Part shown: positions 1 through 64,000 of the stretch, piece by piece
Layout of the letters: each line of letters begins with the position of its first letter
Position numbering within the stretch: position 1 is the first letter of the stretch
Notes under the pieces: generated by a model
The model's database searches: none
The model's input: the letters and a program-made list of their open reading frames with translations, nothing else
Told to the model about the DNA's origin: nothing
Assembly (NCBI GenBank): GCA_963677895.2
Contig: CAXXGJ010000006.1
Location: 32,001 to 96,000 of the forward strand
Source of the DNA: Treponemataceae bacterium
GTDB lineage: Bacteria > Spirochaetota > Spirochaetia > Treponematales > Rectinemataceae
Length of the DNA: 64,000 bases
Direction of reading: 5' to 3'
Position numbers and translations under genes: made by a program

Positions 1-881
1 TCGAAAGGTCCATGGGAGCGCAGAATATTGAAGAAATCGAGAACGGCGGGCGCCGCAGGCGCAGTTGACGTCCCAGGCGCAGCCGCCTGCGCGAGCTTCG
101 TCCCGAATGCCCCGAGCATGGAAAGGGAAAGGGCGCGACGTTGCTCGCCCCTCGTGAAGCGCAGATAGAAACGATTCTCGACATAGGCCTTGAAGGATTC
201 TTTCTCGCCCTTGCGGCCGGGATCGGCCTCGTCCGAACAGGCCGCCCTCTCGTTGACGGGCGATATGGCCTTGCGCGTGGCGACATCAAGACGCTTGTAG
301 TCTTCCTCGATGCAATAGGCGTTGGAAATGGCGTCGCGGCGCGGAATGGAGCGCCAGGCCCAGCGATGCCCCGCCGTCTCGAGGATATAGGCGCTCGAGG
401 GATCGGCGATTATGAAGCTGTTGTCATAATAAAGGGAGCCCTTGAGGGCGCCGTTGCCGCCCTGCTCGTACTTTTCGACGAAGGCGCAGATGAAATCCAC
501 GGCTTCCTTGGCCGTCGACGAGGCGCCCAGGGCCGCCCGCAGGATATCCATGCCCAGCACGCCGTCTTTGGCCGGCTTGTAGCGCGAGAAGACCGCCTCG
601 TTGCCGATGGCGACGCCCTTCTCGTTCAGCCCCATCTCCCCGCCCGCCATCCAGGATGGCTTCGAGAGCGTGAAGGCCAGCCCGGCGTCGCTCAACGGGA
701 AAGTCTTGCCGCCCAGGACAACCTGCCCGGAAGCAGGCCTGCGCGGGACGACGCAGAGGGTCTGCGGCTCGTCCGGTTGCCTGTCGGAATTCTTGCCGAA
801 GAAAGAGCCCGCGAATACGATGTCCGCGCTAACGCCCTTGCCGGCGGCCTCGCCGACTGCGCAATAGAAAGTATCGCACAT
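1..881 (-). CDS. Peptidase C69 / secernin-like Ntn-hydrolase (3' end runs off window)
   Basis: Not in ORF track. Manual translation from ATG at 881 (GGAG RBS upstream) gives MCDTFYC...FGKNSDRQPDEPQ...KPSWMAGGEMGLNEKGVAIGNEAVFS...LGMDILR, the N-terminal Cys and motifs of the secernin/C69 family. Confidence 0.8.
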   Translation of the reverse strand, partial: MCDTFYCAVGEAAGKGVSADIVFAGSFFGKNSDRQPDEPQTLCVVPRRPASGQVVLGGKTFPLSDAGLAFTLSKPSWMAGGEMGLNEKGVAIGNEAVFSRYKPAKDGVLGMDILRAALGASSTAKEAVDFICAFVEKYEQGGNGALKGSLYYDNSFIIADPSSAYILETAGHRWAWRSIPRRDAISNAYCIEEDYKRLDVATRKAISPVNERAACSDEADPGRKGEKESFKAYVENRFYLRFTRGEQRRALSLSMLGAFGTKLAQAAAPGTSTAPAAPAVLDFFNILRSHGPF

Positions 882-967
882 TTGTAATCTCCCAACGCTC
901 AATGTAAAGCTTCCTGGCCGACGGCGCAAGGAGGAAAAATTCCCGGCCTCCCGCCGCCCCGTCTCGG

Positions 968-996
968 TTGACTCGAAAGAGCGCCGAAAGCATACT
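968..996 (+). promoter_or_regulatory. Putative sigma70 promoter for the TPR-GT2-acyltransferase operon
   Basis: TTGACT (968-973), 17-bp spacer, CATACT (991-996), just upstream of ATG 1006. Confidence 0.5.
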
Positions 997-1005
997 CTAT
1001 GGACG

Positions 1006-1836
1006 ATGATCGGCAGCATGTTCCGCGGGCTTTCTCTCGTCCTCGCCATCGTCTCTCTCGGCGCGGGACAAATCCCCGCTCAAGCCCTCACGGGCAAGCT
1101 CGCCCTCTCCCCACGCTCCCCTGCCGGACGCCCCCTTCCCGCCGAGACCGACCCTCGTTTTGTCGCTTCCCTCTACGGACTAAGAGATGCGGTTTACAAC
1201 GGCGCCCAGCCCGGCGAGGTCGAAAAGACGGCCCAAAGCCTCATCGAAGAGACGAAAATCCAAGCCCTCGGAGAAATCGACCGCTTCCTCATCCTCGCGC
1301 GGATCGAATACCTTCTGGCCCGTTCCTGGAACGAAGCAGGCGATAAAAAGAAAGCGATGCTCCATTTCGAAGCTGCCATGGACAACGCACTCCTCTCCAT
1401 GACATCGGGTGAACATCCCGCCGGCGTCATGGCGCTCACCAAGCCCCTTTCGGAACTCTGTCTTCTCAAGAATATGGGTTTTCTGATCGCGAACGGCCCC
1501 AAAATCTCCAGGAACGCGAAAAAAATCCTCGACATGGATGCGGGACATCCGGGAGCCCTCATCATCCTCGCCAACGCCAAGGCATACCCGCCGGCCATCT
1601 TCGGCGGAAACCCCAAGGAAGCCATAGAAGAGATGGAAGCCCTCCTCAAGGCTCGCGAGGAAGGTTTCGAGAAGGATGACCTCTTCGACATAAGGACCTG
1701 CGTCGCCACGGCCCTCCTCAAGCTCGGCCGCGAGGACGAGGCGCGATTCTGGTTCGAGGCTGCCCTCGAACTCTATCCGGGCAACAAATACGCCCTCGTC
1801 GAACTCTCGAAAACGAAGACAAAGGCGAAGCCATGA
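1006..1836 (+). CDS. Secreted TPR-like helical-repeat protein
   Basis: 276 aa; N-terminal signal peptide; TPR-like C-terminus (LGREDEARFWFEAALELYPGN); ATGA overlap with the next gene. Confidence 0.75.
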   Translation: MIGSMFRGLSLVLAIVSLGAGQIPAQALTGKLALSPRSPAGRPLPAETDPRFVASLYGLRDAVYNGAQPGEVEKTAQSLIEETKIQALGEIDRFLILARIEYLLARSWNEAGDKKKAMLHFEAAMDNALLSMTSGEHPAGVMALTKPLSELCLLKNMGFLIANGPKISRNAKKILDMDAGHPGALIILANAKAYPPAIFGGNPKEAIEEMEALLKAREEGFEKDDLFDIRTCVATALLKLGREDEARFWFEAALELYPGNKYALVELSKTKTKAKP

Positions 1837-2972
1837 GCCTCGAAACCATCGTCACCGCCTACGCCATGGCCACCGCGGTCGCGGGCGTCTACATCTTCGT
1901 CGTCACCGCCCTGAACACGGCCTGGATGATGCACGCGAGCATCGGCAACCCCAGGAAGACAGGCCCCCTCGTCAGCCTCCTCGTACCGGCGCGCAACGAG
2001 GAAACCCACCTCGCGGCCTGCCTCGACTCCCTCGTCGCCCAGAACTATGAAAACCTGGAAATCATCGTCTACGACGACGACTCCACAGACGGGACGAAGA
2101 AAATCCTCGATCAATACGTGAAGCGATACCCCGGCCTCGTCCGCGCCATCGGCGGAAAACTCGAGCCGGGCTGGTACGGAAAACCCCTCGCCCTCCAGCG
2201 CCTGTCGGAAGCGGCCTCGGGCTCCTGGCTCTACTTCACCGACGCCGACACCATCCACGAGCCTGACTCGGTGGGCTTCGCCCTCGGCAGCGCCGAACTC
2301 TACAAGGCCGACCTCGTCTCGGGCTACGTGCGCAACAAAATCGGCAGCTTCGGCGAGGGACAGGTGGTCCCCGCCATCTACCTCCTCACCATGGTGGCCA
2401 TGCCCCTCTGGCTCGTCCACCTCGCCAAGTCCCCCGTCATCTCGCACGCCATCGGACAAGCCATGCTCTTCAGGGCGTCCATGTACGAAAAAGTCGGCGG
2501 CTACGACGCGGTGAAGCACAAGGTGTCGGAAGACGTCCACATGGCGAGACTCGTGAAAAAACATGGCGGCAAGGTCCTCTTCACCGACCTCAAGGAACAT
2601 ATCGCCTGCAGGATGTACAGCGATTACCGAAGCGCCATCGACGGCCTCTCGAAGAATGTCTACGACTACTTCAACAAGAACATCTTCGTCCTCGTGGCCG
2701 TGACCGTCCTCGTCCCTCTCGTCTTCTTTGTCCCCATTCTCGGCTCGATCTGGCTCCCCGCCTTCCTGATCCAGGCCCAGCCCTGGTTCCGCCTCGGCTG
2801 CCTCTTTCTCGTATCGGCCTGGGGCCTGCTGACCATGGAACGCCTGCTGCCCTGGTACGTCCCCCTCATCTACCCCCTCATCCTCGTCAACGTCCTCTCC
2901 ACCGCGTGGAGAGCCTGCAGGCTCTTCGCCACGGGCAAGGCCGTCGAATGGAAGGGAAGGATGGTGAAATAG
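1833..2972 (+). CDS. Glycosyltransferase family 2, membrane-bound (CrtQ/CruC/HpnB-like lipid glycosyltransferase type)
   Basis: VSLLVPARNEE, DDDSTDGT, PGWYGKP, FTDAD, VSEDV, CRMY motifs; N- and C-terminal TM helices. Confidence 0.88.
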   Translation: MSLETIVTAYAMATAVAGVYIFVVTALNTAWMMHASIGNPRKTGPLVSLLVPARNEETHLAACLDSLVAQNYENLEIIVYDDDSTDGTKKILDQYVKRYPGLVRAIGGKLEPGWYGKPLALQRLSEAASGSWLYFTDADTIHEPDSVGFALGSAELYKADLVSGYVRNKIGSFGEGQVVPAIYLLTMVAMPLWLVHLAKSPVISHAIGQAMLFRASMYEKVGGYDAVKHKVSEDVHMARLVKKHGGKVLFTDLKEHIACRMYSDYRSAIDGLSKNVYDYFNKNIFVLVAVTVLVPLVFFVPILGSIWLPAFLIQAQPWFRLGCLFLVSAWGLLTMERLLPWYVPLIYPLILVNVLSTAWRACRLFATGKAVEWKGRMVK

Positions 2973-2974
2973 GC

Positions 2975-3709
2975 ATGGCGTACAAAAGAGGAAAGCCCCT
3001 GATGATAAAAAAGCCGCCATTCCTGGCGGCTTCCTATCTGCTCTGTTGGCTTGTCGCGCTCGTCGGCTGGCCCGTCGTCCAAGCCTGGTACGGCTATACC
3101 GTGAAAGGCAGGCAAAATCTGAAAAAGACAGGCCGGCGGCCCCTCATCTTCGTCAGCAACCACTCCCTGCCCCTGGACAGCCTCATACACGGCCTTTCCA
3201 TCCTGCCGGGCTTCACCTACTTCACCATCATCGAGGAAACCGTCATGACGCCCATCCTCGGCACCCTCGTCCGCCTCCTGGGAGGCATCCCCATGCCTAC
3301 CGATTCGGCGCGGCTCAAGGACATCGACGAAGCCATGGACAGCGCGCTCGCGATCCGCGGACGCGTCTATTTCTACGCCGAAGGGGAATGCTTCCTCCTC
3401 AACCAGGAGATCAAACCCTTCAAGGCGGGCGCCTTCTACTACGCCATCAGGAACAAGGCTCTCATCGTCCCCGTCGTCACCGTGCTCAAGCGCCCGAAGC
3501 GGCGCGTCCGCCCCTCCGTCCATATCCTTCCCGCCCTGGAAGCGCCCGCCCCCACCGGCCACGCCGCCACTGACCTCCACAACGCCATCGTCCTCTCGAA
3601 GCGCGTCCGCGCCGACATGCAGGCCCTCATCGACGCGGAGGGCGGCGACAAAAGCCTCTACCGCGGCCCCATGCCCCGCATTCGCGGCGTCAACGACCGC
3701 GAACGATAG
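2975..3709 (+). CDS. Lysophospholipid/PlsC-family acyltransferase
   Basis: NHSLPLD (HX4D), FYAEG, PFKAGAF and IVPV motifs; start taken at ATG 2975 just after the GT2 stop. Confidence 0.85.
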   Translation: MAYKRGKPLMIKKPPFLAASYLLCWLVALVGWPVVQAWYGYTVKGRQNLKKTGRRPLIFVSNHSLPLDSLIHGLSILPGFTYFTIIEETVMTPILGTLVRLLGGIPMPTDSARLKDIDEAMDSALAIRGRVYFYAEGECFLLNQEIKPFKAGAFYYAIRNKALIVPVVTVLKRPKRRVRPSVHILPALEAPAPTGHAATDLHNAIVLSKRVRADMQALIDAEGGDKSLYRGPMPRIRGVNDRER

Positions 3710-3718
3710 GAACTGGCG

Positions 3719-3832
3719 GACAGGATAACAGAATGAGCAGGATTTATGGGAATAGGAATAGGTAAAGAGAGAAATTTCGATTCTTTACTAAAAGCTTATT
3801 CCTGTTAGTCCTGACGGTCCTGTTATCCTATC
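3719..3832. repeat. Long imperfect inverted repeat (about 114-nt hairpin) built from CAGGA-type units
   Basis: Arm 3719-3756 (gacaggataacagaatgagcaggatttatgggaatagg) pairs with 3795-3832 (cttattcctgttagtcctgacggtcctgttatcctatc); inner stem gtaaaga/tctttac. Confidence 0.6.
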
Positions 3833-3876
3833 TAAAAGATAAATAATGCGGTCTGAACTTAATTTTCAACTTTCTC

Positions 3877-3924
3877 CAAATTATCGGCAATATTTATTGC
3901 AAATTGCCGTTTATTTGATATACT
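3877..3924 (+). promoter_or_regulatory. Promoter with overlapping inverted-repeat operator upstream of the AbiE-like antitoxin
   Basis: TTGCAA (3897-3902)-16 bp-TATACT (3919-3924); inverted repeat caaattatcggcaat / attgccgtttatttg (13/15) straddles the -35. Confidence 0.5.
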
Positions 3925-3932
3925 TATATGAT

Positions 3933-4667
3933 ATGAAGCCTCTTGAAAAGCAAATTCTTTCATTTGCTCGATTAAGAAATACCTTTACCGTACAGGAGAT
4001 TCGAGCGCTCGTTGCTTCAATAAGTCCAAACACCCCAGATGCTACGATTTTATGGCGTTTATACGATATGACCTACAGAGGAGCATTACGCAGAATCGGG
4101 CGAGGGAAATATGCCATCCCGGAAAGAGGAGTATTTTCTTTTTCGCCTGGTGAAAAGCTTTGCGGCAAAGCACGTGCTGTTATGAAAGCTTTTCCATACA
4201 CGGCTTTTTGTATTTGGGATATTGAAATACTCAATTCTTTTTCCCGGCATCAATTTTCTACTACGTTCGATATTATAGAAATCGAGAAAGTTGCGGTTAC
4301 TTCAGTGCAAGAATTTCTTGAGGAATATGCGCCGCCATGTGTGCTGGAAAATTCATTGCAGCATGTTCGGTATGATGATTTTAACCAGAGGCGATATATT
4401 GTAGTAAAATCACTTATTGGAGAATCGCCACTGGAACACTATCAGGATGTCCCAATCCCTTCAATTGAAAAAATGATTGTGGATCTTTACTGTGGTGGTC
4501 CCTTGTTTTCCTTTCTACAGGGTAATGAATCGTTAACGATCATCGAAACAATGATGATTAGTTACACGATCAATGCCAGCACACTTATTCGATATGCATC
4601 ACGTAGGGGAAAGAAAAAAGAAATTCAGAGCATTATGTCCAAATTTATGGCAATTGATGTGAAATAG
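3933..4667 (+). CDS. AbiEi-like type IV antitoxin / wHTH regulator (DUF6577-like)
   Basis: N-terminal wHTH (LRRIGRGKY), C-terminal PSIEKMIVDL and RYASRRGK; directly upstream of an AbiEii gene; start placed at ATG 3933 downstream of the promoter. Confidence 0.7.
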   Translation: MKPLEKQILSFARLRNTFTVQEIRALVASISPNTPDATILWRLYDMTYRGALRRIGRGKYAIPERGVFSFSPGEKLCGKARAVMKAFPYTAFCIWDIEILNSFSRHQFSTTFDIIEIEKVAVTSVQEFLEEYAPPCVLENSLQHVRYDDFNQRRYIVVKSLIGESPLEHYQDVPIPSIEKMIVDLYCGGPLFSFLQGNESLTIIETMMISYTINASTLIRYASRRGKKKEIQSIMSKFMAIDVK

Positions 4668-4702
4668 TGCCGTTAATTTGAATATTTAAAATGAGGTACT
4701 AA

Positions 4703-5767
4703 TTGATCAGTAGGCTGCAATTGAATCGGGAAGAGCTTGAAAGAATCTCGGTAGGGATTCCGGAATTGCTACAACCTCGGCTCTTGGAAAAGGTGTATCG
4801 AGCGCTCTCATTGCTGGAAGGGCTGTCCTTGTCAAAACTCGATTTCGTTTTCAAGGGCGGAACTGCGGTCATGTTGCTGTTGGATCAAGCGCAGAGATTT
4901 TCTATCGATATTGATATTATTCATGATACTCCTCTTGATTTTGGAGTACTCGAAAAGATATCGCTTGAGAGCGGTTTCCTTGGAGTTGAAGAACAAAAGC
5001 GGCAGAGTTCCTTCGGCATCAAAAAGTCCCATTACAAATTTTTGTACAAACCGATTTTATCGACCGGAAGTGACCAAGAAGCAATTCTCCTCGATATTCT
5101 GCATGATAAAAATCCTTACCCAAGCCTGAGAGATACATCGATCACGTTGTCGTTTTTTCCCATTGCTGGCGATCCAGTCTCGGTTAAAACGCCAACAATT
5201 GACGGTATCTGCGGCGATAAGCTTACTGCCTTTGCGCCCAATACCCTGGGAATTCCTTATATGAAAGCGGGATCTTCATCTACTCTGGAGATTATAAAAC
5301 AACTTTTCGATGTGGGAATCCTTTTTGAAAAGGTGTCCGATATAGGTGCTGTTGGAAGATCCTATGTTGAGATCGGGCAACAGGAGGCGGCATACAGAGG
5401 AAGGGTGTTTTCATTGGAAGAATCGATTAGAGACACCATACAAACAGCACTCAGCATCTCCACGGCGGGTGCGTTGGGAGAAGGTAATTATTCCGAGTTG
5501 CGAAAAGGGATTAAAGGGTTAAGACAATTTGTGTTTTCTCATCGATACGGATTATCCCATGCCGTAACTCACGCTGCTCGTGCCGCGTACTTGGCTGCAT
5601 GCATTTTGCATAATGAAAACATTATCACTCGATATGACAAGTCGATGGATCTAAACCCTCTCTTTACCGGGAAAAAGCCCCTTGATCTGTTGAAGAAGAC
5701 AAATCCAGAGGCATTTTATTACTGGTATCAGATAGAAAAGTTAATAATCAGGGGCTTACCTCTATGA
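4703..5767 (+). CDS. AbiEii/AbiGii-family nucleotidyltransferase toxin
   Basis: FVFKGGTA, RFSIDIDI, DKLTAFAP, KQLFDV motifs; lower GC than flanks. Confidence 0.85.
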   Translation: MISRLQLNREELERISVGIPELLQPRLLEKVYRALSLLEGLSLSKLDFVFKGGTAVMLLLDQAQRFSIDIDIIHDTPLDFGVLEKISLESGFLGVEEQKRQSSFGIKKSHYKFLYKPILSTGSDQEAILLDILHDKNPYPSLRDTSITLSFFPIAGDPVSVKTPTIDGICGDKLTAFAPNTLGIPYMKAGSSSTLEIIKQLFDVGILFEKVSDIGAVGRSYVEIGQQEAAYRGRVFSLEESIRDTIQTALSISTAGALGEGNYSELRKGIKGLRQFVFSHRYGLSHAVTHAARAAYLAACILHNENIITRYDKSMDLNPLFTGKKPLDLLKKTNPEAFYYWYQIEKLIIRGLPL

Positions 5768-5819
5768 GATCCTCCGTCAAATGGCTTTCGATTTTTCTCA
5801 TGATATCCCTGATTTTCAA

Positions 5820-7634
5820 CTACATGAACACCTTGCAGCTCAGCTCCAGCACGTTCTTCCATTCGGCCTCGGGCAGGACGGCACCGCCTCTCGTGCCGTC
5901 CTCCCACCAGGTGTAGGAAAGCCCGTAGCCAGCCCCGAACTCGAGGGGGACCTTAGCCCCCAGAATCTCAGGCGCCTTGGCCGGCCTCCAGTAGACCTTG
6001 AACTTCGCGATATGGTTGTAGTCGTAGATGCCGTCGTGGAGGAAGTCCTTGTAATAATCGGAAACCCCGCCGGCGCCATAGTCCAAATGGTCTTCCACGT
6101 CGCCGTAGATCAGATGATTCGTCGTGACATAATTGGGATTATCCCCATGGCGAATGAAGCTGTACTGGAAATCGGCGCGCCAGTCGGCCGCGAGCCTGGT
6201 GTCGAGCTTGAGCAGCAGTTCGTCGGAGTTGGGTTTTAGATGATAGCCCAGGTTTTCGCCATCATTGGTATAGTTCGTGTTGACCCGCAACCGCGTATCG
6301 CTGTTCCATGTGGGTGGGTGGGTATAGACGAAAGGCTCGATCTTCGTGTACTGGGCAGTGAGCGACGCAAAGGGAAGCCAAGGAACATCGAGCTTTACCC
6401 CGCCCTGATAGGCGAACATGTTGCGCGCCTTGCTGAACCATTCATCGAAACCGGAAAGCTCCATCTCGTCGATATAGAGAGAAGCGTAGACTTTGCCTAT
6501 CCGTTTCAGGAAAACCTGTATGTCCCCGCCCAAGCTCATGTTGTCAACGTCGGACTGCGTTACCTGATACTCGACGGCGAACATCATCGGCGAAAGGTAG
6601 CCCAGCTCGAGACGCTTGGCGCCTATCATCGAGCCCGAGGCCGAAAGACTGAGCCACTCGAAGGGAAAGAGCTCCAGCCGCTGGATGGCGAACATTTTCT
6701 GTTCGGTGACCGCCGTGGGATTGCCGTCGGCGTCGGTAGCCGTCGAACGGTCGGCGCCGCCTTTCTCCCAGTTGCCCAGGGAACCGACCAAATGGGAAAT
6801 CGCGAAGATTTCCGATGGCCTGAACTGGACTTCCAACCCCATGAAGGGCCGAGCCGTGCCCGAAAGCGCGAGAGAGCCGGAGCCCACGCCCCAGTCGCGG
6901 CGGAAGCGGGAGAGGCGGAATCTGAAAGCCCCCGAAGCCGTCGCCCCGGCGATGTCGCTGCGGAGATCGAAGCTCCAGGTTGGGTAGGCTTCCTCCCCGT
7001 CGGTCGTGGGAGAGGTCGAGACTTTGTTGTGGGAGGTATCCCACTCCTTGGTGAAGGAATAGGGCATGTAGAGGTCGCGGTTCACCTTGTCGTAGGTTAT
7101 TCCGATCGTGCCCCAGAGGGAGAGCCAGGGCTCGGGATAGAGCTTCACGTAGGGCTGAACGAGGGAGTTGAGGTGCCAGAGATCGGCCACGTCGCCGGAC
7201 CATGCGCCGCCCGTCCCGCCCGTGGCGAGGTCCGCGATGCCGGCGGCATCGAAGCGCCCGGTGGCCTCGATATGGCCGCCCACCGCCGCCTTGGCGTTGG
7301 GCGCCTTCCAGAGAGCCTGCCCGATATCGCCCCGCGCGCCATCCTCGAACTCGGCGGCGATGCCCCGTATTTCGGCCCGCTCAACGGGGGAAAAAGCGTC
7401 CATATGCGCCTGGATAGTCGCGAGGAACTCGGCCACCTGCGCCCTCGTGTAGGGCTTCACCGACGAAAGCCGCGTCAGCACGCCGCGCAGCTCGGCGGTC
7501 TCGATGACGCCGTACACAGGATGCCCCAGCTCGACGGCGAGATGGGACTGGGCGCCGACGCCCGGCGCCGCCATGAAACCAAGCGCGAAGACCAGCATGG
7601 CGCCAATAATCCATCTAAACATATTTTTGGCCAT
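5820..7634 (-). CDS. Outer-membrane beta-barrel, capsule-assembly Wzi-like
   Basis: Signal peptide, helical N-domain (KPYTRAQV), WGVGSGSLALS motif, amphipathic strands, C-terminal aromatic residue; lies at the end of the polysaccharide locus. Confidence 0.62.
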   Translation of the reverse strand: MAKNMFRWIIGAMLVFALGFMAAPGVGAQSHLAVELGHPVYGVIETAELRGVLTRLSSVKPYTRAQVAEFLATIQAHMDAFSPVERAEIRGIAAEFEDGARGDIGQALWKAPNAKAAVGGHIEATGRFDAAGIADLATGGTGGAWSGDVADLWHLNSLVQPYVKLYPEPWLSLWGTIGITYDKVNRDLYMPYSFTKEWDTSHNKVSTSPTTDGEEAYPTWSFDLRSDIAGATASGAFRFRLSRFRRDWGVGSGSLALSGTARPFMGLEVQFRPSEIFAISHLVGSLGNWEKGGADRSTATDADGNPTAVTEQKMFAIQRLELFPFEWLSLSASGSMIGAKRLELGYLSPMMFAVEYQVTQSDVDNMSLGGDIQVFLKRIGKVYASLYIDEMELSGFDEWFSKARNMFAYQGGVKLDVPWLPFASLTAQYTKIEPFVYTHPPTWNSDTRLRVNTNYTNDGENLGYHLKPNSDELLLKLDTRLAADWRADFQYSFIRHGDNPNYVTTNHLIYGDVEDHLDYGAGGVSDYYKDFLHDGIYDYNHIAKFKVYWRPAKAPEILGAKVPLEFGAGYGLSYTWWEDGTRGGAVLPEAEWKNVLELSCKVFM

Positions 7635-7699
7635 TGTTTTTCCTTATCAAAAAATCTCGGATGAAGTATAGCACCAATAAAAAACCTTGGCAGCACGGC

Positions 7700-7735
7700 A
7701 AAAAAAAAGCCGCCCGCGAACGCGTCGCGGGCAGC
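7700..7735 (-). terminator. Rho-independent terminator
   Basis: On the minus strand, stem gctgcccgcga / tcgcgggcggc with a 5-nt loop followed by U9, just after the stop of 7762-8394. Confidence 0.8.
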
Positions 7736-7761
7736 CTTTCCAAAAGCGAATCTATAGTTGT

Positions 7762-8394
7762 CTACATCGGCACGGCATCCTTGCCGAAAAGAGTATCGGT
7801 ACAGCCGAATAGAATATCGGCCAGATGAACCCGCAAGGCGCCGGCGCCGGGGTTATGATCCGCCCCGGCATCATTGGGCTCATCCTCGCCGCAGTCTTTC
7901 TCAAGACCGCTGAAGGTTTTGGCGGCCACGAACATGGCGCCGGGAAGGGCGAGCAGGGCTTCACGCCTGGCTTCCACGGGATTTTTCACGAAGGTAAGGC
8001 CGTGCCGCTCGCAGGAATAGTCGAAAAGAAAATCGAGCTCGGCGGGACCTTCAAGCACCAGGATGTCGAAGCCTTCCTTCGAAAGCCGAAGGACGAAGGC
8101 GTCGATCTTGTCGCGATAGAGGGAGGCGCTCCGCACCGCCCGCGTGAAGTAGGAGAGCGAACGGCGCAGCACCTCCTCCATGCCGTCGGAGGTGAGGATA
8201 TAGCGCAGGCTGCGCCCCGAAAGGTGCATCAGCTTGACCCAGCCCCGCTCGATAAAACGCTTCAGGAGGGCGTTCGTCATCCCCAGGGATAGACCTGAGG
8301 CTCCGGCGAGGTCGCGCTGCGAAGTGGTAGCGGAATCGTCCTGTTTTGAGTAGATGGTTTCAAGGAGTTGAAGCTCTGTATCGTTGGGAGTCAT
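7762..8394 (-). CDS. Winged-helix (MarR-like, EPS-associated) transcriptional regulator
   Basis: SQRDLAGASGLSLGMTNALLKRFIERGWVK...YILTSDG, typical of EPS-locus wHTH regulators. Confidence 0.8.
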   Translation of the reverse strand: MTPNDTELQLLETIYSKQDDSATTSQRDLAGASGLSLGMTNALLKRFIERGWVKLMHLSGRSLRYILTSDGMEEVLRRSLSYFTRAVRSASLYRDKIDAFVLRLSKEGFDILVLEGPAELDFLFDYSCERHGLTFVKNPVEARREALLALPGAMFVAAKTFSGLEKDCGEDEPNDAGADHNPGAGALRVHLADILFGCTDTLFGKDAVPM

Positions 8395-9482
8395 GTTCCC
8401 TTAGGATGGAGAGAGATGGCGAAGCGAAATAAAAGGCCTAAGATCATCAAGGATATTATTTCAACGGGGAAAGAAAGATATGCGGGCAACTTACTTGCGA
8501 CAATAAATACTATTGCCAGGCAAGCTGCCGCCGCATAGAGGATACCGAGTATATTGATCAGTCTGTAACCGCTATCGAAAAAGCGATGATGAATATGAAG
8601 CCTGTCGGGAGTGGCGATGCTCACATGCGCCGCAACCCTTCGAACGATTGCGCATAACGTATCGATCGTGGGAATGGCGAGGAGGACGAAGGCCGGAAGC
8701 AGCCCTATCGTTTTCATGGTCGCGCCGCCCGATTGGCCAATGAAGGGTATGACGGAAAGCGAAAAGCCAAGGAAGAGACTCCCCGAATCGCCCATGAACA
8801 TCTTGGCCCTGGGCGCCGGAAAGTTGACGATAAGGAATCCCGCGATCGCTCCCGCGAGCATGATGCAGAGGAAACTCGCGGCCGCATCGCCGGCAAGGTA
8901 GTAAAATGCCGCGTAGGCGATCGACGCGATAAAGGATAGCCCGCCGGCGAGACCGTCCAATCCATCGATGAGATTGATCGCGTTGGTTACTCCAACGATC
9001 CACAGGACGCTGATGATGGAGGAGAACCACCCAAGGCTGCCCGCAAGCGCGTCGGGAGCGTAGCCGAAACCCTGGAAGCGATACCCACCGCCTGCCACGA
9101 CGACGAGCGCGGCGCTAATCTGAAATATAAGCTTGGTTCTCGCCTTCACGCCTTTTACGTCATCGACGAGTCCGATAGCGTGGACAAGCGCCGCGCCAAT
9201 TATAAAGGGCGTGAGGCTCGCGACTCGCCCGGAAAACTGACGGTAAAGTTCCACCTCGGCGATCAAGGGATAGGCTATCGCCGCGATGAAGAAAGCCCAG
9301 AACATGCCTACGCCGCCAAGGCGCGGGATTTGGCCGGTGTGGATCTTTCGTTTCCCCAGGCTGTCATAAAGTTCGTTCCTGGCGGCAAAATCCATTATAA
9401 AGGGCATAGCGCTCGCGGAAAGAGCCGTCGAAAGGATTATAGTTGTCCACTGCACAGTTTTCCTCTTTTTTAGCTCAGCCAA
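8391..9482 (-). CDS. WecA/TagO-like undecaprenyl-phosphate GlcNAc-1-phosphate transferase (MraY family)
   Basis: KIHTGQIPRLGG, GLVDD, NAINLIDGLDGLA, FMGDSGS, PDRLHIHH motifs; polytopic membrane protein. Confidence 0.9.
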   Translation of the reverse strand: MAELKKRKTVQWTTIILSTALSASAMPFIMDFAARNELYDSLGKRKIHTGQIPRLGGVGMFWAFFIAAIAYPLIAEVELYRQFSGRVASLTPFIIGAALVHAIGLVDDVKGVKARTKLIFQISAALVVVAGGGYRFQGFGYAPDALAGSLGWFSSIISVLWIVGVTNAINLIDGLDGLAGGLSFIASIAYAAFYYLAGDAAASFLCIMLAGAIAGFLIVNFPAPRAKMFMGDSGSLFLGFSLSVIPFIGQSGGATMKTIGLLPAFVLLAIPTIDTLCAIVRRVAAHVSIATPDRLHIHHRFFDSGYRLINILGILYAAAACLAIVFIVASKLPAYLSFPVEIISLMILGLLFRFAISLHPKGT

Positions 9483-10020
9483 CCTGAGCGTCGGGAAGGA
9501 GGCAATGGAAGAAGGAATTAGGAATTTGAAAGCTTTTTGTGGTGCCGCGGCGAGAGTATAGCGTTAAAGTCACGATATCGCCTTCGGCAAGGCAAGCGGC
9601 GTATTTCCCCAGATCGTCGAGCCCCAGCAGGAAGGTCACGGTAGCCTCGGAGCTGCCGTTATCCAGGTTCCTGATTTTCGTCATCCCGATCATGCTCAGA
9701 CGACAATCGGAGGGGAAAAGCCATTCCAGTTCGCCGGAGAGCGAAAAATCGCCATCGCTGACGATGGTCACCATCAATGCCTTGAGATTGAAGGATTCGG
9801 ACAGGCTGGCGCTTAGCATGACCTTGGAAATATCGCTGGCCGATACCGCGAAATCGTCCCTGACGGAGAGAAGTGGGGGATCCCTGTCGAGTTTCTCGAA
9901 AAATATGCTATGGAGGGTCTTGTCTACCAGAACTTCCGCGATGGCCGCTTTCTGGGCGAAACAAATAGATCCAAGGCAAAAAAATAGGATGAAGGCGCAA
10001 AAGGCGACATTTTTTCTCAT
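9475..10020 (-). CDS. Hypothetical exported protein
   Basis: 181 aa with signal peptide; overlaps the start of the wecA-like gene; no family recognised. Confidence 0.65.
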   Translation of the reverse strand: MRKNVAFCAFILFFCLGSICFAQKAAIAEVLVDKTLHSIFFEKLDRDPPLLSVRDDFAVSASDISKVMLSASLSESFNLKALMVTIVSDGDFSLSGELEWLFPSDCRLSMIGMTKIRNLDNGSSEATVTFLLGLDDLGKYAACLAEGDIVTLTLYSRRGTTKSFQIPNSFFHCLLPDAQVG

Positions 10021-10153
10021 ACGTTTTAAGAATAAAGATTTTCAAACTTTTTTAATTATTGAACATCTAAACTGTTTTTATATATGAATAATCTTATCCC
10101 TTTCCTCCCGTGGAAATAACTTTAAATCCAGTTTCCATAAACCGTCAAGCTAA

Positions 10154-11389
10154 TTATCTCTTGTTCATTATTTTTCGCCGTTTCTTCTCTCCCGAGAACT
10201 TTGCCCTGACTTCGGGATCGGAAAGGAGCTTGCCGAAGGCGTCGAGCACGAAGGCGAGGAGAACGGAGAGGAATCCGCCGGCCATGGTGCCGACCACGCA
10301 GATCATTGCCCTGGAGGGTTCGCTCTTCTTTTCGGGCGGGATAGCCCTGTCTATAACCTCGACGAAGACTTTTTCGGTGGCGTCCTGCAGCTTCATGCTT
10401 TCGAGGCTGGAAAGAAGGGTGCCATAGACTTTCGTGGCGAGCTCCAGTTCGGCGGTGAGATTCGCGTACTCCATGAGGGCGGCCGGCGTTTCGCTCATCG
10501 AGGGTCCCACCCCGCCGCCAGTTTTCTCGAAATCGGCCATTTGTTTCTTGATTTCGTCGAGCTGCGTCTTGGCGGAAACCACCTTGGGGTTGTCCGACGA
10601 GAGGGCGCTCTCGAGACGGGAAATCTCAATTTCCAAGGTCATCTTTCGCTGAATCAGCGCTTGATAGAGCTGCAAGCCGCTCGTGCTCTGGGCCTGAGGC
10701 TGGACGAATTTGTTTTTCTTCTGGTAGGCAGTGAGCTTGTTCTGGGCCGCGCGGACTTTCTGCTCCTGCTCGGTAGCCTGCTGCTCGAGGAGGATAATGT
10801 TTTTTCCGCTCGAAGAAAGCACCCTGTCCGCAAGATCCTTTTGGATCATGTCCAGGGCGCCGTTCGCTATGGCGCTGGAGAGCGTGGCACTCTTGGTCTT
10901 AACAATGATCTTCATCACGCCGGTTTTAGCGTCGGTAGATACCGACAGGACATCTTTCCGCAAAGATTCCACCGCGGCTCCCATCGGCGTGCCCTTTTTG
11001 ATTTTTTCCGGATGCTCAATGAGGACGGGAATGAGATTGAGCTCGGCAACAAGGTTTTCGGTGAAGCTACGGCTCTTGAGAATAGCCTCTATCTTTATGG
11101 CAGGATCATTGGAACTTCCGCCAGGCACGCTCACCCCCGCCATCGCGGCAAGGCCCGCATACTGGGAGAGCAGGGATGAGGAGGATCCCGATATCGGCAG
11201 CACCGTGGCGGAGGCTGTAAACATATTGGGCTGCAGGAGGGCGTAGACCACCGACAGAACCGCCGCCGCCGCCGTGACGGCCACGATGAGCAGCTTGCGC
11301 CGCCACAGCGTGGCGGCGAGATCCACGAGACTGATCTCGTCGTCGCTCCCGGTGGCCGGTGCCTTATTTTCCATTTCGTTGTCGGACAT
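10154..11389 (-). CDS. wzz: Polysaccharide co-polymerase (Wzz/GumC-type, no kinase domain)
   Basis: DEISLVDL...TM1, coiled-coil periplasmic region, VIDRAIPPEKKSEPSRA Pro-rich motif before TM2. Confidence 0.85.
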   Translation of the reverse strand: MSDNEMENKAPATGSDDEISLVDLAATLWRRKLLIVAVTAAAAVLSVVYALLQPNMFTASATVLPISGSSSSLLSQYAGLAAMAGVSVPGGSSNDPAIKIEAILKSRSFTENLVAELNLIPVLIEHPEKIKKGTPMGAAVESLRKDVLSVSTDAKTGVMKIIVKTKSATLSSAIANGALDMIQKDLADRVLSSSGKNIILLEQQATEQEQKVRAAQNKLTAYQKKNKFVQPQAQSTSGLQLYQALIQRKMTLEIEISRLESALSSDNPKVVSAKTQLDEIKKQMADFEKTGGGVGPSMSETPAALMEYANLTAELELATKVYGTLLSSLESMKLQDATEKVFVEVIDRAIPPEKKSEPSRAMICVVGTMAGGFLSVLLAFVLDAFGKLLSDPEVRAKFSGEKKRRKIMNKR

Positions 11390-11402
11390 AGAAGCTCCTC
11401 GC

Positions 11403-14400
11403 TCAGAGACCCAGGAGGGAAACAGTGCTCATGACGGTGTACATGATCTTATACCCCGAGTCGATAATATCCTTGAAGAAACCCCAGCCCACGTTGATCT
11501 TGGAGGACTTCGCCACGACAACGACCGTATCGCCCGGGTAGAGCTCAAACTTGAGGATGCTCGGCCTGAAGAAGAGGAAACCCTTGCCCTCGGTGCTGTC
11601 CAGCTTGCCCGACGCGCGCATTATATAGGTTTTCTGGAGATCCGCGTTGTTCGAAAGCCAACCGGATTCGGCGATGGCCTGGCGAACCGTCAGCCCATCC
11701 CTGAAAGCCACGACATTCTGGTCCGATACTTCACCCGACACAAGAACATAGGTAGGAGTAGTCGGCACGAAGATGAGATCGTCGCGCTCCAAGACGACGT
11801 TGGAGGAGGAGCGGGCAAGCTCCTCGATAGAGGGAGGAATATCGATGGAAATCCTGCCGAAGCCGTCTTTGTACATTTGCTTGAGACTGCCCAACCTGGC
11901 CCGCTGCACGGCGAGGTCAATCTGAAGGTTGGCCACGACGGCGGCGGCGGAGCTAAGAGCGGTATCGGTCGAATTAGGCAGGGCATTTCCCGCTCCCGTG
12001 ACGGCTTCAAGCTGGGAAATGATGCGGTCCACCTGCTTCTTCTGGTTTTCCGCGGCGGTTCGTCGTATGAGGATGATGCCCTTGGGATAAGCCCGGGGGT
12101 CATAGCCGCCGGCGGACTGGAGGGCGTCGGCAAGCCTCATGCCGCTGACGAACTCGATGGACTGAGGCGCCTGGACGGCTCCCCGCACCGTCACTATCGG
12201 CAGATTCTCCTCCGGAAGAAGCTGCTTGAAGGAAATGGCGTCCCCGGGCTGGAGCACCAGCTGGGTGGCGGACTGACGCTTGAGATATTCCTCAAGATAG
12301 ATATTCAGGGTTTCGCCGTTCGTTCTGGTGACAACGGCCTTGAGCGAAGATAAATCTATCTTCAGCTTCACCGAGCGGAGAACCTGGGAAAATTCCATAT
12401 TGTCATAGTAGGGAATAACCTTAGGCTCCTGGACTTCACCCGAAGCAGTCACGGGAAGCTTATTGTATTTGGGATAGAAGATGACGTTGTCGCGGGGCTG
12501 GAGTTCGACATCGGTCCGACCCTGGACAATATTGGATGGGGAGAAACTCAGAATGGTCTCGGAATCCATGCTGCGACGCCGGACTTCGGCGTAGGACGTA
12601 TCGGTCTCGATGAGAAGATCATCCTCTGCCAGGATATGGGAGAGCCGCAAGCCCTCGTACCAGGCATAGCGGCCGGGATATCGCGTGGTGCCCTTTATGA
12701 GCACCGTGTCGGGATTGCGGGAAAAATCGTAGGTCTGGGTTCTTTCGTCGGCCGGAATAAGCCTTATGATGTCACGAGGGAATATTCTTTCATCCTGCAA
12801 ACCCACAAGGACGGCGTAAGGACTGAAGGTTTTGTACTCTATCCGCCCTCCCATGATCCAGCGTTCGATTTCCGCGAAATAAAGATAGGTTGTGCTGATG
12901 ACCTGTTCCGGCGTGATGATCTCGGAAAGAAGCTTGGGCGAGTCGGTCGAATAGAGACCGGTACGTCGGGCTGATCCCACCACGGCGTAGGCATTGCCGA
13001 AGTGATCGAAGTCGGGTTTTTCAGGAAGATAGCCGACATTGACGAAGCGAATCCAATCCTGTGCCCTGAGATCCATATCCACCTTACCGGCGAGCACCTC
13101 GCGCGGCGAGAAACTCTTGAATTCCCAGCCTCCGTCGGGCTTTCTCCGGGTGAGCTCAGCATAATCGAGATTGGTTTCCTGGAGTATCTGCTCGGAAGTG
13201 ACCACGGAGGAGAGTTTGAGCGTTGGGGTACGGGCGTAGGGACCGACATAGCGAATAACCCCGGTTACATTGACGATTTCAAGGAAGAATCCGACATCGG
13301 GGGATATATCGGATGAGCTTGGCGCGGAAGGCTCTCCCCCCATGGGAGGCGCCGCAGGCAACGTCGCGGACGATGGCGATGCCGCAGCCGGTTGAGCCTC
13401 GACCGATGCCTCCGGTATCTTCCCGTTCTGCGTTCCGTTGCGGACGGGACCCAAGGTCTGGCTTTGAACGGGCGGAGAGAGGGTCGAATAGTATTGGATG
13501 ATATCTCTGGGCTGCAGTTCGATATCGAAAACACCGGATCCCACTTCCCTAGGGGCGAAGGTAATCGTTTGCTTTTTGCCGCCCTTGAGAGGCCTGACTA
13601 TTTCGGCATAGACCTGATTCATGATCAGAAGGGGCTTTACCATGGCCTGAACGGACGAAAGCTTCATGCTTTTCTTCCAGGCGAAGATGCCGGAGAACTG
13701 GGCGGGTCCCGTAACCAGGATGGCTTCGGGATAACGATCGAAGTCGGGCATTTCGGGTCTGTAATTGACCGTCACGAGCCTAATCTGATCTCGGGGACCA
13801 AGAGCAAGGTCCCATTCACCGCTTATCACCTCTCCGGGCCTGAAGGTCAGGTACTCATTCTTCCCGTCGGCTTTGAGCCTCATTATCTCGGCGTAGTTGA
13901 GGTTCGTGTCCAGCAGCATCTGATCCTTCGTCAATAGCGCAGACAACTTCATGCCGGGGCGTAGCGCGAATACCTCGGGCCGCGCCACCTGGCCTATGAG
14001 CTGGACCAGATCGGCGAACATCTCGATATTCGCGGCGGCAAGCGTTCCACCGAACGTGGTCTTCTTTACGAGTCGGATGGAATCCTTGGCGCGAAGCGCG
14101 AGGTCGAACTTCCTCTCCAGCACGTCCTTAGGAGCGAAGGTGCGGTATTCATGGCTGCCATCATCCCTGAGCCTCGTCAGTTCGGCGTAGTCCAGGTTCG
14201 TCTCTTCCAGCATCTGGTCGGCGGTGATCACCGAGGAAATCATCAGGGTAGGAGTCCGAGCCCAGGGACCGCTGTAGCGAACCGCGCCGGAGACCGTCAC
14301 CACTTCGAGGAAACGGCCCAGGTCGGCGGGGACTTCGGCGGAAGGCGTTTCAGCAGGAACCACAGCGGCCTCCGCTACCACGGGTGTCGCGGCCATAGAC

Positions 14401-17400
14401 GCCGCGGGCGGCGTTTCAGCGCCCTGCTTTACGAGGGCCGTGGGAACCGTCGTATAGAGACGAACGGAGTCCCTGGCTTTCAGTGAAAGGTCGAAGATCC
14501 CGGAGGCCACCTCCTTCGGGGAGAAGGTGAGATATTCGAATGTGTCGCCACCCAAGGGGCGTACAACTTCTGCATATACCTGATTGATCACGAGCGACGG
14601 CTTGGCTTTCGCGAGCAGGCTTGAAAGCCTCATGTCCTCGCGCCAGGCATAAAGGCCCGCGAACTGGGCCGGGCCGCTCAACTGAACGGCGTTGACAAAG
14701 CGGTCCAGGTCTTGTACCGCGGGGGCATAACCCACTTTAACAAGTTTGATCACGTCGCGCGGACCAAGGTCGAAATCCCAGGAACCGTCGAGAACCTCGG
14801 AAGGTCTGAAGGTTATGTACTCGTTCTTTCCATCGGTCTTGAGCCGTGTTATCTCGGCGTAGTTGAGGTTCGTGTCGAGAAGAATCTGGTCTCTCGTGAG
14901 CACATTGGATAGCTTCATATCCGGGCGAAGCGCGAACAATTCGGGACGGGCCGCCGCGCCGATCAACTGCACCAGGGCGGAAAACTTGTCCAAATTGGGT
15001 TGCGCTATGAGGCCGCCGAACGCGGTTTTTTTATAGAAGCCGATCGAGTCCCTGGCGCGGAGCGCGAGATCGAAGGTTCCTTCCACAACGTCGCGCGGCG
15101 CGAAGGTGATATACTCGTAATTTCCATCTTGTTTCAGGCGAGTAAGCTCGGCATACTCGAGATTCGTCTCCTCCAACAGCTGTTCCGACGTGACGATCGA
15201 GGACAAGTTCAACTGGGGCGTCCGCGCGTAGGGACCTGTGTAGCGAATAGAACCCGCGACCTGGACAACTTCGAGGGGGCGCGTCAGATCGATGCCAGTC
15301 GTCCCTTCGCCCGCTTCGGGGGCTTCAGGAGTCGGGAATGCGGGCACGCCATCGGCCAATGCCTCGACGGACAACAATCCCGAACTTCCCTCCGGAGCGA
15401 CTTTTTCGCCTTCCTTCGCTCCCGGTTTCGAAGCCAGGGCAGGGGCCGAAGTGAAGAGTTTGATCACATCTTTGGGCTTCAGTTCGACATCGAAGGCGCC
15501 GGAAGCGATTTCCCTCGGCGCGAAGGTGACATATTCGAAGCGGCCACCGCCCAGGGGACGGGCAACCTCGGCGTAGTAACGGTTCGTGTCCATACGCAGC
15601 GCGGCCAAGGACAGTATGGAGGAGAGCGTCGTGCCTTCCCTCCACGCGTACAAACCTCCGAAACGGACGGCGCCCTGAACCTGCACGGCATTGGCGTAGC
15701 GGTCGAAATCGGGCGTCGCGAGATTGTATCCCACCTTGAAGAAACGCACTACATCGCGAGGTCCCAGATCGAAATCCCAGTCGCCGGAGAGCAACTCTCC
15801 CGGCCTGAAGGTGAAGTACTCATCCTTGCCGTCGGCTTTGTAACGCTGTATCTCTGCGTAATTCCGGTTGGTGTCCAGAAGAAGTTGGTCTTCTGAAAGC
15901 AGTGCGGAGAGTTTCATGCCCGGGAGAAGGGCATAGACTTCCGGCCTCGCGATTTGACCCGTCAATTGCACCACATCGGAAAATTTCTGCACATTGGTGG
16001 GGCTGAGCTTGCCGCCGAAAAGGGTCTTTTTGGCGAATCTGATGGCATCGCGGGCCTTAAGCTCCAGATCATAGGTATGTGTCAAGACTTCACGCGGGGA
16101 AAAGGTGAAGAATTCATAGCTGCCGTCTTCCCGAAGACGGGTCAATTCGGCGTAGTCGAGGTTGGTTTCCTCGAGGATTTGGTCCGGGGCAATGATGGAA
16201 GAGAGTTTCAGCGACGGCGTTCTGGCGTAAGGCCCAATATAACGGACCGAGCCGGTTACGGTCACCACTTCCAGGAAGCGCTCCAAGTCGGCGCCCTGGA
16301 TGGCCTCTCCCTCGGATTGGGCGTTCTGAACGGACTGGATCACCACATCGGCCGATCCCGAAAGGTCGGGAGCGTTGTCGGCTCCCTGGTCGGCGGGGGA
16401 AGCCTGCGCCGACAGGGTCGCGCTATCGGCTGCCTTATTCTTTTCGTCGCTTCCCTCTTCGGCCGAAAGCTTTACACCCAAGGCCGCGATTGGCGGAGCC
16501 GTGGAGAAAAGCCGTACGGAATCTTTAGCCTTGAGTTCGACATCAAAGATAACGGACTCCACTTCGCGGGGGGCGAAGGTCTTGTACTCATAGCGGCCAC
16601 CGTCCAGGGGGCGCACTATTTCGGCGTAGTAGCGGTTGGCGGAGAGGCGAAGGAGGGCGCGGGAAAAAAGCGAAGAAAGCTTCATTCCCTCGCGCCAGGC
16701 GTAGAGTCCGGAAAACTGCACAGGCCCGGTTATCTGCACGGCTTTCGAGAAGCGGTCGAAGTCGGGCGCGGCGGGGCTGAATCCCACCTTGACGAGCTTA
16801 ATCACGTCGCGGGGGCCAAGCTCAAAATCGCGCGAACCGGAGAGGATTTCCTCCGGCGTGAAGGTGAAGTATTCGTTCTTGCCATCGACGGCAAGACGTA
16901 TAATTTCGGCATAGTTGAGATTGGTATCCAGAAGGATCTGGTCCCGGGTGAGGATTTCCGAAAGCTTCATCCCCGGATGAAGCGCGTAGACTTCGGGAAG
17001 GAGAATCTGCCCGCTCAGGAGCACGGCCTGGGGAAAGCGGTTGAAATTGTGCAGCTTCGCTTCGGTCCCGCGCTTCGCGAAACGGATTCTATCCAGCGGG
17101 GAGAGCGTGAAGTCGGTTTCTCCCGAAAGCACCACGTCGGGGGAAAAGGTGAAGTACTCCTCGGCGCCCGAGGCAGTCTTGCGGGCAATTTCGGCATACC
17201 AGCGGTTGGCATCCAAGGTGAGGGCATTGTCGGCCATGAGTTTAGAGAGAGTTATGCCATCCCTATAGAGGTAAAACCCGGGATACTTCACGGGACCTGA
17301 CACCACCAAGGTGGCGGGGAAGCGGTCGAAATCGGGATCGATCTTCGTGTCGTCGTAACGATAGAGGACGACGCGGTCGAACTCGGCAAGGGGTATATCC

Positions 17401-18776
17401 TTACCCATTAAAACATCGGAGGGAGCGAAGGCGAAGGATTTGTCCCTGCCAGAGGGATCCATCCGGTAAACCCTGCCGTAGAACAGGTTGGTTTCGGCGA
17501 GAATCTGGGATTTATCCAGAACGCTCTTCAGACTGGGGAAGGACTTTACATCGTAACGACCGGCGTACTTTACCGGGCCGGAAATCTGGGTTTGGCCGAT
17601 GAGAAGATCGCTCACCTTACCGAAAAGCAGAAAGTCGCCATCGGTGGCCAGGCCCGAAGCGAAGGTTTTATCCGAGAGATCGCCGCTCGAGAGCGTCTTA
17701 CCCGCTTCACCGAAACGTAGCAAGGTAACGGCGGCCGAACGGGCCGAGGGAAGAGAACCACCCGCGAGGCTAAGGGCGGAGGCGATGCTCATATCGCCCT
17801 TCAATTCGTAGATGCCTGGCCGCTTCAACTCCCCGGAGAGGGAAACTACGGGGCCTATCCCCGGGACGAAGATGGAATCGCCTTCGCGAACGCGCAGATC
17901 CACCGATTTACCGCCCACGAGGGTGTCGTAGAAATCCAATTCCACCTTCTCGAGATCGTTCTTCCCCTGCCGCGTTACGAGAATATTCCTCAAGCTTCCC
18001 GTCTTCTTGATACCCCCGGCCCTGGAGAGAATGGTAGCGACCGTATCGGCACCGGAAGCCAATACCGTGCCCGGACTGCCGGCGAAGCCGGTGACATAGA
18101 CGGGAAACTGTCTCAAGGTAGACAGCGTGAGGCTCATCTCGAGTTTCTTGTAGCGCTTGTCGAGGAGGGTCTTGATCAAGCTTCGCACGTGGCCGAGATC
18201 CTGGCCCCAGACGGAAAGCTGGCCAGCGGGAGGAATGAAGGCAAAGCCATTGCGGTCCACCGTAATCGTATAGGAAGCGGAAATCTCCTTGAGGTCGACA
18301 GGATCGCCCCAGAGATAGAGGACGAAGCTGTCGCCCGGGCCTAGCGTGTAGTCATCGCCGATGGAGGCGAGGGATGGGGCGGTAGGCTTGTCGAAAAGCG
18401 AATAGCCAAATTGGACTTGATCGGTCGCGGAGCCGCCCAAGGCTAAAGCCATCGAGGAGAACATACGCTCAAGGGGGGATACTCCCGCGGGCGTACCCGT
18501 TGCGGCGGCGACGCTGGAAACCACCGATTGGTTCGCGACAGTTAAATTCTTGATCTCCGGTTCCGTTTTGCCAACCATCGGAGCCGCTCCCTGGTTTTGG
18601 GCTGAGATAATCTGGGCCAAGGTAGCCGCGTCCAGACCCTGAAGATCGGCCGACAACGGCGCGGCAGCGGCGCCCGTCGCGGTAAGGCTTGTTTGGGCAT
18701 AAAGCGGCATACCGGCAGTACACAGCAAAAGCACACACCATAAAAAAGCCGCGATTATTTTCTGAATCTTCCGCAC
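11403..18776 (-). CDS. Giant polysaccharide export protein (Wza/KpsD-type poly_export domain plus about 21 SLBB repeats), 2457 aa
   Basis: Start re-placed at GTG 18776 (AGGGG RBS, then a signal peptide); DYTLGPGD...VDRNG poly_export motif; repeated V-x-G-x-V-x-x-P/G beta-grasp units; amphipathic C-terminal helix. Confidence 0.9.
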   Translation of the reverse strand: MRKIQKIIAAFLWCVLLLCTAGMPLYAQTSLTATGAAAAPLSADLQGLDAATLAQIISAQNQGAAPMVGKTEPEIKNLTVANQSVVSSVAAATGTPAGVSPLERMFSSMALALGGSATDQVQFGYSLFDKPTAPSLASIGDDYTLGPGDSFVLYLWGDPVDLKEISASYTITVDRNGFAFIPPAGQLSVWGQDLGHVRSLIKTLLDKRYKKLEMSLTLSTLRQFPVYVTGFAGSPGTVLASGADTVATILSRAGGIKKTGSLRNILVTRQGKNDLEKVELDFYDTLVGGKSVDLRVREGDSIFVPGIGPVVSLSGELKRPGIYELKGDMSIASALSLAGGSLPSARSAAVTLLRFGEAGKTLSSGDLSDKTFASGLATDGDFLLFGKVSDLLIGQTQISGPVKYAGRYDVKSFPSLKSVLDKSQILAETNLFYGRVYRMDPSGRDKSFAFAPSDVLMGKDIPLAEFDRVVLYRYDDTKIDPDFDRFPATLVVSGPVKYPGFYLYRDGITLSKLMADNALTLDANRWYAEIARKTASGAEEYFTFSPDVVLSGETDFTLSPLDRIRFAKRGTEAKLHNFNRFPQAVLLSGQILLPEVYALHPGMKLSEILTRDQILLDTNLNYAEIIRLAVDGKNEYFTFTPEEILSGSRDFELGPRDVIKLVKVGFSPAAPDFDRFSKAVQITGPVQFSGLYAWREGMKLSSLFSRALLRLSANRYYAEIVRPLDGGRYEYKTFAPREVESVIFDVELKAKDSVRLFSTAPPIAALGVKLSAEEGSDEKNKAADSATLSAQASPADQGADNAPDLSGSADVVIQSVQNAQSEGEAIQGADLERFLEVVTVTGSVRYIGPYARTPSLKLSSIIAPDQILEETNLDYAELTRLREDGSYEFFTFSPREVLTHTYDLELKARDAIRFAKKTLFGGKLSPTNVQKFSDVVQLTGQIARPEVYALLPGMKLSALLSEDQLLLDTNRNYAEIQRYKADGKDEYFTFRPGELLSGDWDFDLGPRDVVRFFKVGYNLATPDFDRYANAVQVQGAVRFGGLYAWREGTTLSSILSLAALRMDTNRYYAEVARPLGGGRFEYVTFAPREIASGAFDVELKPKDVIKLFTSAPALASKPGAKEGEKVAPEGSSGLLSVEALADGVPAFPTPEAPEAGEGTTGIDLTRPLEVVQVAGSIRYTGPYARTPQLNLSSIVTSEQLLEETNLEYAELTRLKQDGNYEYITFAPRDVVEGTFDLALRARDSIGFYKKTAFGGLIAQPNLDKFSALVQLIGAAARPELFALRPDMKLSNVLTRDQILLDTNLNYAEITRLKTDGKNEYITFRPSEVLDGSWDFDLGPRDVIKLVKVGYAPAVQDLDRFVNAVQLSGPAQFAGLYAWREDMRLSSLLAKAKPSLVINQVYAEVVRPLGGDTFEYLTFSPKEVASGIFDLSLKARDSVRLYTTVPTALVKQGAETPPAASMAATPVVAEAAVVPAETPSAEVPADLGRFLEVVTVSGAVRYSGPWARTPTLMISSVITADQMLEETNLDYAELTRLRDDGSHEYRTFAPKDVLERKFDLALRAKDSIRLVKKTTFGGTLAAANIEMFADLVQLIGQVARPEVFALRPGMKLSALLTKDQMLLDTNLNYAEIMRLKADGKNEYLTFRPGEVISGEWDLALGPRDQIRLVTVNYRPEMPDFDRYPEAILVTGPAQFSGIFAWKKSMKLSSVQAMVKPLLIMNQVYAEIVRPLKGGKKQTITFAPREVGSGVFDIELQPRDIIQYYSTLSPPVQSQTLGPVRNGTQNGKIPEASVEAQPAAASPSSATLPAAPPMGGEPSAPSSSDISPDVGFFLEIVNVTGVIRYVGPYARTPTLKLSSVVTSEQILQETNLDYAELTRRKPDGGWEFKSFSPREVLAGKVDMDLRAQDWIRFVNVGYLPEKPDFDHFGNAYAVVGSARRTGLYSTDSPKLLSEIITPEQVISTTYLYFAEIERWIMGGRIEYKTFSPYAVLVGLQDERIFPRDIIRLIPADERTQTYDFSRNPDTVLIKGTTRYPGRYAWYEGLRLSHILAEDDLLIETDTSYAEVRRRSMDSETILSFSPSNIVQGRTDVELQPRDNVIFYPKYNKLPVTASGEVQEPKVIPYYDNMEFSQVLRSVKLKIDLSSLKAVVTRTNGETLNIYLEEYLKRQSATQLVLQPGDAISFKQLLPEENLPIVTVRGAVQAPQSIEFVSGMRLADALQSAGGYDPRAYPKGIILIRRTAAENQKKQVDRIISQLEAVTGAGNALPNSTDTALSSAAAVVANLQIDLAVQRARLGSLKQMYKDGFGRISIDIPPSIEELARSSSNVVLERDDLIFVPTTPTYVLVSGEVSDQNVVAFRDGLTVRQAIAESGWLSNNADLQKTYIMRASGKLDSTEGKGFLFFRPSILKFELYPGDTVVVVAKSSKINVGWGFFKDIIDSGYKIMYTVMSTVSLLGL

Positions 18777-18904
18777 TGTATCCCCTCTCCGGATTGAGAT
18801 TAGGATCTCGATAAGGCAAGCAATGCCTTGGTCGAAACAAGAATATACCACAGTAAAGAAACTATAGGGAATCGGATAAAAACGAGTCAATCTTAATATT
18901 GAGA

Positions 18905-20011
18905 TCAATTCCCTCGTGATTCATAGTTTTTTTCTATCCAATTTCTATATTCACCCGAACGCACGCGGGAACACCACCCTTTGTTGTTTAAATACCAACG
19001 CACCGTCTTTCTCAATCCATCGTCGAAAGTGAAGTGCTGCTTCCAGCCAAGTTCGGCTTTGAGTTTCGAACAATCGATGGCATAGCGACGGTCGTGACCA
19101 GGCCTATCCTTAACGTAAGTGATGAGCGCGTTCAGCGATTCGACACTCTTTCCGCTTTCTTCGGCGACAAGCTCGATGAGGCGGCGAAGGAGCGTGATAT
19201 TCTCCCATTCGTTTTCACCGCCGATATTGTAGGTTTCGCCAGCCCGGCCACGATTCATGATGGTCCACACCGCTTCATTATGGTCTTCCACATACACCCA
19301 GTCGCGGATATTCCTGCCATCGCCATAGACGGGAAGCGATTTACCTTCGAGCATGTTGAGAATCATCAATGGAATCAATTTTTCCGGGAATTGATACGGC
19401 CCATAATTGTTGGAACAGTTCGATACAGTGACAGGGAGGCCATAGGTATGGAAATAGGCTTTGGCCAGGTGATCACTCGAGGCTTTGGATGCCGAATAGG
19501 GCGAACGCGGATCGTAGGCTGTGGATTCGGTGAAATAACCCGAGTCACCCAGTGAACCGAAAACCTCGTCCGTGCTCACATGATGGAAAAGAACATCGTC
19601 ACGGGCGCCGCCCGCCGCGGCACCTGCGGCACCGACGCCCCAGGCTTTTCGCGCGACATCGAGCAACGTATAGGTGCCAAGGACATTCGTTCTGATGAAC
19701 GCTTCGGGTCCGAGAATCGAACGATCGACATGGCTTTCCGCGGCGAAATGAACCACCGTGTCGATGTCATAGTCGGTAAGGACCTTCTCGGCCAAGCTCC
19801 TGTCGCCGATATCCCCTTTGACGAAATAATACCTCGAGCCGCCGAACGCAGCATCTATATCGGCAAGGCTCTCAGGATTTCCCGCATAGGTGAGCGCATC
19901 GAAATTGATGATGCGGCCGGAGAAGTCATCCCGGGCGAAAAGCCAGTGGATGAAGTTCGAACCTATAAAACCTGAACCGCCTGTGACAAGGATAGAGGAT
20001 AATTTTCTCAT
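18905..20011 (-). CDS. rfbB: dTDP-glucose 4,6-dehydratase
   Basis: GGSGFIGS, HFAAESHVDRSI, STDEVFG, YSASKA, NNYGPYQFPEKLIP, DRPGHDRRY. Confidence 0.95.
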   Translation of the reverse strand: MRKLSSILVTGGSGFIGSNFIHWLFARDDFSGRIINFDALTYAGNPESLADIDAAFGGSRYYFVKGDIGDRSLAEKVLTDYDIDTVVHFAAESHVDRSILGPEAFIRTNVLGTYTLLDVARKAWGVGAAGAAAGGARDDVLFHHVSTDEVFGSLGDSGYFTESTAYDPRSPYSASKASSDHLAKAYFHTYGLPVTVSNCSNNYGPYQFPEKLIPLMILNMLEGKSLPVYGDGRNIRDWVYVEDHNEAVWTIMNRGRAGETYNIGGENEWENITLLRRLIELVAEESGKSVESLNALITYVKDRPGHDRRYAIDCSKLKAELGWKQHFTFDDGLRKTVRWYLNNKGWCSRVRSGEYRNWIEKNYESRGN

Positions 20012-20051
20012 TAAGATTCCTCAAAAGTTAAATATATTGGGTCAATCCCTG

Positions 20052-20717
20052 TTACAGTTTCAGGGCATCTGGCGGTTTTGGGAGATCCTTGAACCACTTT
20101 TTCCACAACATTGTTCGCGGGCTCACCAGCGACCAAGCGGTGAGGAAGATGAGTTTGAAGTAATTTCCCAGCGTGCGGTTTTTCGTCCACCAGACCTCAA
20201 GATCGCCCTTATAGGGAGCGATGACAGTATCATGAAAGTGATCGCGGTCGCCGGGAACTTCATCGAGGATGGATTCCTCATCGCGGAAAACCACTGAGCC
20301 AATGCCCGTGAGCCCGGGCGGCACGGCGTCGATAGCCGTGCGAACCGACAACGAATACAGTTCATAGTGACGCCTCGCCTGTGGGCGGGGACCGACAAAG
20401 CTCATTTGGCCCAAGAAGATGTTGACGAGCTGAGGAAGCTCGTTGATCTTCGTCTTTCGCAGGAAATTGCCCATGGGCAGGATGCGTGGATCATTTTTCT
20501 GCGTGAGGACGCCTCCCGGCAGGTTGGGACTGTTTTTAAGCATGGTGGCGAACTTGAAAACATTGAAGTTGTGACCGTCCGATCCGACGCGAGGCTGTAG
20601 GTAGAAGATATAGTGCTCGCCCGTGAGCTTGAGGCCGATCATGATGGGCAACATGAAAGGGAAGAGAACAAGCATAGCGAGGCCTGAACAGACTATGTCG
20701 AGCATTCTTATGAGCAA
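20052..20717 (-). CDS. Monotopic phosphoglycosyl transferase (PglC-like sugar transferase)
   Basis: KFATM, NDPRI, LRKTKINELPQL, MSFVGPRP, PGLTG motifs. Confidence 0.9.
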   Translation of the reverse strand: MLIRMLDIVCSGLAMLVLFPFMLPIMIGLKLTGEHYIFYLQPRVGSDGHNFNVFKFATMLKNSPNLPGGVLTQKNDPRILPMGNFLRKTKINELPQLVNIFLGQMSFVGPRPQARRHYELYSLSVRTAIDAVPPGLTGIGSVVFRDEESILDEVPGDRDHFHDTVIAPYKGDLEVWWTKNRTLGNYFKLIFLTAWSLVSPRTMLWKKWFKDLPKPPDALKL

Positions 20718-20719
20718 GA

Positions 20720-21910
20720 TTACATCCTTCCGTCGAGAAACTTCCCTGTTTCTTTATGGGCGAATTCGGGGATAGTGGCATTGAAGAGATCGATGAGCTC
20801 AGCGCGCGTCCAATGGCCTCTTTCGCGCATGGCGCATATCTCGGACTCGAATCGTTCGAGAATGGGGGCATCGTAGGTAGGATCATTTCTAATTACACCG
20901 ATGGATTCGAAGCGCTCCATATCAAGACTTTCCTTCTCGGTGAAGAACTCCTCGAAGTCCTTTTCGCCTGTTGTGTCGCTTGCGAAGAAGTAGACCGGCC
21001 ACTTGCCTTGCGCTTTTAACTCACCCACACGGGCGCGAGCTTCATCCTCGCTCGAACACTCCACAGGCTCATAGCCCTGGCGCCTCAGATACCTCTCAGC
21101 GATCTCGGAGAACGTTATAAGATTCGCCTCCGCATTAAGCTTTGGAAAGAAGAGATCGCGGTTTTTGCCTAGGAGCGCTGACATAAGACAAAGCTCGCCT
21201 GATTCTTTGGGCGTGACAAAGTAGCGCCTGACATCATTGGGAGCGGAAATGGGCTGTTCTTTCTCTAAGCGTCTATTGAAACCATAGAGAAGGCTCCCAT
21301 CAGAGAAGGCCACATTGGCGAAACGGGCGGTAGATACAGGTAACTCGAGACTCCGGCGCATAAGAAAATATTCCATGATACGCTTGCTGGCGCCCATCAT
21401 GTTCACGGGATTCGCCGCTTTGTCTGTCGACACACAGAAATACTTCCTCGCGCCCGCCGCGGCAGCTTGCCTCATGGTCTTGTCGGTGTTGAACACATTG
21501 ACATCGACCATGCGCATCAAGGTGTAAGGATCCTTCTCGCTACGCACATGTTTCAGCGCGGAAAGATTGAGCACGTAATCGTAACCGGGGCCATTCTCGA
21601 TGAAGGCATCGAAAATCCCGCTCCCAGCGTCGATGGCGAAGGTGGCAAACTCGCCCGAAGAATACCCGATGGACGAGCGCAGATCGCGCACCAGCTCGAC
21701 CATGTTGTTCTCGCTGATATCCACCACATGGAGCAGCTTCGGATCGCGCCTAAAAATCTCGCGCGTGACCGCTTGGCCGATGGAGCCGGCACCGCCAATG
21801 ACGAGAAAGCGCGAGGCTTTGACGAGGCGGGACAAATCGACCTCGTGTTTAGCCAGGTCGGCGGCGAAGAGTTCATTTTTTCTACCGATGAGATCAAGAA
21901 CAGAATCCAT
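20720..21910 (-). CDS. UDP-N-acetylglucosamine 4,6-dehydratase (short PglF/CapD-like)
   Basis: GGAGSIG, ALKHVRSE, STDKAANPVNMMGASKR, RFANVAFSDGS. Confidence 0.85.
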   Translation of the reverse strand: MDSVLDLIGRKNELFAADLAKHEVDLSRLVKASRFLVIGGAGSIGQAVTREIFRRDPKLLHVVDISENNMVELVRDLRSSIGYSSGEFATFAIDAGSGIFDAFIENGPGYDYVLNLSALKHVRSEKDPYTLMRMVDVNVFNTDKTMRQAAAAGARKYFCVSTDKAANPVNMMGASKRIMEYFLMRRSLELPVSTARFANVAFSDGSLLYGFNRRLEKEQPISAPNDVRRYFVTPKESGELCLMSALLGKNRDLFFPKLNAEANLITFSEIAERYLRRQGYEPVECSSEDEARARVGELKAQGKWPVYFFASDTTGEKDFEEFFTEKESLDMERFESIGVIRNDPTYDAPILERFESEICAMRERGHWTRAELIDLFNATIPEFAHKETGKFLDGRM

Positions 21911-21931
21911 GAATACTCCAAATAAATGTGA

Positions 21932-23083
21932 TCAACCCTTTTTTAGGTTCTTTTCGAGAGAATCGCATACGAGATCCACTTCGGCTATCGTCATCGTGGG
22001 ATAGAGGGGAAGGGTGAGCTCGTGTTCGCTGATGTACTGGCTCTTGGGCGTCGGCCCCACCCTGTCCTTATAAGCTGTGAAGCTCTGTATGGAAGGATAA
22101 TGGATAGAGGTCTGGATGCCATCTTCCTTCATCCGCTCGATGAGCGCGGCCCTGTCGATTTCTTTGGAAAGAAGAACCGGCATGATATGGTACGTAGGAG
22201 TACCTCTATCGTAATGGCGGAACGGAACGCTCAAGAATTTCCCCATCGCGTCCAGCCGGGGAAAATACCGCGCCACAAGCGCCGCGCGAGCGGCATTCGC
22301 CTCGGGCAATTTAGCGAGCTGCACAAGCCCCAAAGCGGAGCGGACTTCGTCGATACGATAATTGAACCCTGGCTCTACGACATCGTAGGTAGCAGCGCGG
22401 CCTTTCATCCTGTCGAAACTGGCGACTGTCATCCCATGGGAACGCAAATTCTTGCACTTCTGGAACAACTCCAGATCGCGCGTGGCTACCATACCGCCCT
22501 CGCCCACCGCCAGATTCTTGTTGGAGAAGAAACTCCAAGCCGAAATATCGCCGAAGGTACCGAGCTTCCTGCCTTTATAGGACCCGCCATTCGAATGCGC
22601 ACAGTCTTCGATAAGCTTAAGATTGTGCCGCCTGCAGATATCCACGATCGCATCCATATCGCAGGCATAGCCCGCATAGTGCACGATCATCACCGCCTTG
22701 GTCTTGGGCGTAATCTTAGCCTCGATATCGGCAGGATCCATCGCCCAATCCTCGAGCGACGTCACATCCCCAATCACCACCTCGCCGCCCGACACCCTCA
22801 CCGAATTGAGATCAGCAATGAACGTGAGCGAAGGCACAATCACCTCATCTCCAGGCTTCACACCACATGCCAGCACGGCAATATGAAGCGCCGCCGTCCC
22901 ATTCGAAACCGCCACGCACTTCGAATCTTGCTTGAGTTCTCTGCTATAGGCTTCCTCGAAATCCAAGGTCCTCTGCCCCATCGTGATCCACCCTGATTTA
23001 AGAGTGTCCATCACAGCGCCATATTCGCGTTCATCGTAATTTAGTTTGAAGAGCTGTACTTTCCACTGAATCGTTCCCGCCAT
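21932..23083 (-). CDS. DegT/DnrJ/EryC1/StrS sugar aminotransferase
   Basis: SNGTAALH, IEDCAH, SFFSNKNLAVGEGG, GFNYR; ATG 23083 with GGAAGG RBS. Confidence 0.9.
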   Translation of the reverse strand: MAGTIQWKVQLFKLNYDEREYGAVMDTLKSGWITMGQRTLDFEEAYSRELKQDSKCVAVSNGTAALHIAVLACGVKPGDEVIVPSLTFIADLNSVRVSGGEVVIGDVTSLEDWAMDPADIEAKITPKTKAVMIVHYAGYACDMDAIVDICRRHNLKLIEDCAHSNGGSYKGRKLGTFGDISAWSFFSNKNLAVGEGGMVATRDLELFQKCKNLRSHGMTVASFDRMKGRAATYDVVEPGFNYRIDEVRSALGLVQLAKLPEANAARAALVARYFPRLDAMGKFLSVPFRHYDRGTPTYHIMPVLLSKEIDRAALIERMKEDGIQTSIHYPSIQSFTAYKDRVGPTPKSQYISEHELTLPLYPTMTIAEVDLVCDSLEKNLKKG

Positions 23084-23094
23084 ATTCACCTTCC

Positions 23095-23311
23095 TTATTG
23101 CTTGGGCAAACGCCCACCGAGCATCACATCAAAAACGAGATCCCTGTTCTTCTCCACAAATTCCAACACCCTCTCAAGCTTCTTTTTATCAGTCGGCAGA
23201 TTCACCACATGAGCAGCGGCAAACACCGCGTTCGGATACCGTTCCGGCTCAAAACCCCACTTGCTCAAATCACCCTCGACAGGATGCAAAGGCGAACGGA
23301 ACCAATCCCCC
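23095..23311 (-). pseudogene. 3' remnant of a DegT-fold gene truncated at the IS3 left end
   Basis: GDWFRSPLHP...YPNAVFAAAHVVNLPT resembles a DegT C-terminus; the reading frame breaks exactly at the IS3 boundary (23312). Confidence 0.65.
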
Positions 23312-24575
23312 TATACTGAGCCTATCGGGTAGGACCACTACAGAAACTGAATAAGGTGGAATATCCTAGGAAAAGGAGCGTCCACCATGAGGAAGAAGTT
23401 CGACGAGCAGTTCAAGGCAATGGTAGCCCTCGAGGCAGTAAAAGAGGAGCTTACGCTCCAGGAGTTAGCCGAAAAGTACCAAGTCCATCCGAATCAGATC
23501 AGCGTCTGGAAGAAGAAGCTCTTGGAACAGTCCTCGGCGCTCTTTGAACGAAAGAACAAGAAGGACGAGGAATACAACCAGCTCAAGAAGGAGAAGGAAG
23601 AACTCTTCCGCCAGCTAGGGCAAATGCAGTACGAGAACGAGTGGCTAAAAAAAAAGTACAAACAGCTGTACGGCAAAGATCCAGGCTGATCGAACCAAAG
23701 GAGCCCGTCTTGTCAGTGCGACGTCAGTGTGAGCTGCTCAAGGTCCAAAGGAGTTGCGTCTATTATCGCTCTAAGCCTACTCAAGACTTGAACCATGAGC
23801 GACATAAAGCGCTTATCCTCGCTATAAACGGGAAGTTGCCCTTCTATGGCTATCGAAAGATCACGCTGGAACTGCAGTCAAAGAAAAGTGAGCTCAGCCA
23901 AAAGCAGGTTCGCAGGCTCATGCATTCAATGCATCTTAAGGCGTTGCATGCCAAGAAAATGACCAGCATGAAGCATCCTGAGAATCCTATTTATCCGTAC
24001 CTACTGAAGAATATCGTTGTACGATATCCCAACCAGGTCTGGATCTCTGACCTGACATACATCAAGCTTCCTGGCCTTGGGTATGTATACCTCGTCGCCA
24101 TCATGGATCTCTATAGCCGCAAGGTGCTGTCTTGGAGGCTTTCCAACAGCATGGACTCATTATTCTGCGAAGAAGCCTTGAAAGAGGCCATAACGCGCTA
24201 TGGTGCCCCTTCTATATTCAATACCGACCAAGGGAGCCAGTTTACTTCGAATTCGTTTACCCAGATTCTGCAGGATCATTGGATCAGGATCAGCATGGAC
24301 GACCGAGGCCGCTGGCGGGACAACGTACACATTGAACGGCTCTGGAGAACCGTCAAGTATGAGGACATCTACCTCCAGAGTTACGAAAATCTAAGGGCAT
24401 TAAAACGAGGGTTGGCCTTGTATTTCGATTTCTATAATCGGTACCGGTTTCATCAGAACCTGGACTACGAGACGCCCGATCAGCGCTATCGTTCGTTTCA
24501 GGCGAAGGATTTGGCGGCGTGAATCACCACCGTATTCGTTAGCTGTTTTTAGTCTTGATCTGAGGGCCCAGCATA
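23312..24575 (+). mobile_element. IS3-family element, copy 1 (1264 bp)
   Basis: Near-identical to 44194-45457; imperfect terminal IRs TATACTGAGCC / GGGCCCAGCATA; orfA/orfB; no target duplication. Confidence 0.92.
23387..24522 (+). CDS. IS3 transposase OrfA (23387-23689) / OrfB joined by a -1 frameshift
   Basis: HTH OrfA; A9G slippery run at 23647-23656; DDE motifs WISDLTY, NTDQGSQF, IERLWRTVKYE. Confidence 0.9.
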
Positions 24576-25265
24576 ATCCTTTCTGTCTTCCTTCTCGCTT
24601 CATCCAGCAGCGTCACATCGTGGAGGAATCTTATGTCTTCGGGCGCACAGGTCGCATCAACAATCAACGTACCTTTATTCTCGCTTTCCTTTGCTTCCCC
24701 TTCTCCTGAACAATTCCCCTTATCGTCATCATTGTGGCTTTCGTCATCGGCTTTGCTTTTCTCTATGATCAGATCATTCACTTCTTTTAGGATATCCGCT
24801 GACAGCCTCTTTCTGAAATGCACCATCATGCTCGGATCGAAAGGTATTTCATATTTGTACCCTTCATATCCCAGGAAGTATTGCTAGTAGGGATTCTCTC
24901 GTATATCTTCTACCAGCTCTTCGTCAGATAGATTCTTCTTCCCTTTTATAATGAGAGCGCCTAACGCGACTTTTACCGGGATCGCCGGTCTACCATTATT
25001 GGCGACAAACAGTTTGGAATACTTTTCTTCAACATCTTTCCATGGTATTAGGCTTGCCAAGATTACCCATCGGTTATCTGCTTTCAGGCTGCCCCCGAAC
25101 ACCATGTCGAACTGGTCAAACTCAGGCGTATACTTTGGTATTCTGTACATCTCGCCTTCCAAGTGCACGACTTTTTCATGTTTCTCTTCAATTTCCGTGC
25201 ACTTTTCTGGTCCATTATACCATATATCCCTTTGCCTAATTTGACTTTATTACTTTTTCAGGAGC
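24576..25265 (-). mobile_element. IS5-like element, truncated copy A
   Basis: Matches 28874-29563 of copy B; cut at the IS3 right end; carries the same first TAG stop. Confidence 0.88.
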
Positions 25266-25319
25266 CTTCTCTTAGATATTTTTATTTACTCTTAATAAAA
25301 TACGAGCTTAGCTTCAAAT

Positions 25320-25865
25320 CAACAACCTCGCAGCAAGCTGCCTAGGTATAAAGAAAATTCACTCGAATAGTTTTAGTTGCCTATTCTCGTATAGTTTCTC
25401 GTACTCTTTAGGTTCCCTACCTTGATTCTTTACATATTCCATTATCGTGTCTTCATTTCCGTATTTCCCGACACTTCCTACATAGTACCCGCTTGTCCAA
25501 AATTCTCCACCCCACAGCATCTTCTTTACTTCTGGTCGTCTTCTGAATACTTCTCGTGCTGTTATGCTTTTTATTATCTGTGCTACTTGCTTTGGACTCA
25601 TCATCGGTATGGCTTGCACTAGAAAATGCACATGATCTTTCTCTGTTCCTATCTCCAGAAATTGCACTTCATAGCGCTTTTCTATCTCTATACAAATTTC
25701 TTTTATTGCTTCATCTACTTCTTTCGTTATTACAATTTTCCTATATTTCGCTGGACATACTATATGATAGATCAATACTGACACATTATGACTCTTATGT
25801 ATAAATTCGCTCATTCTTTTATTCTTCCAGACGCAGCAAACTGCGAAGAATTAAACCTGTAGAGA
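25320..25865 (-). mobile_element. IS200-type element (TnpA only); boundaries approximate
   Basis: Related subterminal hairpins gcagc-aa-gctgc (about 25330-25341) and cgcag-caaa-ctgcg (about 25832-25845) flank a Y1 transposase. Confidence 0.75.
25359..25814 (-). CDS. tnpA: IS200/IS605 Y1 (HuH) transposase
   Basis: YHIVCPAKYR, DHVHFL (HuH), FWTSGYY, EYVKNQ. Confidence 0.93.
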   Translation of the reverse strand: MSEFIHKSHNVSVLIYHIVCPAKYRKIVITKEVDEAIKEICIEIEKRYEVQFLEIGTEKDHVHFLVQAIPMMSPKQVAQIIKSITAREVFRRRPEVKKMLWGGEFWTSGYYVGSVGKYGNEDTIMEYVKNQGREPKEYEKLYENRQLKLFE

Positions 25866-25930
25866 TTAATAAATATAATATCATTTGTCATTGGTATGGC
25901 ATTAAAATATTTCGATGCAAAACCATAAAA

Positions 25931-26749
25931 TTAACACTTCAATTTATCAGCAAGATCTTTTACCGAAGCAAAAGTATACGTAGGTTTAATATCACCATTT
26001 AATATGTCTTCTATTTTAGCTTCCCCTGTTAGCACACAAATACTAGTAACTCCAGCATTTATACCTGCCGAAATATCTGTATAAAGTCTATCTCCAATGA
26101 TTGTAGTATCTTTTTTCGTATAGCTAAACTTTTTCATCACTTCATAAACCATAGTCGGCTCTGGTTTTCCGATATAAATTGGTTCTCTTCTTGTTGCATT
26201 TTTTAAAATCATGCAAATAGATCCACAATCTGGTATAAAGCCAAAACTTACCGGACAAGTAAGATCAGGGTTTGTAGCGTAGAATGGAATATCACGCATT
26301 AACAGCTCACACGTGTTTCTTATTTTTTTGCTTGTAAGTTCTGTGTCAAAACCTACAAGAACCAAGTCTACATCAGGCTCAACTTCTTCAGTAACAATTA
26401 GACCTGATTCTCTTAACTCAGTAATTAATGATTTTGTTCCTTGACAATAAATTTTTATTTTAGGATATTTTTCTTTTAACATGAGAATAGTGGCTTGGAC
26501 GGAGGTAAAGAAGTTTTCTTTATCAGCTTTAATTCCTAATCGGTTAATTTTATAGATATAATCCACCACAGACTTAGAAGAATTATTTGTAATAAATATA
26601 TACCTTCCTCCACTTTCCTCTATATACTTTATCAATTCTAAAGTACCATCAAATAGGCACTCTTCTTCATATATTGTACCATCCATATCAAATAGAAATA
26701 GTTTTTTCTCTTTTAACTCGGCTGCAATATTATTAAAAATATCTTCCAT
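25931..26749 (-). CDS. HAD-IIA hydrolase/phosphotransferase, Gtp3-like
   Basis: FDMDGT, TNNSSKS, ATNPD, GKPEP, GDRLYTD; strongly resembles pneumococcal Gtp3 as recalled. Confidence 0.85.
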   Translation of the reverse strand: MEDIFNNIAAELKEKKLFLFDMDGTIYEEECLFDGTLELIKYIEESGGRYIFITNNSSKSVVDYIYKINRLGIKADKENFFTSVQATILMLKEKYPKIKIYCQGTKSLITELRESGLIVTEEVEPDVDLVLVGFDTELTSKKIRNTCELLMRDIPFYATNPDLTCPVSFGFIPDCGSICMILKNATRREPIYIGKPEPTMVYEVMKKFSYTKKDTTIIGDRLYTDISAGINAGVTSICVLTGEAKIEDILNGDIKPTYTFASVKDLADKLKC

Positions 26750-26754
26750 ATCAT

Positions 26755-27462
26755 TCAGTCCTTAAACAATTTCTCTGCAGCTGCAAGATCTTCATGGTTA
26801 TCTATTTCAAACCACCGGCCAACAAGCGGAGAAGCCCTAAATTCTATCAATGGAAGAATTTCATTCAAAGCTACTTCACTCCACTTTTTAAATTCTTTTT
26901 TTTCTTCAATGAATTCAGCACACTTATTAAAGAATACTTCTCCACCTTCTTTGGAAAACTTATAAACATCAATTGAAGATCCTAGTGCGTTTTCTTGTGT
27001 AACTTCTTTTGAAATTTCTACTAATCTTCCACCTTTTTCAACTACCTTCATAGACTCTTCTTTGTAGGTACCAATGTCTGTAACAATAGTATTAGGAAAG
27101 GAATTGAGCAAGAGAGCGGAAACTATAGAAGCATCATAGAAAACATCAGAATTCATCATTAAAAATGCACCACCGCATACATTCATCCTACCAAGATATG
27201 CAGAATACATATTATTTGTATTCGCATAGTCAACATTCTTTATGATTTTTATATCTTGCCATTTTTCATGAACTGCTTTCTCAAGAACCTCTGCCTTATA
27301 GCCAGAAATAATAGTAATGTCTTTTATATTGTTTTCGTATAAGTTTTCTATTTGCTTAAAGAGAATAGGTTTTCCATTTACAGGTACCAGAGATTTTGGA
27401 CATGTAAGAGTAATAGGTGTAAGTCTTGTACCTAATCCAGCTGCTAAAATCAATGCTTTCAT
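26755..27462 (-). CDS. Sugar/glycerol-phosphate cytidylyltransferase (LicC-like), Gtp2-like
   Basis: ILAAGLGTRL...PKSLVPVNGKPIL, TNNMYS, WFEIDNHEDL. Confidence 0.85.
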   Translation of the reverse strand: MKALILAAGLGTRLTPITLTCPKSLVPVNGKPILFKQIENLYENNIKDITIISGYKAEVLEKAVHEKWQDIKIIKNVDYANTNNMYSAYLGRMNVCGGAFLMMNSDVFYDASIVSALLLNSFPNTIVTDIGTYKEESMKVVEKGGRLVEISKEVTQENALGSSIDVYKFSKEGGEVFFNKCAEFIEEKKEFKKWSEVALNEILPLIEFRASPLVGRWFEIDNHEDLAAAEKLFKD

Positions 27463-27515
27463 AGTTCCTCCAAAAGCTACAAATATATTTTCTTCAAAAT
27501 TTCATCACGTAAATA
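27459..27515 (-). pseudogene. Possible C-terminal relic of gtp1 (glycerol-2-phosphate dehydrogenase)
   Basis: Frame reads LRDEILKKIYL*LLEEL* and ends in an ATGA overlap with the gtp2-like start; resembles the Gtp1 C-terminus from memory only. Confidence 0.4.
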
Positions 27516-27530
27516 ATTTTTAAAAGCTGG

Positions 27531-27924
27531 CTCTTTCAAGTTTGAAATGCGAACGAGATTCGGGAAAAAAGCTCGTTCGGAGTCCGATAGCCAAGTGATT
27601 TCCTAGGTCGATTATTGATCTTATCAACGTATATTACAAACTGTTTTTTTGAGAACCAATCAAGACGATATTTTTTAAGCAAGTATTGGCGAAGAAGTCC
27701 ATTGGTATGCTCATTCAGTCCTCGTTCCCATGGGTGATAGGGATGTGCAAAAAATATCTGAACGTTGATCGCTTTAGATAGTTTTTTATGTTCAGCAAAT
27801 TCTTTTCTATTATCAACAGTAATTGTCTTGCGATTTTCCTTTGGAATACCAGAAAAGACTCCATACGCTTCTATGCGTAGCTCTATCGCAGTTTTTTCCT
27901 CAAGGGGAAAAGCAACAAGGTACT
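27531..27924 (-). mobile_element. IS30-family transposase 3' relic
   Basis: Not in ORF track. Manual translation: TITVDNRKEFAEH...FFAHPYHPWERGLNEHTNGLLRQY, then INNRPRKSLGYRTPNE; truncated by IS5 copy B. Confidence 0.8.
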
Positions 27925-29568
27925 TAGGGGTTTCTTAAAAACCCTCTTTTCTATCTTTCAGGCAGCATTAGCTGCCCTTCAACCCAAAGAAAAGAGTTCC
28001 TAATCAGTTCGTTAATAGCATTAATAAGCGACACAAAAAAGGCTTTCGCCTTTCTCCTCGCCAACACCATTAGGTTCATCACCAAGAACACCATCATAAT
28101 CGATGTCTCGCTCGTTTCCTTAAGTCTTGTACCAATTCTATCGAGCGTATAACGTCGCTTCGCCTCTCCAAACTTCCCTTCTACCGCAATCCTCGTACTC
28201 TCATCTTCTCGCTCGATCCTTTTTTGTTCTCGTCTTCTTTCTCTATTATTATCGTTGTCTTTGAATGGCCTTCCCAGCTTCGGCCCCGATAATTGTATCC
28301 CATATTCATGACAGTACTGCAGATTCTCTCGCGTCCTATAGATCTTATCCGCACACACTACTTCCGGATATTTCCCATAGCGTTGCTTATATCTTTCAAT
28401 TTGCCCTTTCAAATCTTTGCATTCGTTATAGGCATCCCACGAGAGCCTATAGACCTGCGCCATCACATCCACAAGGCTCAAGGAGAGCTTTGCTCCAAAC
28501 TCATACATCCCCCTGGCCTTCCCCTCTCGCTATTGGCCGTACCCAGGGTTTACTTATGCTTAAGATCCTTCCCTCTATTGACCAAGTATCGCTGCGGTAC
28601 AATTGCTTCTGCTGCCGGACCAATTCTCCGATCACCCACAGATCCTGCCGCTGCTTCCGGGAAAGAACGCTTAAATCTACTTTATCCTTGTATTCATTGA
28701 TCAACCGTAGATTCCGCTCAACATACTGGATCTACGTTTTTATCGCTTTTCTAATCGTGTTCACTCTCGGTTTTCGATTTCGTATGAAGGTCAGAAACTC
28801 TTTCCTTGCCTTCTTCCGATACGTCCTCGGCTTCTCCTAGCCTTCGGACATCTCTTTGTGGAGCGTATCGATGATCCTTTCTGTCTTCCTTCTCGCTTCA
28901 TCCAGCAGCGTCACATCGTGGAGGAATCTTATGTCTTCGGGCGCACAGGTCGCATCAACAATCAACGTACCTTTATTCTCGCTTTCCTTTGCTTCCCCTT
29001 CTCCTGAACAATTCCCCTTATCGTCATCATTGTGGCTTTCGTCATCGGCTTTGCTTTTCTCTATGATCAGATCATTCACTTCTTTTAGGATATCCGCTGA
29101 CAGCCTCTTTCTGAAATGCACCATCATGCTCGGATCGAAAGGTATTTCATATTTGTACCCTTCATATCCCAGGAAGTATTGCTAGTAGGGATTCTCTCGT
29201 ATATCTTCTACCAGCTCTTCGTCAGATAGATTCTTCTTCCCTTTTATAATGAGAGCGCCTAACGCGACTTTTACCGGGATCGCCGGTCTACCATTATTGG
29301 CGACAAACAGTTTGGAATACTTTTCTTCAACATCTTTCCATGGTATTAGGCTTGCCAAGATTACCCATCGGTTATCTGCTTTCAGGCTGCCCCCGAACAC
29401 CATGTCGAACTGGTCAAACTCAGGCGTATACTTTGGTATTCTGTACATCTCGCCTTCCAAGTGCACGACTTTTTCATGTTTCTCTTCAATTTCCGTGCAC
29501 TTTTCTGGTCCATTATACCATATATCCCTTTGCCTAATTTGACTTTATTACTTTTTCAGGAGCTCTCA
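27925..29568 (-). mobile_element. IS5-like element copy B with inactivated transposase
   Basis: About 1.64 kb, apparently identical to 32511-34154; imperfect IRs (ggggtttcttaaaaa / tttttcaggagctc); DDE motifs VDATCAP, ADKIY, VEGKFG; internal TAG stops and one frameshift. Confidence 0.9.
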
Positions 29569-29752
29569 TCTATGTTTTCTTATTCCATCAATGTCTATTC
29601 GTATATGTCTAATAGATTTTTTCAATTTCTAGCTACAATTTTCCGGGAAATTAGGTTTCAATAAACTTCTTTCTCATGATAGACTCTCCTTCTCTTAGCA
29701 TATTCTACATAATTAATTTTCTATAGTGTCCATAACCACTAAACTCAGCATA
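29569..29752 (-). mobile_element. Degenerate left end of an IS3 relative
   Basis: Minus strand tatgctgagtttagtggttatggacactatagaaaatt...aaggagagtctatcATGagaaagaagttt aligns with the IS3 left end tatactgagcccatcgggtaggaccactacagaaact...aaggagcgtccaccATGaggaagaagttc. Confidence 0.7.
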
Positions 29753-29772
29753 CTTTATTTTTACGTTTAAGG

Positions 29773-30894
29773 TTAATTATTAATAGCAATATTTTTGATA
29801 AGTTGAGCAAGATACTCAGGACCAGGTTCGTCATAGAAATTGATCTGTTTTAAGAATCTATCTAGGTTATTTTTATATTGCTTTTCATCAAATTCAATAA
29901 TATTTTTTAACATTGATATATTACTATCTGCAAATGGAGCTGGTAAACTTTTAATATTAAATTCAAATCCCCGCTCATAATCCTTCCAATCCTCAGCATA
30001 TATAAAAGTTATTTTATCTAAGCGCATACCGAAGAATAGTACACTCGAATAATCAGAAACAACAATATCTGAAGCATGAACTAAATCATCAAGTTCTTGA
30101 ACAATTGACCCATCTAATACTCTATCGTTATATTTTATATCTTTTTGATAATTAAAAAGATTAGGATGAAGACGTACAAGAATTCTCCAGTCACCACCAA
30201 AACGGTTTTCTAATACTTTTAGAATATCATTGTAGCTTAAATTGTATGGCCCTAAATTTTCATCAGAACGAAACGTTGGAGCATACAACATAATCCTTGA
30301 TGTTTTAGGGATTCTATATTTACTTTTCACATTATTAATAATGTTTTCAATTTCTTCTCTTGTTTTTTTCAGTTGCCTAACAGCGCATTTTACGATATCT
30401 CCATTACTCCATAAAAATCCATTTTTATACTTTTGGTATTGCCATTCATTATCACAAATAAATAAATCAACCATGCTCGAATCATACTTTGCTCGCTTAA
30501 TATAATTGGCGCTTAATGTTTTTTCAGTATCTGCTTCAGCCTTTTTTATCCCAACACTTCCATGCCATGTTTGAATATAGTATTGTCCTTTTCGTTTTTT
30601 CATCCACAAATATTTTCTAGAATTGTCAACCCAAACCTTTGCTGTTTCTAATTCAAACAATTCTGCTAGAGAATAGGGGGTAACTGTTCTTATTCCTTTT
30701 GGTATAATTGCTCCTTTAGGTAGAATCCAAACAATTTCTAGGTTTTTATCATCTAGTAATACATCAGAAATATTTTTTGGCGCATCATTGTAATACTTAC
30801 CATGAAAACTAGAAAAAACAATCTTATTTGATTTTATTGGAAATACGCAAAATATTTGTGCAACAATTTTCGCAAAAATTCGTTTTATCGACAT
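29773..30894 (-). CDS. CDP-glycerol glycerophosphotransferase (TagF/WchX-like)
   Basis: YIQTWHG, LYAPTFR, RLHP, SDYSS motifs. Confidence 0.9.
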   Translation of the reverse strand: MSIKRIFAKIVAQIFCVFPIKSNKIVFSSFHGKYYNDAPKNISDVLLDDKNLEIVWILPKGAIIPKGIRTVTPYSLAELFELETAKVWVDNSRKYLWMKKRKGQYYIQTWHGSVGIKKAEADTEKTLSANYIKRAKYDSSMVDLFICDNEWQYQKYKNGFLWSNGDIVKCAVRQLKKTREEIENIINNVKSKYRIPKTSRIMLYAPTFRSDENLGPYNLSYNDILKVLENRFGGDWRILVRLHPNLFNYQKDIKYNDRVLDGSIVQELDDLVHASDIVVSDYSSVLFFGMRLDKITFIYAEDWKDYERGFEFNIKSLPAPFADSNISMLKNIIEFDEKQYKNNLDRFLKQINFYDEPGPEYLAQLIKNIAINN

Positions 30895-30974
30895 TGAAAA
30901 TTCCTTTATAAAATATCAAGTATTTTTATAGGAAAGTTTATTTCAAGAATGCTTAACTTTAGCTTTTCAATTGT

Positions 30975-32429
30975 TTAGGTTATATTTTCTTTTATAAAAG
31001 CAATTAAATAAAACATCGTATCATTTTTTATAATAATATTAGCTAAAAGATACGTAAATACACCTATAATAATCTGTATACATAAAAGTAAAAAAGCATT
31101 AATTTCGAATGTACCAATAAAGCAAACCACTACGCACATTATAAGAGATGTTATGAGATTTGGCAATAAATCAAAAAACTGATGTTTTCCACTGTAACCT
31201 AGTAACTTTCTATTTGGGATTGAATTTACAATAATCGCAATAAATGTACACACAATAGATGAAAAAGCTAATTCTATTGGACTTTTACAAAAAGCCAAGA
31301 ACAACCCAATCGTTAAAAAATACAGGGACTTCTTAATTATTTCTATATACAGATACATATCACTTCGGCCCATTGCTTTTATTACTTCGCAATTACCAAT
31401 ATGTATCATATCAAACATAAATACAATACAAAAGATTCTAATATACGGAACTATCTGCATCCATTTTTCTGTTAGTATTACTTCCACAAAGTTATCTGCT
31501 ATCGCATAAAAACCAAGCATAAACGGGAATGCAATAAATGATACGACTCTTATGAAGCGCCTTGTGTAATTCAATAGAGCTTTCTTATCATCTTGAAATT
31601 TTGAAAGCACTGGGAATAATACTGCCTGTAAAGTGTTTGTTGTTGCAGTAGATGCAAGTTTTGGAAAACTACGTCCTTTTGTATAAAAAGATAAATCTGC
31701 GTTAGTAAATTTTAATCCAATTATAATTGGATTAATTTCTGTATATATAGTTGCTATTACAGATGAAATAAGGATTTTCCAACCATAGCCAAAGAGAATC
31801 TTTAGCCTAACCAATGAAATTTTTAGCTTGACATGTATTCGTGTAGTAATAACTAGAATGAAAGTACCAACGACTGTATTTGTCATTTCTTGCGTTACAA
31901 GTGCCCATGCTCCATATCCTTTGATTGCCATCCATATTCCAACAACACCTGAAAGTATACTACCTCCCAATGTTGCAAAAAAAAACTTCTTAAATAACAG
32001 ATTCGATGAAATATAAGAATATACAATAGACTTAACAGCATATACAGGCAGTACTAGCCCCATAACTCTAATGATTGGTATAAGCATATCCTGGTCATAA
32101 AACTTCTCGATCATTGGTGCACACACATAAAAAATCCCATATACTGCTACAGATAGTAATACACTGATATACAGTAGTGTTGAATAATCGTCAATATCTG
32201 CATCTTTTTTTTGAATAATTGCTGTATTAAGTCCCCCTGAAATGATAACATTTGCAAAACCAAAAAAAATAGTAACTAAACTAACTACACTGTAATCATC
32301 TGGGCTAAGAATTCTAGCAATAATAATTGTAACAACTAATGTGATACCTTGAGCAATAAAGCGCTCCATAAATTTCCATATTATACTAAAAAAAGCTTTT
32401 TCCTTAATACTATCAACATCTTTTTTCAT
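30975..32429 (-). CDS. wzx: Wzx flippase (WzxC-like)
   Basis: ARILSPDDY, GLNTAIIQKK, VLFPVLSKFQDD; about 12-14 TM segments. Confidence 0.9.
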   Translation of the reverse strand: MKKDVDSIKEKAFFSIIWKFMERFIAQGITLVVTIIIARILSPDDYSVVSLVTIFFGFANVIISGGLNTAIIQKKDADIDDYSTLLYISVLLSVAVYGIFYVCAPMIEKFYDQDMLIPIIRVMGLVLPVYAVKSIVYSYISSNLLFKKFFFATLGGSILSGVVGIWMAIKGYGAWALVTQEMTNTVVGTFILVITTRIHVKLKISLVRLKILFGYGWKILISSVIATIYTEINPIIIGLKFTNADLSFYTKGRSFPKLASTATTNTLQAVLFPVLSKFQDDKKALLNYTRRFIRVVSFIAFPFMLGFYAIADNFVEVILTEKWMQIVPYIRIFCIVFMFDMIHIGNCEVIKAMGRSDMYLYIEIIKKSLYFLTIGLFLAFCKSPIELAFSSIVCTFIAIIVNSIPNRKLLGYSGKHQFFDLLPNLITSLIMCVVVCFIGTFEINAFLLLCIQIIIGVFTYLLANIIIKNDTMFYLIAFIKENIT

Positions 32430-32510
32430 AATGACTATTACCTTTTTATTTCCCTTTATTGCTGACTAGCGATTACTCAATCTATTGATCGAATAGAGAA
32501 TGCATCTAGC

Positions 32511-34154
32511 TAGGGGTTTCTTAAAAACCCTCTTTTCTATCTTTCAGGCAGCATTAGCTGCCCTTCAACCCAAAGAAAAGAGTTCCTAATCAGTTCGTTA
32601 ATAGCATTAATAAGCGACACAAAAAAGGCTTTCGCCTTTCTCCTCGCCAACACCATTAGGTTCATCACCAAGAACACCATCATAATCGATGTCTCGCTCG
32701 TTTCCTTAAGTCTTGTACCAATTCTATCGAGCGTATAACGTCGCTTCGCCTCTCCAAACTTCCCTTCTACCGCAATCCTCGTACTCTCATCTTCTCGCTC
32801 GATCCTTTTTTGTTCTCGTCTTCTTTCTCTATTATTATCGTTGTCTTTGAATGGCCTTCCCAGCTTCGGCCCCGATAATTGTATCCCATATTCATGACAG
32901 TACTGCAGATTCTCTCGCGTCCTATAGATCTTATCCGCACACACTACTTCCGGATATTTCCCATAGCGTTGCTTATATCTTTCAATTTGCCCTTTCAAAT
33001 CTTTGCATTCGTTATAGGCATCCCACGAGAGCCTATAGACCTGCGCCATCACATCCACAAGGCTCAAGGAGAGCTTTGCTCCAAACTCATACATCCCCCT
33101 GGCCTTCCCCTCTCGCTATTGGCCGTACCCAGGGTTTACTTATGCTTAAGATCCTTCCCTCTATTGACCAAGTATCGCTGCGGTACAATTGCTTCTGCTG
33201 CCGGACCAATTCTCCGATCACCCACAGATCCTGCCGCTGCTTCCGGGAAAGAACGCTTAAATCTACTTTATCCTTGTATTCATTGATCAACCGTAGATTC
33301 CGCTCAACATACTGGATCTACGTTTTTATCGCTTTTCTAATCGTGTTCACTCTCGGTTTTCGATTTCGTATGAAGGTCAGAAACTCTTTCCTTGCCTTCT
33401 TCCGATACGTCCTCGGCTTCTCCTAGCCTTCGGACATCTCTTTGTGGAGCGTATCGATGATCCTTTCTGTCTTCCTTCTCGCTTCATCCAGCAGCGTCAC
33501 ATCGTGGAGGAATCTTATGTCTTCGGGCGCACAGGTCGCATCAACAATCAACGTACCTTTATTCTCGCTTTCCTTTGCTTCCCCTTCTCCTGAACAATTC
33601 CCCTTATCGTCATCATTGTGGCTTTCGTCATCGGCTTTGCTTTTCTCTATGATCAGATCATTCACTTCTTTTAGGATATCCGCTGACAGCCTCTTTCTGA
33701 AATGCACCATCATGCTCGGATCGAAAGGTATTTCATATTTGTACCCTTCATATCCCAGGAAGTATTGCTAGTAGGGATTCTCTCGTATATCTTCTACCAG
33801 CTCTTCGTCAGATAGATTCTTCTTCCCTTTTATAATGAGAGCGCCTAACGCGACTTTTACCGGGATCGCCGGTCTACCATTATTGGCGACAAACAGTTTG
33901 GAATACTTTTCTTCAACATCTTTCCATGGTATTAGGCTTGCCAAGATTACCCATCGGTTATCTGCTTTCAGGCTGCCCCCGAACACCATGTCGAACTGGT
34001 CAAACTCAGGCGTATACTTTGGTATTCTGTACATCTCGCCTTCCAAGTGCACGACTTTTTCATGTTTCTCTTCAATTTCCGTGCACTTTTCTGGTCCATT
34101 ATACCATATATCCCTTTGCCTAATTTGACTTTATTACTTTTTCAGGAGCTCTCA
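32511..34154 (-). mobile_element. IS5-like element copy C with inactivated transposase
   Basis: Direct repeat of copy B at offset 4586, with the same ORF fragments and lesions. Confidence 0.9.
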
Positions 34155-34261
34155 CTCAGACTCTGTCGAGTCCTAAAATCACCAACTCACCAATAACTCA
34201 AAGCATTACTTTTTAAGGAAACAGCTGGATTATATTCTACTCTGCATGTTTAACTCAATAT

Positions 34262-35575
34262 TTATTTATCGAGTTCGAACTTTTGTTTATCGTGAACAGA
34301 AATATCTTTACCAAGTTGTACTTCAATCAATTTTAACTCGGTTTCTGCGATAATAGTATGTTTACATCCTGCACGCATAATAATAACATCGCCAACAAAG
34401 ACTTTCTGTTCCTTACCATCAATAATAGTATGTCCATTACCGCTGATTACAGTCCACACCTCATCCCTATTGCTATGGCTGTGATAATTCATTTTCTCCC
34501 CAGTACGGAGAGTAACTTTTACAGTCATACTATCTTGGCCTACATCCAAAACTCTATAACTCCCCCAACTTTTTTCTGCGAATCTTGCTGATGTAACAAA
34601 ATTGTCAACATATACCTTAATGTGTGAACTCTGCTCTTTATCAGCCACAAGAATTCCATCTGAACTTGCTGAAATAACAACGTCTTTAAGTCCCATAGCA
34701 AGAACAGGTATATCAAGATCATTTAAAATATGGACGTTCTGACACTTTTCATTCATTATACCATTGCCTATAATATTTTCTTCCATCGTTTCGGTAAGTG
34801 TATTCCAAGAACCTATATCTTTCCATTTACCTAAATAACGTATAACTTGAATTTTTTGGGCTTTTTCTACAACTTCATAATCAAAAGATGTCTTTATCAA
34901 ATTCGTATAGTTAGCATATAACTCAGAATAATCGTTGGTATTTAACAGTCTTAACGTAATATCAAGAACATACTTCAACTTATATGCAAATACGCCAGCA
35001 TTCCAAAGCCCTCCCTGCTTAATATATTGCTCTGCAGTCTTTTCATCTGGTTTTTCTTTAAACGATGACACTTCGCTTAAAAACTCACTTGTTTTAGGGA
35101 TAATATATCCATACTTTTCGCTTGGATAGATGGGTTGAATACCCATAAGTATTAAATCAGCTTCACCTTTTTTTGCTTGAGTTCCCAATTCTTGGATTAG
35201 TTCGAAATAACCATCTTCGACATAAGGGTCTACAGGGCAAACAACAACAACTTCATTCTTATCAATGCCTAAAACATCATGAAGATAAGCTGTAGCTAAT
35301 GCAATTGCCGGGAACGTATCTCTTCTGCATGGTTCGACTGATATCCCAACACTTGTGCCTAACTGGTTATGAATCGCAGACACTTGTGTTTTCGAGGTGG
35401 CAATTGTCACAGTTGCTTCAGGATCAATCTTTTTTATCTGCCCATAAACACGTTGTACCATCGACTCGTAGCCTTCATCAGTTTTGAATATTTTAATGAA
35501 CTGTTTAGATCTGATTTCATTTGATAGAGGCCAAAGTCTCTTTCCAGAACCTCCAGACAATAATATAATATTCAT
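34262..35575 (-). CDS. manC: Mannose-1-phosphate guanylyltransferase with C-terminal cupin (ManC-like)
   Basis: LSGGSGKRLWPLS...KQF, EPCRRDT, FKEKP, WKDIGSW, EKSWGSY...HSHSNRDEVW. Confidence 0.88.
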   Translation of the reverse strand: MNIILLSGGSGKRLWPLSNEIRSKQFIKIFKTDEGYESMVQRVYGQIKKIDPEATVTIATSKTQVSAIHNQLGTSVGISVEPCRRDTFPAIALATAYLHDVLGIDKNEVVVVCPVDPYVEDGYFELIQELGTQAKKGEADLILMGIQPIYPSEKYGYIIPKTSEFLSEVSSFKEKPDEKTAEQYIKQGGLWNAGVFAYKLKYVLDITLRLLNTNDYSELYANYTNLIKTSFDYEVVEKAQKIQVIRYLGKWKDIGSWNTLTETMEENIIGNGIMNEKCQNVHILNDLDIPVLAMGLKDVVISASSDGILVADKEQSSHIKVYVDNFVTSARFAEKSWGSYRVLDVGQDSMTVKVTLRTGEKMNYHSHSNRDEVWTVISGNGHTIIDGKEQKVFVGDVIIMRAGCKHTIIAETELKLIEVQLGKDISVHDKQKFELDK

Positions 35576-35603
35576 TTTAACCTTGTATATAGAATTTGCT
35601 AAA

Positions 35604-36692
35604 TTAAAATGCGTAAAAAGATCTTATCTTTTTACAAATATATTGAATCTGTTCATCTGTAATAGTTATGCTTGATGGCAACCACAATCCCTTATTCGAT
35701 ATCTCTTCCGTAACAGGGAAGTGTAAATCAGTATATCCGTAAGCTGGCTCTGCATGAAGTGGTGGATAAAAGATCCGAGAGCCAATACCATTATCTTTTA
35801 AATATGCTTGAAGTTCTTCTCTTCGTTCGCATAGAATATCATAAAACCAAGGAGAAGTATCCTCATATTTCGTTTTTATAAGTTCCACACCTGGGATGCC
35901 CATAAGAAGCTGATCGTAAAGTTTTCCCATTTCTTTCTTTCGAATAACACGAGCAGGTAGTTTCTTCATCTGTTCAATACCGATTACTGCTTGGAAGTCT
36001 GAAAACTTAAAGTTCCATCCTTTGGTGAGATAGTGATCAACACCTCCTGTAGCCCGACCGAAGTCACGAATTTTCTTAATCCTATCTGCAAGTTCATCAT
36101 CATCAGTAATTAGTGCACCTCCTTGTCCAGTTGTTATAATTTTAGGAGCGCTAAATGAAAAGCTACCAATCTCTCCAAATCTTCCTAAATGCTTTCCGTT
36201 ATAAAAACTACCTAGAGATTGAGCAGCGTCTTCAATAAGGTGGATATTGTTTTTTTTACAGAAATCAACAAATACTTGCACATCTTTTGGGTATCGGCCA
36301 TTTATAGAAACCAACATTACAGCTTTTGTCCTATCAGTAACAGCTGCCTTCATTTGGAAGAAATCCAAACAAAGAGTATCACGATCAATGTCAACGAAAA
36401 CAGCTTTTGCACCAATCAGTTCAGCCGAGTTCGGTGTTGCAACCATAGTGTAATCTGGACATATAACCTCATCACCGATGCCAATTCCTACAGCCATTAA
36501 TGCTGCAGATAGGCTAACTGTACCATTAGAAGTAATCCAGCAATGCTTGGCTCCTGTATAATCTTTAATCATATTCTCAAAATCACGAGTTTTAGAAAAT
36601 TCAGTTCCCCAGCCTCCTCTTTGCATATATTCGTTTAGTGCTTTTCTCTCATGTTCATCGAAACTTGGTTCCATCTGACTGATAAAATTCAT
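35604..36692 (-). CDS. DegT-family aminotransferase (perosamine-synthase-like)
   Basis: SNGTVSL, IEDAAQSLG, SFSAPKIITTGQGG, GWNFK; next to manC and gmd. Confidence 0.85.
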   Translation of the reverse strand: MNFISQMEPSFDEHERKALNEYMQRGGWGTEFSKTRDFENMIKDYTGAKHCWITSNGTVSLSAALMAVGIGIGDEVICPDYTMVATPNSAELIGAKAVFVDIDRDTLCLDFFQMKAAVTDRTKAVMLVSINGRYPKDVQVFVDFCKKNNIHLIEDAAQSLGSFYNGKHLGRFGEIGSFSFSAPKIITTGQGGALITDDDELADRIKKIRDFGRATGGVDHYLTKGWNFKFSDFQAVIGIEQMKKLPARVIRKKEMGKLYDQLLMGIPGVELIKTKYEDTSPWFYDILCERREELQAYLKDNGIGSRIFYPPLHAEPAYGYTDLHFPVTEEISNKGLWLPSSITITDEQIQYICKKIRSFYAF

Positions 36693-36724
36693 ATTTATGT
36701 CCTTATAATAATTTTATTGATTGA

Positions 36725-37126
36725 TCATATTCTATGACGGTCAATTTCTTCGCCAAAGTAAGGCCCGTTCTTAACCTCAAGAACCGATGTCCCTTCTTCA
36801 GTTATCTTATAACCATGCCCACATTCAAGTAGGATTAATATTTCTCCTTGCTTAACTGGTATGGTTTCAACGACCTTATCATCAAGCGTGTAGATTGTTG
36901 CATCTATTCCACCACTAATTATATAAAGTGTTTCACAGGTGCGGCTAATAGTTCTCTCTACAATATTATGGACATGAGCCTTAAGATCTTTACCTTTCTT
37001 ATAACTTCCCCAAACACCTACTTGAATGAACTCTCCATAACTAGAAAAAAAATTCAATCCTTCTTTAATATCACCGTGTGTTATATGCCTCGCAAGTACA
37101 ACGCTATCGATCTTTATTTCTTTCAT
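36725..37126 (-). CDS. Small cupin (WbuC-like)
   Basis: AHVHN...ETLYIISG...GHGY...LEVKNGPY cupin pattern. Confidence 0.75.
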   Translation of the reverse strand: MKEIKIDSVVLARHITHGDIKEGLNFFSSYGEFIQVGVWGSYKKGKDLKAHVHNIVERTISRTCETLYIISGGIDATIYTLDDKVVETIPVKQGEILILLECGHGYKITEEGTSVLEVKNGPYFGEEIDRHRI

Positions 37127-37497
37127 ATTTCAACCTCCTCCGAATAGATATCTTTTACACCATTCGTTTTTTCAACCGGGATATCATACATTGCTACAAG
37201 AATACAATCTTCAGGAAAGAACATACTATGAACAATAAAAGAATGTAATTCAAAAAATTTTCCTTTGCTAAAGACCACTGTTTCTTCCTTAAAGTCATCT
37301 TTTAAAGTTACCTCCACAGACCCACTAACAACAAAAAAAGCTTCACTCGACACCTTGTGATAATGTCCTCCTCGAACTACACCCTTACGAGTTTCAACAA
37401 CATTTATCTGCTGGTATCCTTTATGAACCAATTGTGTAAGTCTACCTCGATCGTCAGTATGTTCAAAATCAACTTTTTTGACTTCATATAAAGCCAT
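37123..37497 (-). CDS. Small cupin (WxcM/FdtA-like isomerase fold)
   Basis: Start re-placed at ATG 37497 (MALYEV); DDRGRL, RGGHYHK, EAFFVVSG. Confidence 0.75.
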   Translation of the reverse strand: MALYEVKKVDFEHTDDRGRLTQLVHKGYQQINVVETRKGVVRGGHYHKVSSEAFFVVSGSVEVTLKDDFKEETVVFSKGKFFELHSFIVHSMFFPEDCILVAMYDIPVEKTNGVKDIYSEEVEI

Positions 37498-37498
37498 A

Positions 37499-37999
37499 TT
37501 AAGTATCCCTCTCTGAGATAATTGTTGCATCGTCAGGCCACTTAATTTTAAACCTTTCATCATTCCACTTATATGTAAACTGTCTGTATTCACCATAATA
37601 AGTAGATTGTTTATAGGTGTAAACCGCCACGTCTGATAAGACAAAATACCCGTTTCCATACATTGGTGGTATATAAAGCTGGTATTTATTTAAATCAGAA
37701 AGAATAAACGACTGCCATTTTCCAAAGTCTGTGGAAGATTCATCGCAATTTAAGATCACTGCATAAACACTTCCGGAGACACATTGAACAAGCTTATAGG
37801 TAACAGAATCACCATGCATACCTTTTAGGACGCCCTTTATTGATTTTGAAACATCATCTTGAATAAATTTTACAGCTAGTCCTGCATCTTGGTATTCTTT
37901 CTCATTATATGTTTCATAGAAGTTCCCACGACTATCCTCATGAGCAGACAATTTTATAAGGTATACACCCTCAAGATTTGTTTTTTCTACATTGATCAT
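37499..37999 (-). CDS. RmlC-family NDP-4-keto-6-deoxyhexose epimerase
   Basis: EDSRGNFYETY, FIQDDVSKSIKGVLKGMHGD, KLVQC, QLYIPP, IKWP. Confidence 0.85.
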   Translation of the reverse strand: MINVEKTNLEGVYLIKLSAHEDSRGNFYETYNEKEYQDAGLAVKFIQDDVSKSIKGVLKGMHGDSVTYKLVQCVSGSVYAVILNCDESSTDFGKWQSFILSDLNKYQLYIPPMYGNGYFVLSDVAVYTYKQSTYYGEYRQFTYKWNDERFKIKWPDDATIISERDT

Positions 38000-38008
38000 A
38001 TCTTATAC

Positions 38009-39067
38009 CTATGCTTTTTTAAGTGCTTTTTCTCTCTTGGCTAATTCTCTGTCATGAGTAGCCATGATACAAATTAGCTTTTCATATGACGTCTTTTGTG
38101 GATTCCAGCCGAGTACAGTCTTTGCCTTAAAGGGATCACCACAGAGGTTGTTCACATCAGTTGGACGGAACCACTGTGGATTAATGCAAACCAATAGCTT
38201 GCCTGTCTTTATATTGTAGCCCTTTTCATCAAGGCCTTTCCCCTCCCAGCGGATCTCGATACCATTTATTAAAAATGCCTTCTCTGTAAAGTCGCGGACA
38301 GTGTGTTGTACGCCTGTGGCAATAACGAAATCATCTGGTTTCTCCTGCTGCATAATTAGCCACATGCACTCGACATAGTCTTTTGCATAGCCCCAATCAC
38401 GTAGTGAGTCTATATTGCCAAGTTCTAAATGGTCTTGGATTCCTTCAGCAATACGACCTGTGGCTAGCGTAATCTTACGGGTAACAAAATTCTCGCCACG
38501 ACGCTCAGATTCATGGTTAAATAGAATACCATTGACACAGAACATGCCATAAGCATCTCGGTACTCCTTCATCATCCAGAAACCATACTGCTTCGCAATA
38601 GCGTAAGGGCTGTATGGATGGAATGGGGTGGTTTCCTTCTGTGGGATTTCTTCGACCTTGCCATAAAGTTCGGACGTAGACGCCTGATAGATCTTGCATT
38701 TCTTTTCAAGTCCTAATATACGTATCGCTTCTAAGATACGAAGCACACCAATAGCGTCAACATCGCCAGAATATTCCGGAACGTCAAAAGATACTTGGAC
38801 GTGGGACTGAGCAGCTAGATTGTAGATTTCATCTGGATTAACAATATTAATGATACGAATAAGTGATGTGGAATCTGTTAGGTCACCATCGTGGACTTTA
38901 ATCACATTTTTCTTTAGCAGGTGGTCAATTCGTAAGGTATTAGATATAGAAATACGACGGATAATCCCATGTACTTCGTATCCTTTATTAAATAAAAATT
39001 CAGCAAGATATGAACCATCCTGACCAGTAATTCCAGTAATCAATGCAATTTTTTTTCTCATATTCAT
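38009..39067 (-). CDS. gmd: GDP-mannose 4,6-dehydratase
   Basis: GITGQDGSYLAE, NLAAQSHV, QASTSELYG, SPYAIAK, LFNHESERRGENFVTRKI. Confidence 0.95.
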   Translation of the reverse strand: MNMRKKIALITGITGQDGSYLAEFLFNKGYEVHGIIRRISISNTLRIDHLLKKNVIKVHDGDLTDSTSLIRIINIVNPDEIYNLAAQSHVQVSFDVPEYSGDVDAIGVLRILEAIRILGLEKKCKIYQASTSELYGKVEEIPQKETTPFHPYSPYAIAKQYGFWMMKEYRDAYGMFCVNGILFNHESERRGENFVTRKITLATGRIAEGIQDHLELGNIDSLRDWGYAKDYVECMWLIMQQEKPDDFVIATGVQHTVRDFTEKAFLINGIEIRWEGKGLDEKGYNIKTGKLLVCINPQWFRPTDVNNLCGDPFKAKTVLGWNPQKTSYEKLICIMATHDRELAKREKALKKA

Positions 39068-39087
39068 TTATCCTTTCTTTTTTGCAT

Positions 39088-39927
39088 TTACCAACTAGTA
39101 GCAAATTTAAAGCCAACCATACTTAATACACGCTTGATATTCTTACGCATTTTTGTGGGAACGATTCGTGTAGCAAACTCATACAATTTTATTTTAATGC
39201 ACTCTCTTTTTGAAATAAAACCTCTTTTAGAATAGTTAATATCATTATAGCCATGTTTAATTAGGACTTTTGCTGACCAAGGAATCCATTTCCCCCATGT
39301 AGCCATATGAACATAATGCAAAAGATTACGTCTATCTGATACATAATTTATGTAATACTCATCTATACTATCAGCACTCTGTCTTGAAAAATCATTTTCT
39401 ATATCCCAGGCGGTTTTAGTACCATCTCCTAAGATTTTTAGGATTTCGTCTCTTTTCCATATAGATGTACCAATAGAAACAGCATAAGCTTTATTTTTTG
39501 GAATCATCTCAACATTTTTATTGTTCTTATACTGTGCATATTTTCGATTTTTTTGCTTAAAAGCCGGAATTCTATAATATTTTATATCATTTTCTTTTAT
39601 AAATTTTATCACCTCATCGATTTCTGAATTGTTTACTTTTTCATATATATAATAATCATCATTAGTTAGTAAAATATATTGACTTTTTGTCCTGCTTATA
39701 GCTTCAATTGCTCCTCTTGTCCAACTTGTATTTTTTCCGCATAGGACTATTTCAGCAATATCGCTATTTAGGTTACATTCTTCCTCAGCTATAAAAATAC
39801 GATATTTACAATTTGGCCAATTAATGCCTAAATAGTAAAGAAAAAACTGTGCAATATCTAAATATTTATCACAACTAACAACAACTATTGACATATCATT
39901 ATCTGGACTCATTCTATCTTCTCTCAT
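39088..39927 (-). CDS. Putative glycosyltransferase (GT-A-like)
   Basis: SIVVVSCDKY, LLTNDDY (DxD-like), TAWDIE; between wzy and gmd. Confidence 0.6.
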   Translation of the reverse strand: MREDRMSPDNDMSIVVVSCDKYLDIAQFFLYYLGINWPNCKYRIFIAEEECNLNSDIAEIVLCGKNTSWTRGAIEAISRTKSQYILLTNDDYYIYEKVNNSEIDEVIKFIKENDIKYYRIPAFKQKNRKYAQYKNNKNVEMIPKNKAYAVSIGTSIWKRDEILKILGDGTKTAWDIENDFSRQSADSIDEYYINYVSDRRNLLHYVHMATWGKWIPWSAKVLIKHGYNDINYSKRGFISKRECIKIKLYEFATRIVPTKMRKNIKRVLSMVGFKFATSW

Positions 39928-39938
39928 ATTGGTAATCC

Positions 39939-41198
39939 TTATAAAAAAAACCAAGATAACCAAAAGCTTTCAGTATAAATTGATAACGAAAAAGCTTCAA
40001 TTAAAACTAAGCATTTTAAAACAAATAACTTATTTTTCATCGGTTTATCTTTGCAATAAAATACTGATGAAAAAGACACAACAATTTGTATCATCACTCC
40101 AATTATTCCAGTATAAAATATCATATCTATCAATGTGTTGTGCGAATATTGAATAAAGATTGCTTGATTTAATAAAGCTTTTCTAGAAAATTCTGCCAAA
40201 CCAAAAAGCTTGTTGAACAAAGGTAATTTGTTGAATACTGCTAAATATGCTGCATTAAGGCCTACTCTCGCTGTAGTAGCTTTAGTAAAATCACCAACTT
40301 GAAAGTCAGTAATCATATTTTCTATCCTATATGTAATTGGTTTTCCAAATGGAGTCATTATAAAAGCTACGATGAAACTTACTATAAATATAAAAACCCA
40401 AATTTTTGTTTTTAGTGATAATGGTCCCCTTGGTAAATCTATACAATTTAACAGAACACAACCTAAAATACCTATTATCAAACAAATAATTGAGGTAATA
40501 CTTATTGTTGAGAATAAGAAAAGTACTAATACTGTTAATCCCAATAATTTTCGTTTTATAGTAATCGGGCTTGATAATAACAATAGAACAGCAATATTGA
40601 TACAAAAACCAGTCTGGTTTGCTCCTTGAATGCCAACAAAAGTAGTTACTCTGCCAAGTCCATCTATCCAGCGCTCATCAAACATTCCGTGGGCTACGCC
40701 AAAAAAACATGACACAATAGTAGATACAACATACGCTTTACACATTTCAGGCCATACTTTTTTATTTACATTGTCATCCAGAGGATCAAATATAAGAGTT
40801 ATTAGTAAAAACTCAAACATAAGGCCAAAACCTGCATAATTATTATTGAAAATTAAACAAACTAAAGCATATAACATATATAAAATTAATGGGAAAATAC
40901 GCCTTAGATGACCACTTTTGCTTGCAAATATTAGTATCAATAATATTAATTGTACAAGTGTTGTTAATGTTCCAATCCCAGGCAAATCAAGACCTCGTTC
41001 CCACGGTAGAAGAATAGCATAAAATGAGAAAGCTCTTTTTAATGGAATATTAATAAATAATAAAATAATAAGAAAAAAAACAATATAACTTAAAATTAGA
41101 TTAATATTTAGTAAGCATAATAGAAGCAAAATAAGAAAAAACCTTTTGTCAAAAAGTTTCTCTTTATTTTCTAAACTAACTATCATAATACTACTCAC
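39939..41198 (-). CDS. wzy: O-antigen/capsule polymerase Wzy
   Basis: Very hydrophobic multi-TM protein with ATTAR and YSHNTLIDM (Wzy_C-like HN motif). Confidence 0.78.
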   Translation of the reverse strand: MSSIMIVSLENKEKLFDKRFFLILLLLCLLNINLILSYIVFFLIILLFINIPLKRAFSFYAILLPWERGLDLPGIGTLTTLVQLILLILIFASKSGHLRRIFPLILYMLYALVCLIFNNNYAGFGLMFEFLLITLIFDPLDDNVNKKVWPEMCKAYVVSTIVSCFFGVAHGMFDERWIDGLGRVTTFVGIQGANQTGFCINIAVLLLLSSPITIKRKLLGLTVLVLFLFSTISITSIICLIIGILGCVLLNCIDLPRGPLSLKTKIWVFIFIVSFIVAFIMTPFGKPITYRIENMITDFQVGDFTKATTARVGLNAAYLAVFNKLPLFNKLFGLAEFSRKALLNQAIFIQYSHNTLIDMIFYTGIIGVMIQIVVSFSSVFYCKDKPMKNKLFVLKCLVLIEAFSLSIYTESFWLSWFFL

Positions 41199-41202
41199 TT
41201 TT

Positions 41203-42198
41203 TTAAATCCACTTTGGTACTTTCCGGTTTATTAATGTCATCGTACGAATATATATATTAACCATTGTTACTTTTATTGTATGTGTCATAATATAAAGTT
41301 TCGGCGAATAATTGAATAAAAATGATTTAGCTTTTGTTCTAATATAATAGGCGTTGTTAATTGGTATTGATTTATCATATCTAATTAATAATGAAGTATA
41401 ATCTTTCACTTGACAGATAGCTTTAAGATACAATACTGCAATTTGATCTTTTAGCGCGTTTATAGGTTTTATATTTGATTGATCAAATAGGCTTTGAAGT
41501 TCCTCACATATGTAAAGCAACATTCGCCCTTTCTGTTCCATGTTAGAATCTTGAGTAATTGAATTTGCTCTTACAAAGTGATAATAAAACAATATCCCAG
41601 AATAGTACACGCTTTTTGCTTTTAGTAATACTGAAGGCATCCATAACTCATCCTCGTGCAAAATATTCTCTTTGAAACTTAATCCCTCACGCTCTAAAAA
41701 ATTTTTATTGTATATGCTATACGGTGCGCAAGCAGTATAACAATGCTTTGACTTTAAAAAAACAAGATATTCTTCAATAGAATACTCTTGTTCAGAGATT
41801 AAATAATGTTGATGATATTTTGAGTTACCTTCATCGTCAATTATTTTAGAGTCTCCGACAATTATATCACATGGATGCTTCGCAATAATAGTCTCGAACT
41901 CGCTAATACAACCTTCTTCAAGATAATCATCACTATCTAAAAACATAACATATTCACCACATGAATGACTTATTCCATTATTTCTCGCATTTGATAATCC
42001 TCCATTTTTTTGATGAATTATTTTTACATTATCATATTTTAGTGCATAATCATCACATATTGATCCACTATTATCTGTAGAACCGTCATCAATGAGTATA
42101 ATTTCGTACATTGCTGTATCTTGTACCAATACCGACATTAAGCACTTATTTAAATATTGCTCAACATTATAAACTGGTATGACTATACTTAACTTCAT
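41203..42198 (-). CDS. Glycosyltransferase family 2
   Basis: SIVIPVYNVE, DDGSTD, NGGLSNARN, FLDSDD, HEDE. Confidence 0.92.
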   Translation of the reverse strand: MKLSIVIPVYNVEQYLNKCLMSVLVQDTAMYEIILIDDGSTDNSGSICDDYALKYDNVKIIHQKNGGLSNARNNGISHSCGEYVMFLDSDDYLEEGCISEFETIIAKHPCDIIVGDSKIIDDEGNSKYHQHYLISEQEYSIEEYLVFLKSKHCYTACAPYSIYNKNFLEREGLSFKENILHEDELWMPSVLLKAKSVYYSGILFYYHFVRANSITQDSNMEQKGRMLLYICEELQSLFDQSNIKPINALKDQIAVLYLKAICQVKDYTSLLIRYDKSIPINNAYYIRTKAKSFLFNYSPKLYIMTHTIKVTMVNIYIRTMTLINRKVPKWI

Positions 42199-42305
42199 TA
42201 TTTATCTCCATATCTTTAATTTATTATGTTGTAAGCGTCCAATTTTCCCCATGTTGACAACATAAAAAATTCGATTATCCATTCCTGCAATGGGAGAAAT
42301 AATCG

Positions 42306-42650
42306 ATGTACTTAAGAAAAGATAAAACCATTTATCTCGTCGCCGGAATCACTAATATGCTAAAACAGATCAACGGGCTTTCGGCAATTGCGCTAACTAA
42401 ACAACCAGAAGAAGTTTTCTCAGGATCGTATTTTGTATTTCTAGGCAAAACAAGAAAAGTCATGAAGATCCTCTATTGGGACAAGAGCGGCTTTTGCATG
42501 TGGATCAAAAGGCTCGAAGAAGAAACCTTCCCTTGGACGAGAAAACAGAAAGGTGTTCTAGAAATCGAACATGCTAAGTTCAAGCTTCTCGTGCGAGGAA
42601 TTGATGTTTTCAGGGAACACCGAAAGCTAGAATATTCTGTGGTATCATAA
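42306..42650 (+). CDS. IS66 accessory protein TnpB
   Basis: TNMLKQINGL, KILYWDKSGF, KRLEEETFPW. Confidence 0.88.
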   Translation: MYLRKDKTIYLVAGITNMLKQINGLSAIALTKQPEEVFSGSYFVFLGKTRKVMKILYWDKSGFCMWIKRLEEETFPWTRKQKGVLEIEHAKFKLLVRGIDVFREHRKLEYSVVS

Positions 42651-44193
42651 GAGATTATAGGCTACAAACAGGGCATTTCATGCTATACTGTCCTGCATGG
42701 TGACCGTGCTTGAAAACCTTCCTAATGATGTTGCCAGCCTCAAAAATATTATCGCCGAACAAGCTACCGCCATTAAGGGATTTCAAGAAAAGCTGCTTAC
42801 CGAGCAAGAGAAATACGCGGCACTGCAGCGCCTGGTATTCGGTTCCAAGAGCGAAAAGCACCAGAAAGAGAATCCCAAGCAGGATCTCCTGTTCAACGAA
42901 GCTGAAACTTTCTTCGATGTTCCCGACCGAAAGCCTGCCACGATAACGGTCGGCCAGCATGAGCGCAAGAAGGCGGGAAGGAAGCCCTTTCCGGACACGC
43001 TTGAGCGCAATGAAATCGTCCATGCCTTGAGCGACGAAGAGCGAGCCTGCCCTTCCTGTGGGGCATTGCGGCCGGAAATCGGCGAAGAGCGCAAGGAAGA
43101 ACTAAAGCTCATTCCCGCCAAGGCAGTGATCGACGTCCACGTCATGAGGAAATATGGGTCTTGCCCCTGTAAAGAGTGCCAGGGCACCGAAACAGCGCCG
43201 ATTATCCAAGCGCCGGGGAACGCGAAGATCGTCCCTGGTTCCAGATTCTCGAATGGAACGATCGCCTTCTTCCTTACGAGCAAGTTTGTTGACGCGCAGC
43301 CCTTCTACCGCATGGAAGAGATTCTGGCCCGCCGGGGCGTGAATACTGGGCATTCAACCTTATGTTCGCTTGCCATGAACGCAGGGCGCGCGGTGGGAGA
43401 CTTAGTCCAAGCGATCCGTGATGATTTAAAGACGTCGCCCGTGATCGGGATGGATGAAACGCCGGTACAGGTCCTGCACGAAAAGAATCGAAGCGCTACG
43501 GCAAAGTCGAATATGTGGGTGGCGTCTGGATTCAGGGAAGGAAAGAAACTCCTCTTCTTTCACTACCGCCCGACACTATCGGGAAGCGTTGCGACAGAAT
43601 TCCTGAAAGGTTACTCAGGCTATCTTCAAACCGATGGCTATTCAGGCTATTCGCAGGTAGGAGAAGCTCCAGGGATTATCCATGTTGATTGCATGGCACA
43701 TATCCGAAGGAAGTTCTTTGATGCTGACAAGGTTTCTGGCGGCTCAGGGGACGCTCTCGAGTTCCTCTCGATGATTTCCGCTCTCTACCATACCGAGACG
43801 CTCCTACGGCAACGGTATGAAAACAAAGAACACGATGAAGGTTCATTTATTGCTGAACGAAAACGGCTTCAGGAACCACAACTTGCGGCAATGCATGAAT
43901 GGCTCACTTTACGAAGCCAGAGCGTGACGCCCTCGAGTAGTCTTGGGAAAGCGGTTTCCTATGCCTTAGGGCAATGGGATCAGGTTGTGTGCTACCTTGA
44001 GCATGTGCTTTTAGCGCCTGACAACAATGCGGTCGAGAATGCGATTCGGCCTTTTGTCCTTGGCAGGAAGAACTGGCTCTTTTCGAACACGTCGGCAGGA
44101 GCTCACACGAGCGCAGGGCTCTACAGCCTCATTGAGACGGCGAAGGCCAATGGCCACGAGCCTTATAAATATCTTTGCTACGTGTTTGAAATG

Positions 44194-45457
44194 TATACTG
44201 AGCCCATCGGGTAGGACCACTACAGAAACTGAATAAGGTGGAATATCCTAGGAAAAGGAGCGTCCACCATGAGGAAGAAGTTCGACGAGCAGTTCAAGGC
44301 AATGGTAGCCCTCGAGGCAGTAAAAGAGGAGCTTACGCTCCAGGAGTTAGCCGAAAAGTACCAAGTCCATCCGAATCAGATCAGCGTCTGGAAGAAGAAG
44401 CTCTTGGAACAGTCCTCGGCGCTCTTTGAACGAAAGAACAAGAAGGACGAGGAATACAACCAGCTCAAGAAGGAGAAGGAAGAACTCTTCCGCCAGCTAG
44501 GGCAAATGCAGTACGAGAACGAGTGGCTAAAAAAAAAGTACAAACAGCTGTACGGCAAAGATCCAGGCTGATCGAACCAAAGGAGCCCGTCTTGTCAGTG
44601 CGACGTCAGTGTGAGCTGCTCAAGGTCCAAAGGAGTTGCGTCTATTATCGCTCTAAGCCTACTCAAGACTTGAACCATGAGCGACATAAAGCGCTTATCC
44701 TCGCTATAAACGGGAAGTTGCCCTTCTATGGCTATCGAAAGATCACGCTGGAACTGCAGTCAAAGAAAAGTGAGCTCAGCCAAAAGCAGGTTCGCAGGCT
44801 CATGCATTCAATGCATCTTAAGGCGTTGCATGCCAAGAAAATGACCAGCATGAAGCATCCTGAGAATCCTATTTATCCGTACCTACTGAAGAATATCGTT
44901 GTACGATATCCCAACCAGGTCTGGATCTCTGACCTGACATACATCAAGCTTCCTGGCCTTGGGTATGTATACCTCGTCGCCATCATGGATCTCTATAGCC
45001 GCAAGGTGCTGTCTTGGAGGCTTTCCAACAGCATGGACTCATTATTCTGCGAAGAAGCCTTGAAAGAGGCCATAACGCGCTATGGTGCCCCTTCTATATT
45101 CAATACCGACCAAGGGAGCCAGTTTACTTCGAATTCGTTTACCCAGATTCTGCAGGATCATTGGATCAGGATCAGCATGGACGACCGAGGCCGCTGGCGG
45201 GACAACGTACACATTGAACGGCTCTGGAGAACCGTCAAGTATGAGGACATCTACCTCCAGAGTTACGAAAATCTAAGGGCATTAAAACGAGGGTTGGCCT
45301 TGTATTTCGATTTCTATAATCGGTACCGGTTTCATCAGAACCTGGACTACGAGACGCCCGATCAGCGCTATCGTTCGTTTCAGGCGAAGGATTTGGCGGC
45401 GTGAATCACCACCGTATTCGTTAGCTGTTTTTAGTCTTGATCTGAGGGCCCAGCATA
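44194..45457 (+). mobile_element. IS3-family element, copy 2 (1264 bp)
   Basis: Direct repeat of 23312-24575 at offset 20882; one difference noticed in the left IR (C at 44205 vs T at 23323). Confidence 0.92.
44269..45404 (+). CDS. IS3 transposase OrfA/OrfB (-1 frameshift)
   Basis: Same translations as 23387-24522. Confidence 0.9.
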
Positions 45458-45674
45458 ATCCTTCCGAAAGCAAAGACACTTGAAGAGGAGCTTTCGCTTC
45501 TTCCCTACCGGCTTGGTCCTTCTGATTACTAGGCTTTCGTCAAGACGGGGAGAATTGAACGCTTACGTTCTCTATCTTTCTATTCGCACTTCAAAATTGA
45601 ATCCGGAGTAAAAATATTTGATCAGATGAATCTCGCGTAGCCGGTAACAAATACTTTCAATAAAGTTGCTTTTT

Positions 45675-46559
45675 CTAATACTTCAATGTTCCATTAGCCA
45701 CTTTGCGAAGGTGTTCTCCATATAGAGACTTGCCGTATTTTTCTGCTGATTTCATAAGTTCATCTGTTGAAATCCACCCTTTGCGAAATGCAATTTCCTC
45801 AGGTGCAGATATTTTCACTCCTTGACGTTTCTCAATCATCTGAATAAATGATGTTGCTTCAAACAGGCTGTCCATTGTTCCAGTATCCAACCAAGCGAAA
45901 CCGCGCCCCAGAATCTGCCCCTTAAGTCTCCCTTCTTTTAGGTACATTTCATTGAGGGCTGTAATCTCTAGCTCGCCACGAGCAGAATGCTTAACATTTT
46001 TAGCTTTTATCGATACTTTCCTTGGGTAAAAATACAATCCAGTAATACAATAATTACTCTTCGGATTCTTCGGTTTCTCTTCAACTGAAAGAATATTCAA
46101 ATCTTCATCAAACTCCATGATACCGAACCGACCTGGATCATTTACATAATAGCCAAAGATAGTTGCATAGCCTTCTTCAGCATTCTTGACCGAATCATTG
46201 AGAAACTCTGAAAGACCACCTCCATAGAAAATGTTGTCACCAAGAATCATAGAGCAGCACTCATCACCAATAAACTCCTCTCCAAGAATAAATGCCTGAG
46301 CGAGTCCATCTGGGGATGGCTGCTCCTTATAAGAAAGCCTAATACCAAACTGATTTCCATTACCAAGTAGTTTCTTAAAGTTTGGAAGGTCCTGCGGGGT
46401 TGAAATCACAAGGATGTCCTTGATCCCAGATAGCATTAGAGTAGAGAGCGGATAGTAAATCATCGGTTTATCATAAACAGGTAATAGCTGCTTGCTTGTC
46501 ACCATGGTCAATGGATAAAGGCGAGTCCCAGCCCCACCTGCGAGAATAATGCCCTTCAT
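45675..46559 (-). CDS. rfbA: Glucose-1-phosphate thymidylyltransferase
   Basis: [58 protein letters not shown]. Confidence 0.95.
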
Positions 46560-46583
46560 CTCGTTTTACCTCTTTTAAAATCA

Positions 46584-47510
46584 CTAGTTCTTTCTTATAA
46601 TGTATTCCTTGAATTCTTGGTAATCATGAATATAGTCGTCAGCCCTGTAGTAGTCAGACGCAGCGACACAAAGAACAGAATCCTTTTGCAGCCACAACAT
46701 TTCTCTCCAGGTTGGCTTTTCAATTACTATACCTATTGAAGGATCGGAAAGCGTTATCTCTTCTCTTTTGCTTTCGTTCTCCAAAAATAGCTGAATCTTG
46801 CCATAAGGGCAGAATAATATCTGCTTAAGTTCCTTATGTGCATGAAACCCTCTTTTCACACCACTAGGAACTTTAGAAATGTAATAAAACCTCTTTATTT
46901 CGAAAGTAACTTCGTGATTTGCCTCAAAAAATGAAAGTTCACCAGTATTTATTGTAGATATAGTTTTTATACGAATCACTTTACATCCAGCAATAGAATC
47001 TCTAGTGTATAAATTGTCTCCCTTAAGTACGGAATACCACTTTAAGTTATCGATTCCGGAATACCTTTGTAGTATTTCATCAGGAATTTCAAAAACTTCA
47101 TGAAAATTATGTTTATCGTAAAACCTAACTGCTCTAGCATTTTTCTTCGATACACACCAGTATACACATTCAAGTCCTAACTCATTAAATGCCTTTTGGA
47201 TAATTGATTCCATTCCAAACCATGAATAGCCGTAGCCCATCGACAGCTTTCGAACAGTAATAGCAAACTCTGCAATTCCTTGCTCTCTATCAATGTTCTT
47301 CAGACTTACGGTACCCATGTAATCATCCGTATCTGATGCAATGGCTAAGTTTAAATTTTTAGAAGTATCTTGGCTAATTCTGATGAAATCTTCAGCGTCA
47401 GCCAAAGTTTTAGAAGCAAAATCAGCATGTAAATCATGAACAACACTATCATCATGCATCCACTCAAGCATCAATGGTGCATCATCAAATTTTAATTTTC
47501 TTAAATGCAT
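46584..47510 (-). CDS. GNAT N-acyltransferase fused to FdtA/QdtA-type 3,4-ketoisomerase
   Basis: N-terminal RimJ-like GNAT (GTVSL, MGYGY, NARAVRFYDK); C-terminal cupin (FEIKRFYYI, RGFHAHKELKQ, ASDYYRADDYI). Confidence 0.85.
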   Translation of the reverse strand: MHLRKLKFDDAPLMLEWMHDDSVVHDLHADFASKTLADAEDFIRISQDTSKNLNLAIASDTDDYMGTVSLKNIDREQGIAEFAITVRKLSMGYGYSWFGMESIIQKAFNELGLECVYWCVSKKNARAVRFYDKHNFHEVFEIPDEILQRYSGIDNLKWYSVLKGDNLYTRDSIAGCKVIRIKTISTINTGELSFFEANHEVTFEIKRFYYISKVPSGVKRGFHAHKELKQILFCPYGKIQLFLENESKREEITLSDPSIGIVIEKPTWREMLWLQKDSVLCVAASDYYRADDYIHDYQEFKEYIIRKN

Positions 47511-47516
47511 ATCATT

Positions 47517-48614
47517 TTACCCATTAAACTTATTTATCATATCGATTATGTAATTGACCTCTTCATCTGTCAGACCAACATATATGGGAAGACTCAACTC
47601 TTCAGCAGCAAATTGCTCTGATTGAGGAATTTCGCCTCTTTTATAGCCCAGTCCTTTATAACATTCAGCTAAATGGCACGGTATAGGATAGTGTATCTGC
47701 GTATGAATACCCTTTTCCGAAAGATAATTGTAGAGATTATCTCTCATTGTGCAACGAATCGCAAATACGTGATATACATGTTCACAACCGAAGCGCAATT
47801 CCGGTAGAAATATCTTGGGGTTTTTGATTCCTTCGAGATACTTCTTTGCGATAATTCTTCTCTCTTCGTTGCCTTCATTAACATGTCTCAAATTAACACC
47901 AAGGATTGCAGCTTGAATCTCGTCCAATCGGCTGTTGATTCCAAGAAGTTCATGCTTGTACTTAATACTACTTCCGTAGTTGCCTAACATACGTACTCTA
48001 TTAGCCACTTCATCTTTATCTGTGATTACTGCTCCTGCATCACCAAATGCGCCAATGGGCTTCGTCGGGTAATAACTAAAACAACCTATATCACCAATGG
48101 TACCAGCCTTTTTCCCTTTATATGTTGCACCATGAGCCTGTGCACAGTCTTCAAGAACATATAGATTATTATTCTGTGCAACCTCAATAATTTTATCCAT
48201 GTCACACATTTGTCCATACAGATGAACCGCCATTATTGCTTTAGTTTTAGGCGTAACAGCTCTTTCAATTAATGCAACATCAATACCAAAATATTTATCA
48301 GCATCTACAAATACAGGAACCGCACCATTTTCCGTAACTGCCAAAGCGGAAGCAATAAAAGTATTTGTCTGAACAATTACTTCATCGCCCTTTCCAATAC
48401 CAAGCGCAGTTAAAGCAAGCCGAAGCGCATCTAGTCCGTTTCCAACACCAACACAATTTTTTACACATTGGTATGCGGAGAAATCTGCTTCAAAATGTTC
48501 AAGCTCTTTACCTAAAATATACCAACCCGAACGAAGCACTCTGAGCGCAGCTTCTTCATATTCGTTCTGATACTTATGGTATTGACGACATAACTCAGCA
48601 AAATTAATGTTCAC
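47517..48614 (-). CDS. dTDP-3-amino-3,6-dideoxyhexose aminotransferase (FdtB/QdtB-like)
   Basis: SGWYILG, GNGLDAL, VHLYGQ, EDCAQAHGA, SYYPTKPIGAFGDAG, GINSRLDEIQAA; start taken at GTG 48614. Confidence 0.88.
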   Translation of the reverse strand: MNINFAELCRQYHKYQNEYEEAALRVLRSGWYILGKELEHFEADFSAYQCVKNCVGVGNGLDALRLALTALGIGKGDEVIVQTNTFIASALAVTENGAVPVFVDADKYFGIDVALIERAVTPKTKAIMAVHLYGQMCDMDKIIEVAQNNNLYVLEDCAQAHGATYKGKKAGTIGDIGCFSYYPTKPIGAFGDAGAVITDKDEVANRVRMLGNYGSSIKYKHELLGINSRLDEIQAAILGVNLRHVNEGNEERRIIAKKYLEGIKNPKIFLPELRFGCEHVYHVFAIRCTMRDNLYNYLSEKGIHTQIHYPIPCHLAECYKGLGYKRGEIPQSEQFAAEELSLPIYVGLTDEEVNYIIDMINKFNG

Positions 48615-48631
48615 GGCTTTATTTCCTTTTA

Positions 48632-49855
48632 TTATTTCTTTTGATAGCATATAATGTTATGCAAATAATTGTCAGCGACCTCTTTTTCAGAAAAATGAAC
48701 AGCAAGATTAATTGCACTCTGCCCCATCGCATTCCTCTCGCCTACTGTCATGTCCTCAATTCTTTGATATATGCTTTCAAGCATTTCGGCGTCACCGGGA
48801 TTACATATAAAACCATTGACCCCATCCTGAATTATTCCATCGAAACCGCTTCCTCTAGAGGCAATTACAATACATCCTTGTAACATAGCTTCGATATATA
48901 CAATACCATAAGTTTCGCCTTCACTAATGAGCGTAAAAATCTGTGCTTCTTTCATCTTTTTAAGCACGCTCACTCTTGGTATTCTCCCAGCAAATGTTAC
49001 TATTTTATCTGCTTTGATTTTTGTCACCAACGCCTTTAATTTTTCTTCTTCCGGTCCACCACCTATAACTTCAAGCGTTGAGCCTAGTGTCCCTCTTTTA
49101 ATAAACGCCTTGATTGTTGATTCTAAGTGTTTTCTAGCTATCAAACTACCAACAAAAATATGCTTTATACCGCTATCAAAGTATTGTTTGCTACATTGTA
49201 TTTCCGCTGCCTCTACAGCGTCGTTAGGCACTCCGGAATAACAAAGGAATGGTTCTTTATCCAAGTTCAAAAGAAGTTTAACACTTTTAGCTTCAATAAC
49301 TGAGCGAACGCCAACAGCTCCTATCTCTTTAATGCAGTTATCAATACGATATTTTTTTATATTTCTTTTAGTGCAATCATGGTGAAAAACGATTGATGAC
49401 TTTGCATTAGGATATTGTTTTGCTATTATCGCGACAAGTTCTGCACTGGGATTAGCGAAATGACCAACAATTAAATCAGGAATGAATTTTTCTGCTTTTA
49501 TCAGCTTTTCTATGTTTTTTACTTGCATCTCCATTTTACGTTTAGAGTAACCCATCCCCGGAAAAAATTTCAGCATTGGAAGTCTATAAACCGTTATTCC
49601 AAATTCTTCACGCTTTAGTCTTTTTCGAGAAGCAAGTGAAGGTATTATGTTTGAAGAGCTACCACCCAATATATTTTTTATCCGTGTAGGTATAAAATAG
49701 AAAACAAGTGGAAATTTGCTTGGGCAATGCATAACAACAACTTTATGCCCTTCGTTTTCCCACACTTTTGCAAAATACTCAACTGTACGAGTTGGTTTAT
49801 TGTCACCAATATCATCAAGCTGCGGGTATAATTGTGTAATGACTAGTATGTTCAT
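48632..49855 (-). CDS. Glycosyltransferase family 4
   Basis: VGSLIARK, ETYGIVYIEAM (EX7E), DGVNGF. Confidence 0.88.
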   Translation of the reverse strand: MNILVITQLYPQLDDIGDNKPTRTVEYFAKVWENEGHKVVVMHCPSKFPLVFYFIPTRIKNILGGSSSNIIPSLASRKRLKREEFGITVYRLPMLKFFPGMGYSKRKMEMQVKNIEKLIKAEKFIPDLIVGHFANPSAELVAIIAKQYPNAKSSIVFHHDCTKRNIKKYRIDNCIKEIGAVGVRSVIEAKSVKLLLNLDKEPFLCYSGVPNDAVEAAEIQCSKQYFDSGIKHIFVGSLIARKHLESTIKAFIKRGTLGSTLEVIGGGPEEEKLKALVTKIKADKIVTFAGRIPRVSVLKKMKEAQIFTLISEGETYGIVYIEAMLQGCIVIASRGSGFDGIIQDGVNGFICNPGDAEMLESIYQRIEDMTVGERNAMGQSAINLAVHFSEKEVADNYLHNIICYQKK

Positions 49856-51144
49856 AGCAGCTTTGTTCCTTTCTCGTTACTTTTGATGAAATCAAATACT
49901 TCACAAAGCCTATCAACCAATCCTGGTTGATCATATGCTTCAGCAACTCTCCGACTGTTATACCCCATCTCTTCTAACTGTTCTTTTTTAAAGCCATAGA
50001 ACTCTTGAATTGTATCCGCAAAAGCCTTAGCAGATTGATTTTCGGTAATAAGCCCACAATTGAACTTAGCAACAAGATTGTACCTCATTTTCATATTACA
50101 GATTATTGGCCTTCCGCTTGCAAGATAATCAAACAGCTTGCTTTGGCTGCCCCCATATTTCATTAAGCTAACTTGCTTATATGTGAATATATTAATTTTA
50201 GCACTAGACAAAATATACGGTATCTTAGCCTTTTCAATTCTCCCATAAAACTTTACATTTTCAATTCCGTTGTCATTAACATATTTTTCAAGCTTTTTCT
50301 GATCAGAACCATTTCCGTATATATGAATAGCTATATCATCGATTCCTCGATTTACTAACTCTTTTCCAGCATCACAAATCTGCCTAACTTGATTTGCATG
50401 ACGAACAGAACCACAATAAACAATATTAAATTTGTTCATATCCCAAGGAAGTAAATCTTTATACTGAACTATATTTTTATCAAATTCCTCCATATCGCAA
50501 CCCATATTTATATTATAGACCTTACGATAATCAATTTTTTTTGAATACTTTTGTTCTCGAAGGTACTGTTCACCTCCCTCTATAGAAAATATTAGGGCAT
50601 CACTTTTTAAATACGCCATTTTTTCAAGCGCATAAAGTATTGTAACAATTGGATTTCTCTTTGAAAAATTTGCATACTCAATAATGCTAGCTGGCCATAA
50701 GTCGACTGTATCAGTAATAATTGGCCTGTGTTGAAAAAAAAGCTTCACGAATGGAAATGTATAGGCTTCACAGGTAATGACAACATCTGCTTTTGGTAAT
50801 ATCTTAGTTTTCTTTGAAAGACCAAGACAAAAGCTCATCATGTTCCAAATTCTTTGCGTTCTATTCCCTCTGTATTTCGGAGTCTTAACATAAAGATAAT
50901 TAATACCATCACAAATACTTTCGCTTGAACCCAATAAATCAATGATATCTATATCTGTATTATGAACGGTACTCGCTGCGACTATTACAACTTTATAACC
51001 TCTCTTTACAAGTTGTTTCCCCCAATTATGGTAGCGTAACATTGTGTTGTAAGGTGGTTGCTGTGCATAATGACAGACAATCAATATAAAATTAATTTTA
51101 TTCTTTTCATTAAAATTACTTTTAATCATATACATTGCTTCCAA
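49852..51144 (-). CDS. Glycosyltransferase family 4 (WbuB-like)
   Basis: DLWPAS, YCGSV, SKLFDYLASGRPII. Confidence 0.87.
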   Translation of the reverse strand: MEAMYMIKSNFNEKNKINFILIVCHYAQQPPYNTMLRYHNWGKQLVKRGYKVVIVAASTVHNTDIDIIDLLGSSESICDGINYLYVKTPKYRGNRTQRIWNMMSFCLGLSKKTKILPKADVVITCEAYTFPFVKLFFQHRPIITDTVDLWPASIIEYANFSKRNPIVTILYALEKMAYLKSDALIFSIEGGEQYLREQKYSKKIDYRKVYNINMGCDMEEFDKNIVQYKDLLPWDMNKFNIVYCGSVRHANQVRQICDAGKELVNRGIDDIAIHIYGNGSDQKKLEKYVNDNGIENVKFYGRIEKAKIPYILSSAKINIFTYKQVSLMKYGGSQSKLFDYLASGRPIICNMKMRYNLVAKFNCGLITENQSAKAFADTIQEFYGFKKEQLEEMGYNSRRVAEAYDQPGLVDRLCEVFDFIKSNEKGTKLL

Positions 51145-51756
51145 TTAATGGGGTTTATACCGATACTCATTCAATTTTCGGCCCTCGTGAGTTGTGAATT
51201 CTCGTTCTAATAAAAAACCATTTTTTTGATAAAAAAAATTTACAGCATCATTATTTATAGCATCCGTCTCAAGGGTTATATAAGCATATTTTTCAAAATC
51301 AACTTTATCTATTAGTGCCTTTATTAACATTGAGCCGATTCCGTGCGATTTTTCTTGTAAATCAACGCCTATTGATGCAAGCTCCACATATGCCTTGTTT
51401 CGCTTCGACTCACTAGGTTTCAGGAAAGCACGTATCAAACGCATGAACACTTTTGGTTTTCTAAAAAAAGCTATGAGACTGTACCAAGTAAATGGAATAA
51501 GTCTCTTCCTTATCATGTATTTGTAAAGACTACTCAGATTGCTAGAATATGCTAGAAAGCCGATCGGTTTGCCGTAATTAAATGCCACTAAAAGTCCAGA
51601 ATTATTTTCTTCACAATAAGATTGGTACATCTGGCGCAAGAAGCCTTGTCCCATCGATGTGAGGAAGAATCCTTGAAATGTAGCTAAATGGATTGAAACA
51701 ATTTGATTAATGATATTTTTTTCAGCTTCTCCTACTATTCTTATTTGTGTACTCAT
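51145..51756 (-). CDS. GNAT-family acetyltransferase
   Basis: LASIGVD, HGIGSML, NDAVNFFYQKNGF; start taken at ATG 51756. Confidence 0.82.
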   Translation of the reverse strand: MSTQIRIVGEAEKNIINQIVSIHLATFQGFFLTSMGQGFLRQMYQSYCEENNSGLLVAFNYGKPIGFLAYSSNLSSLYKYMIRKRLIPFTWYSLIAFFRKPKVFMRLIRAFLKPSESKRNKAYVELASIGVDLQEKSHGIGSMLIKALIDKVDFEKYAYITLETDAINNDAVNFFYQKNGFLLEREFTTHEGRKLNEYRYKPH

Positions 51757-51932
51757 AATTCCTCTCATCTGAGACAACCGTGTACCGTTGCATAAAGGCC
51801 TTAATTTAGCCTAAAATAATATATAAACTAAAGCATTTATCTTTGAATACAATTTTTGCGTTATGCAGTAACTCCTCATTTTTAGTTACATCAAATGTTT
51901 TTGCATGATATCGATGCGAGGCTTTGTGCTAT

Positions 51933-52667
51933 TTATTTATTAAAAAACTTCTGGGCTTCTAAGTAGCTATCTAGGGAACCAATATCGTGCCGTTTGCCGG
52001 CGAATCTGTAAGCATAGATCGGTTTTCTTTTTATAAGCCATCCTACGAACTGGCCAGGAGCGTCAGAGTTGTTGCCTTCTTCTACGTAGGTATGGATCAG
52101 GTGGAGGGTCTCCTTTTTATAAATGTAGAATGGAGGAACTGCATAATCGGATTTAGGTGCTTTCGGTTTTTCCTCGAAGGAAAGGACTTTACCTTGGTCG
52201 TCAATCTCCGCTACACCCGTCTTTTGGAGCGATTCAATTCGCTCTTCCTTGTGGGTAGTGATGCAATCGGCTTGTACTAAATTAAAAAATGCAGCGAAGT
52301 CGGCCAGAGAGAAATCGAAGAGGTTGTCGCCCGCGAGCACCATGAGATCTTCGTCTATCGCATTTTGGTGGATAGCTAGGGACATGTCGCCAATGGCACC
52401 GAGACGGGTTTCGTTATCACAGGTGCCGTCGTTGATTATAGAGATCCTGCTATCCTGTCCAATTTCTTTTATATATTCCGAAAACTGCTCAGAAAAGCGG
52501 GCATTCGATACCAGAATAGTCTCGTTGATCTCCTTAACCTTGTCGATCTTTTCCAACAGACGCTCAAGAATGGTCTTCCCTCCTACAGGAAGGAGGCTTT
52601 TAGGTTTATCCTTGGTGAGGGGATAGAGCCTGGTGGCATAACCAGCGACAAGAATCACGCATTTCAT
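51933..52667 (-). CDS. Sugar-1-phosphate nucleotidyltransferase
   Basis: LVAGYATRLYPL...PKSLLPV, AGDNLF, FEEKP, HDIGS. Confidence 0.87.
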   Translation of the reverse strand: MKCVILVAGYATRLYPLTKDKPKSLLPVGGKTILERLLEKIDKVKEINETILVSNARFSEQFSEYIKEIGQDSRISIINDGTCDNETRLGAIGDMSLAIHQNAIDEDLMVLAGDNLFDFSLADFAAFFNLVQADCITTHKEERIESLQKTGVAEIDDQGKVLSFEEKPKAPKSDYAVPPFYIYKKETLHLIHTYVEEGNNSDAPGQFVGWLIKRKPIYAYRFAGKRHDIGSLDSYLEAQKFFNK

Positions 52668-52671
52668 CGCT

Positions 52672-53871
52672 TCAATCCTTCACACCGCATTTTGTCATAT
52701 AAGAAGCCCCATCCGCTGTCTTGCAGAAATATACTTTGTACTTGTCAGCATATTGAGGATGTTTTACTGGATAGACTTCTGCAATTCGTCCTTCAACTTC
52801 TGCATGGCTGGTAGGATCGACCATCCCAATACAGCAGCCCCTGTACCCCGCCCCGCTGAAACGGGCTCCGTAGACACCAGGGATATTCTTTAAAGTATTG
52901 AAAATCGTAATGAGTTCTGGAGATCCGCATTGATAGTCGTGCACCGAACTCTCGCCGGATTCCACCATCAGCTTTCCAAAAGTCTTGATATCGCCCTGTT
53001 TCCAGGCTTCAGTACCATCGATCACGCGTTGATTCTCGGTGAAATAGTGCTTCGCTCTTCGTCCAAATCGTCCTGGGAGAGAATTTCTATGCGCCATCCA
53101 TTCATCATGTGTCACGCTGTGGAGCACGATATCCTTGTAAGGTGTCGTTGCTCCTCGGGACAACTCCTGCAACAGCGACGCCGCGATTTTGCACTCGTCC
53201 ACCCGGTTGTTGTAGTCGGTACCGATGAGGGCTTTCGTAAAGCCAGAGTTGACGATGACCACCTCGAACTCAGGCATGGAGGGACTCTTGGGAATAAGCT
53301 CCCACTCGCTTGTGGCGCAGTCCATTCTCATCAAATAGCCATCTTTGCTAAGAATATTGGCCGACTGGTCTAAAATGCCATTCTTTAACCCGATGAAGGC
53401 TGTCTCCACCCAGTGGCTGTATTGGATAAGCTTTTCTTTGGGAATTTCGATGCCGTTGACATCGGCCAACGCCATCAAATAGGCTGTAGTGACCGCCGCG
53501 GAGGAACTCAATCCCCCCATGGGAAGACGACCGCGTATCACCGCCTTCAAACCCTTCCTGAGCTTGAAATCCCGTGAAAGCGAGAGCACGGAACCCCTGA
53601 TATAGTTGCCCCAGAACCCCGGAAGCATTTCCGGTACCTGATCGATATGGAAGTATTCCTCGTCCGGGAAATCCATGCTCTGGATTTTCACGAAACCCGC
53701 GTCGTCGGGCGCGTAGAGCAGATCCACGTTCACGTCCAGAGCCATGCCTGTTACCAGTCCGCCCTGGTGATCTATATGCGCCCCAAGGGGACAAATCCTC
53801 AAAGGGGAACGAATCTGGCCGCAATGAGGAATACCGAAGATGTCGACGAACTGGCGTGCGATCGTATCCAT
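52672..53871 (-). CDS. GHMP sugar kinase, galacturonokinase-like
   Basis: SPLRICPLGAHIDHQGG, GGLSSSAA, GLKNGILDQSA, YNNRVDEC, YGARFSGAGYRGCC. Confidence 0.8.
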   Translation of the reverse strand: MDTIARQFVDIFGIPHCGQIRSPLRICPLGAHIDHQGGLVTGMALDVNVDLLYAPDDAGFVKIQSMDFPDEEYFHIDQVPEMLPGFWGNYIRGSVLSLSRDFKLRKGLKAVIRGRLPMGGLSSSAAVTTAYLMALADVNGIEIPKEKLIQYSHWVETAFIGLKNGILDQSANILSKDGYLMRMDCATSEWELIPKSPSMPEFEVVIVNSGFTKALIGTDYNNRVDECKIAASLLQELSRGATTPYKDIVLHSVTHDEWMAHRNSLPGRFGRRAKHYFTENQRVIDGTEAWKQGDIKTFGKLMVESGESSVHDYQCGSPELITIFNTLKNIPGVYGARFSGAGYRGCCIGMVDPTSHAEVEGRIAEVYPVKHPQYADKYKVYFCKTADGASYMTKCGVKD

Positions 53872-53894
53872 ATAATCCTGTTATCCCCTATGTT

Positions 53895-54995
53895 TTAAGT
53901 CAATATCTCCACGGTTCCCAAAGAACTTAGTTTATAAAACCTCAACTTTCGAAGCCGTTCCTCCTCCGTGCAGAAGTGATACATCTCATGCTTCGACAAC
54001 AAGGTATACATTAACTCAAGCATGTGCCGGGCGACAGCCACAATCGCAATGCGCTTTCCTCGACGCTCGGCAATTCGATCGTATACAGCTCTGAAATGTA
54101 CTCCCATTGGAGAGCGGACCGCCGCCCATGCCGCCTGCACTAGAGCCCGCCTCAATGCTGGGCTTCCCTGTTTCGTAATATGCCCCATGTGGTGAATGGA
54201 GGTTCCAGAAAGCTCTACCCGAGGCACCATTCCCACGTAGTAGCTAACCTGGGCAGGATTCTCAAAACGGTCCTCCGTCCCTACAAATCCTAAGTAGGCG
54301 AGCGCCACTGTAGGCCCCACCCCGGGAATTGACAGGAGGATTTCTGCCTCCTTTTCCCGCTTCAGCAGGGCTTGGCGTACCTGTTCCTTGACGAGCACTC
54401 TCTGCGATTCTATCGCCGCGAGAATGACGCAGTATTGCTCGGCCAGCATGCGATAGATTCCCGTCATGCGCCCAAGGATCGCCATTCGCCCTTTCTCCGT
54501 TGCCAGATCCTTCTTGGTGATCTCCGTCATGCCATGCTCGACGCATGCCGCATGAAACCGATTTATGATCCCTGTTCGCTCCCGGTTGAGAAAGATCTGG
54601 TGGTTCGCAAGCCTCCGCGCCTCTTCATCTTCTTGGCTCGGCAGGTTTACCTCAGGCAGACATTCTTCTGCGGTTCCTTGCAGCACCCGGGCAAGCTTGA
54701 GCGCGTCTTCTTTATCCGTCTTCCTCATGGAGCTGTAGATGACCGCCAGTTTTGCTGAATGCAAAACCTTCACCCGCACTCCGTCGACCTGCGCAAGCCT
54801 TCGTGCAAGGGTGAACGACAGCGCCCCTGCCTCAAGCGCCACCACGTCCCCCGCTTCGAGTTTCCCCGCAAGCTCATCTCTTCCCTCTGCGTCCGTCGTC
54901 CCTCTCCAGCGAATGATCTTTTCCCCGGCATGCAGTACACAGGCTTCGTAGTGACGTTTGCCGAGGTCGATTCCTATGAATCGCCGTGCTTCCAT
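53895..54995 (-). CDS. IS110 DEDD recombinase/transposase
   Basis: FIGIDLGK, ALEA, KTDKEDA (DEDD), SIPGVGP, GMVPRVELSG (catalytic Ser motif), ITKQGS. Confidence 0.93.
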   Translation of the reverse strand: MEARRFIGIDLGKRHYEACVLHAGEKIIRWRGTTDAEGRDELAGKLEAGDVVALEAGALSFTLARRLAQVDGVRVKVLHSAKLAVIYSSMRKTDKEDALKLARVLQGTAEECLPEVNLPSQEDEEARRLANHQIFLNRERTGIINRFHAACVEHGMTEITKKDLATEKGRMAILGRMTGIYRMLAEQYCVILAAIESQRVLVKEQVRQALLKREKEAEILLSIPGVGPTVALAYLGFVGTEDRFENPAQVSYYVGMVPRVELSGTSIHHMGHITKQGSPALRRALVQAAWAAVRSPMGVHFRAVYDRIAERRGKRIAIVAVARHMLELMYTLLSKHEMYHFCTEEERLRKLRFYKLSSLGTVEILT

Positions 54996-55020
54996 ACGTC
55001 CCTCCTCACCTCAATGAAAA

Positions 55021-55212
55021 GGGAACCGGGAGACTTGTGATTCGCCCACAAGTACGCGAAATCTCCTATTCGCGGTCACACTAGGCTTTCGTCAATGCGC
55101 CGCACTGCAGATGTTCGATGGCCGGTTTAGGTGATACTTGTCGTCAAGGTCTCCTCTTTTGGCCCTTAGGGGTGGTGCCTTGCGGATAACAGACTACCTG
55201 CCACCGGCTCCC
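55021..55212 (-). ncRNA. Predicted IS110 bridge/seek RNA
   Basis: Structured region upstream of the recombinase; an internal loop carries GACAAGUA and CUGUUAUCC, matching the two insertion flanks. Confidence 0.72.
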
Positions 55213-55269
55213 GAGTCCCGTCGAACTCAGAATACTACGGGCGCTTCACACTTTAAACATAGCTACTTG

Positions 55270-56325
55270 TCAAAATTGCTTAGAATGTGTAGCAAACCAA
55301 TCAGCAAAGCGCTTTAAACCTTCGGCAATGCTTGTGTGGGGTTTCCACTGCACCGTGCTTTCAAGATCGTCGATCTCGGCTTCCGTGGCGTACACATCGC
55401 CCGGCTGCATCGGAAGGTACTTCTTTATGGCCACCTTTCCGATCGCCTTTTCCAGCTCTTCGATGAAGACCGAAAGCCGCTCCGAATGATTGTTGCCGAT
55501 ATTGAAGACCCTGTAGGGCGCCCTCGACCGGGAAGGATCGGGATTCGCAGGATCCCAGGTTTTATCGCCCTGGGGGATTTTATCGGCTATGCGGAGAATA
55601 CCCTCGACGATGTCGTCGACATAGGTAAAATCCCTCCACATATCCCCATTGTTATAGATATCGATCGAGCGGCCCTCGACGATAGCCTTCGCGAATTTGA
55701 AATAAGCCATATCAGGGCGGCCCCAGGGACCATAGACCGTAAAAAACCGCAGACCCGTCGTCGGCAAGCCGTAGAGATGGCTGTAGCTATGAGCCATGAG
55801 CTCGTTCGATTTCTTGGTAGCGGCATAGAGGCTCACCGGATGATCGGTATGATCTTTCGTGCTAAAAGGTCTCGTGTCGTTGAGGCCATAGACCGAGGAA
55901 CTCGAGGCGTAGACAAGATGGGAAACCTTCGCGTGCCTGCAAGCCTCGAGCATATTCAGGAATCCAACGATGTTCGAATCGATGTACTCGCGGGGATGAT
56001 CGATGCTGTACCGAACCCCCGCCTGAGCGGCGAGATTAATGACCCTGTCGAAGGCAAATTCCTTGAAGAGCGACTCGATCGCGGCCTGGTCCTCAAGCTT
56101 CATCCGGATAAAACGCATGTTTGGGTAAGCGGCGCTGTGTACGGCCTTTCCCCAGACTTCCGCTTCCCGATCGATCCCCAACTCCGCGAGACGCGCGAAC
56201 TTGAGCTCCGGGTCATAGTAGCTATTGATGGAGTCGATCCCGACGACGGAATCCCCGCGTTCCAAAAGCCTCTTCGTCGTATGAAAGCCAATAAATCCGG
56301 CCGCGCCGGTCAACAATATTCGCAT
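55270..56325 (-). CDS. UDP-glucuronate 4-epimerase (Uge/CapI-like)
   Basis: GAAGFIG, NLAAQAGVRYS, ASSSSVYG, YAATKK, TVYGPWGRPDMA, MQPGDV. Confidence 0.92.
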   Translation of the reverse strand: MRILLTGAAGFIGFHTTKRLLERGDSVVGIDSINSYYDPELKFARLAELGIDREAEVWGKAVHSAAYPNMRFIRMKLEDQAAIESLFKEFAFDRVINLAAQAGVRYSIDHPREYIDSNIVGFLNMLEACRHAKVSHLVYASSSSVYGLNDTRPFSTKDHTDHPVSLYAATKKSNELMAHSYSHLYGLPTTGLRFFTVYGPWGRPDMAYFKFAKAIVEGRSIDIYNNGDMWRDFTYVDDIVEGILRIADKIPQGDKTWDPANPDPSRSRAPYRVFNIGNNHSERLSVFIEELEKAIGKVAIKKYLPMQPGDVYATEAEIDDLESTVQWKPHTSIAEGLKRFADWFATHSKQF

Positions 56326-56328
56326 TCG

Positions 56329-57672
56329 CTATCTCCCGACACCGATGTAGGCAAACCCCAAAGCTTCGGCCTGAGCGCGGTCGTAAATATTTCTGAAATC
56401 GAAAAGCATAGGTGTCTTCAGAAGGCGCTTTACCTTGGCAAGGTCCAGGTTCCGGAACTGGTTCCACTCTGTAAGGATGACGAGAGCGTCGGCGTCCTTC
56501 ATCGTGTCGTACTCTCCCGCGCAGTAGGTGACATGATCATCGATAGCTTGAAGCCTCCATGAAGCCTCTTTCATCGCCTCCGGATCGTAGGCTTTGATTT
56601 TCGCACCGCCTGATACCAGCGCGGCGAGGATCGCGAGGGCCGGGGCTTCGCGCATGTCGTCCGTGTTGGGCTTGAAAGCAAGACCAAGGACAGCCAGCTT
56701 TTTGCCTTCAAGGCTGCCGAGGGTCGCCTCGATCTTGTCCACCATACGCAGCTTTTGGGCTTCGTTCGCCAGGATCGTCGCTTCCACTACTTTCAGAGGG
56801 CTATCATTCTTTCGCGCTATATCGGCGAGCGCCTTCGTGTCCTTGGGGAAACAGGAGCCACCATAGCCAGGACCCGGATGGAGGAATTTAGCCCCAATGC
56901 GGCCATCCTTCCCCATCGCCGTGGCGACTGCCTTGACGTCGGCCCCCACCTTCTCGCAGAGATTTGCTATCTCGTTGATGAAGGTTATCTTGACCGCCAA
57001 AAAAGCGTTGGAAGCGTACTTGATCATCTCGGCCGACTCGAGGTTGGTCTCAATGAAGGGCGTCTCGTTGAGATACAGCACCCGGTAGATCGCGCGCATC
57101 GCCTCGCGAGCCTTGTCCGACTCTATGCCGAGCACGACCCTATCAGGATGCATGAAGTCGTAGACAGCCGAGCCTTCGCGAAGGAACTCGGGGTTGGAGA
57201 CAACATCGAACTCATGCGAGAGGGCGCTGGTAGGGCTTTTGCTGGCGCGAGCGGCCAGCTCTTCGGCAATCCATTTTTTGACGAGCCTGCCGGTGCCGAT
57301 AGGCACCGTGCTCTTGTCTACCACTACGCGGTAACTGTTTATCGTGCGGCCGATAGTCCGAGCGGCTTCTTCAACATAGCGAAGATCGGCCGAACCATCG
57401 TCCGAGGGGGGCGTTCCCACCGCTATAAATATCACTTCCGCCGCTTGGATGGCCGGGAATGCGTCGTTGGTGAAGAAAAGGCGTTCTGCGGCCACGTTCC
57501 GCGCCACCACATCGGAGAGCCCCGGCTCGAAGATGGGGATTTGTCCCGCTCGAAGGCCTTCGATTTTTTTCTCGTCGACGTCGACGCAGGTTACCGTGTT
57601 GCCGAAATCGGCCAGGCAGGCGCCCGACACGAGACCGACGTAGCCGGTACCGATCACCGCGATTGATGCCAT
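56329..57672 (-). CDS. ugd: UDP-glucose 6-dehydrogenase
   Basis: GTGYVGL, KSTVP, SNPEFLREG, GYGGSCFPKD, FKPNTDDMRE. Confidence 0.93.
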   Translation of the reverse strand: MASIAVIGTGYVGLVSGACLADFGNTVTCVDVDEKKIEGLRAGQIPIFEPGLSDVVARNVAAERLFFTNDAFPAIQAAEVIFIAVGTPPSDDGSADLRYVEEAARTIGRTINSYRVVVDKSTVPIGTGRLVKKWIAEELAARASKSPTSALSHEFDVVSNPEFLREGSAVYDFMHPDRVVLGIESDKAREAMRAIYRVLYLNETPFIETNLESAEMIKYASNAFLAVKITFINEIANLCEKVGADVKAVATAMGKDGRIGAKFLHPGPGYGGSCFPKDTKALADIARKNDSPLKVVEATILANEAQKLRMVDKIEATLGSLEGKKLAVLGLAFKPNTDDMREAPALAILAALVSGGAKIKAYDPEAMKEASWRLQAIDDHVTYCAGEYDTMKDADALVILTEWNQFRNLDLAKVKRLLKTPMLFDFRNIYDRAQAEALGFAYIGVGR

Positions 57673-58454
57673 ATAACTTCCAATTATGAGTATTTAATTA
57701 TAGAATTATTTATTACGATGTGACTCGAGAACTGCACAGCTTCGCCCTCCAGCCTCCTGTGGCTGGATCCTCCTAAAGCAGAGGAATTGTCGCCGCCGCG
57801 TATCGATCGCGGCCGAAACACGCTGATCGTTCGCTACGGTTCTTTGGGCATTCTTGGAACATTTGAAAAGTGGAATTGGAGGAATAGCATTTCATTGGAG
57901 ATGGTTAATCTCCAAAAAGCTTACAAAACCCAACCCTCAACATAGCTAATCATTTTTGTAAAGCATTTTTTGCTATTCCGGGGCTTCCGCTTCGGCAATG
58001 TTCAATCTTTGAACATTCTATGAACAGTATCGGCAGGACGCAAGGGCTGGCACAAAAATTTTTTATGTTTCTTGGGTTAAAAAGAGTTGAAGGATTGGCG
58101 GGATGTTTTTAAAGGGGATCGACTTCAACAACAGATCACGAGACTTTCTGGAATACTTCAAGCTTTTTATCGAGAGCGATCGGCTCGGGAAGCGGACAAT
58201 ATCGCTTTCTGTACTCAGCTACCGTCATCCATTCCTTGCCCACTCGGATGTGCCACTCCCTATCATCTGTCGGGACATGGTAATGTACTATGACGGCGAT
58301 AAGCGTTATCAGAAAACCGAGAATCGATAACCATTGAAGGATCATGATCATGATTCCACCTCTTTCATGAAAGAGGATACCGCCAGAAGAGCTTTATAGT
58401 TGCTGTGAATATTCGATTTATTCCCATGATAATGAACACTAGTGTATAGTATCG

Positions 58455-59096
58455 ATGATGAAATTCAGTAAAATCGTGCAAACCTTCGGGGATAGAGCCT
58501 GGTTTGACTTCGAGATGGTCCATCTTCTCTCGGGCGAGGCCTCAGCCTGCGTGCATACAGAGCTGTACCGATGGCGGGAATCGGGCAAACTGATCGAGCT
58601 TAGGCGAGGCTTGTTCGCGCTGGCCGAGCCTTGGAGACATTCGCCCGTCGATGGCGCCTGCCTGGCCGAAGCCTTGTATCCGCCCTCCTCTCTTTCGGGA
58701 GCCTGGGCCTTGCGGCGCTATGGGCTGCTTCCTAGTTGCGTCGTGGGTGGGGCTGAGGGCTGCGCGCGCCCGGAGTTCGACTTGGTGACGGCGCGCCCCG
58801 CTAAGATCTTCGAGAACCCCTTTGGCCGCTATTCCTACACCACCTTTCCCCGCGACCTGCTTTTCGGCACGAAGACCGAGATGATTGGCGGGAACAGGGT
58901 GCGGATGGCCCTTCCCGAGAAGGCGCTTCTGGACTACTGGTTCATCGAGGGCGGGGAATGGGACGAGGAGCGGATCGAGAACGCGGGCTTGAGAAGAGAG
59001 CCGCTGGATATGGAGAGGCTGGAGGCGCTTGCGGCGCGCGCGGGCCGGCCACGGCTCGCGCGCGCCACCGGAGCCTACCTGAGGGCAGCCCTATGA
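58455..59096 (+). CDS. AbiEi-like type IV antitoxin
   Basis: RWRESGKLIELRRGLF, YPPSSLSGAWALRRYGLLP, FENPFGRYSY, ALPEKALLD. Confidence 0.75.
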   Translation: MMKFSKIVQTFGDRAWFDFEMVHLLSGEASACVHTELYRWRESGKLIELRRGLFALAEPWRHSPVDGACLAEALYPPSSLSGAWALRRYGLLPSCVVGGAEGCARPEFDLVTARPAKIFENPFGRYSYTTFPRDLLFGTKTEMIGGNRVRMALPEKALLDYWFIEGGEWDEERIENAGLRREPLDMERLEALAARAGRPRLARATGAYLRAAL

Positions 59097-59575
59097 TGCG
59101 GGAAGAAATCCTCGAGATAGCCGACATGGCCGAAACGCCTGAAGAGAAGCTTTGCGCGACACGAGCATGCATCCAGGCCGCGGCGCTTCGCTCGCTGCAC
59201 GAGCTGGGAGCCTTCGAAAAACTCTGCCTGACCGGAGAAAGCGCCCGCCATTTCGCCTCCGGAACGCCAGAATACATGACCGACCTCGAATTCGGGCTTG
59301 TGGACAAGAAGGGGTACAAACCCGAACAGTGGCTCTTCGCGGTCAAACGCCGGCTGCGTTTCATGGGACTGGACGCACGCATCGCCTTCGCGCGAAAAAC
59401 ATCCGTCCACTCAGGCTGGGTAAAGGTGACCGGCCTCCTCGCCGAGGAAGTCGGCTTCAGGATCGTCATAGATATCGCGCCAGTCGAGCCCGCGACCTGC
59501 AAGGTGAAACTAGTGGACATGGCGGGAGAGTGCTTCGGTATTCGGTATAGTAGCGATTTGGCGAGAGTATTATGA
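59093..59575 (+). CDS. Short, degenerate AbiEii-like protein (possible pseudotoxin)
   Basis: ATGA overlap with the antitoxin; IQAAALRSLHE...LCLTGESARHF...MTDLEFGL is a degenerate version of the GGTA/SEDLDF motifs; only 160 aa. Confidence 0.55.
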   Translation: MMREEILEIADMAETPEEKLCATRACIQAAALRSLHELGAFEKLCLTGESARHFASGTPEYMTDLEFGLVDKKGYKPEQWLFAVKRRLRFMGLDARIAFARKTSVHSGWVKVTGLLAEEVGFRIVIDIAPVEPATCKVKLVDMAGECFGIRYSSDLARVL

Positions 59576-59665
59576 TGAAGACTCTTGGGTAGCTAAAATT
59601 TTAGGCACGAATCAACATGTTTCATAGGTTGTCTGCATCAGGAAATACACTAGTCCCCACTATGA

Positions 59666-60646
59666 TCAACGTCTCACATGAATTTTGTATTGGAAACGCG
59701 TCGTGTTATTCGGATTCCGTATACTATCGATAATGACGACAATGACAATGACTAGTCCCGTGAGCACACGTTTCACCGGTTCAGATGCGCCCAACTGTGA
59801 TAGACCTGTCTCTAAGGCTACCATGATAATTGTTCCCAGGAAGCTTGACCATACATTCCCTTCCCCTCCCCTCAGACTGGTCCCACCCACAGCCACGGCA
59901 GCGATCACGTAAAGCTCAAGGCTTCCCCCAGTATTCGGGTCAACCGCCTCCATGCGCGCGCTTTCAAAGATCGCGGCTATTGCCACCAGCATCCCCGATA
60001 GGGCGAAGGTTGCTACCTTAATTTTCCCTGTAAAAACCCCCGAAAGATACATCGCTTCCTCGTTCGTTCCGATTCCGACTACATATCGGCCAAAAACCGT
60101 CGATCTGAGAATGTACTCGAAGAGGATTATCATCATGAGGGTGATAATGAAAGCAAGCGATACGCTGTTCAATACGATCGTGTTCAAGACTGAAAGTACT
60201 GATCCGAGATAAATGGTCCGGGAGCCGGAAAAAAGGTATGACATTCCCCTATATATCTCCATAGTGCCTAAAGTCACGATAAAAGGAGATGCGCGCCACT
60301 TGACAATGACAAGACCGTTTATCATTCCCAACACTATACCAAGCGCGATGGTAATAACGATGGCGATAGGCGTGGCCATGCCAAAATTGGTTATGGCCAC
60401 GGCAAGTGTGATCGAACAACATGCCATAATTGAGCCGACAGACAGATCGATGCAACCGACTAAGATCACGAAGGTCATTCCTGTCGCGACGATTGCGTTA
60501 CTCGCCACTTGATTGAGGATCGTGCTAAATGTCTGGATCGAACGATAAGGATTCTTTCCGGAACCTAGAAGCGACATAATGAGAAGTATCCCGATGGGAA
60601 AAAGCAGGAATTTAATATAGCTCATGTAAGTCTTTTTAATGTTCAT
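59666..60646 (-). CDS. Monosaccharide ABC permease (RbsC-like)
   Basis: GMTFVILVGCIDLSVGS, PFIVTLGT, GTNEEAMYLSG (EAA loop), IAAVAVGGTSLRGGEG. Confidence 0.9.
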   Translation of the reverse strand: MNIKKTYMSYIKFLLFPIGILLIMSLLGSGKNPYRSIQTFSTILNQVASNAIVATGMTFVILVGCIDLSVGSIMACCSITLAVAITNFGMATPIAIVITIALGIVLGMINGLVIVKWRASPFIVTLGTMEIYRGMSYLFSGSRTIYLGSVLSVLNTIVLNSVSLAFIITLMMIILFEYILRSTVFGRYVVGIGTNEEAMYLSGVFTGKIKVATFALSGMLVAIAAIFESARMEAVDPNTGGSLELYVIAAVAVGGTSLRGGEGNVWSSFLGTIIMVALETGLSQLGASEPVKRVLTGLVIVIVVIIDSIRNPNNTTRFQYKIHVRR

Positions 60647-61637
60647 TATTTTCGTTTTCCTTGAATACTTTAACATCGACGGGTGTTTCTCTGTCTTCCT
60701 GGAGGGTCCCTGTTCTTATAGCCTGCAAAGCACACTCTATCCCCTCGACGACAATCTTATCGGGATATTGTTCAGCAGTAGCAATTATCCGTTTCTCCTT
60801 GAGAATTTCGTTGACGGCCGTTATATTGTCGAATCCCACGATTTCAACGTTTTTTGCTACTTTACCGAGGGCTTTTATAGCGGCGAGCGCCCCAAGCGCC
60901 ATTGTATCATTGGCGCACGCAATTCCCCGTATATTAGGGTATTTTCTGAAAATGGCAGTGGTCGCAGTGTTGGCCTTTGTGATATCCCAGTCGCAGGGCT
61001 TAATCTCGACGATATTCATCCCGTAGTCTAGAAAAGCCTCTACAAAACCTTCCACCCGCTCTTTTGAATTGAAAGCTGTCGGAATACCTTCAAGGATCGC
61101 AACCTCTGAGCCTTTTTCAATTTTTTCAGCGAGCTTTGTGGCTACTTGCATAGCCGCGTAGCGGTTGTTAGGTCCGACAAAAGTGATAGAATGTTTTTTT
61201 TCTTTTAGTATTTCGGAATCCAACTGGTTATCTATATTTATTATAACTATCCCTTTTTCGATGGCTTTCGTGCATATCGGTATCAAGGCTTTCGAATCGG
61301 CTGGCGCTATAACTATAGCGTCAACGTTTTTCGCTATCATATTTTCAACAATATGAATCTGCCCTGAAATATCATTTTCATTCTTTATGCCGTTTACGAT
61401 CAAGCCATAGTCATCATGATGTTCGCGTTGATGTGCGGTAGCGCTCTGCCTCATGGTGATGAAGAAATCATTAGCCAACGATTTCATCACGATTGCAATA
61501 GTTGGTTTGTTTTCATTGTTGTTCTTTTCTGCTATATCACAACACAATAACAGGAAAATGGTGACTGCTATAACGATGACAAAGCGAGACAGCTTGTGCC
61601 CTTGTAGCATTCTTGTAGTATATTTTTTTCCCATCAT
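60636..61637 (-). CDS. Sugar ABC substrate-binding protein (RbsB-like), probable lipoprotein
   Basis: MKSLANDFF, DAIVIAPADS, FVGPNN, CANDTMALGA, VGFDN; N-terminal hydrophobic stretch ending LLCC. Confidence 0.9.
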   Translation of the reverse strand: MMGKKYTTRMLQGHKLSRFVIVIAVTIFLLLCCDIAEKNNNENKPTIAIVMKSLANDFFITMRQSATAHQREHHDDYGLIVNGIKNENDISGQIHIVENMIAKNVDAIVIAPADSKALIPICTKAIEKGIVIINIDNQLDSEILKEKKHSITFVGPNNRYAAMQVATKLAEKIEKGSEVAILEGIPTAFNSKERVEGFVEAFLDYGMNIVEIKPCDWDITKANTATTAIFRKYPNIRGIACANDTMALGALAAIKALGKVAKNVEIVGFDNITAVNEILKEKRIIATAEQYPDKIVVEGIECALQAIRTGTLQEDRETPVDVKVFKENENNEH

Positions 61638-63511
61638 GACATTTTCTCTTCAGAGATATCCGAAGTTTTCTGATTTCCCGATATGTTACCATGCATATGT
61701 CTCAATAGAGGCAACTTTATGACCATGATAGTCCCCTCCTTTCCGGATTCGCATTCAATGATCCCTTGATGCGCTTCGATGATATGCTGGCAAATAGATA
61801 AGCCTAATCCGCTGTTGTTCCTGCTGTTTTTCGTACTAAAAAATGGATCAAATATCTTGTCTATTATCTCCACAGGAATACCTGGCCCATTATCCTTGAT
61901 CGCAATTTCCGCAATGTTCTTATCGAACACCGTCGACAATCGTATTTCTATTATGCCTTTGCTTAAGAATGATTCCATGCTGTTCTTTATTAGGTTAAGG
62001 AACACTTGTTTTAACCTGTTTTCATCACCGTTTATAAGTATTGCCTCTGTTGGACGATTCCATATTATTTCGATATCGTTCTTCATAAGAATGTTCTTCA
62101 TGAAAGACAGAAGGCTTTCAATCGTATCAGCCACATTAACTTCTTTATACGGGGTACTTTTTATTTTTGTAAAAGAAAGGAGATCCTTTATAATCTCCGA
62201 CACTCTGTTCAATTCATTTCGCACCTTGTTTATCTTAATACGGTTATCTTCATCGCTAACATGTCTATCCAGCAATTCCAGATAATTGATGCATATCCCT
62301 ATAGGGTTGTTTATCTCGTGGGCAACACTCGCAGCCAGTTCAGCCACCGAGGCAATCTTCTCCGTCCTAATGAGATAATCATTAAATAGTCTTTCCCTTG
62401 TGATATCCTCCATTATGATGATTGTTCCCCAGAAGGTTAACTCCCCGTCATTGAAAGGGTACGAAGCGATTCGATATACAATGCCTTTGTTGTTTGAGAC
62501 TTCTCTCCAGAATCCTTCCTTCTTTTTTTTGATATTTTCTATGATCTCCACCGCGATAGGCATCGATTCGGTATTGAATACTTCATCGACTGCTATATCA
62601 TGTACTTCTTTTTCTTCCTTTCCGAGCATCTTTAAGGCAGGATTATTTATTATATAGGTATTGCCTATAGCATCTAAAACAATAACTCCTAGAGGTATAT
62701 TCTTGATGACTGTTTCGTTGTACTTCTTAAGATAAAGGAGTTCTCGATTATTCTGGTTGAGTTCATCCCTCGTTAAGACGAATGAATACGTCATTTTGAT
62801 GAGCTTGCCGCGATCTAGATTTTCGATGTCCTCTGTTCCTGAGATGCGGCCTTTATTCATGATGGTCACACGGTCAGATATTGCGAATATTTCATCAAAG
62901 TTGTGAGAAATATAGATTGCCGATTTATTCTTCTGTTTGCATTCCGATAATATGCGATAAACCGTCTCCATCTCGACTGGAGTCAGTTTATTGGAAATTT
63001 CATCGAATATTATGATATCAGGATTAATTGATATAGCTTTCATGAGCTCAACCATGAGTTGTTTGTCCTCTGGTAAAGCCCCTAGAGGCATACGAATATC
63101 TATATCAATTCCGAAGTGCCGAAAAAGCTTTTCTGTTTCCTGCTCCATCCTCGATCGTGCCAACATTCCTAAAAAATTGAAACTCATCCTTCCAGAATTG
63201 ATATATTCAGTGGCGTTTAGCGTCGGTACTATGTTTGTATTTTGATAGACTGTAGCGATTCCCATCTCTAATGCCAATCGCGGGGTCAGATTTTCGTATA
63301 TCTTGCCTTTTATAAATATTTCACCTTTTGTCTTTTTTATCGCTCCGCTAATTATCTTTATCAATGTTGATTTGCCTGCCCGGTGTTCCCCTACCAAGGC
63401 ATGGGCTTCCCCGCGTTTCAATGAAAAATTGATACCTTTGATGACTTCTATACCATTATACTCCGCATGAATATCGCGCATTACGATCAATAATTCTTCG
63501 GGATCACACAT
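61634..63511 (-). CDS. Fusion of RbsA-type ABC ATPase domain, PAS domain and histidine kinase (HisKA/HATPase_c)
   Basis: Walker A GEHRAGKST, Q-loop VYQ, Walker B IIIFDE, H-loop ISHN; PAS (IKNIPLGVIVLD...MEDIT); H-box AHEINNP, N-box QVFLNLIKNS, DNGPGIP, FDPFFSTK, GLGLSIC. Confidence 0.9.
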   Translation of the reverse strand: MCDPEELLIVMRDIHAEYNGIEVIKGINFSLKRGEAHALVGEHRAGKSTLIKIISGAIKKTKGEIFIKGKIYENLTPRLALEMGIATVYQNTNIVPTLNATEYINSGRMSFNFLGMLARSRMEQETEKLFRHFGIDIDIRMPLGALPEDKQLMVELMKAISINPDIIIFDEISNKLTPVEMETVYRILSECKQKNKSAIYISHNFDEIFAISDRVTIMNKGRISGTEDIENLDRGKLIKMTYSFVLTRDELNQNNRELLYLKKYNETVIKNIPLGVIVLDAIGNTYIINNPALKMLGKEEKEVHDIAVDEVFNTESMPIAVEIIENIKKKKEGFWREVSNNKGIVYRIASYPFNDGELTFWGTIIIMEDITRERLFNDYLIRTEKIASVAELAASVAHEINNPIGICINYLELLDRHVSDEDNRIKINKVRNELNRVSEIIKDLLSFTKIKSTPYKEVNVADTIESLLSFMKNILMKNDIEIIWNRPTEAILINGDENRLKQVFLNLIKNSMESFLSKGIIEIRLSTVFDKNIAEIAIKDNGPGIPVEIIDKIFDPFFSTKNSRNNSGLGLSICQHIIEAHQGIIECESGKEGTIMVIKLPLLRHMHGNISGNQKTSDISEEKMS

Positions 63512-63517
63512 TGAAAC

Positions 63518-64000
63518 TCACATGCTTAATCGTTTCATTCGGTTGTAAAGCGTTTTTCTAGTCACGTTCAATATTTCTGCTGCTTTAATCTTTACACCTC
63601 CGCTTTTTGATAATGCATCGAGTATCATCTCTCTATTGATTTCATCAATTGCGTCGCTATATTCATCGTGATCGATATCGTTGATCTGAAGATACTGCGA
63701 TGGAAGATCCAATAAACCTATAACAGGACCATCAGAAAAAATGACTGCACGTTCTACGCAATTCTTCAATTCGCGTATGTTTCCCGGCCAGTTATGGTGC
63801 GCAAACAAATTATAGACTTCATCGCTTGCGCCGATAATATTTCTATGATGAAGTGATGAAAATTCCTCGATAAAATGATCCGTGAGAAGACGTACATCGC
63901 CAGGGCGATCTTTAAGTGGTGGTAGATCAAAGTTTATCACCGATAGTCGATAATACAAATCTTCCCTAAAGAGACTTTCTTTGATCATCTGGACTAAGTT
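63518..64000 (-). CDS. Sigma-54-dependent (NtrC/Fis-type) activator, C-terminal part (5' end outside window)
   Basis: FREDLYYRL, LPPLKDRPGD, WPGNIRELKN, Fis-type HTH AAEILNVTRKTLYNRM. Confidence 0.9.
   Translation of the reverse strand, partial: NLVQMIKESLFREDLYYRLSVINFDLPPLKDRPGDVRLLTDHFIEEFSSLHHRNIIGASDEVYNLFAHHNWPGNIRELKNCVERAVIFSDGPVIGLLDLPSQYLQINDIDHDEYSDAIDEINREMILDALSKSGGVKIKAAEILNVTRKTLYNRMKRLSM

Follow-up and report, generated by a model that had tools for sequence, protein, structure and literature searches.

A soluble histidine kinase fused to one half of a sugar-importer ATPase: a candidate sensor for a sigma-54-promoted ribose-type ABC importer

What does a histidine kinase sense when its N-terminal part resembles the ATPase of a sugar ABC importer? 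This question was raised by a protein encoded near the end of the 64,000-nt window (the whole stretch of DNA that was analysed), in which an ABC nucleotide-binding domain (NBD) is followed by a linker, a PAS domain, HisKA and HATPase_c (Table 1). A preliminary description had interpreted the locus as a sugar importer that lost its ATPase and was rewired as a sigma-54 sensory system, an interpretation that was partly supported by our analyses. In the reading that we favour, with a probability of roughly one half, the fusion would be a soluble kinase with an NBD1-type input and a REC-sigma-54 partner, which switches on the adjacent sigma-54-promoted ribose-type importer and senses the sugar when its NBD docks beneath a dimer of an RbsC-like permease.

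Table 1. Features of the fusion locus. Coordinates are those of the window, except those preceded by L009, which are those of the locus extending past the window end.
Feature	Coordinates	Strand	Remarks
Fusion gene	61634-63511	-	single open frame, 625 aa
ABC nucleotide-binding domain, single, CUT2 NBD1 type	62789..63511	-	fusion aa 1-241; Pfam and RbsA model
Linker, family-specific	62693..62788	-	fusion aa 242-273; TYSFVLSREEL ... LKKYNExIIKNLP
Cytoplasmic PAS	62399..62692	-	fusion aa 274-371; PAS_9
DHp (HisKA, H398) and catalytic HATPase_c	61706..62398	-	fusion aa 372-602
Sigma-54 activator, C-terminus, 160 aa	63518-64000	-	frame open at window end; AAA_lid_14, HTH_8
Full sigma-54 activator, 446 aa	L009 4519-5859	same as fusion	extends past window end
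SBP2, RbsB/AlsB-like periplasmic binding protein, 333 aa	60636-61637	-	Peripla_BP_4, 1.4e-51
PERM2, RbsC/AraH-like CUT2 permease, 336 aa	59666-60676	-	BPD_transp_2, 1.1e-42; last gene of cluster
Two-NBD ATPase, 510 aa	L009 7913-9445	same as fusion	two ABC_tran stretches
SBP1/ATPase/PERM1 importer set	L009 6936-10514	same as fusion	upstream of fusion, just past window end

Pfam matched the fusion with ABC_tran (aa 25-172, E 1.1e-18), PAS_9 (aa 274-371, E 6.3e-7), HisKA (aa 390-452, E 1.6e-12, 47.7 bits) and HATPase_c (aa 495-602, E 2.8e-24, 86.1 bits), the last two above their cut-offs. No transmembrane helix was found in the protein, the highest 19-residue Kyte-Doolittle window reaching 1.18 against a threshold of 1.6. 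The open frame, the domain matches and hydropathy thus bore out the earlier account of an uninterrupted NBD-linker-PAS-kinase protein without membrane part. In the RbsA model of NCBIfam (501 positions), only positions 4-237 were matched, by fusion aa 8-241, corresponding to NBD1 only and agreeing with the proposal that the second NBD of RbsA has been replaced by the kinase.

The NBD motifs read from the translation were GEHRAGKST, VYQ, LPEDKQ, IIIFDEISNKL and ISHN. Residue invariance was judged on a 30-member family alignment. The Walker A motif (GEHRAGKST, aa 41-49) conforms to GxxxxGK[ST] with G41, G46, K47 and S48 invariant, and the Q-loop Q90, Walker B D170-E171 and H-loop H203 were likewise invariant, so the retention of Walker A, Walker B and the H-loop claimed earlier was confirmed across the family (K47, D170, E171, H203). 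The consensus ABC signature is LSGGQ and the consensus D-loop is SALD; neither was present in the fusion, which has LPEDKQ and DEISNKL instead. Among relatives, conservation at the signature positions was weak (out of 10: L 9, S 4, then 2-5), and the D-loop region was conserved, yet as a family-specific ISxKLTP. The signature motif was also weakly conserved in NBD1 of the neighbouring true ATPases; therefore, the degeneracy noted in the preliminary description is real, but that of the signature is partly inherited. The Q-loop and the following stretch of the helical subdomain (VYQN.NVIPSLNAVENIFAGR), which in ABC importers forms the groove that receives the coupling helix of the permease, were kept, with conservation at least equal to that in NBD1 of true importer ATPases.

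The kinase part has the features of a HisKA-type sensor kinase, namely a phospho-acceptor histidine and the N, G1, F and G2 boxes, and its core residues (H398, N506, N510, D540, G542, G544, F554, G568 and G570) were invariant in the same 30 members. The linker was also strongly conserved (Y242, S243, R248, L251, K262, Y264, N265 and E266 invariant in the family alignment), and its combination with the NBD was almost confined to proteins of about 600 aa with kinase output. Structure prediction placed most of the NBD (aa 1-241) at pLDDT 80-92, a helix at aa 256-270 of the linker, a strand/helix PAS fold at aa 275-369 and the DHp helices at aa 371-417 and 421-448. Confidence was low at the NBD-PAS junction, with pLDDT below 50 for aa 243-251.

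The architecture search suggested in the preliminary description found ABC_tran, HisKA and HATPase_c together in 119 of the 120 best relatives listed (identity 44%-56%), indicating that the fusion is not unique to this assembly. Relatives were encoded at 79 genomic loci in many assemblies, mostly of Spirochaetota plus Moduliflexota. They represent a widespread family of soluble sensor kinases whose input end is half of the motor of a sugar pump. A published description of an NBD-PAS-kinase fusion family was not found in the literature searched, matching the earlier statement that no characterised example was known.

The neighbouring genes were packed as tightly as had been described: the activator and the fusion are separated by 6 nt, the fusion stop and SBP2 start overlap as ATGA, which suggests that the two are co-translated, and SBP2 and PERM2 overlap by 41 nt (11 nt if a later ATG is used). 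The full activator contains Response_reg (aa 15-124, 5.3e-29), which provides the REC domain that the earlier work had proposed to look for, followed by Sigma54_activat (aa 144-309, 1.3e-69) and HTH_8. Its translation reads LILMDIRMPG around D63, and its loop GAFTDA matches five of the six residues of GAFTGA, the consensus of sigma-54 activators. SBP2 begins with a hydrophobic segment followed by LLLCC, and its best solved relative was 4yle_A (3e-82), followed by allose- and ribose-binding proteins; it scored below the cut-offs of both the AlsB and RbsB models of NCBIfam. PERM2 has several hydrophobic segments and retains the family-conserved cytoplasmic loop GxNEEAxxLSGV; its scores against AraH (175 bits) and RbsC (171 bits) were also below the NCBIfam cut-offs, and a sequence search for a solved CUT2 permease structure gave 0 matches at E up to 0.001.

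Beyond the window end, the same strand encodes a ribokinase, a second permease (PERM1), a two-NBD ATPase, a second SBP (SBP1) and a nucleoside hydrolase; the cluster content includes an IU-nucleoside hydrolase and a PfkB kinase. SBP1, the ATPase and PERM1 together contain Peripla_BP_4, BPD_transp_2 and an ABC ATPase. Therefore, the locus holds a complete CUT2 importer with its own ATPase, in addition to the SBP2/PERM2 pair, which has none. The earlier observation that no separate ATPase follows holds downstream of the permease but not upstream, and the idea of an importer that lost its ATPase did not survive. The cluster genes have a GC content of 39%-50%, below both the genome value (56%) and that of the right flank (62%-65%), in agreement with the earlier remark that the module is more AT-rich than its surroundings. 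The source is a metagenome-assembled genome of 39 contigs with an estimated contamination of 5.46%, and its contig C12 carries a second, diverged copy of the fusion, split by a frameshift.

The association with CUT2 genes and a sigma-54 activator extended to the relatives. The activator was directly upstream in 75 of the 79 loci, three of the four misses lying at contig edges, and a transporter gene lay within 600 bp in 67. Of the 79 loci, 63 had a complete CUT2 set; among those that were fully flanked (at least 6 kb on both sides), the share was 45 of 47. The two fully flanked exceptions, which speak against the favoured reading, were L012, an orphan pair between hydrogenase and ribosomal-protein/rpoB genes with no transporter nearby, and L013, which has a Liv-type importer nearby. 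The extra ATPase-less SBP/permease pair was confined to the window and its closest relative (L011, one of 79 related loci), where it follows the first permease gene within the importer operon, with the sigma-54 promoter upstream; in L011, the pair could equally be a second permease and SBP of the importer or a receptor. A spare permease was absent in 77 of the 79 related loci, a point against the favoured reading, since the kinase would there have to use the same permease as the real ATPase. The assignment of SBP2/PERM2 as the receptor was not supported in the form first given. Two SBPs or two permeases per ATPase were found at several other loci (e.g., L027, L031, L065 and L082).

Evidence for sigma-54 control was found at the locus itself. 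A -24/-12 element (TGGCATGGCTTTTGCT, one mismatch) precedes the nucleoside hydrolase gene, the first of the importer cluster, by 56 nt; a palindrome lies approximately 160-185 nt further upstream, and the genome has two Sigma54_DBD matches over the cut-off, indicating rpoN. A partner with REC, AAA+ and HTH domains, rpoN and this promoter at the candidate target are together consistent with an NtrC-type sigma-54 system. Among the relatives, a promoter with at most one mismatch within -70 to +250 of a transporter gene was present at 45 of the 79 loci, compared with a mean of 0.83 and a maximum of 3 in 30 shuffles. However, among the 47 fully flanked loci, a strict match was limited to 29, which counts against the favoured reading.

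These results suggest how the system might work. Dimerisation of the kinase would place two NBDs beneath a permease dimer, probably that of PERM2 with SBP2 in the window, where the pair is translationally coupled to the kinase, and that of the importer's only permease in most relatives. Docking of the sugar-loaded SBP would favour ATP-dependent closure of the NBDs, and the change would be relayed along the conserved linker and the PAS domain as far as the helices of the DHp domain. The activator, phosphorylated by the kinase (probably at D63), would then open the sigma-54 promoter before the genes for the exported nucleoside hydrolase, SBP1, ATPase, PERM1 and ribokinase. With its weak ABC signature, the NBD might hydrolyse ATP slowly or not at all and serve as a switch instead of a motor, although canonical closure is uncertain in a homodimer of NBD1-type domains because both sites would carry weak signatures. 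Since the nearest solved structures of both SBP1 and SBP2 are ribose/allose-type binding proteins and the cluster includes an IU-nucleoside hydrolase and a PfkB kinase, the ligand is likely ribose or a close pyranose/furanose sugar. The system is likely induced by its substrate.

Alternatively, the signal might be read inside the cell, with the NBD acting as a module for free ATP/ADP or dimerisation and the PAS domain binding internal sugar or sugar-phosphate from basal import. SBP2/PERM2 would then be the importer's second SBP and permease, PERM2 pairing either with PERM1 or, sharing the two-NBD ATPase, with itself. The full solubility of the fusion and its cytoplasmic PAS domain fit this explanation, as do the missing spare permease at most loci, the embedding of the L011 pair in the importer operon, the doubled components on one ATPase elsewhere and the orphan pair at L012. 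However, conservation of the NBD, including the Q-loop/helical-subdomain surface, at least as strong as in true ATPases is unexpected if permease contact was lost; the NBD and linker are almost always found with kinase output and beside CUT2 importers, and in the window the translational coupling of SBP2 is with the kinase rather than with the ATPase. We regard this explanation as possible but doubtful. It is unlikely that the fusion is a working, perhaps slow, ATPase that drives uptake through SBP2/PERM2 and reports the flux to its own kinase. The invariant Walker A Lys, Walker B Asp-Glu, Q-loop Gln and H-loop His in the 30 members, the coupling of SBP2/PERM2 to no other ATPase gene and the precedent of CbrA, an SLC5-kinase fusion that both transports and signals according to PMC7096432, would all suit such a role, but both halves of a homodimer would carry a degenerate signature, and the loci of nearly all relatives encode a full importer, ATPase included, and lack a spare permease.

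The NBD might also bind the importer ATPase or the assembled importer and modulate transport, kinase signalling being secondary or independent. The homology of the fusion NBD to NBD1 of the neighbouring ATPases (30%-36% identity) and their constant co-location are compatible with this role, which we nevertheless consider highly improbable: specific support for NBD-ATPase pairing is lacking, and transcriptional control is indicated as the output because the kinase residues and partner activator are conserved throughout and sigma-54 promoters precede the importers. An assembly chimera or two-gene read-through confined to the source genome might be suspected from the fragmented, partly contaminated assembly and the frameshift-split copy on C12, but has almost no probability. 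It was refuted by the uninterrupted architecture shared by 119 of the 120 relatives listed and the 79 loci, and by the junction and linker, which are among the best-conserved stretches.

Comparison with known systems helps to place the favoured reading. Relative to RbsA/AraG/YtfR-type ATPases, the fusion NBD aligns end to end with NBD1 and keeps Walker A/B, the Q-loop and the H-loop; in contrast, the second NBD with the canonical LSGGNQQK is replaced by linker, PAS and kinase, and the motifs GEHRAGKST and DEISxKLTPxEME are specific to the fusion family. The fusion was rejected as a CUT2 importer ATPase, which has two tandem NBDs (approximately 500 aa). Its PAS-HisKA-HATPase_c part (aa 251-604) matches the AtoS model, and its REC-AAA+-HTH_8 partner is AtoC/ZraR-like, but it differs from AtoS/NtrB-type kinases in having no membrane or HAMP part and an ABC NBD as its N-terminal 250 aa. 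The name 'AtoS' is used by several sources. As an AtoS equivalog (NF008468), the fusion was rejected at 240.4 bits against a cut-off of 646, the match being limited to aa 251-604.

Bce-type modules pair an intramembrane-sensing kinase that has two transmembrane helices with BceB, a permease whose extracellular domain is large; the fusion was not assigned to them, its kinase having no transmembrane helix and its permease being of the BPD_transp_2 importer type. In the flux-sensing BceS-BceAB system of Firmicutes, as given in PMC6978683, the kinase has no ligand-binding domain of its own and receives its signal from the ABC transporter, whose genes the regulator induces. The fusion might be analogous, as a kinase tied to an ABC transporter whose genes its regulator would induce. 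However, BceS resides in the membrane as a protein of its own and binds the exporter-type BceAB, whereas the fusion is soluble, has a covalently attached importer-type NBD, acts through a sigma-54 activator and is predicted to partner an SBP-dependent CUT2 importer. For PstSCAB-PhoU-PhoR, PMC6978683 describes an ABC importer that reports its substrate to a kinase without a periplasmic sensor, PstB contacting the PAS-containing kinase; three separate proteins act together with the adaptor PhoU, and substrate causes the importer to repress signalling. By comparison, NBD and kinase form one chain in the fusion, and no PhoU-like gene was seen in its cluster. In CbrA/CrbS, an SLC5 solute-symporter domain is fused to a histidine kinase (PMC7096432 and PMC5715377), and CbrB is a sigma-54 activator (PMC6296734). 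The fusion was rejected as a member of this type (N-terminal SLC5 plus STAC), Pfam finding only ABC_tran, PAS, HisKA and HATPase_c. CbrA/CrbS resembles the fusion in the covalent joining of a transporter module to a sensor kinase and, through CbrB, in its sigma-54 output. In CbrA/CrbS, however, a whole membrane symporter is attached to the kinase, whereas the fusion carries no more of an ABC transporter than its soluble ATPase half and would therefore need a separate permease.

Four close-packed ORFs occupied the minus strand at window positions 59666-64000. The preliminary description had read the 625-aa ORF as a single protein joining an RbsA-type ABC nucleotide-binding domain (NBD) to a PAS domain and a histidine kinase, without a transmembrane helix and within a tightly packed operon. 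These points were borne out: Pfam placed all four domains in one frame, aa 8-241 aligned with the first NBD of RbsA, AraG and YtfR (NCBIfam), the ABC motifs it had quoted were present in the translation, and a sequence-wide check detected no hydrophobic segment. The fusion stop and the start of the binding-protein gene SBP2 overlapped as ATGA, and SBP2 overlapped the permease gene PERM2. The C-terminal part (aa 251-604) scored 240 bits against the NCBIfam AtoS model, which has a cut-off of 646 bits. In an AlphaFold model based on a 30-member alignment (mean pLDDT 78), the NBD (aa 1-241) was confident and aa 243-251 were poorly defined; beyond a helix at 256-270 came a PAS fold, then two long DHp helices spanning 371-417 and 421-448, and finally the catalytic domain.

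Positions of features in and beside the kinase cluster (window coordinates unless marked aa)
Feature	Position	Strand	Basis
Sigma-54 activator, 3' part	63518 to window end	-	ORF
Fusion, 625 aa	61634-63511	-	ORF
SBP2 binding protein, 333 aa	60636-61637	-	Peripla_BP_4 (Pfam)
PERM2 permease, 336 aa	59666-60676	-	BPD_transp_2 (Pfam)
Fusion, ABC_tran	aa 25-172		Pfam
Fusion, PAS_9	aa 274-371		Pfam
Fusion, HisKA	aa 390-452		Pfam
Fusion, HATPase_c	aa 495-602		Pfam
Overlapping ORFs, 213 and 205 aa	58455-59575	+	ORF
UDP-glucose dehydrogenase and epimerase	55270-57672		
IS110-family transposase	53895-54995		
Sugar-nucleotide/polysaccharide cluster	45675-54995	-	
Palindrome, outside the window	70996-71011 (locus L009, 11997-12012)		

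The architecture was not unique to this assembly. Of the 120 best-matching relatives in the databases, 119 combined ABC_tran, HisKA and HATPase_c (44-56% identity, ~600 aa); the source databases name them 'AtoS' or 'ATP-binding protein'. The database relatives included a protein (P0101) of the cultured Oceanispirochaeta sp. M2. A scan of species-representative genomes yielded 79 loci with relatives, mostly in Spirochaetota but also in Moduliflexota (UASB14, UASB270, Vecturithrix, Moduliflexus) and in single assemblies of Gynuella, Desulfobacteraceae and Elulimicrobium. The family was common in free-living Spirochaetota and in Moduliflexota, often with several copies per genome (two or three in several genomes). 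A sampling of 8 of 61 genomes in the taxonomic family of the window and 8 of 301 in its phylum (its own assembly in both) gives lower bounds, as 20 and 4 candidates, respectively, were scored per genome. Family alignments showed that K47, Q90, D170-E171 and H203 of the NBD, H398 and the N, G and F boxes of the kinase, and the linker TYSFVLSREEL...LKKYNExIIKNLP were invariant or nearly so. An assembly chimera or artefact was ruled out by the relatives, the loci, and the conserved residues and linker. Among the 150 best matches from 1.84 billion representatives, NBD plus linker was essentially restricted to the ~600-aa kinase architecture: 24 matches formed a single stretch running through the linker (20 of 588-621 aa; 4 of 215-429 aa, possibly fragments), the remainder were two-NBD ATPases of ~500 aa, and no other output architecture was seen on NBD plus linker. 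In a metagenome scan with search patterns dominated by a generic kinase motif, one of 80 loci (L099) held a true fusion; the closest metagenomic relatives (P0002-P0016) were 49-56% identical to the fusion. L015 and L038 carried two activator-kinase pairs arranged head to head or tail to tail, and every pair had a CUT2 importer of its own; one kinase (L015_16134) lay on a very long branch (5.58).

The neighbourhood was surveyed by calling ORFs in all 79 loci and classing them with proteins of the window genome as seeds. The expected conservation of binding protein (SBP), permease and sigma-54 regulator was found. The activator lay directly upstream of the kinase in 75 loci; three of the other four were at contig edges, and L066 was a real miss. 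A complete SBP, permease and ATPase set was present in 63/79 loci. Among the 47 loci flanked by 6 kb or more on each side, 45 had such a set; the exceptions were L012, which lay between hydrogenase genes and EF-Tu/NusG/L1/rpoB genes, and L013, which had a Liv-type importer nearby. A transporter gene lay within 600 bp of the activator-kinase pair in 67/79 loci. Furthermore, 45/79 loci had a sigma-54 promoter, matched with GG/GC fixed and no more than one mismatch, within -70 to +250 of a transporter gene, compared with a mean of 0.83 and a maximum of 3 in 30 block shuffles. Gene orders were common to clades of the kinase tree; therefore, kinase and importer travel together. From the neighbourhood and promoter pattern we infer, with good support, that the two-component pair regulates the adjacent importer. 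The family probably governs a good share of sugar-uptake regulation in its Spirochaetota and Moduliflexota carriers, where such likely regulators are annotated merely as 'AtoS' or 'ATP-binding protein', and it yields a simple rule by which sigma-54 regulons that comprise sugar importers could be predicted in the two phyla.

In the window's own assembly (3.5 Mb, 39 contigs; the window is C6:32001-96000), the cluster continued past the window end (locus L009, whose positions plus 58999 give window coordinates). The complete activator comprised 446 aa with Sigma54_activat and HTH_8 domains, the motifs LILMDIRMPG and GAFTDA, and the REC domain for which the preliminary description had suggested checking the adjacent DNA. 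Upstream on the same strand were genes for a PfkB kinase, a second CUT2 permease (PERM1), a 510-aa two-NBD ATPase, a second binding protein (SBP1) and an IU-nucleoside hydrolase bearing an N-terminal hydrophobic leader. Judged by gene content, the cluster is thus a unit for uptake and phosphorylation of the nucleoside/ribose type that includes a full importer, and the kinase module forms its 3' end. The earlier claim of an importer without a separate ATPase thus held for the SBP2/PERM2 pair but not for the cluster, in which the two-NBD ATPase, SBP1 and PERM1 lie upstream.

A -24/-12 element, TGGCATGGCTTTTGCT, with one mismatch, lay 56 nt before the hydrolase start. The palindrome TTACTCACGTGGGTAA, ~160-185 nt upstream of this element, is a possible enhancer site at which the activator might act. 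At two mismatches, sigma-54 motifs in the locus were not above chance (5 found, 6.08 expected); the own-locus evidence is the single well-placed one-mismatch site, backed by the family-wide test. Sigma-54 is encoded in the assembly. Two full genes with Sigma54_DBD were found (C2:196638-197123 and C18:581595-582068); they are either true paralogues or belong to the contamination, estimated at 5.46%. The 177-nt gap that precedes the ribokinase gene contained sigma-70-like sites (L009 6869-6841 and two more). That ribokinase, activator, kinase, SBP2 and PERM2 share an internal constitutive promoter is only a suggestion, because the sigma-70-like scan overall was not above chance (32 found, 24 +/- 4.9 expected).

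As initially noted, the module was more AT-rich than the host arms: the entire 11-kb cluster had 39-50% GC, compared with 56% in the genome and 62-65% on the right side. In the two same-genus genomes searched, the only relative was 33-34% identical (20 candidates scored per genome). The low GC content and this distant relative therefore fit horizontal acquisition of the entire cluster. A second, diverged NBD-PAS-kinase copy (33-35% identical) lay on contig C12 of the same assembly (L010 5295-7276, minus strand), preceded by its own sigma-54 activator and CUT2 importer (SBP, 438-aa unknown, two-NBD ATPase, permease). It had Ser at the H-loop His position and a frameshift inside the PAS domain, giving 399-aa and 283-aa frames; its counterpart in the two same-genus genomes was a single open frame of 623-661 aa. 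Either this copy is a pseudogene or its split stems from an error in the assembly. Within the window, a low-GC (33-40%) polysaccharide cluster (FdtA-GNAT, DegT aminotransferase, two group-1 glycosyltransferases, GNAT, nucleotidyl transferase, GHMP kinase) was terminated by an IS110-family transposase, after which came UDP-glucose dehydrogenase and epimerase genes. Given this cluster and transposase nearby, the kinase cluster probably lies within a horizontally acquired patchwork region. Two overlapping high-GC ORFs directly adjoining the cluster end may mark the island border; the 213-aa ORF gave a weak, sub-threshold match to AbiEi antitoxin (E 0.0029).

The ATPase-less extra pair was found only in the window and in L011, a Sediminispirochaeta locus with a kinase 54% identical and sister to that of the window (SH-aLRT 98). 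At the sequence level, the proteins of the two loci are clearly orthologous (SBP2 51%, PERM2 46%, SBP1 74%, ATPase 62% and PERM1 64% identity). The order in L011 is activator, kinase, sigma-54 promoter, SBP1, ATPase, PERM1, SBP2, PERM2, PfkB; in the window, the pair has shifted to directly behind the kinase, which it overlaps. SBP1 and SBP2 had the same closest solved protein, 4yle_A, followed by allose- and ribose-binding proteins, and a sequence search returned no solved CUT2 permease. PERM2 kept the conserved cytoplasmic loop of the permease family. As initially proposed, the pair may serve the kinase as its private receptor; equally, it may be a second SBP and permease of the importer.

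The architecture, conserved residues, partner, neighbourhood and promoters were observed directly. In the mechanism that we favour, the kinase dimer would dock its two NBDs on an RbsC-like permease dimer and sugar-loaded SBP would promote NBD closure; this change would be relayed to the DHp through the conserved linker and the PAS domain, and the phosphorylated activator would open the sigma-54 promoter. In the boldest reading, tentatively put at roughly 0.3, SBP2, a PERM2 dimer and a fusion dimer would form a dedicated ABC 'receptor', in which the covalently attached kinase would directly read the closure of two transport-dead NBDs on SBP docking. Alternatively, the PAS domain or the NBD might sense in the cytoplasm, or the fusion might be a bifunctional slow importer-kinase or a decoy subunit acting on the importer. 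In a comparison of 77 fusion NBDs with the NBD1 domains of 73 true ATPases encoded nearby, the Q-loop and following segment were at least as conserved in the fusions, and Walker A (GEHRAGKST) and the post-Walker-B segment (DEISxKLTPxEME) took fusion-specific forms. The ABC signature was weakly conserved across the family; the NBD1 signature of the true ATPases (consensus LSVGQQQ) was also only moderately conserved, with the canonical LSGGNQQK in their NBD2.

Should the receptor reading be true, an importer would have been turned into a transmembrane signalling device, with the first ABC NBD as input domain of a two-component kinase, and the lineage of the window would be one step past its relatives, with a sensor having its own SBP and permease. 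Should the NBD dock on the permease, the link between NBD movement and kinase switching would be built into one soluble protein, accessible to mutagenesis, structure determination and reconstitution.

All cases of transporter-coupled sensing known to us (Bce, Pst/PhoR, DctA/DcuS) work through contact of separate proteins. The route from transporter state to kinase is still debated. In agreement with the initial statement that no characterised example was known, full-text searches, with subscription journals largely outside their scope, yielded no description of an ABC-NBD/histidine-kinase fusion, nor did passages of PMC2788356. BceS/BceAB and PhoR/PstSCAB-PhoU are transporter-coupled kinases according to PMC6978683, and the fusion system would work like them. 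In its covalent joining of a transporter part to a kinase, it resembles CbrA/CrbS (PMC7096432 and PMC5715377). The fusion fails the defining features of the BceS/BceAB, PhoR/PstSCAB-PhoU, CbrA/CrbS, AtoS and RbsA families. We rate the family as a putative form of two-component sensing coupled to a transporter, in which an ABC NBD would provide the covalent input, ATPase domain and kinase here being one chain.
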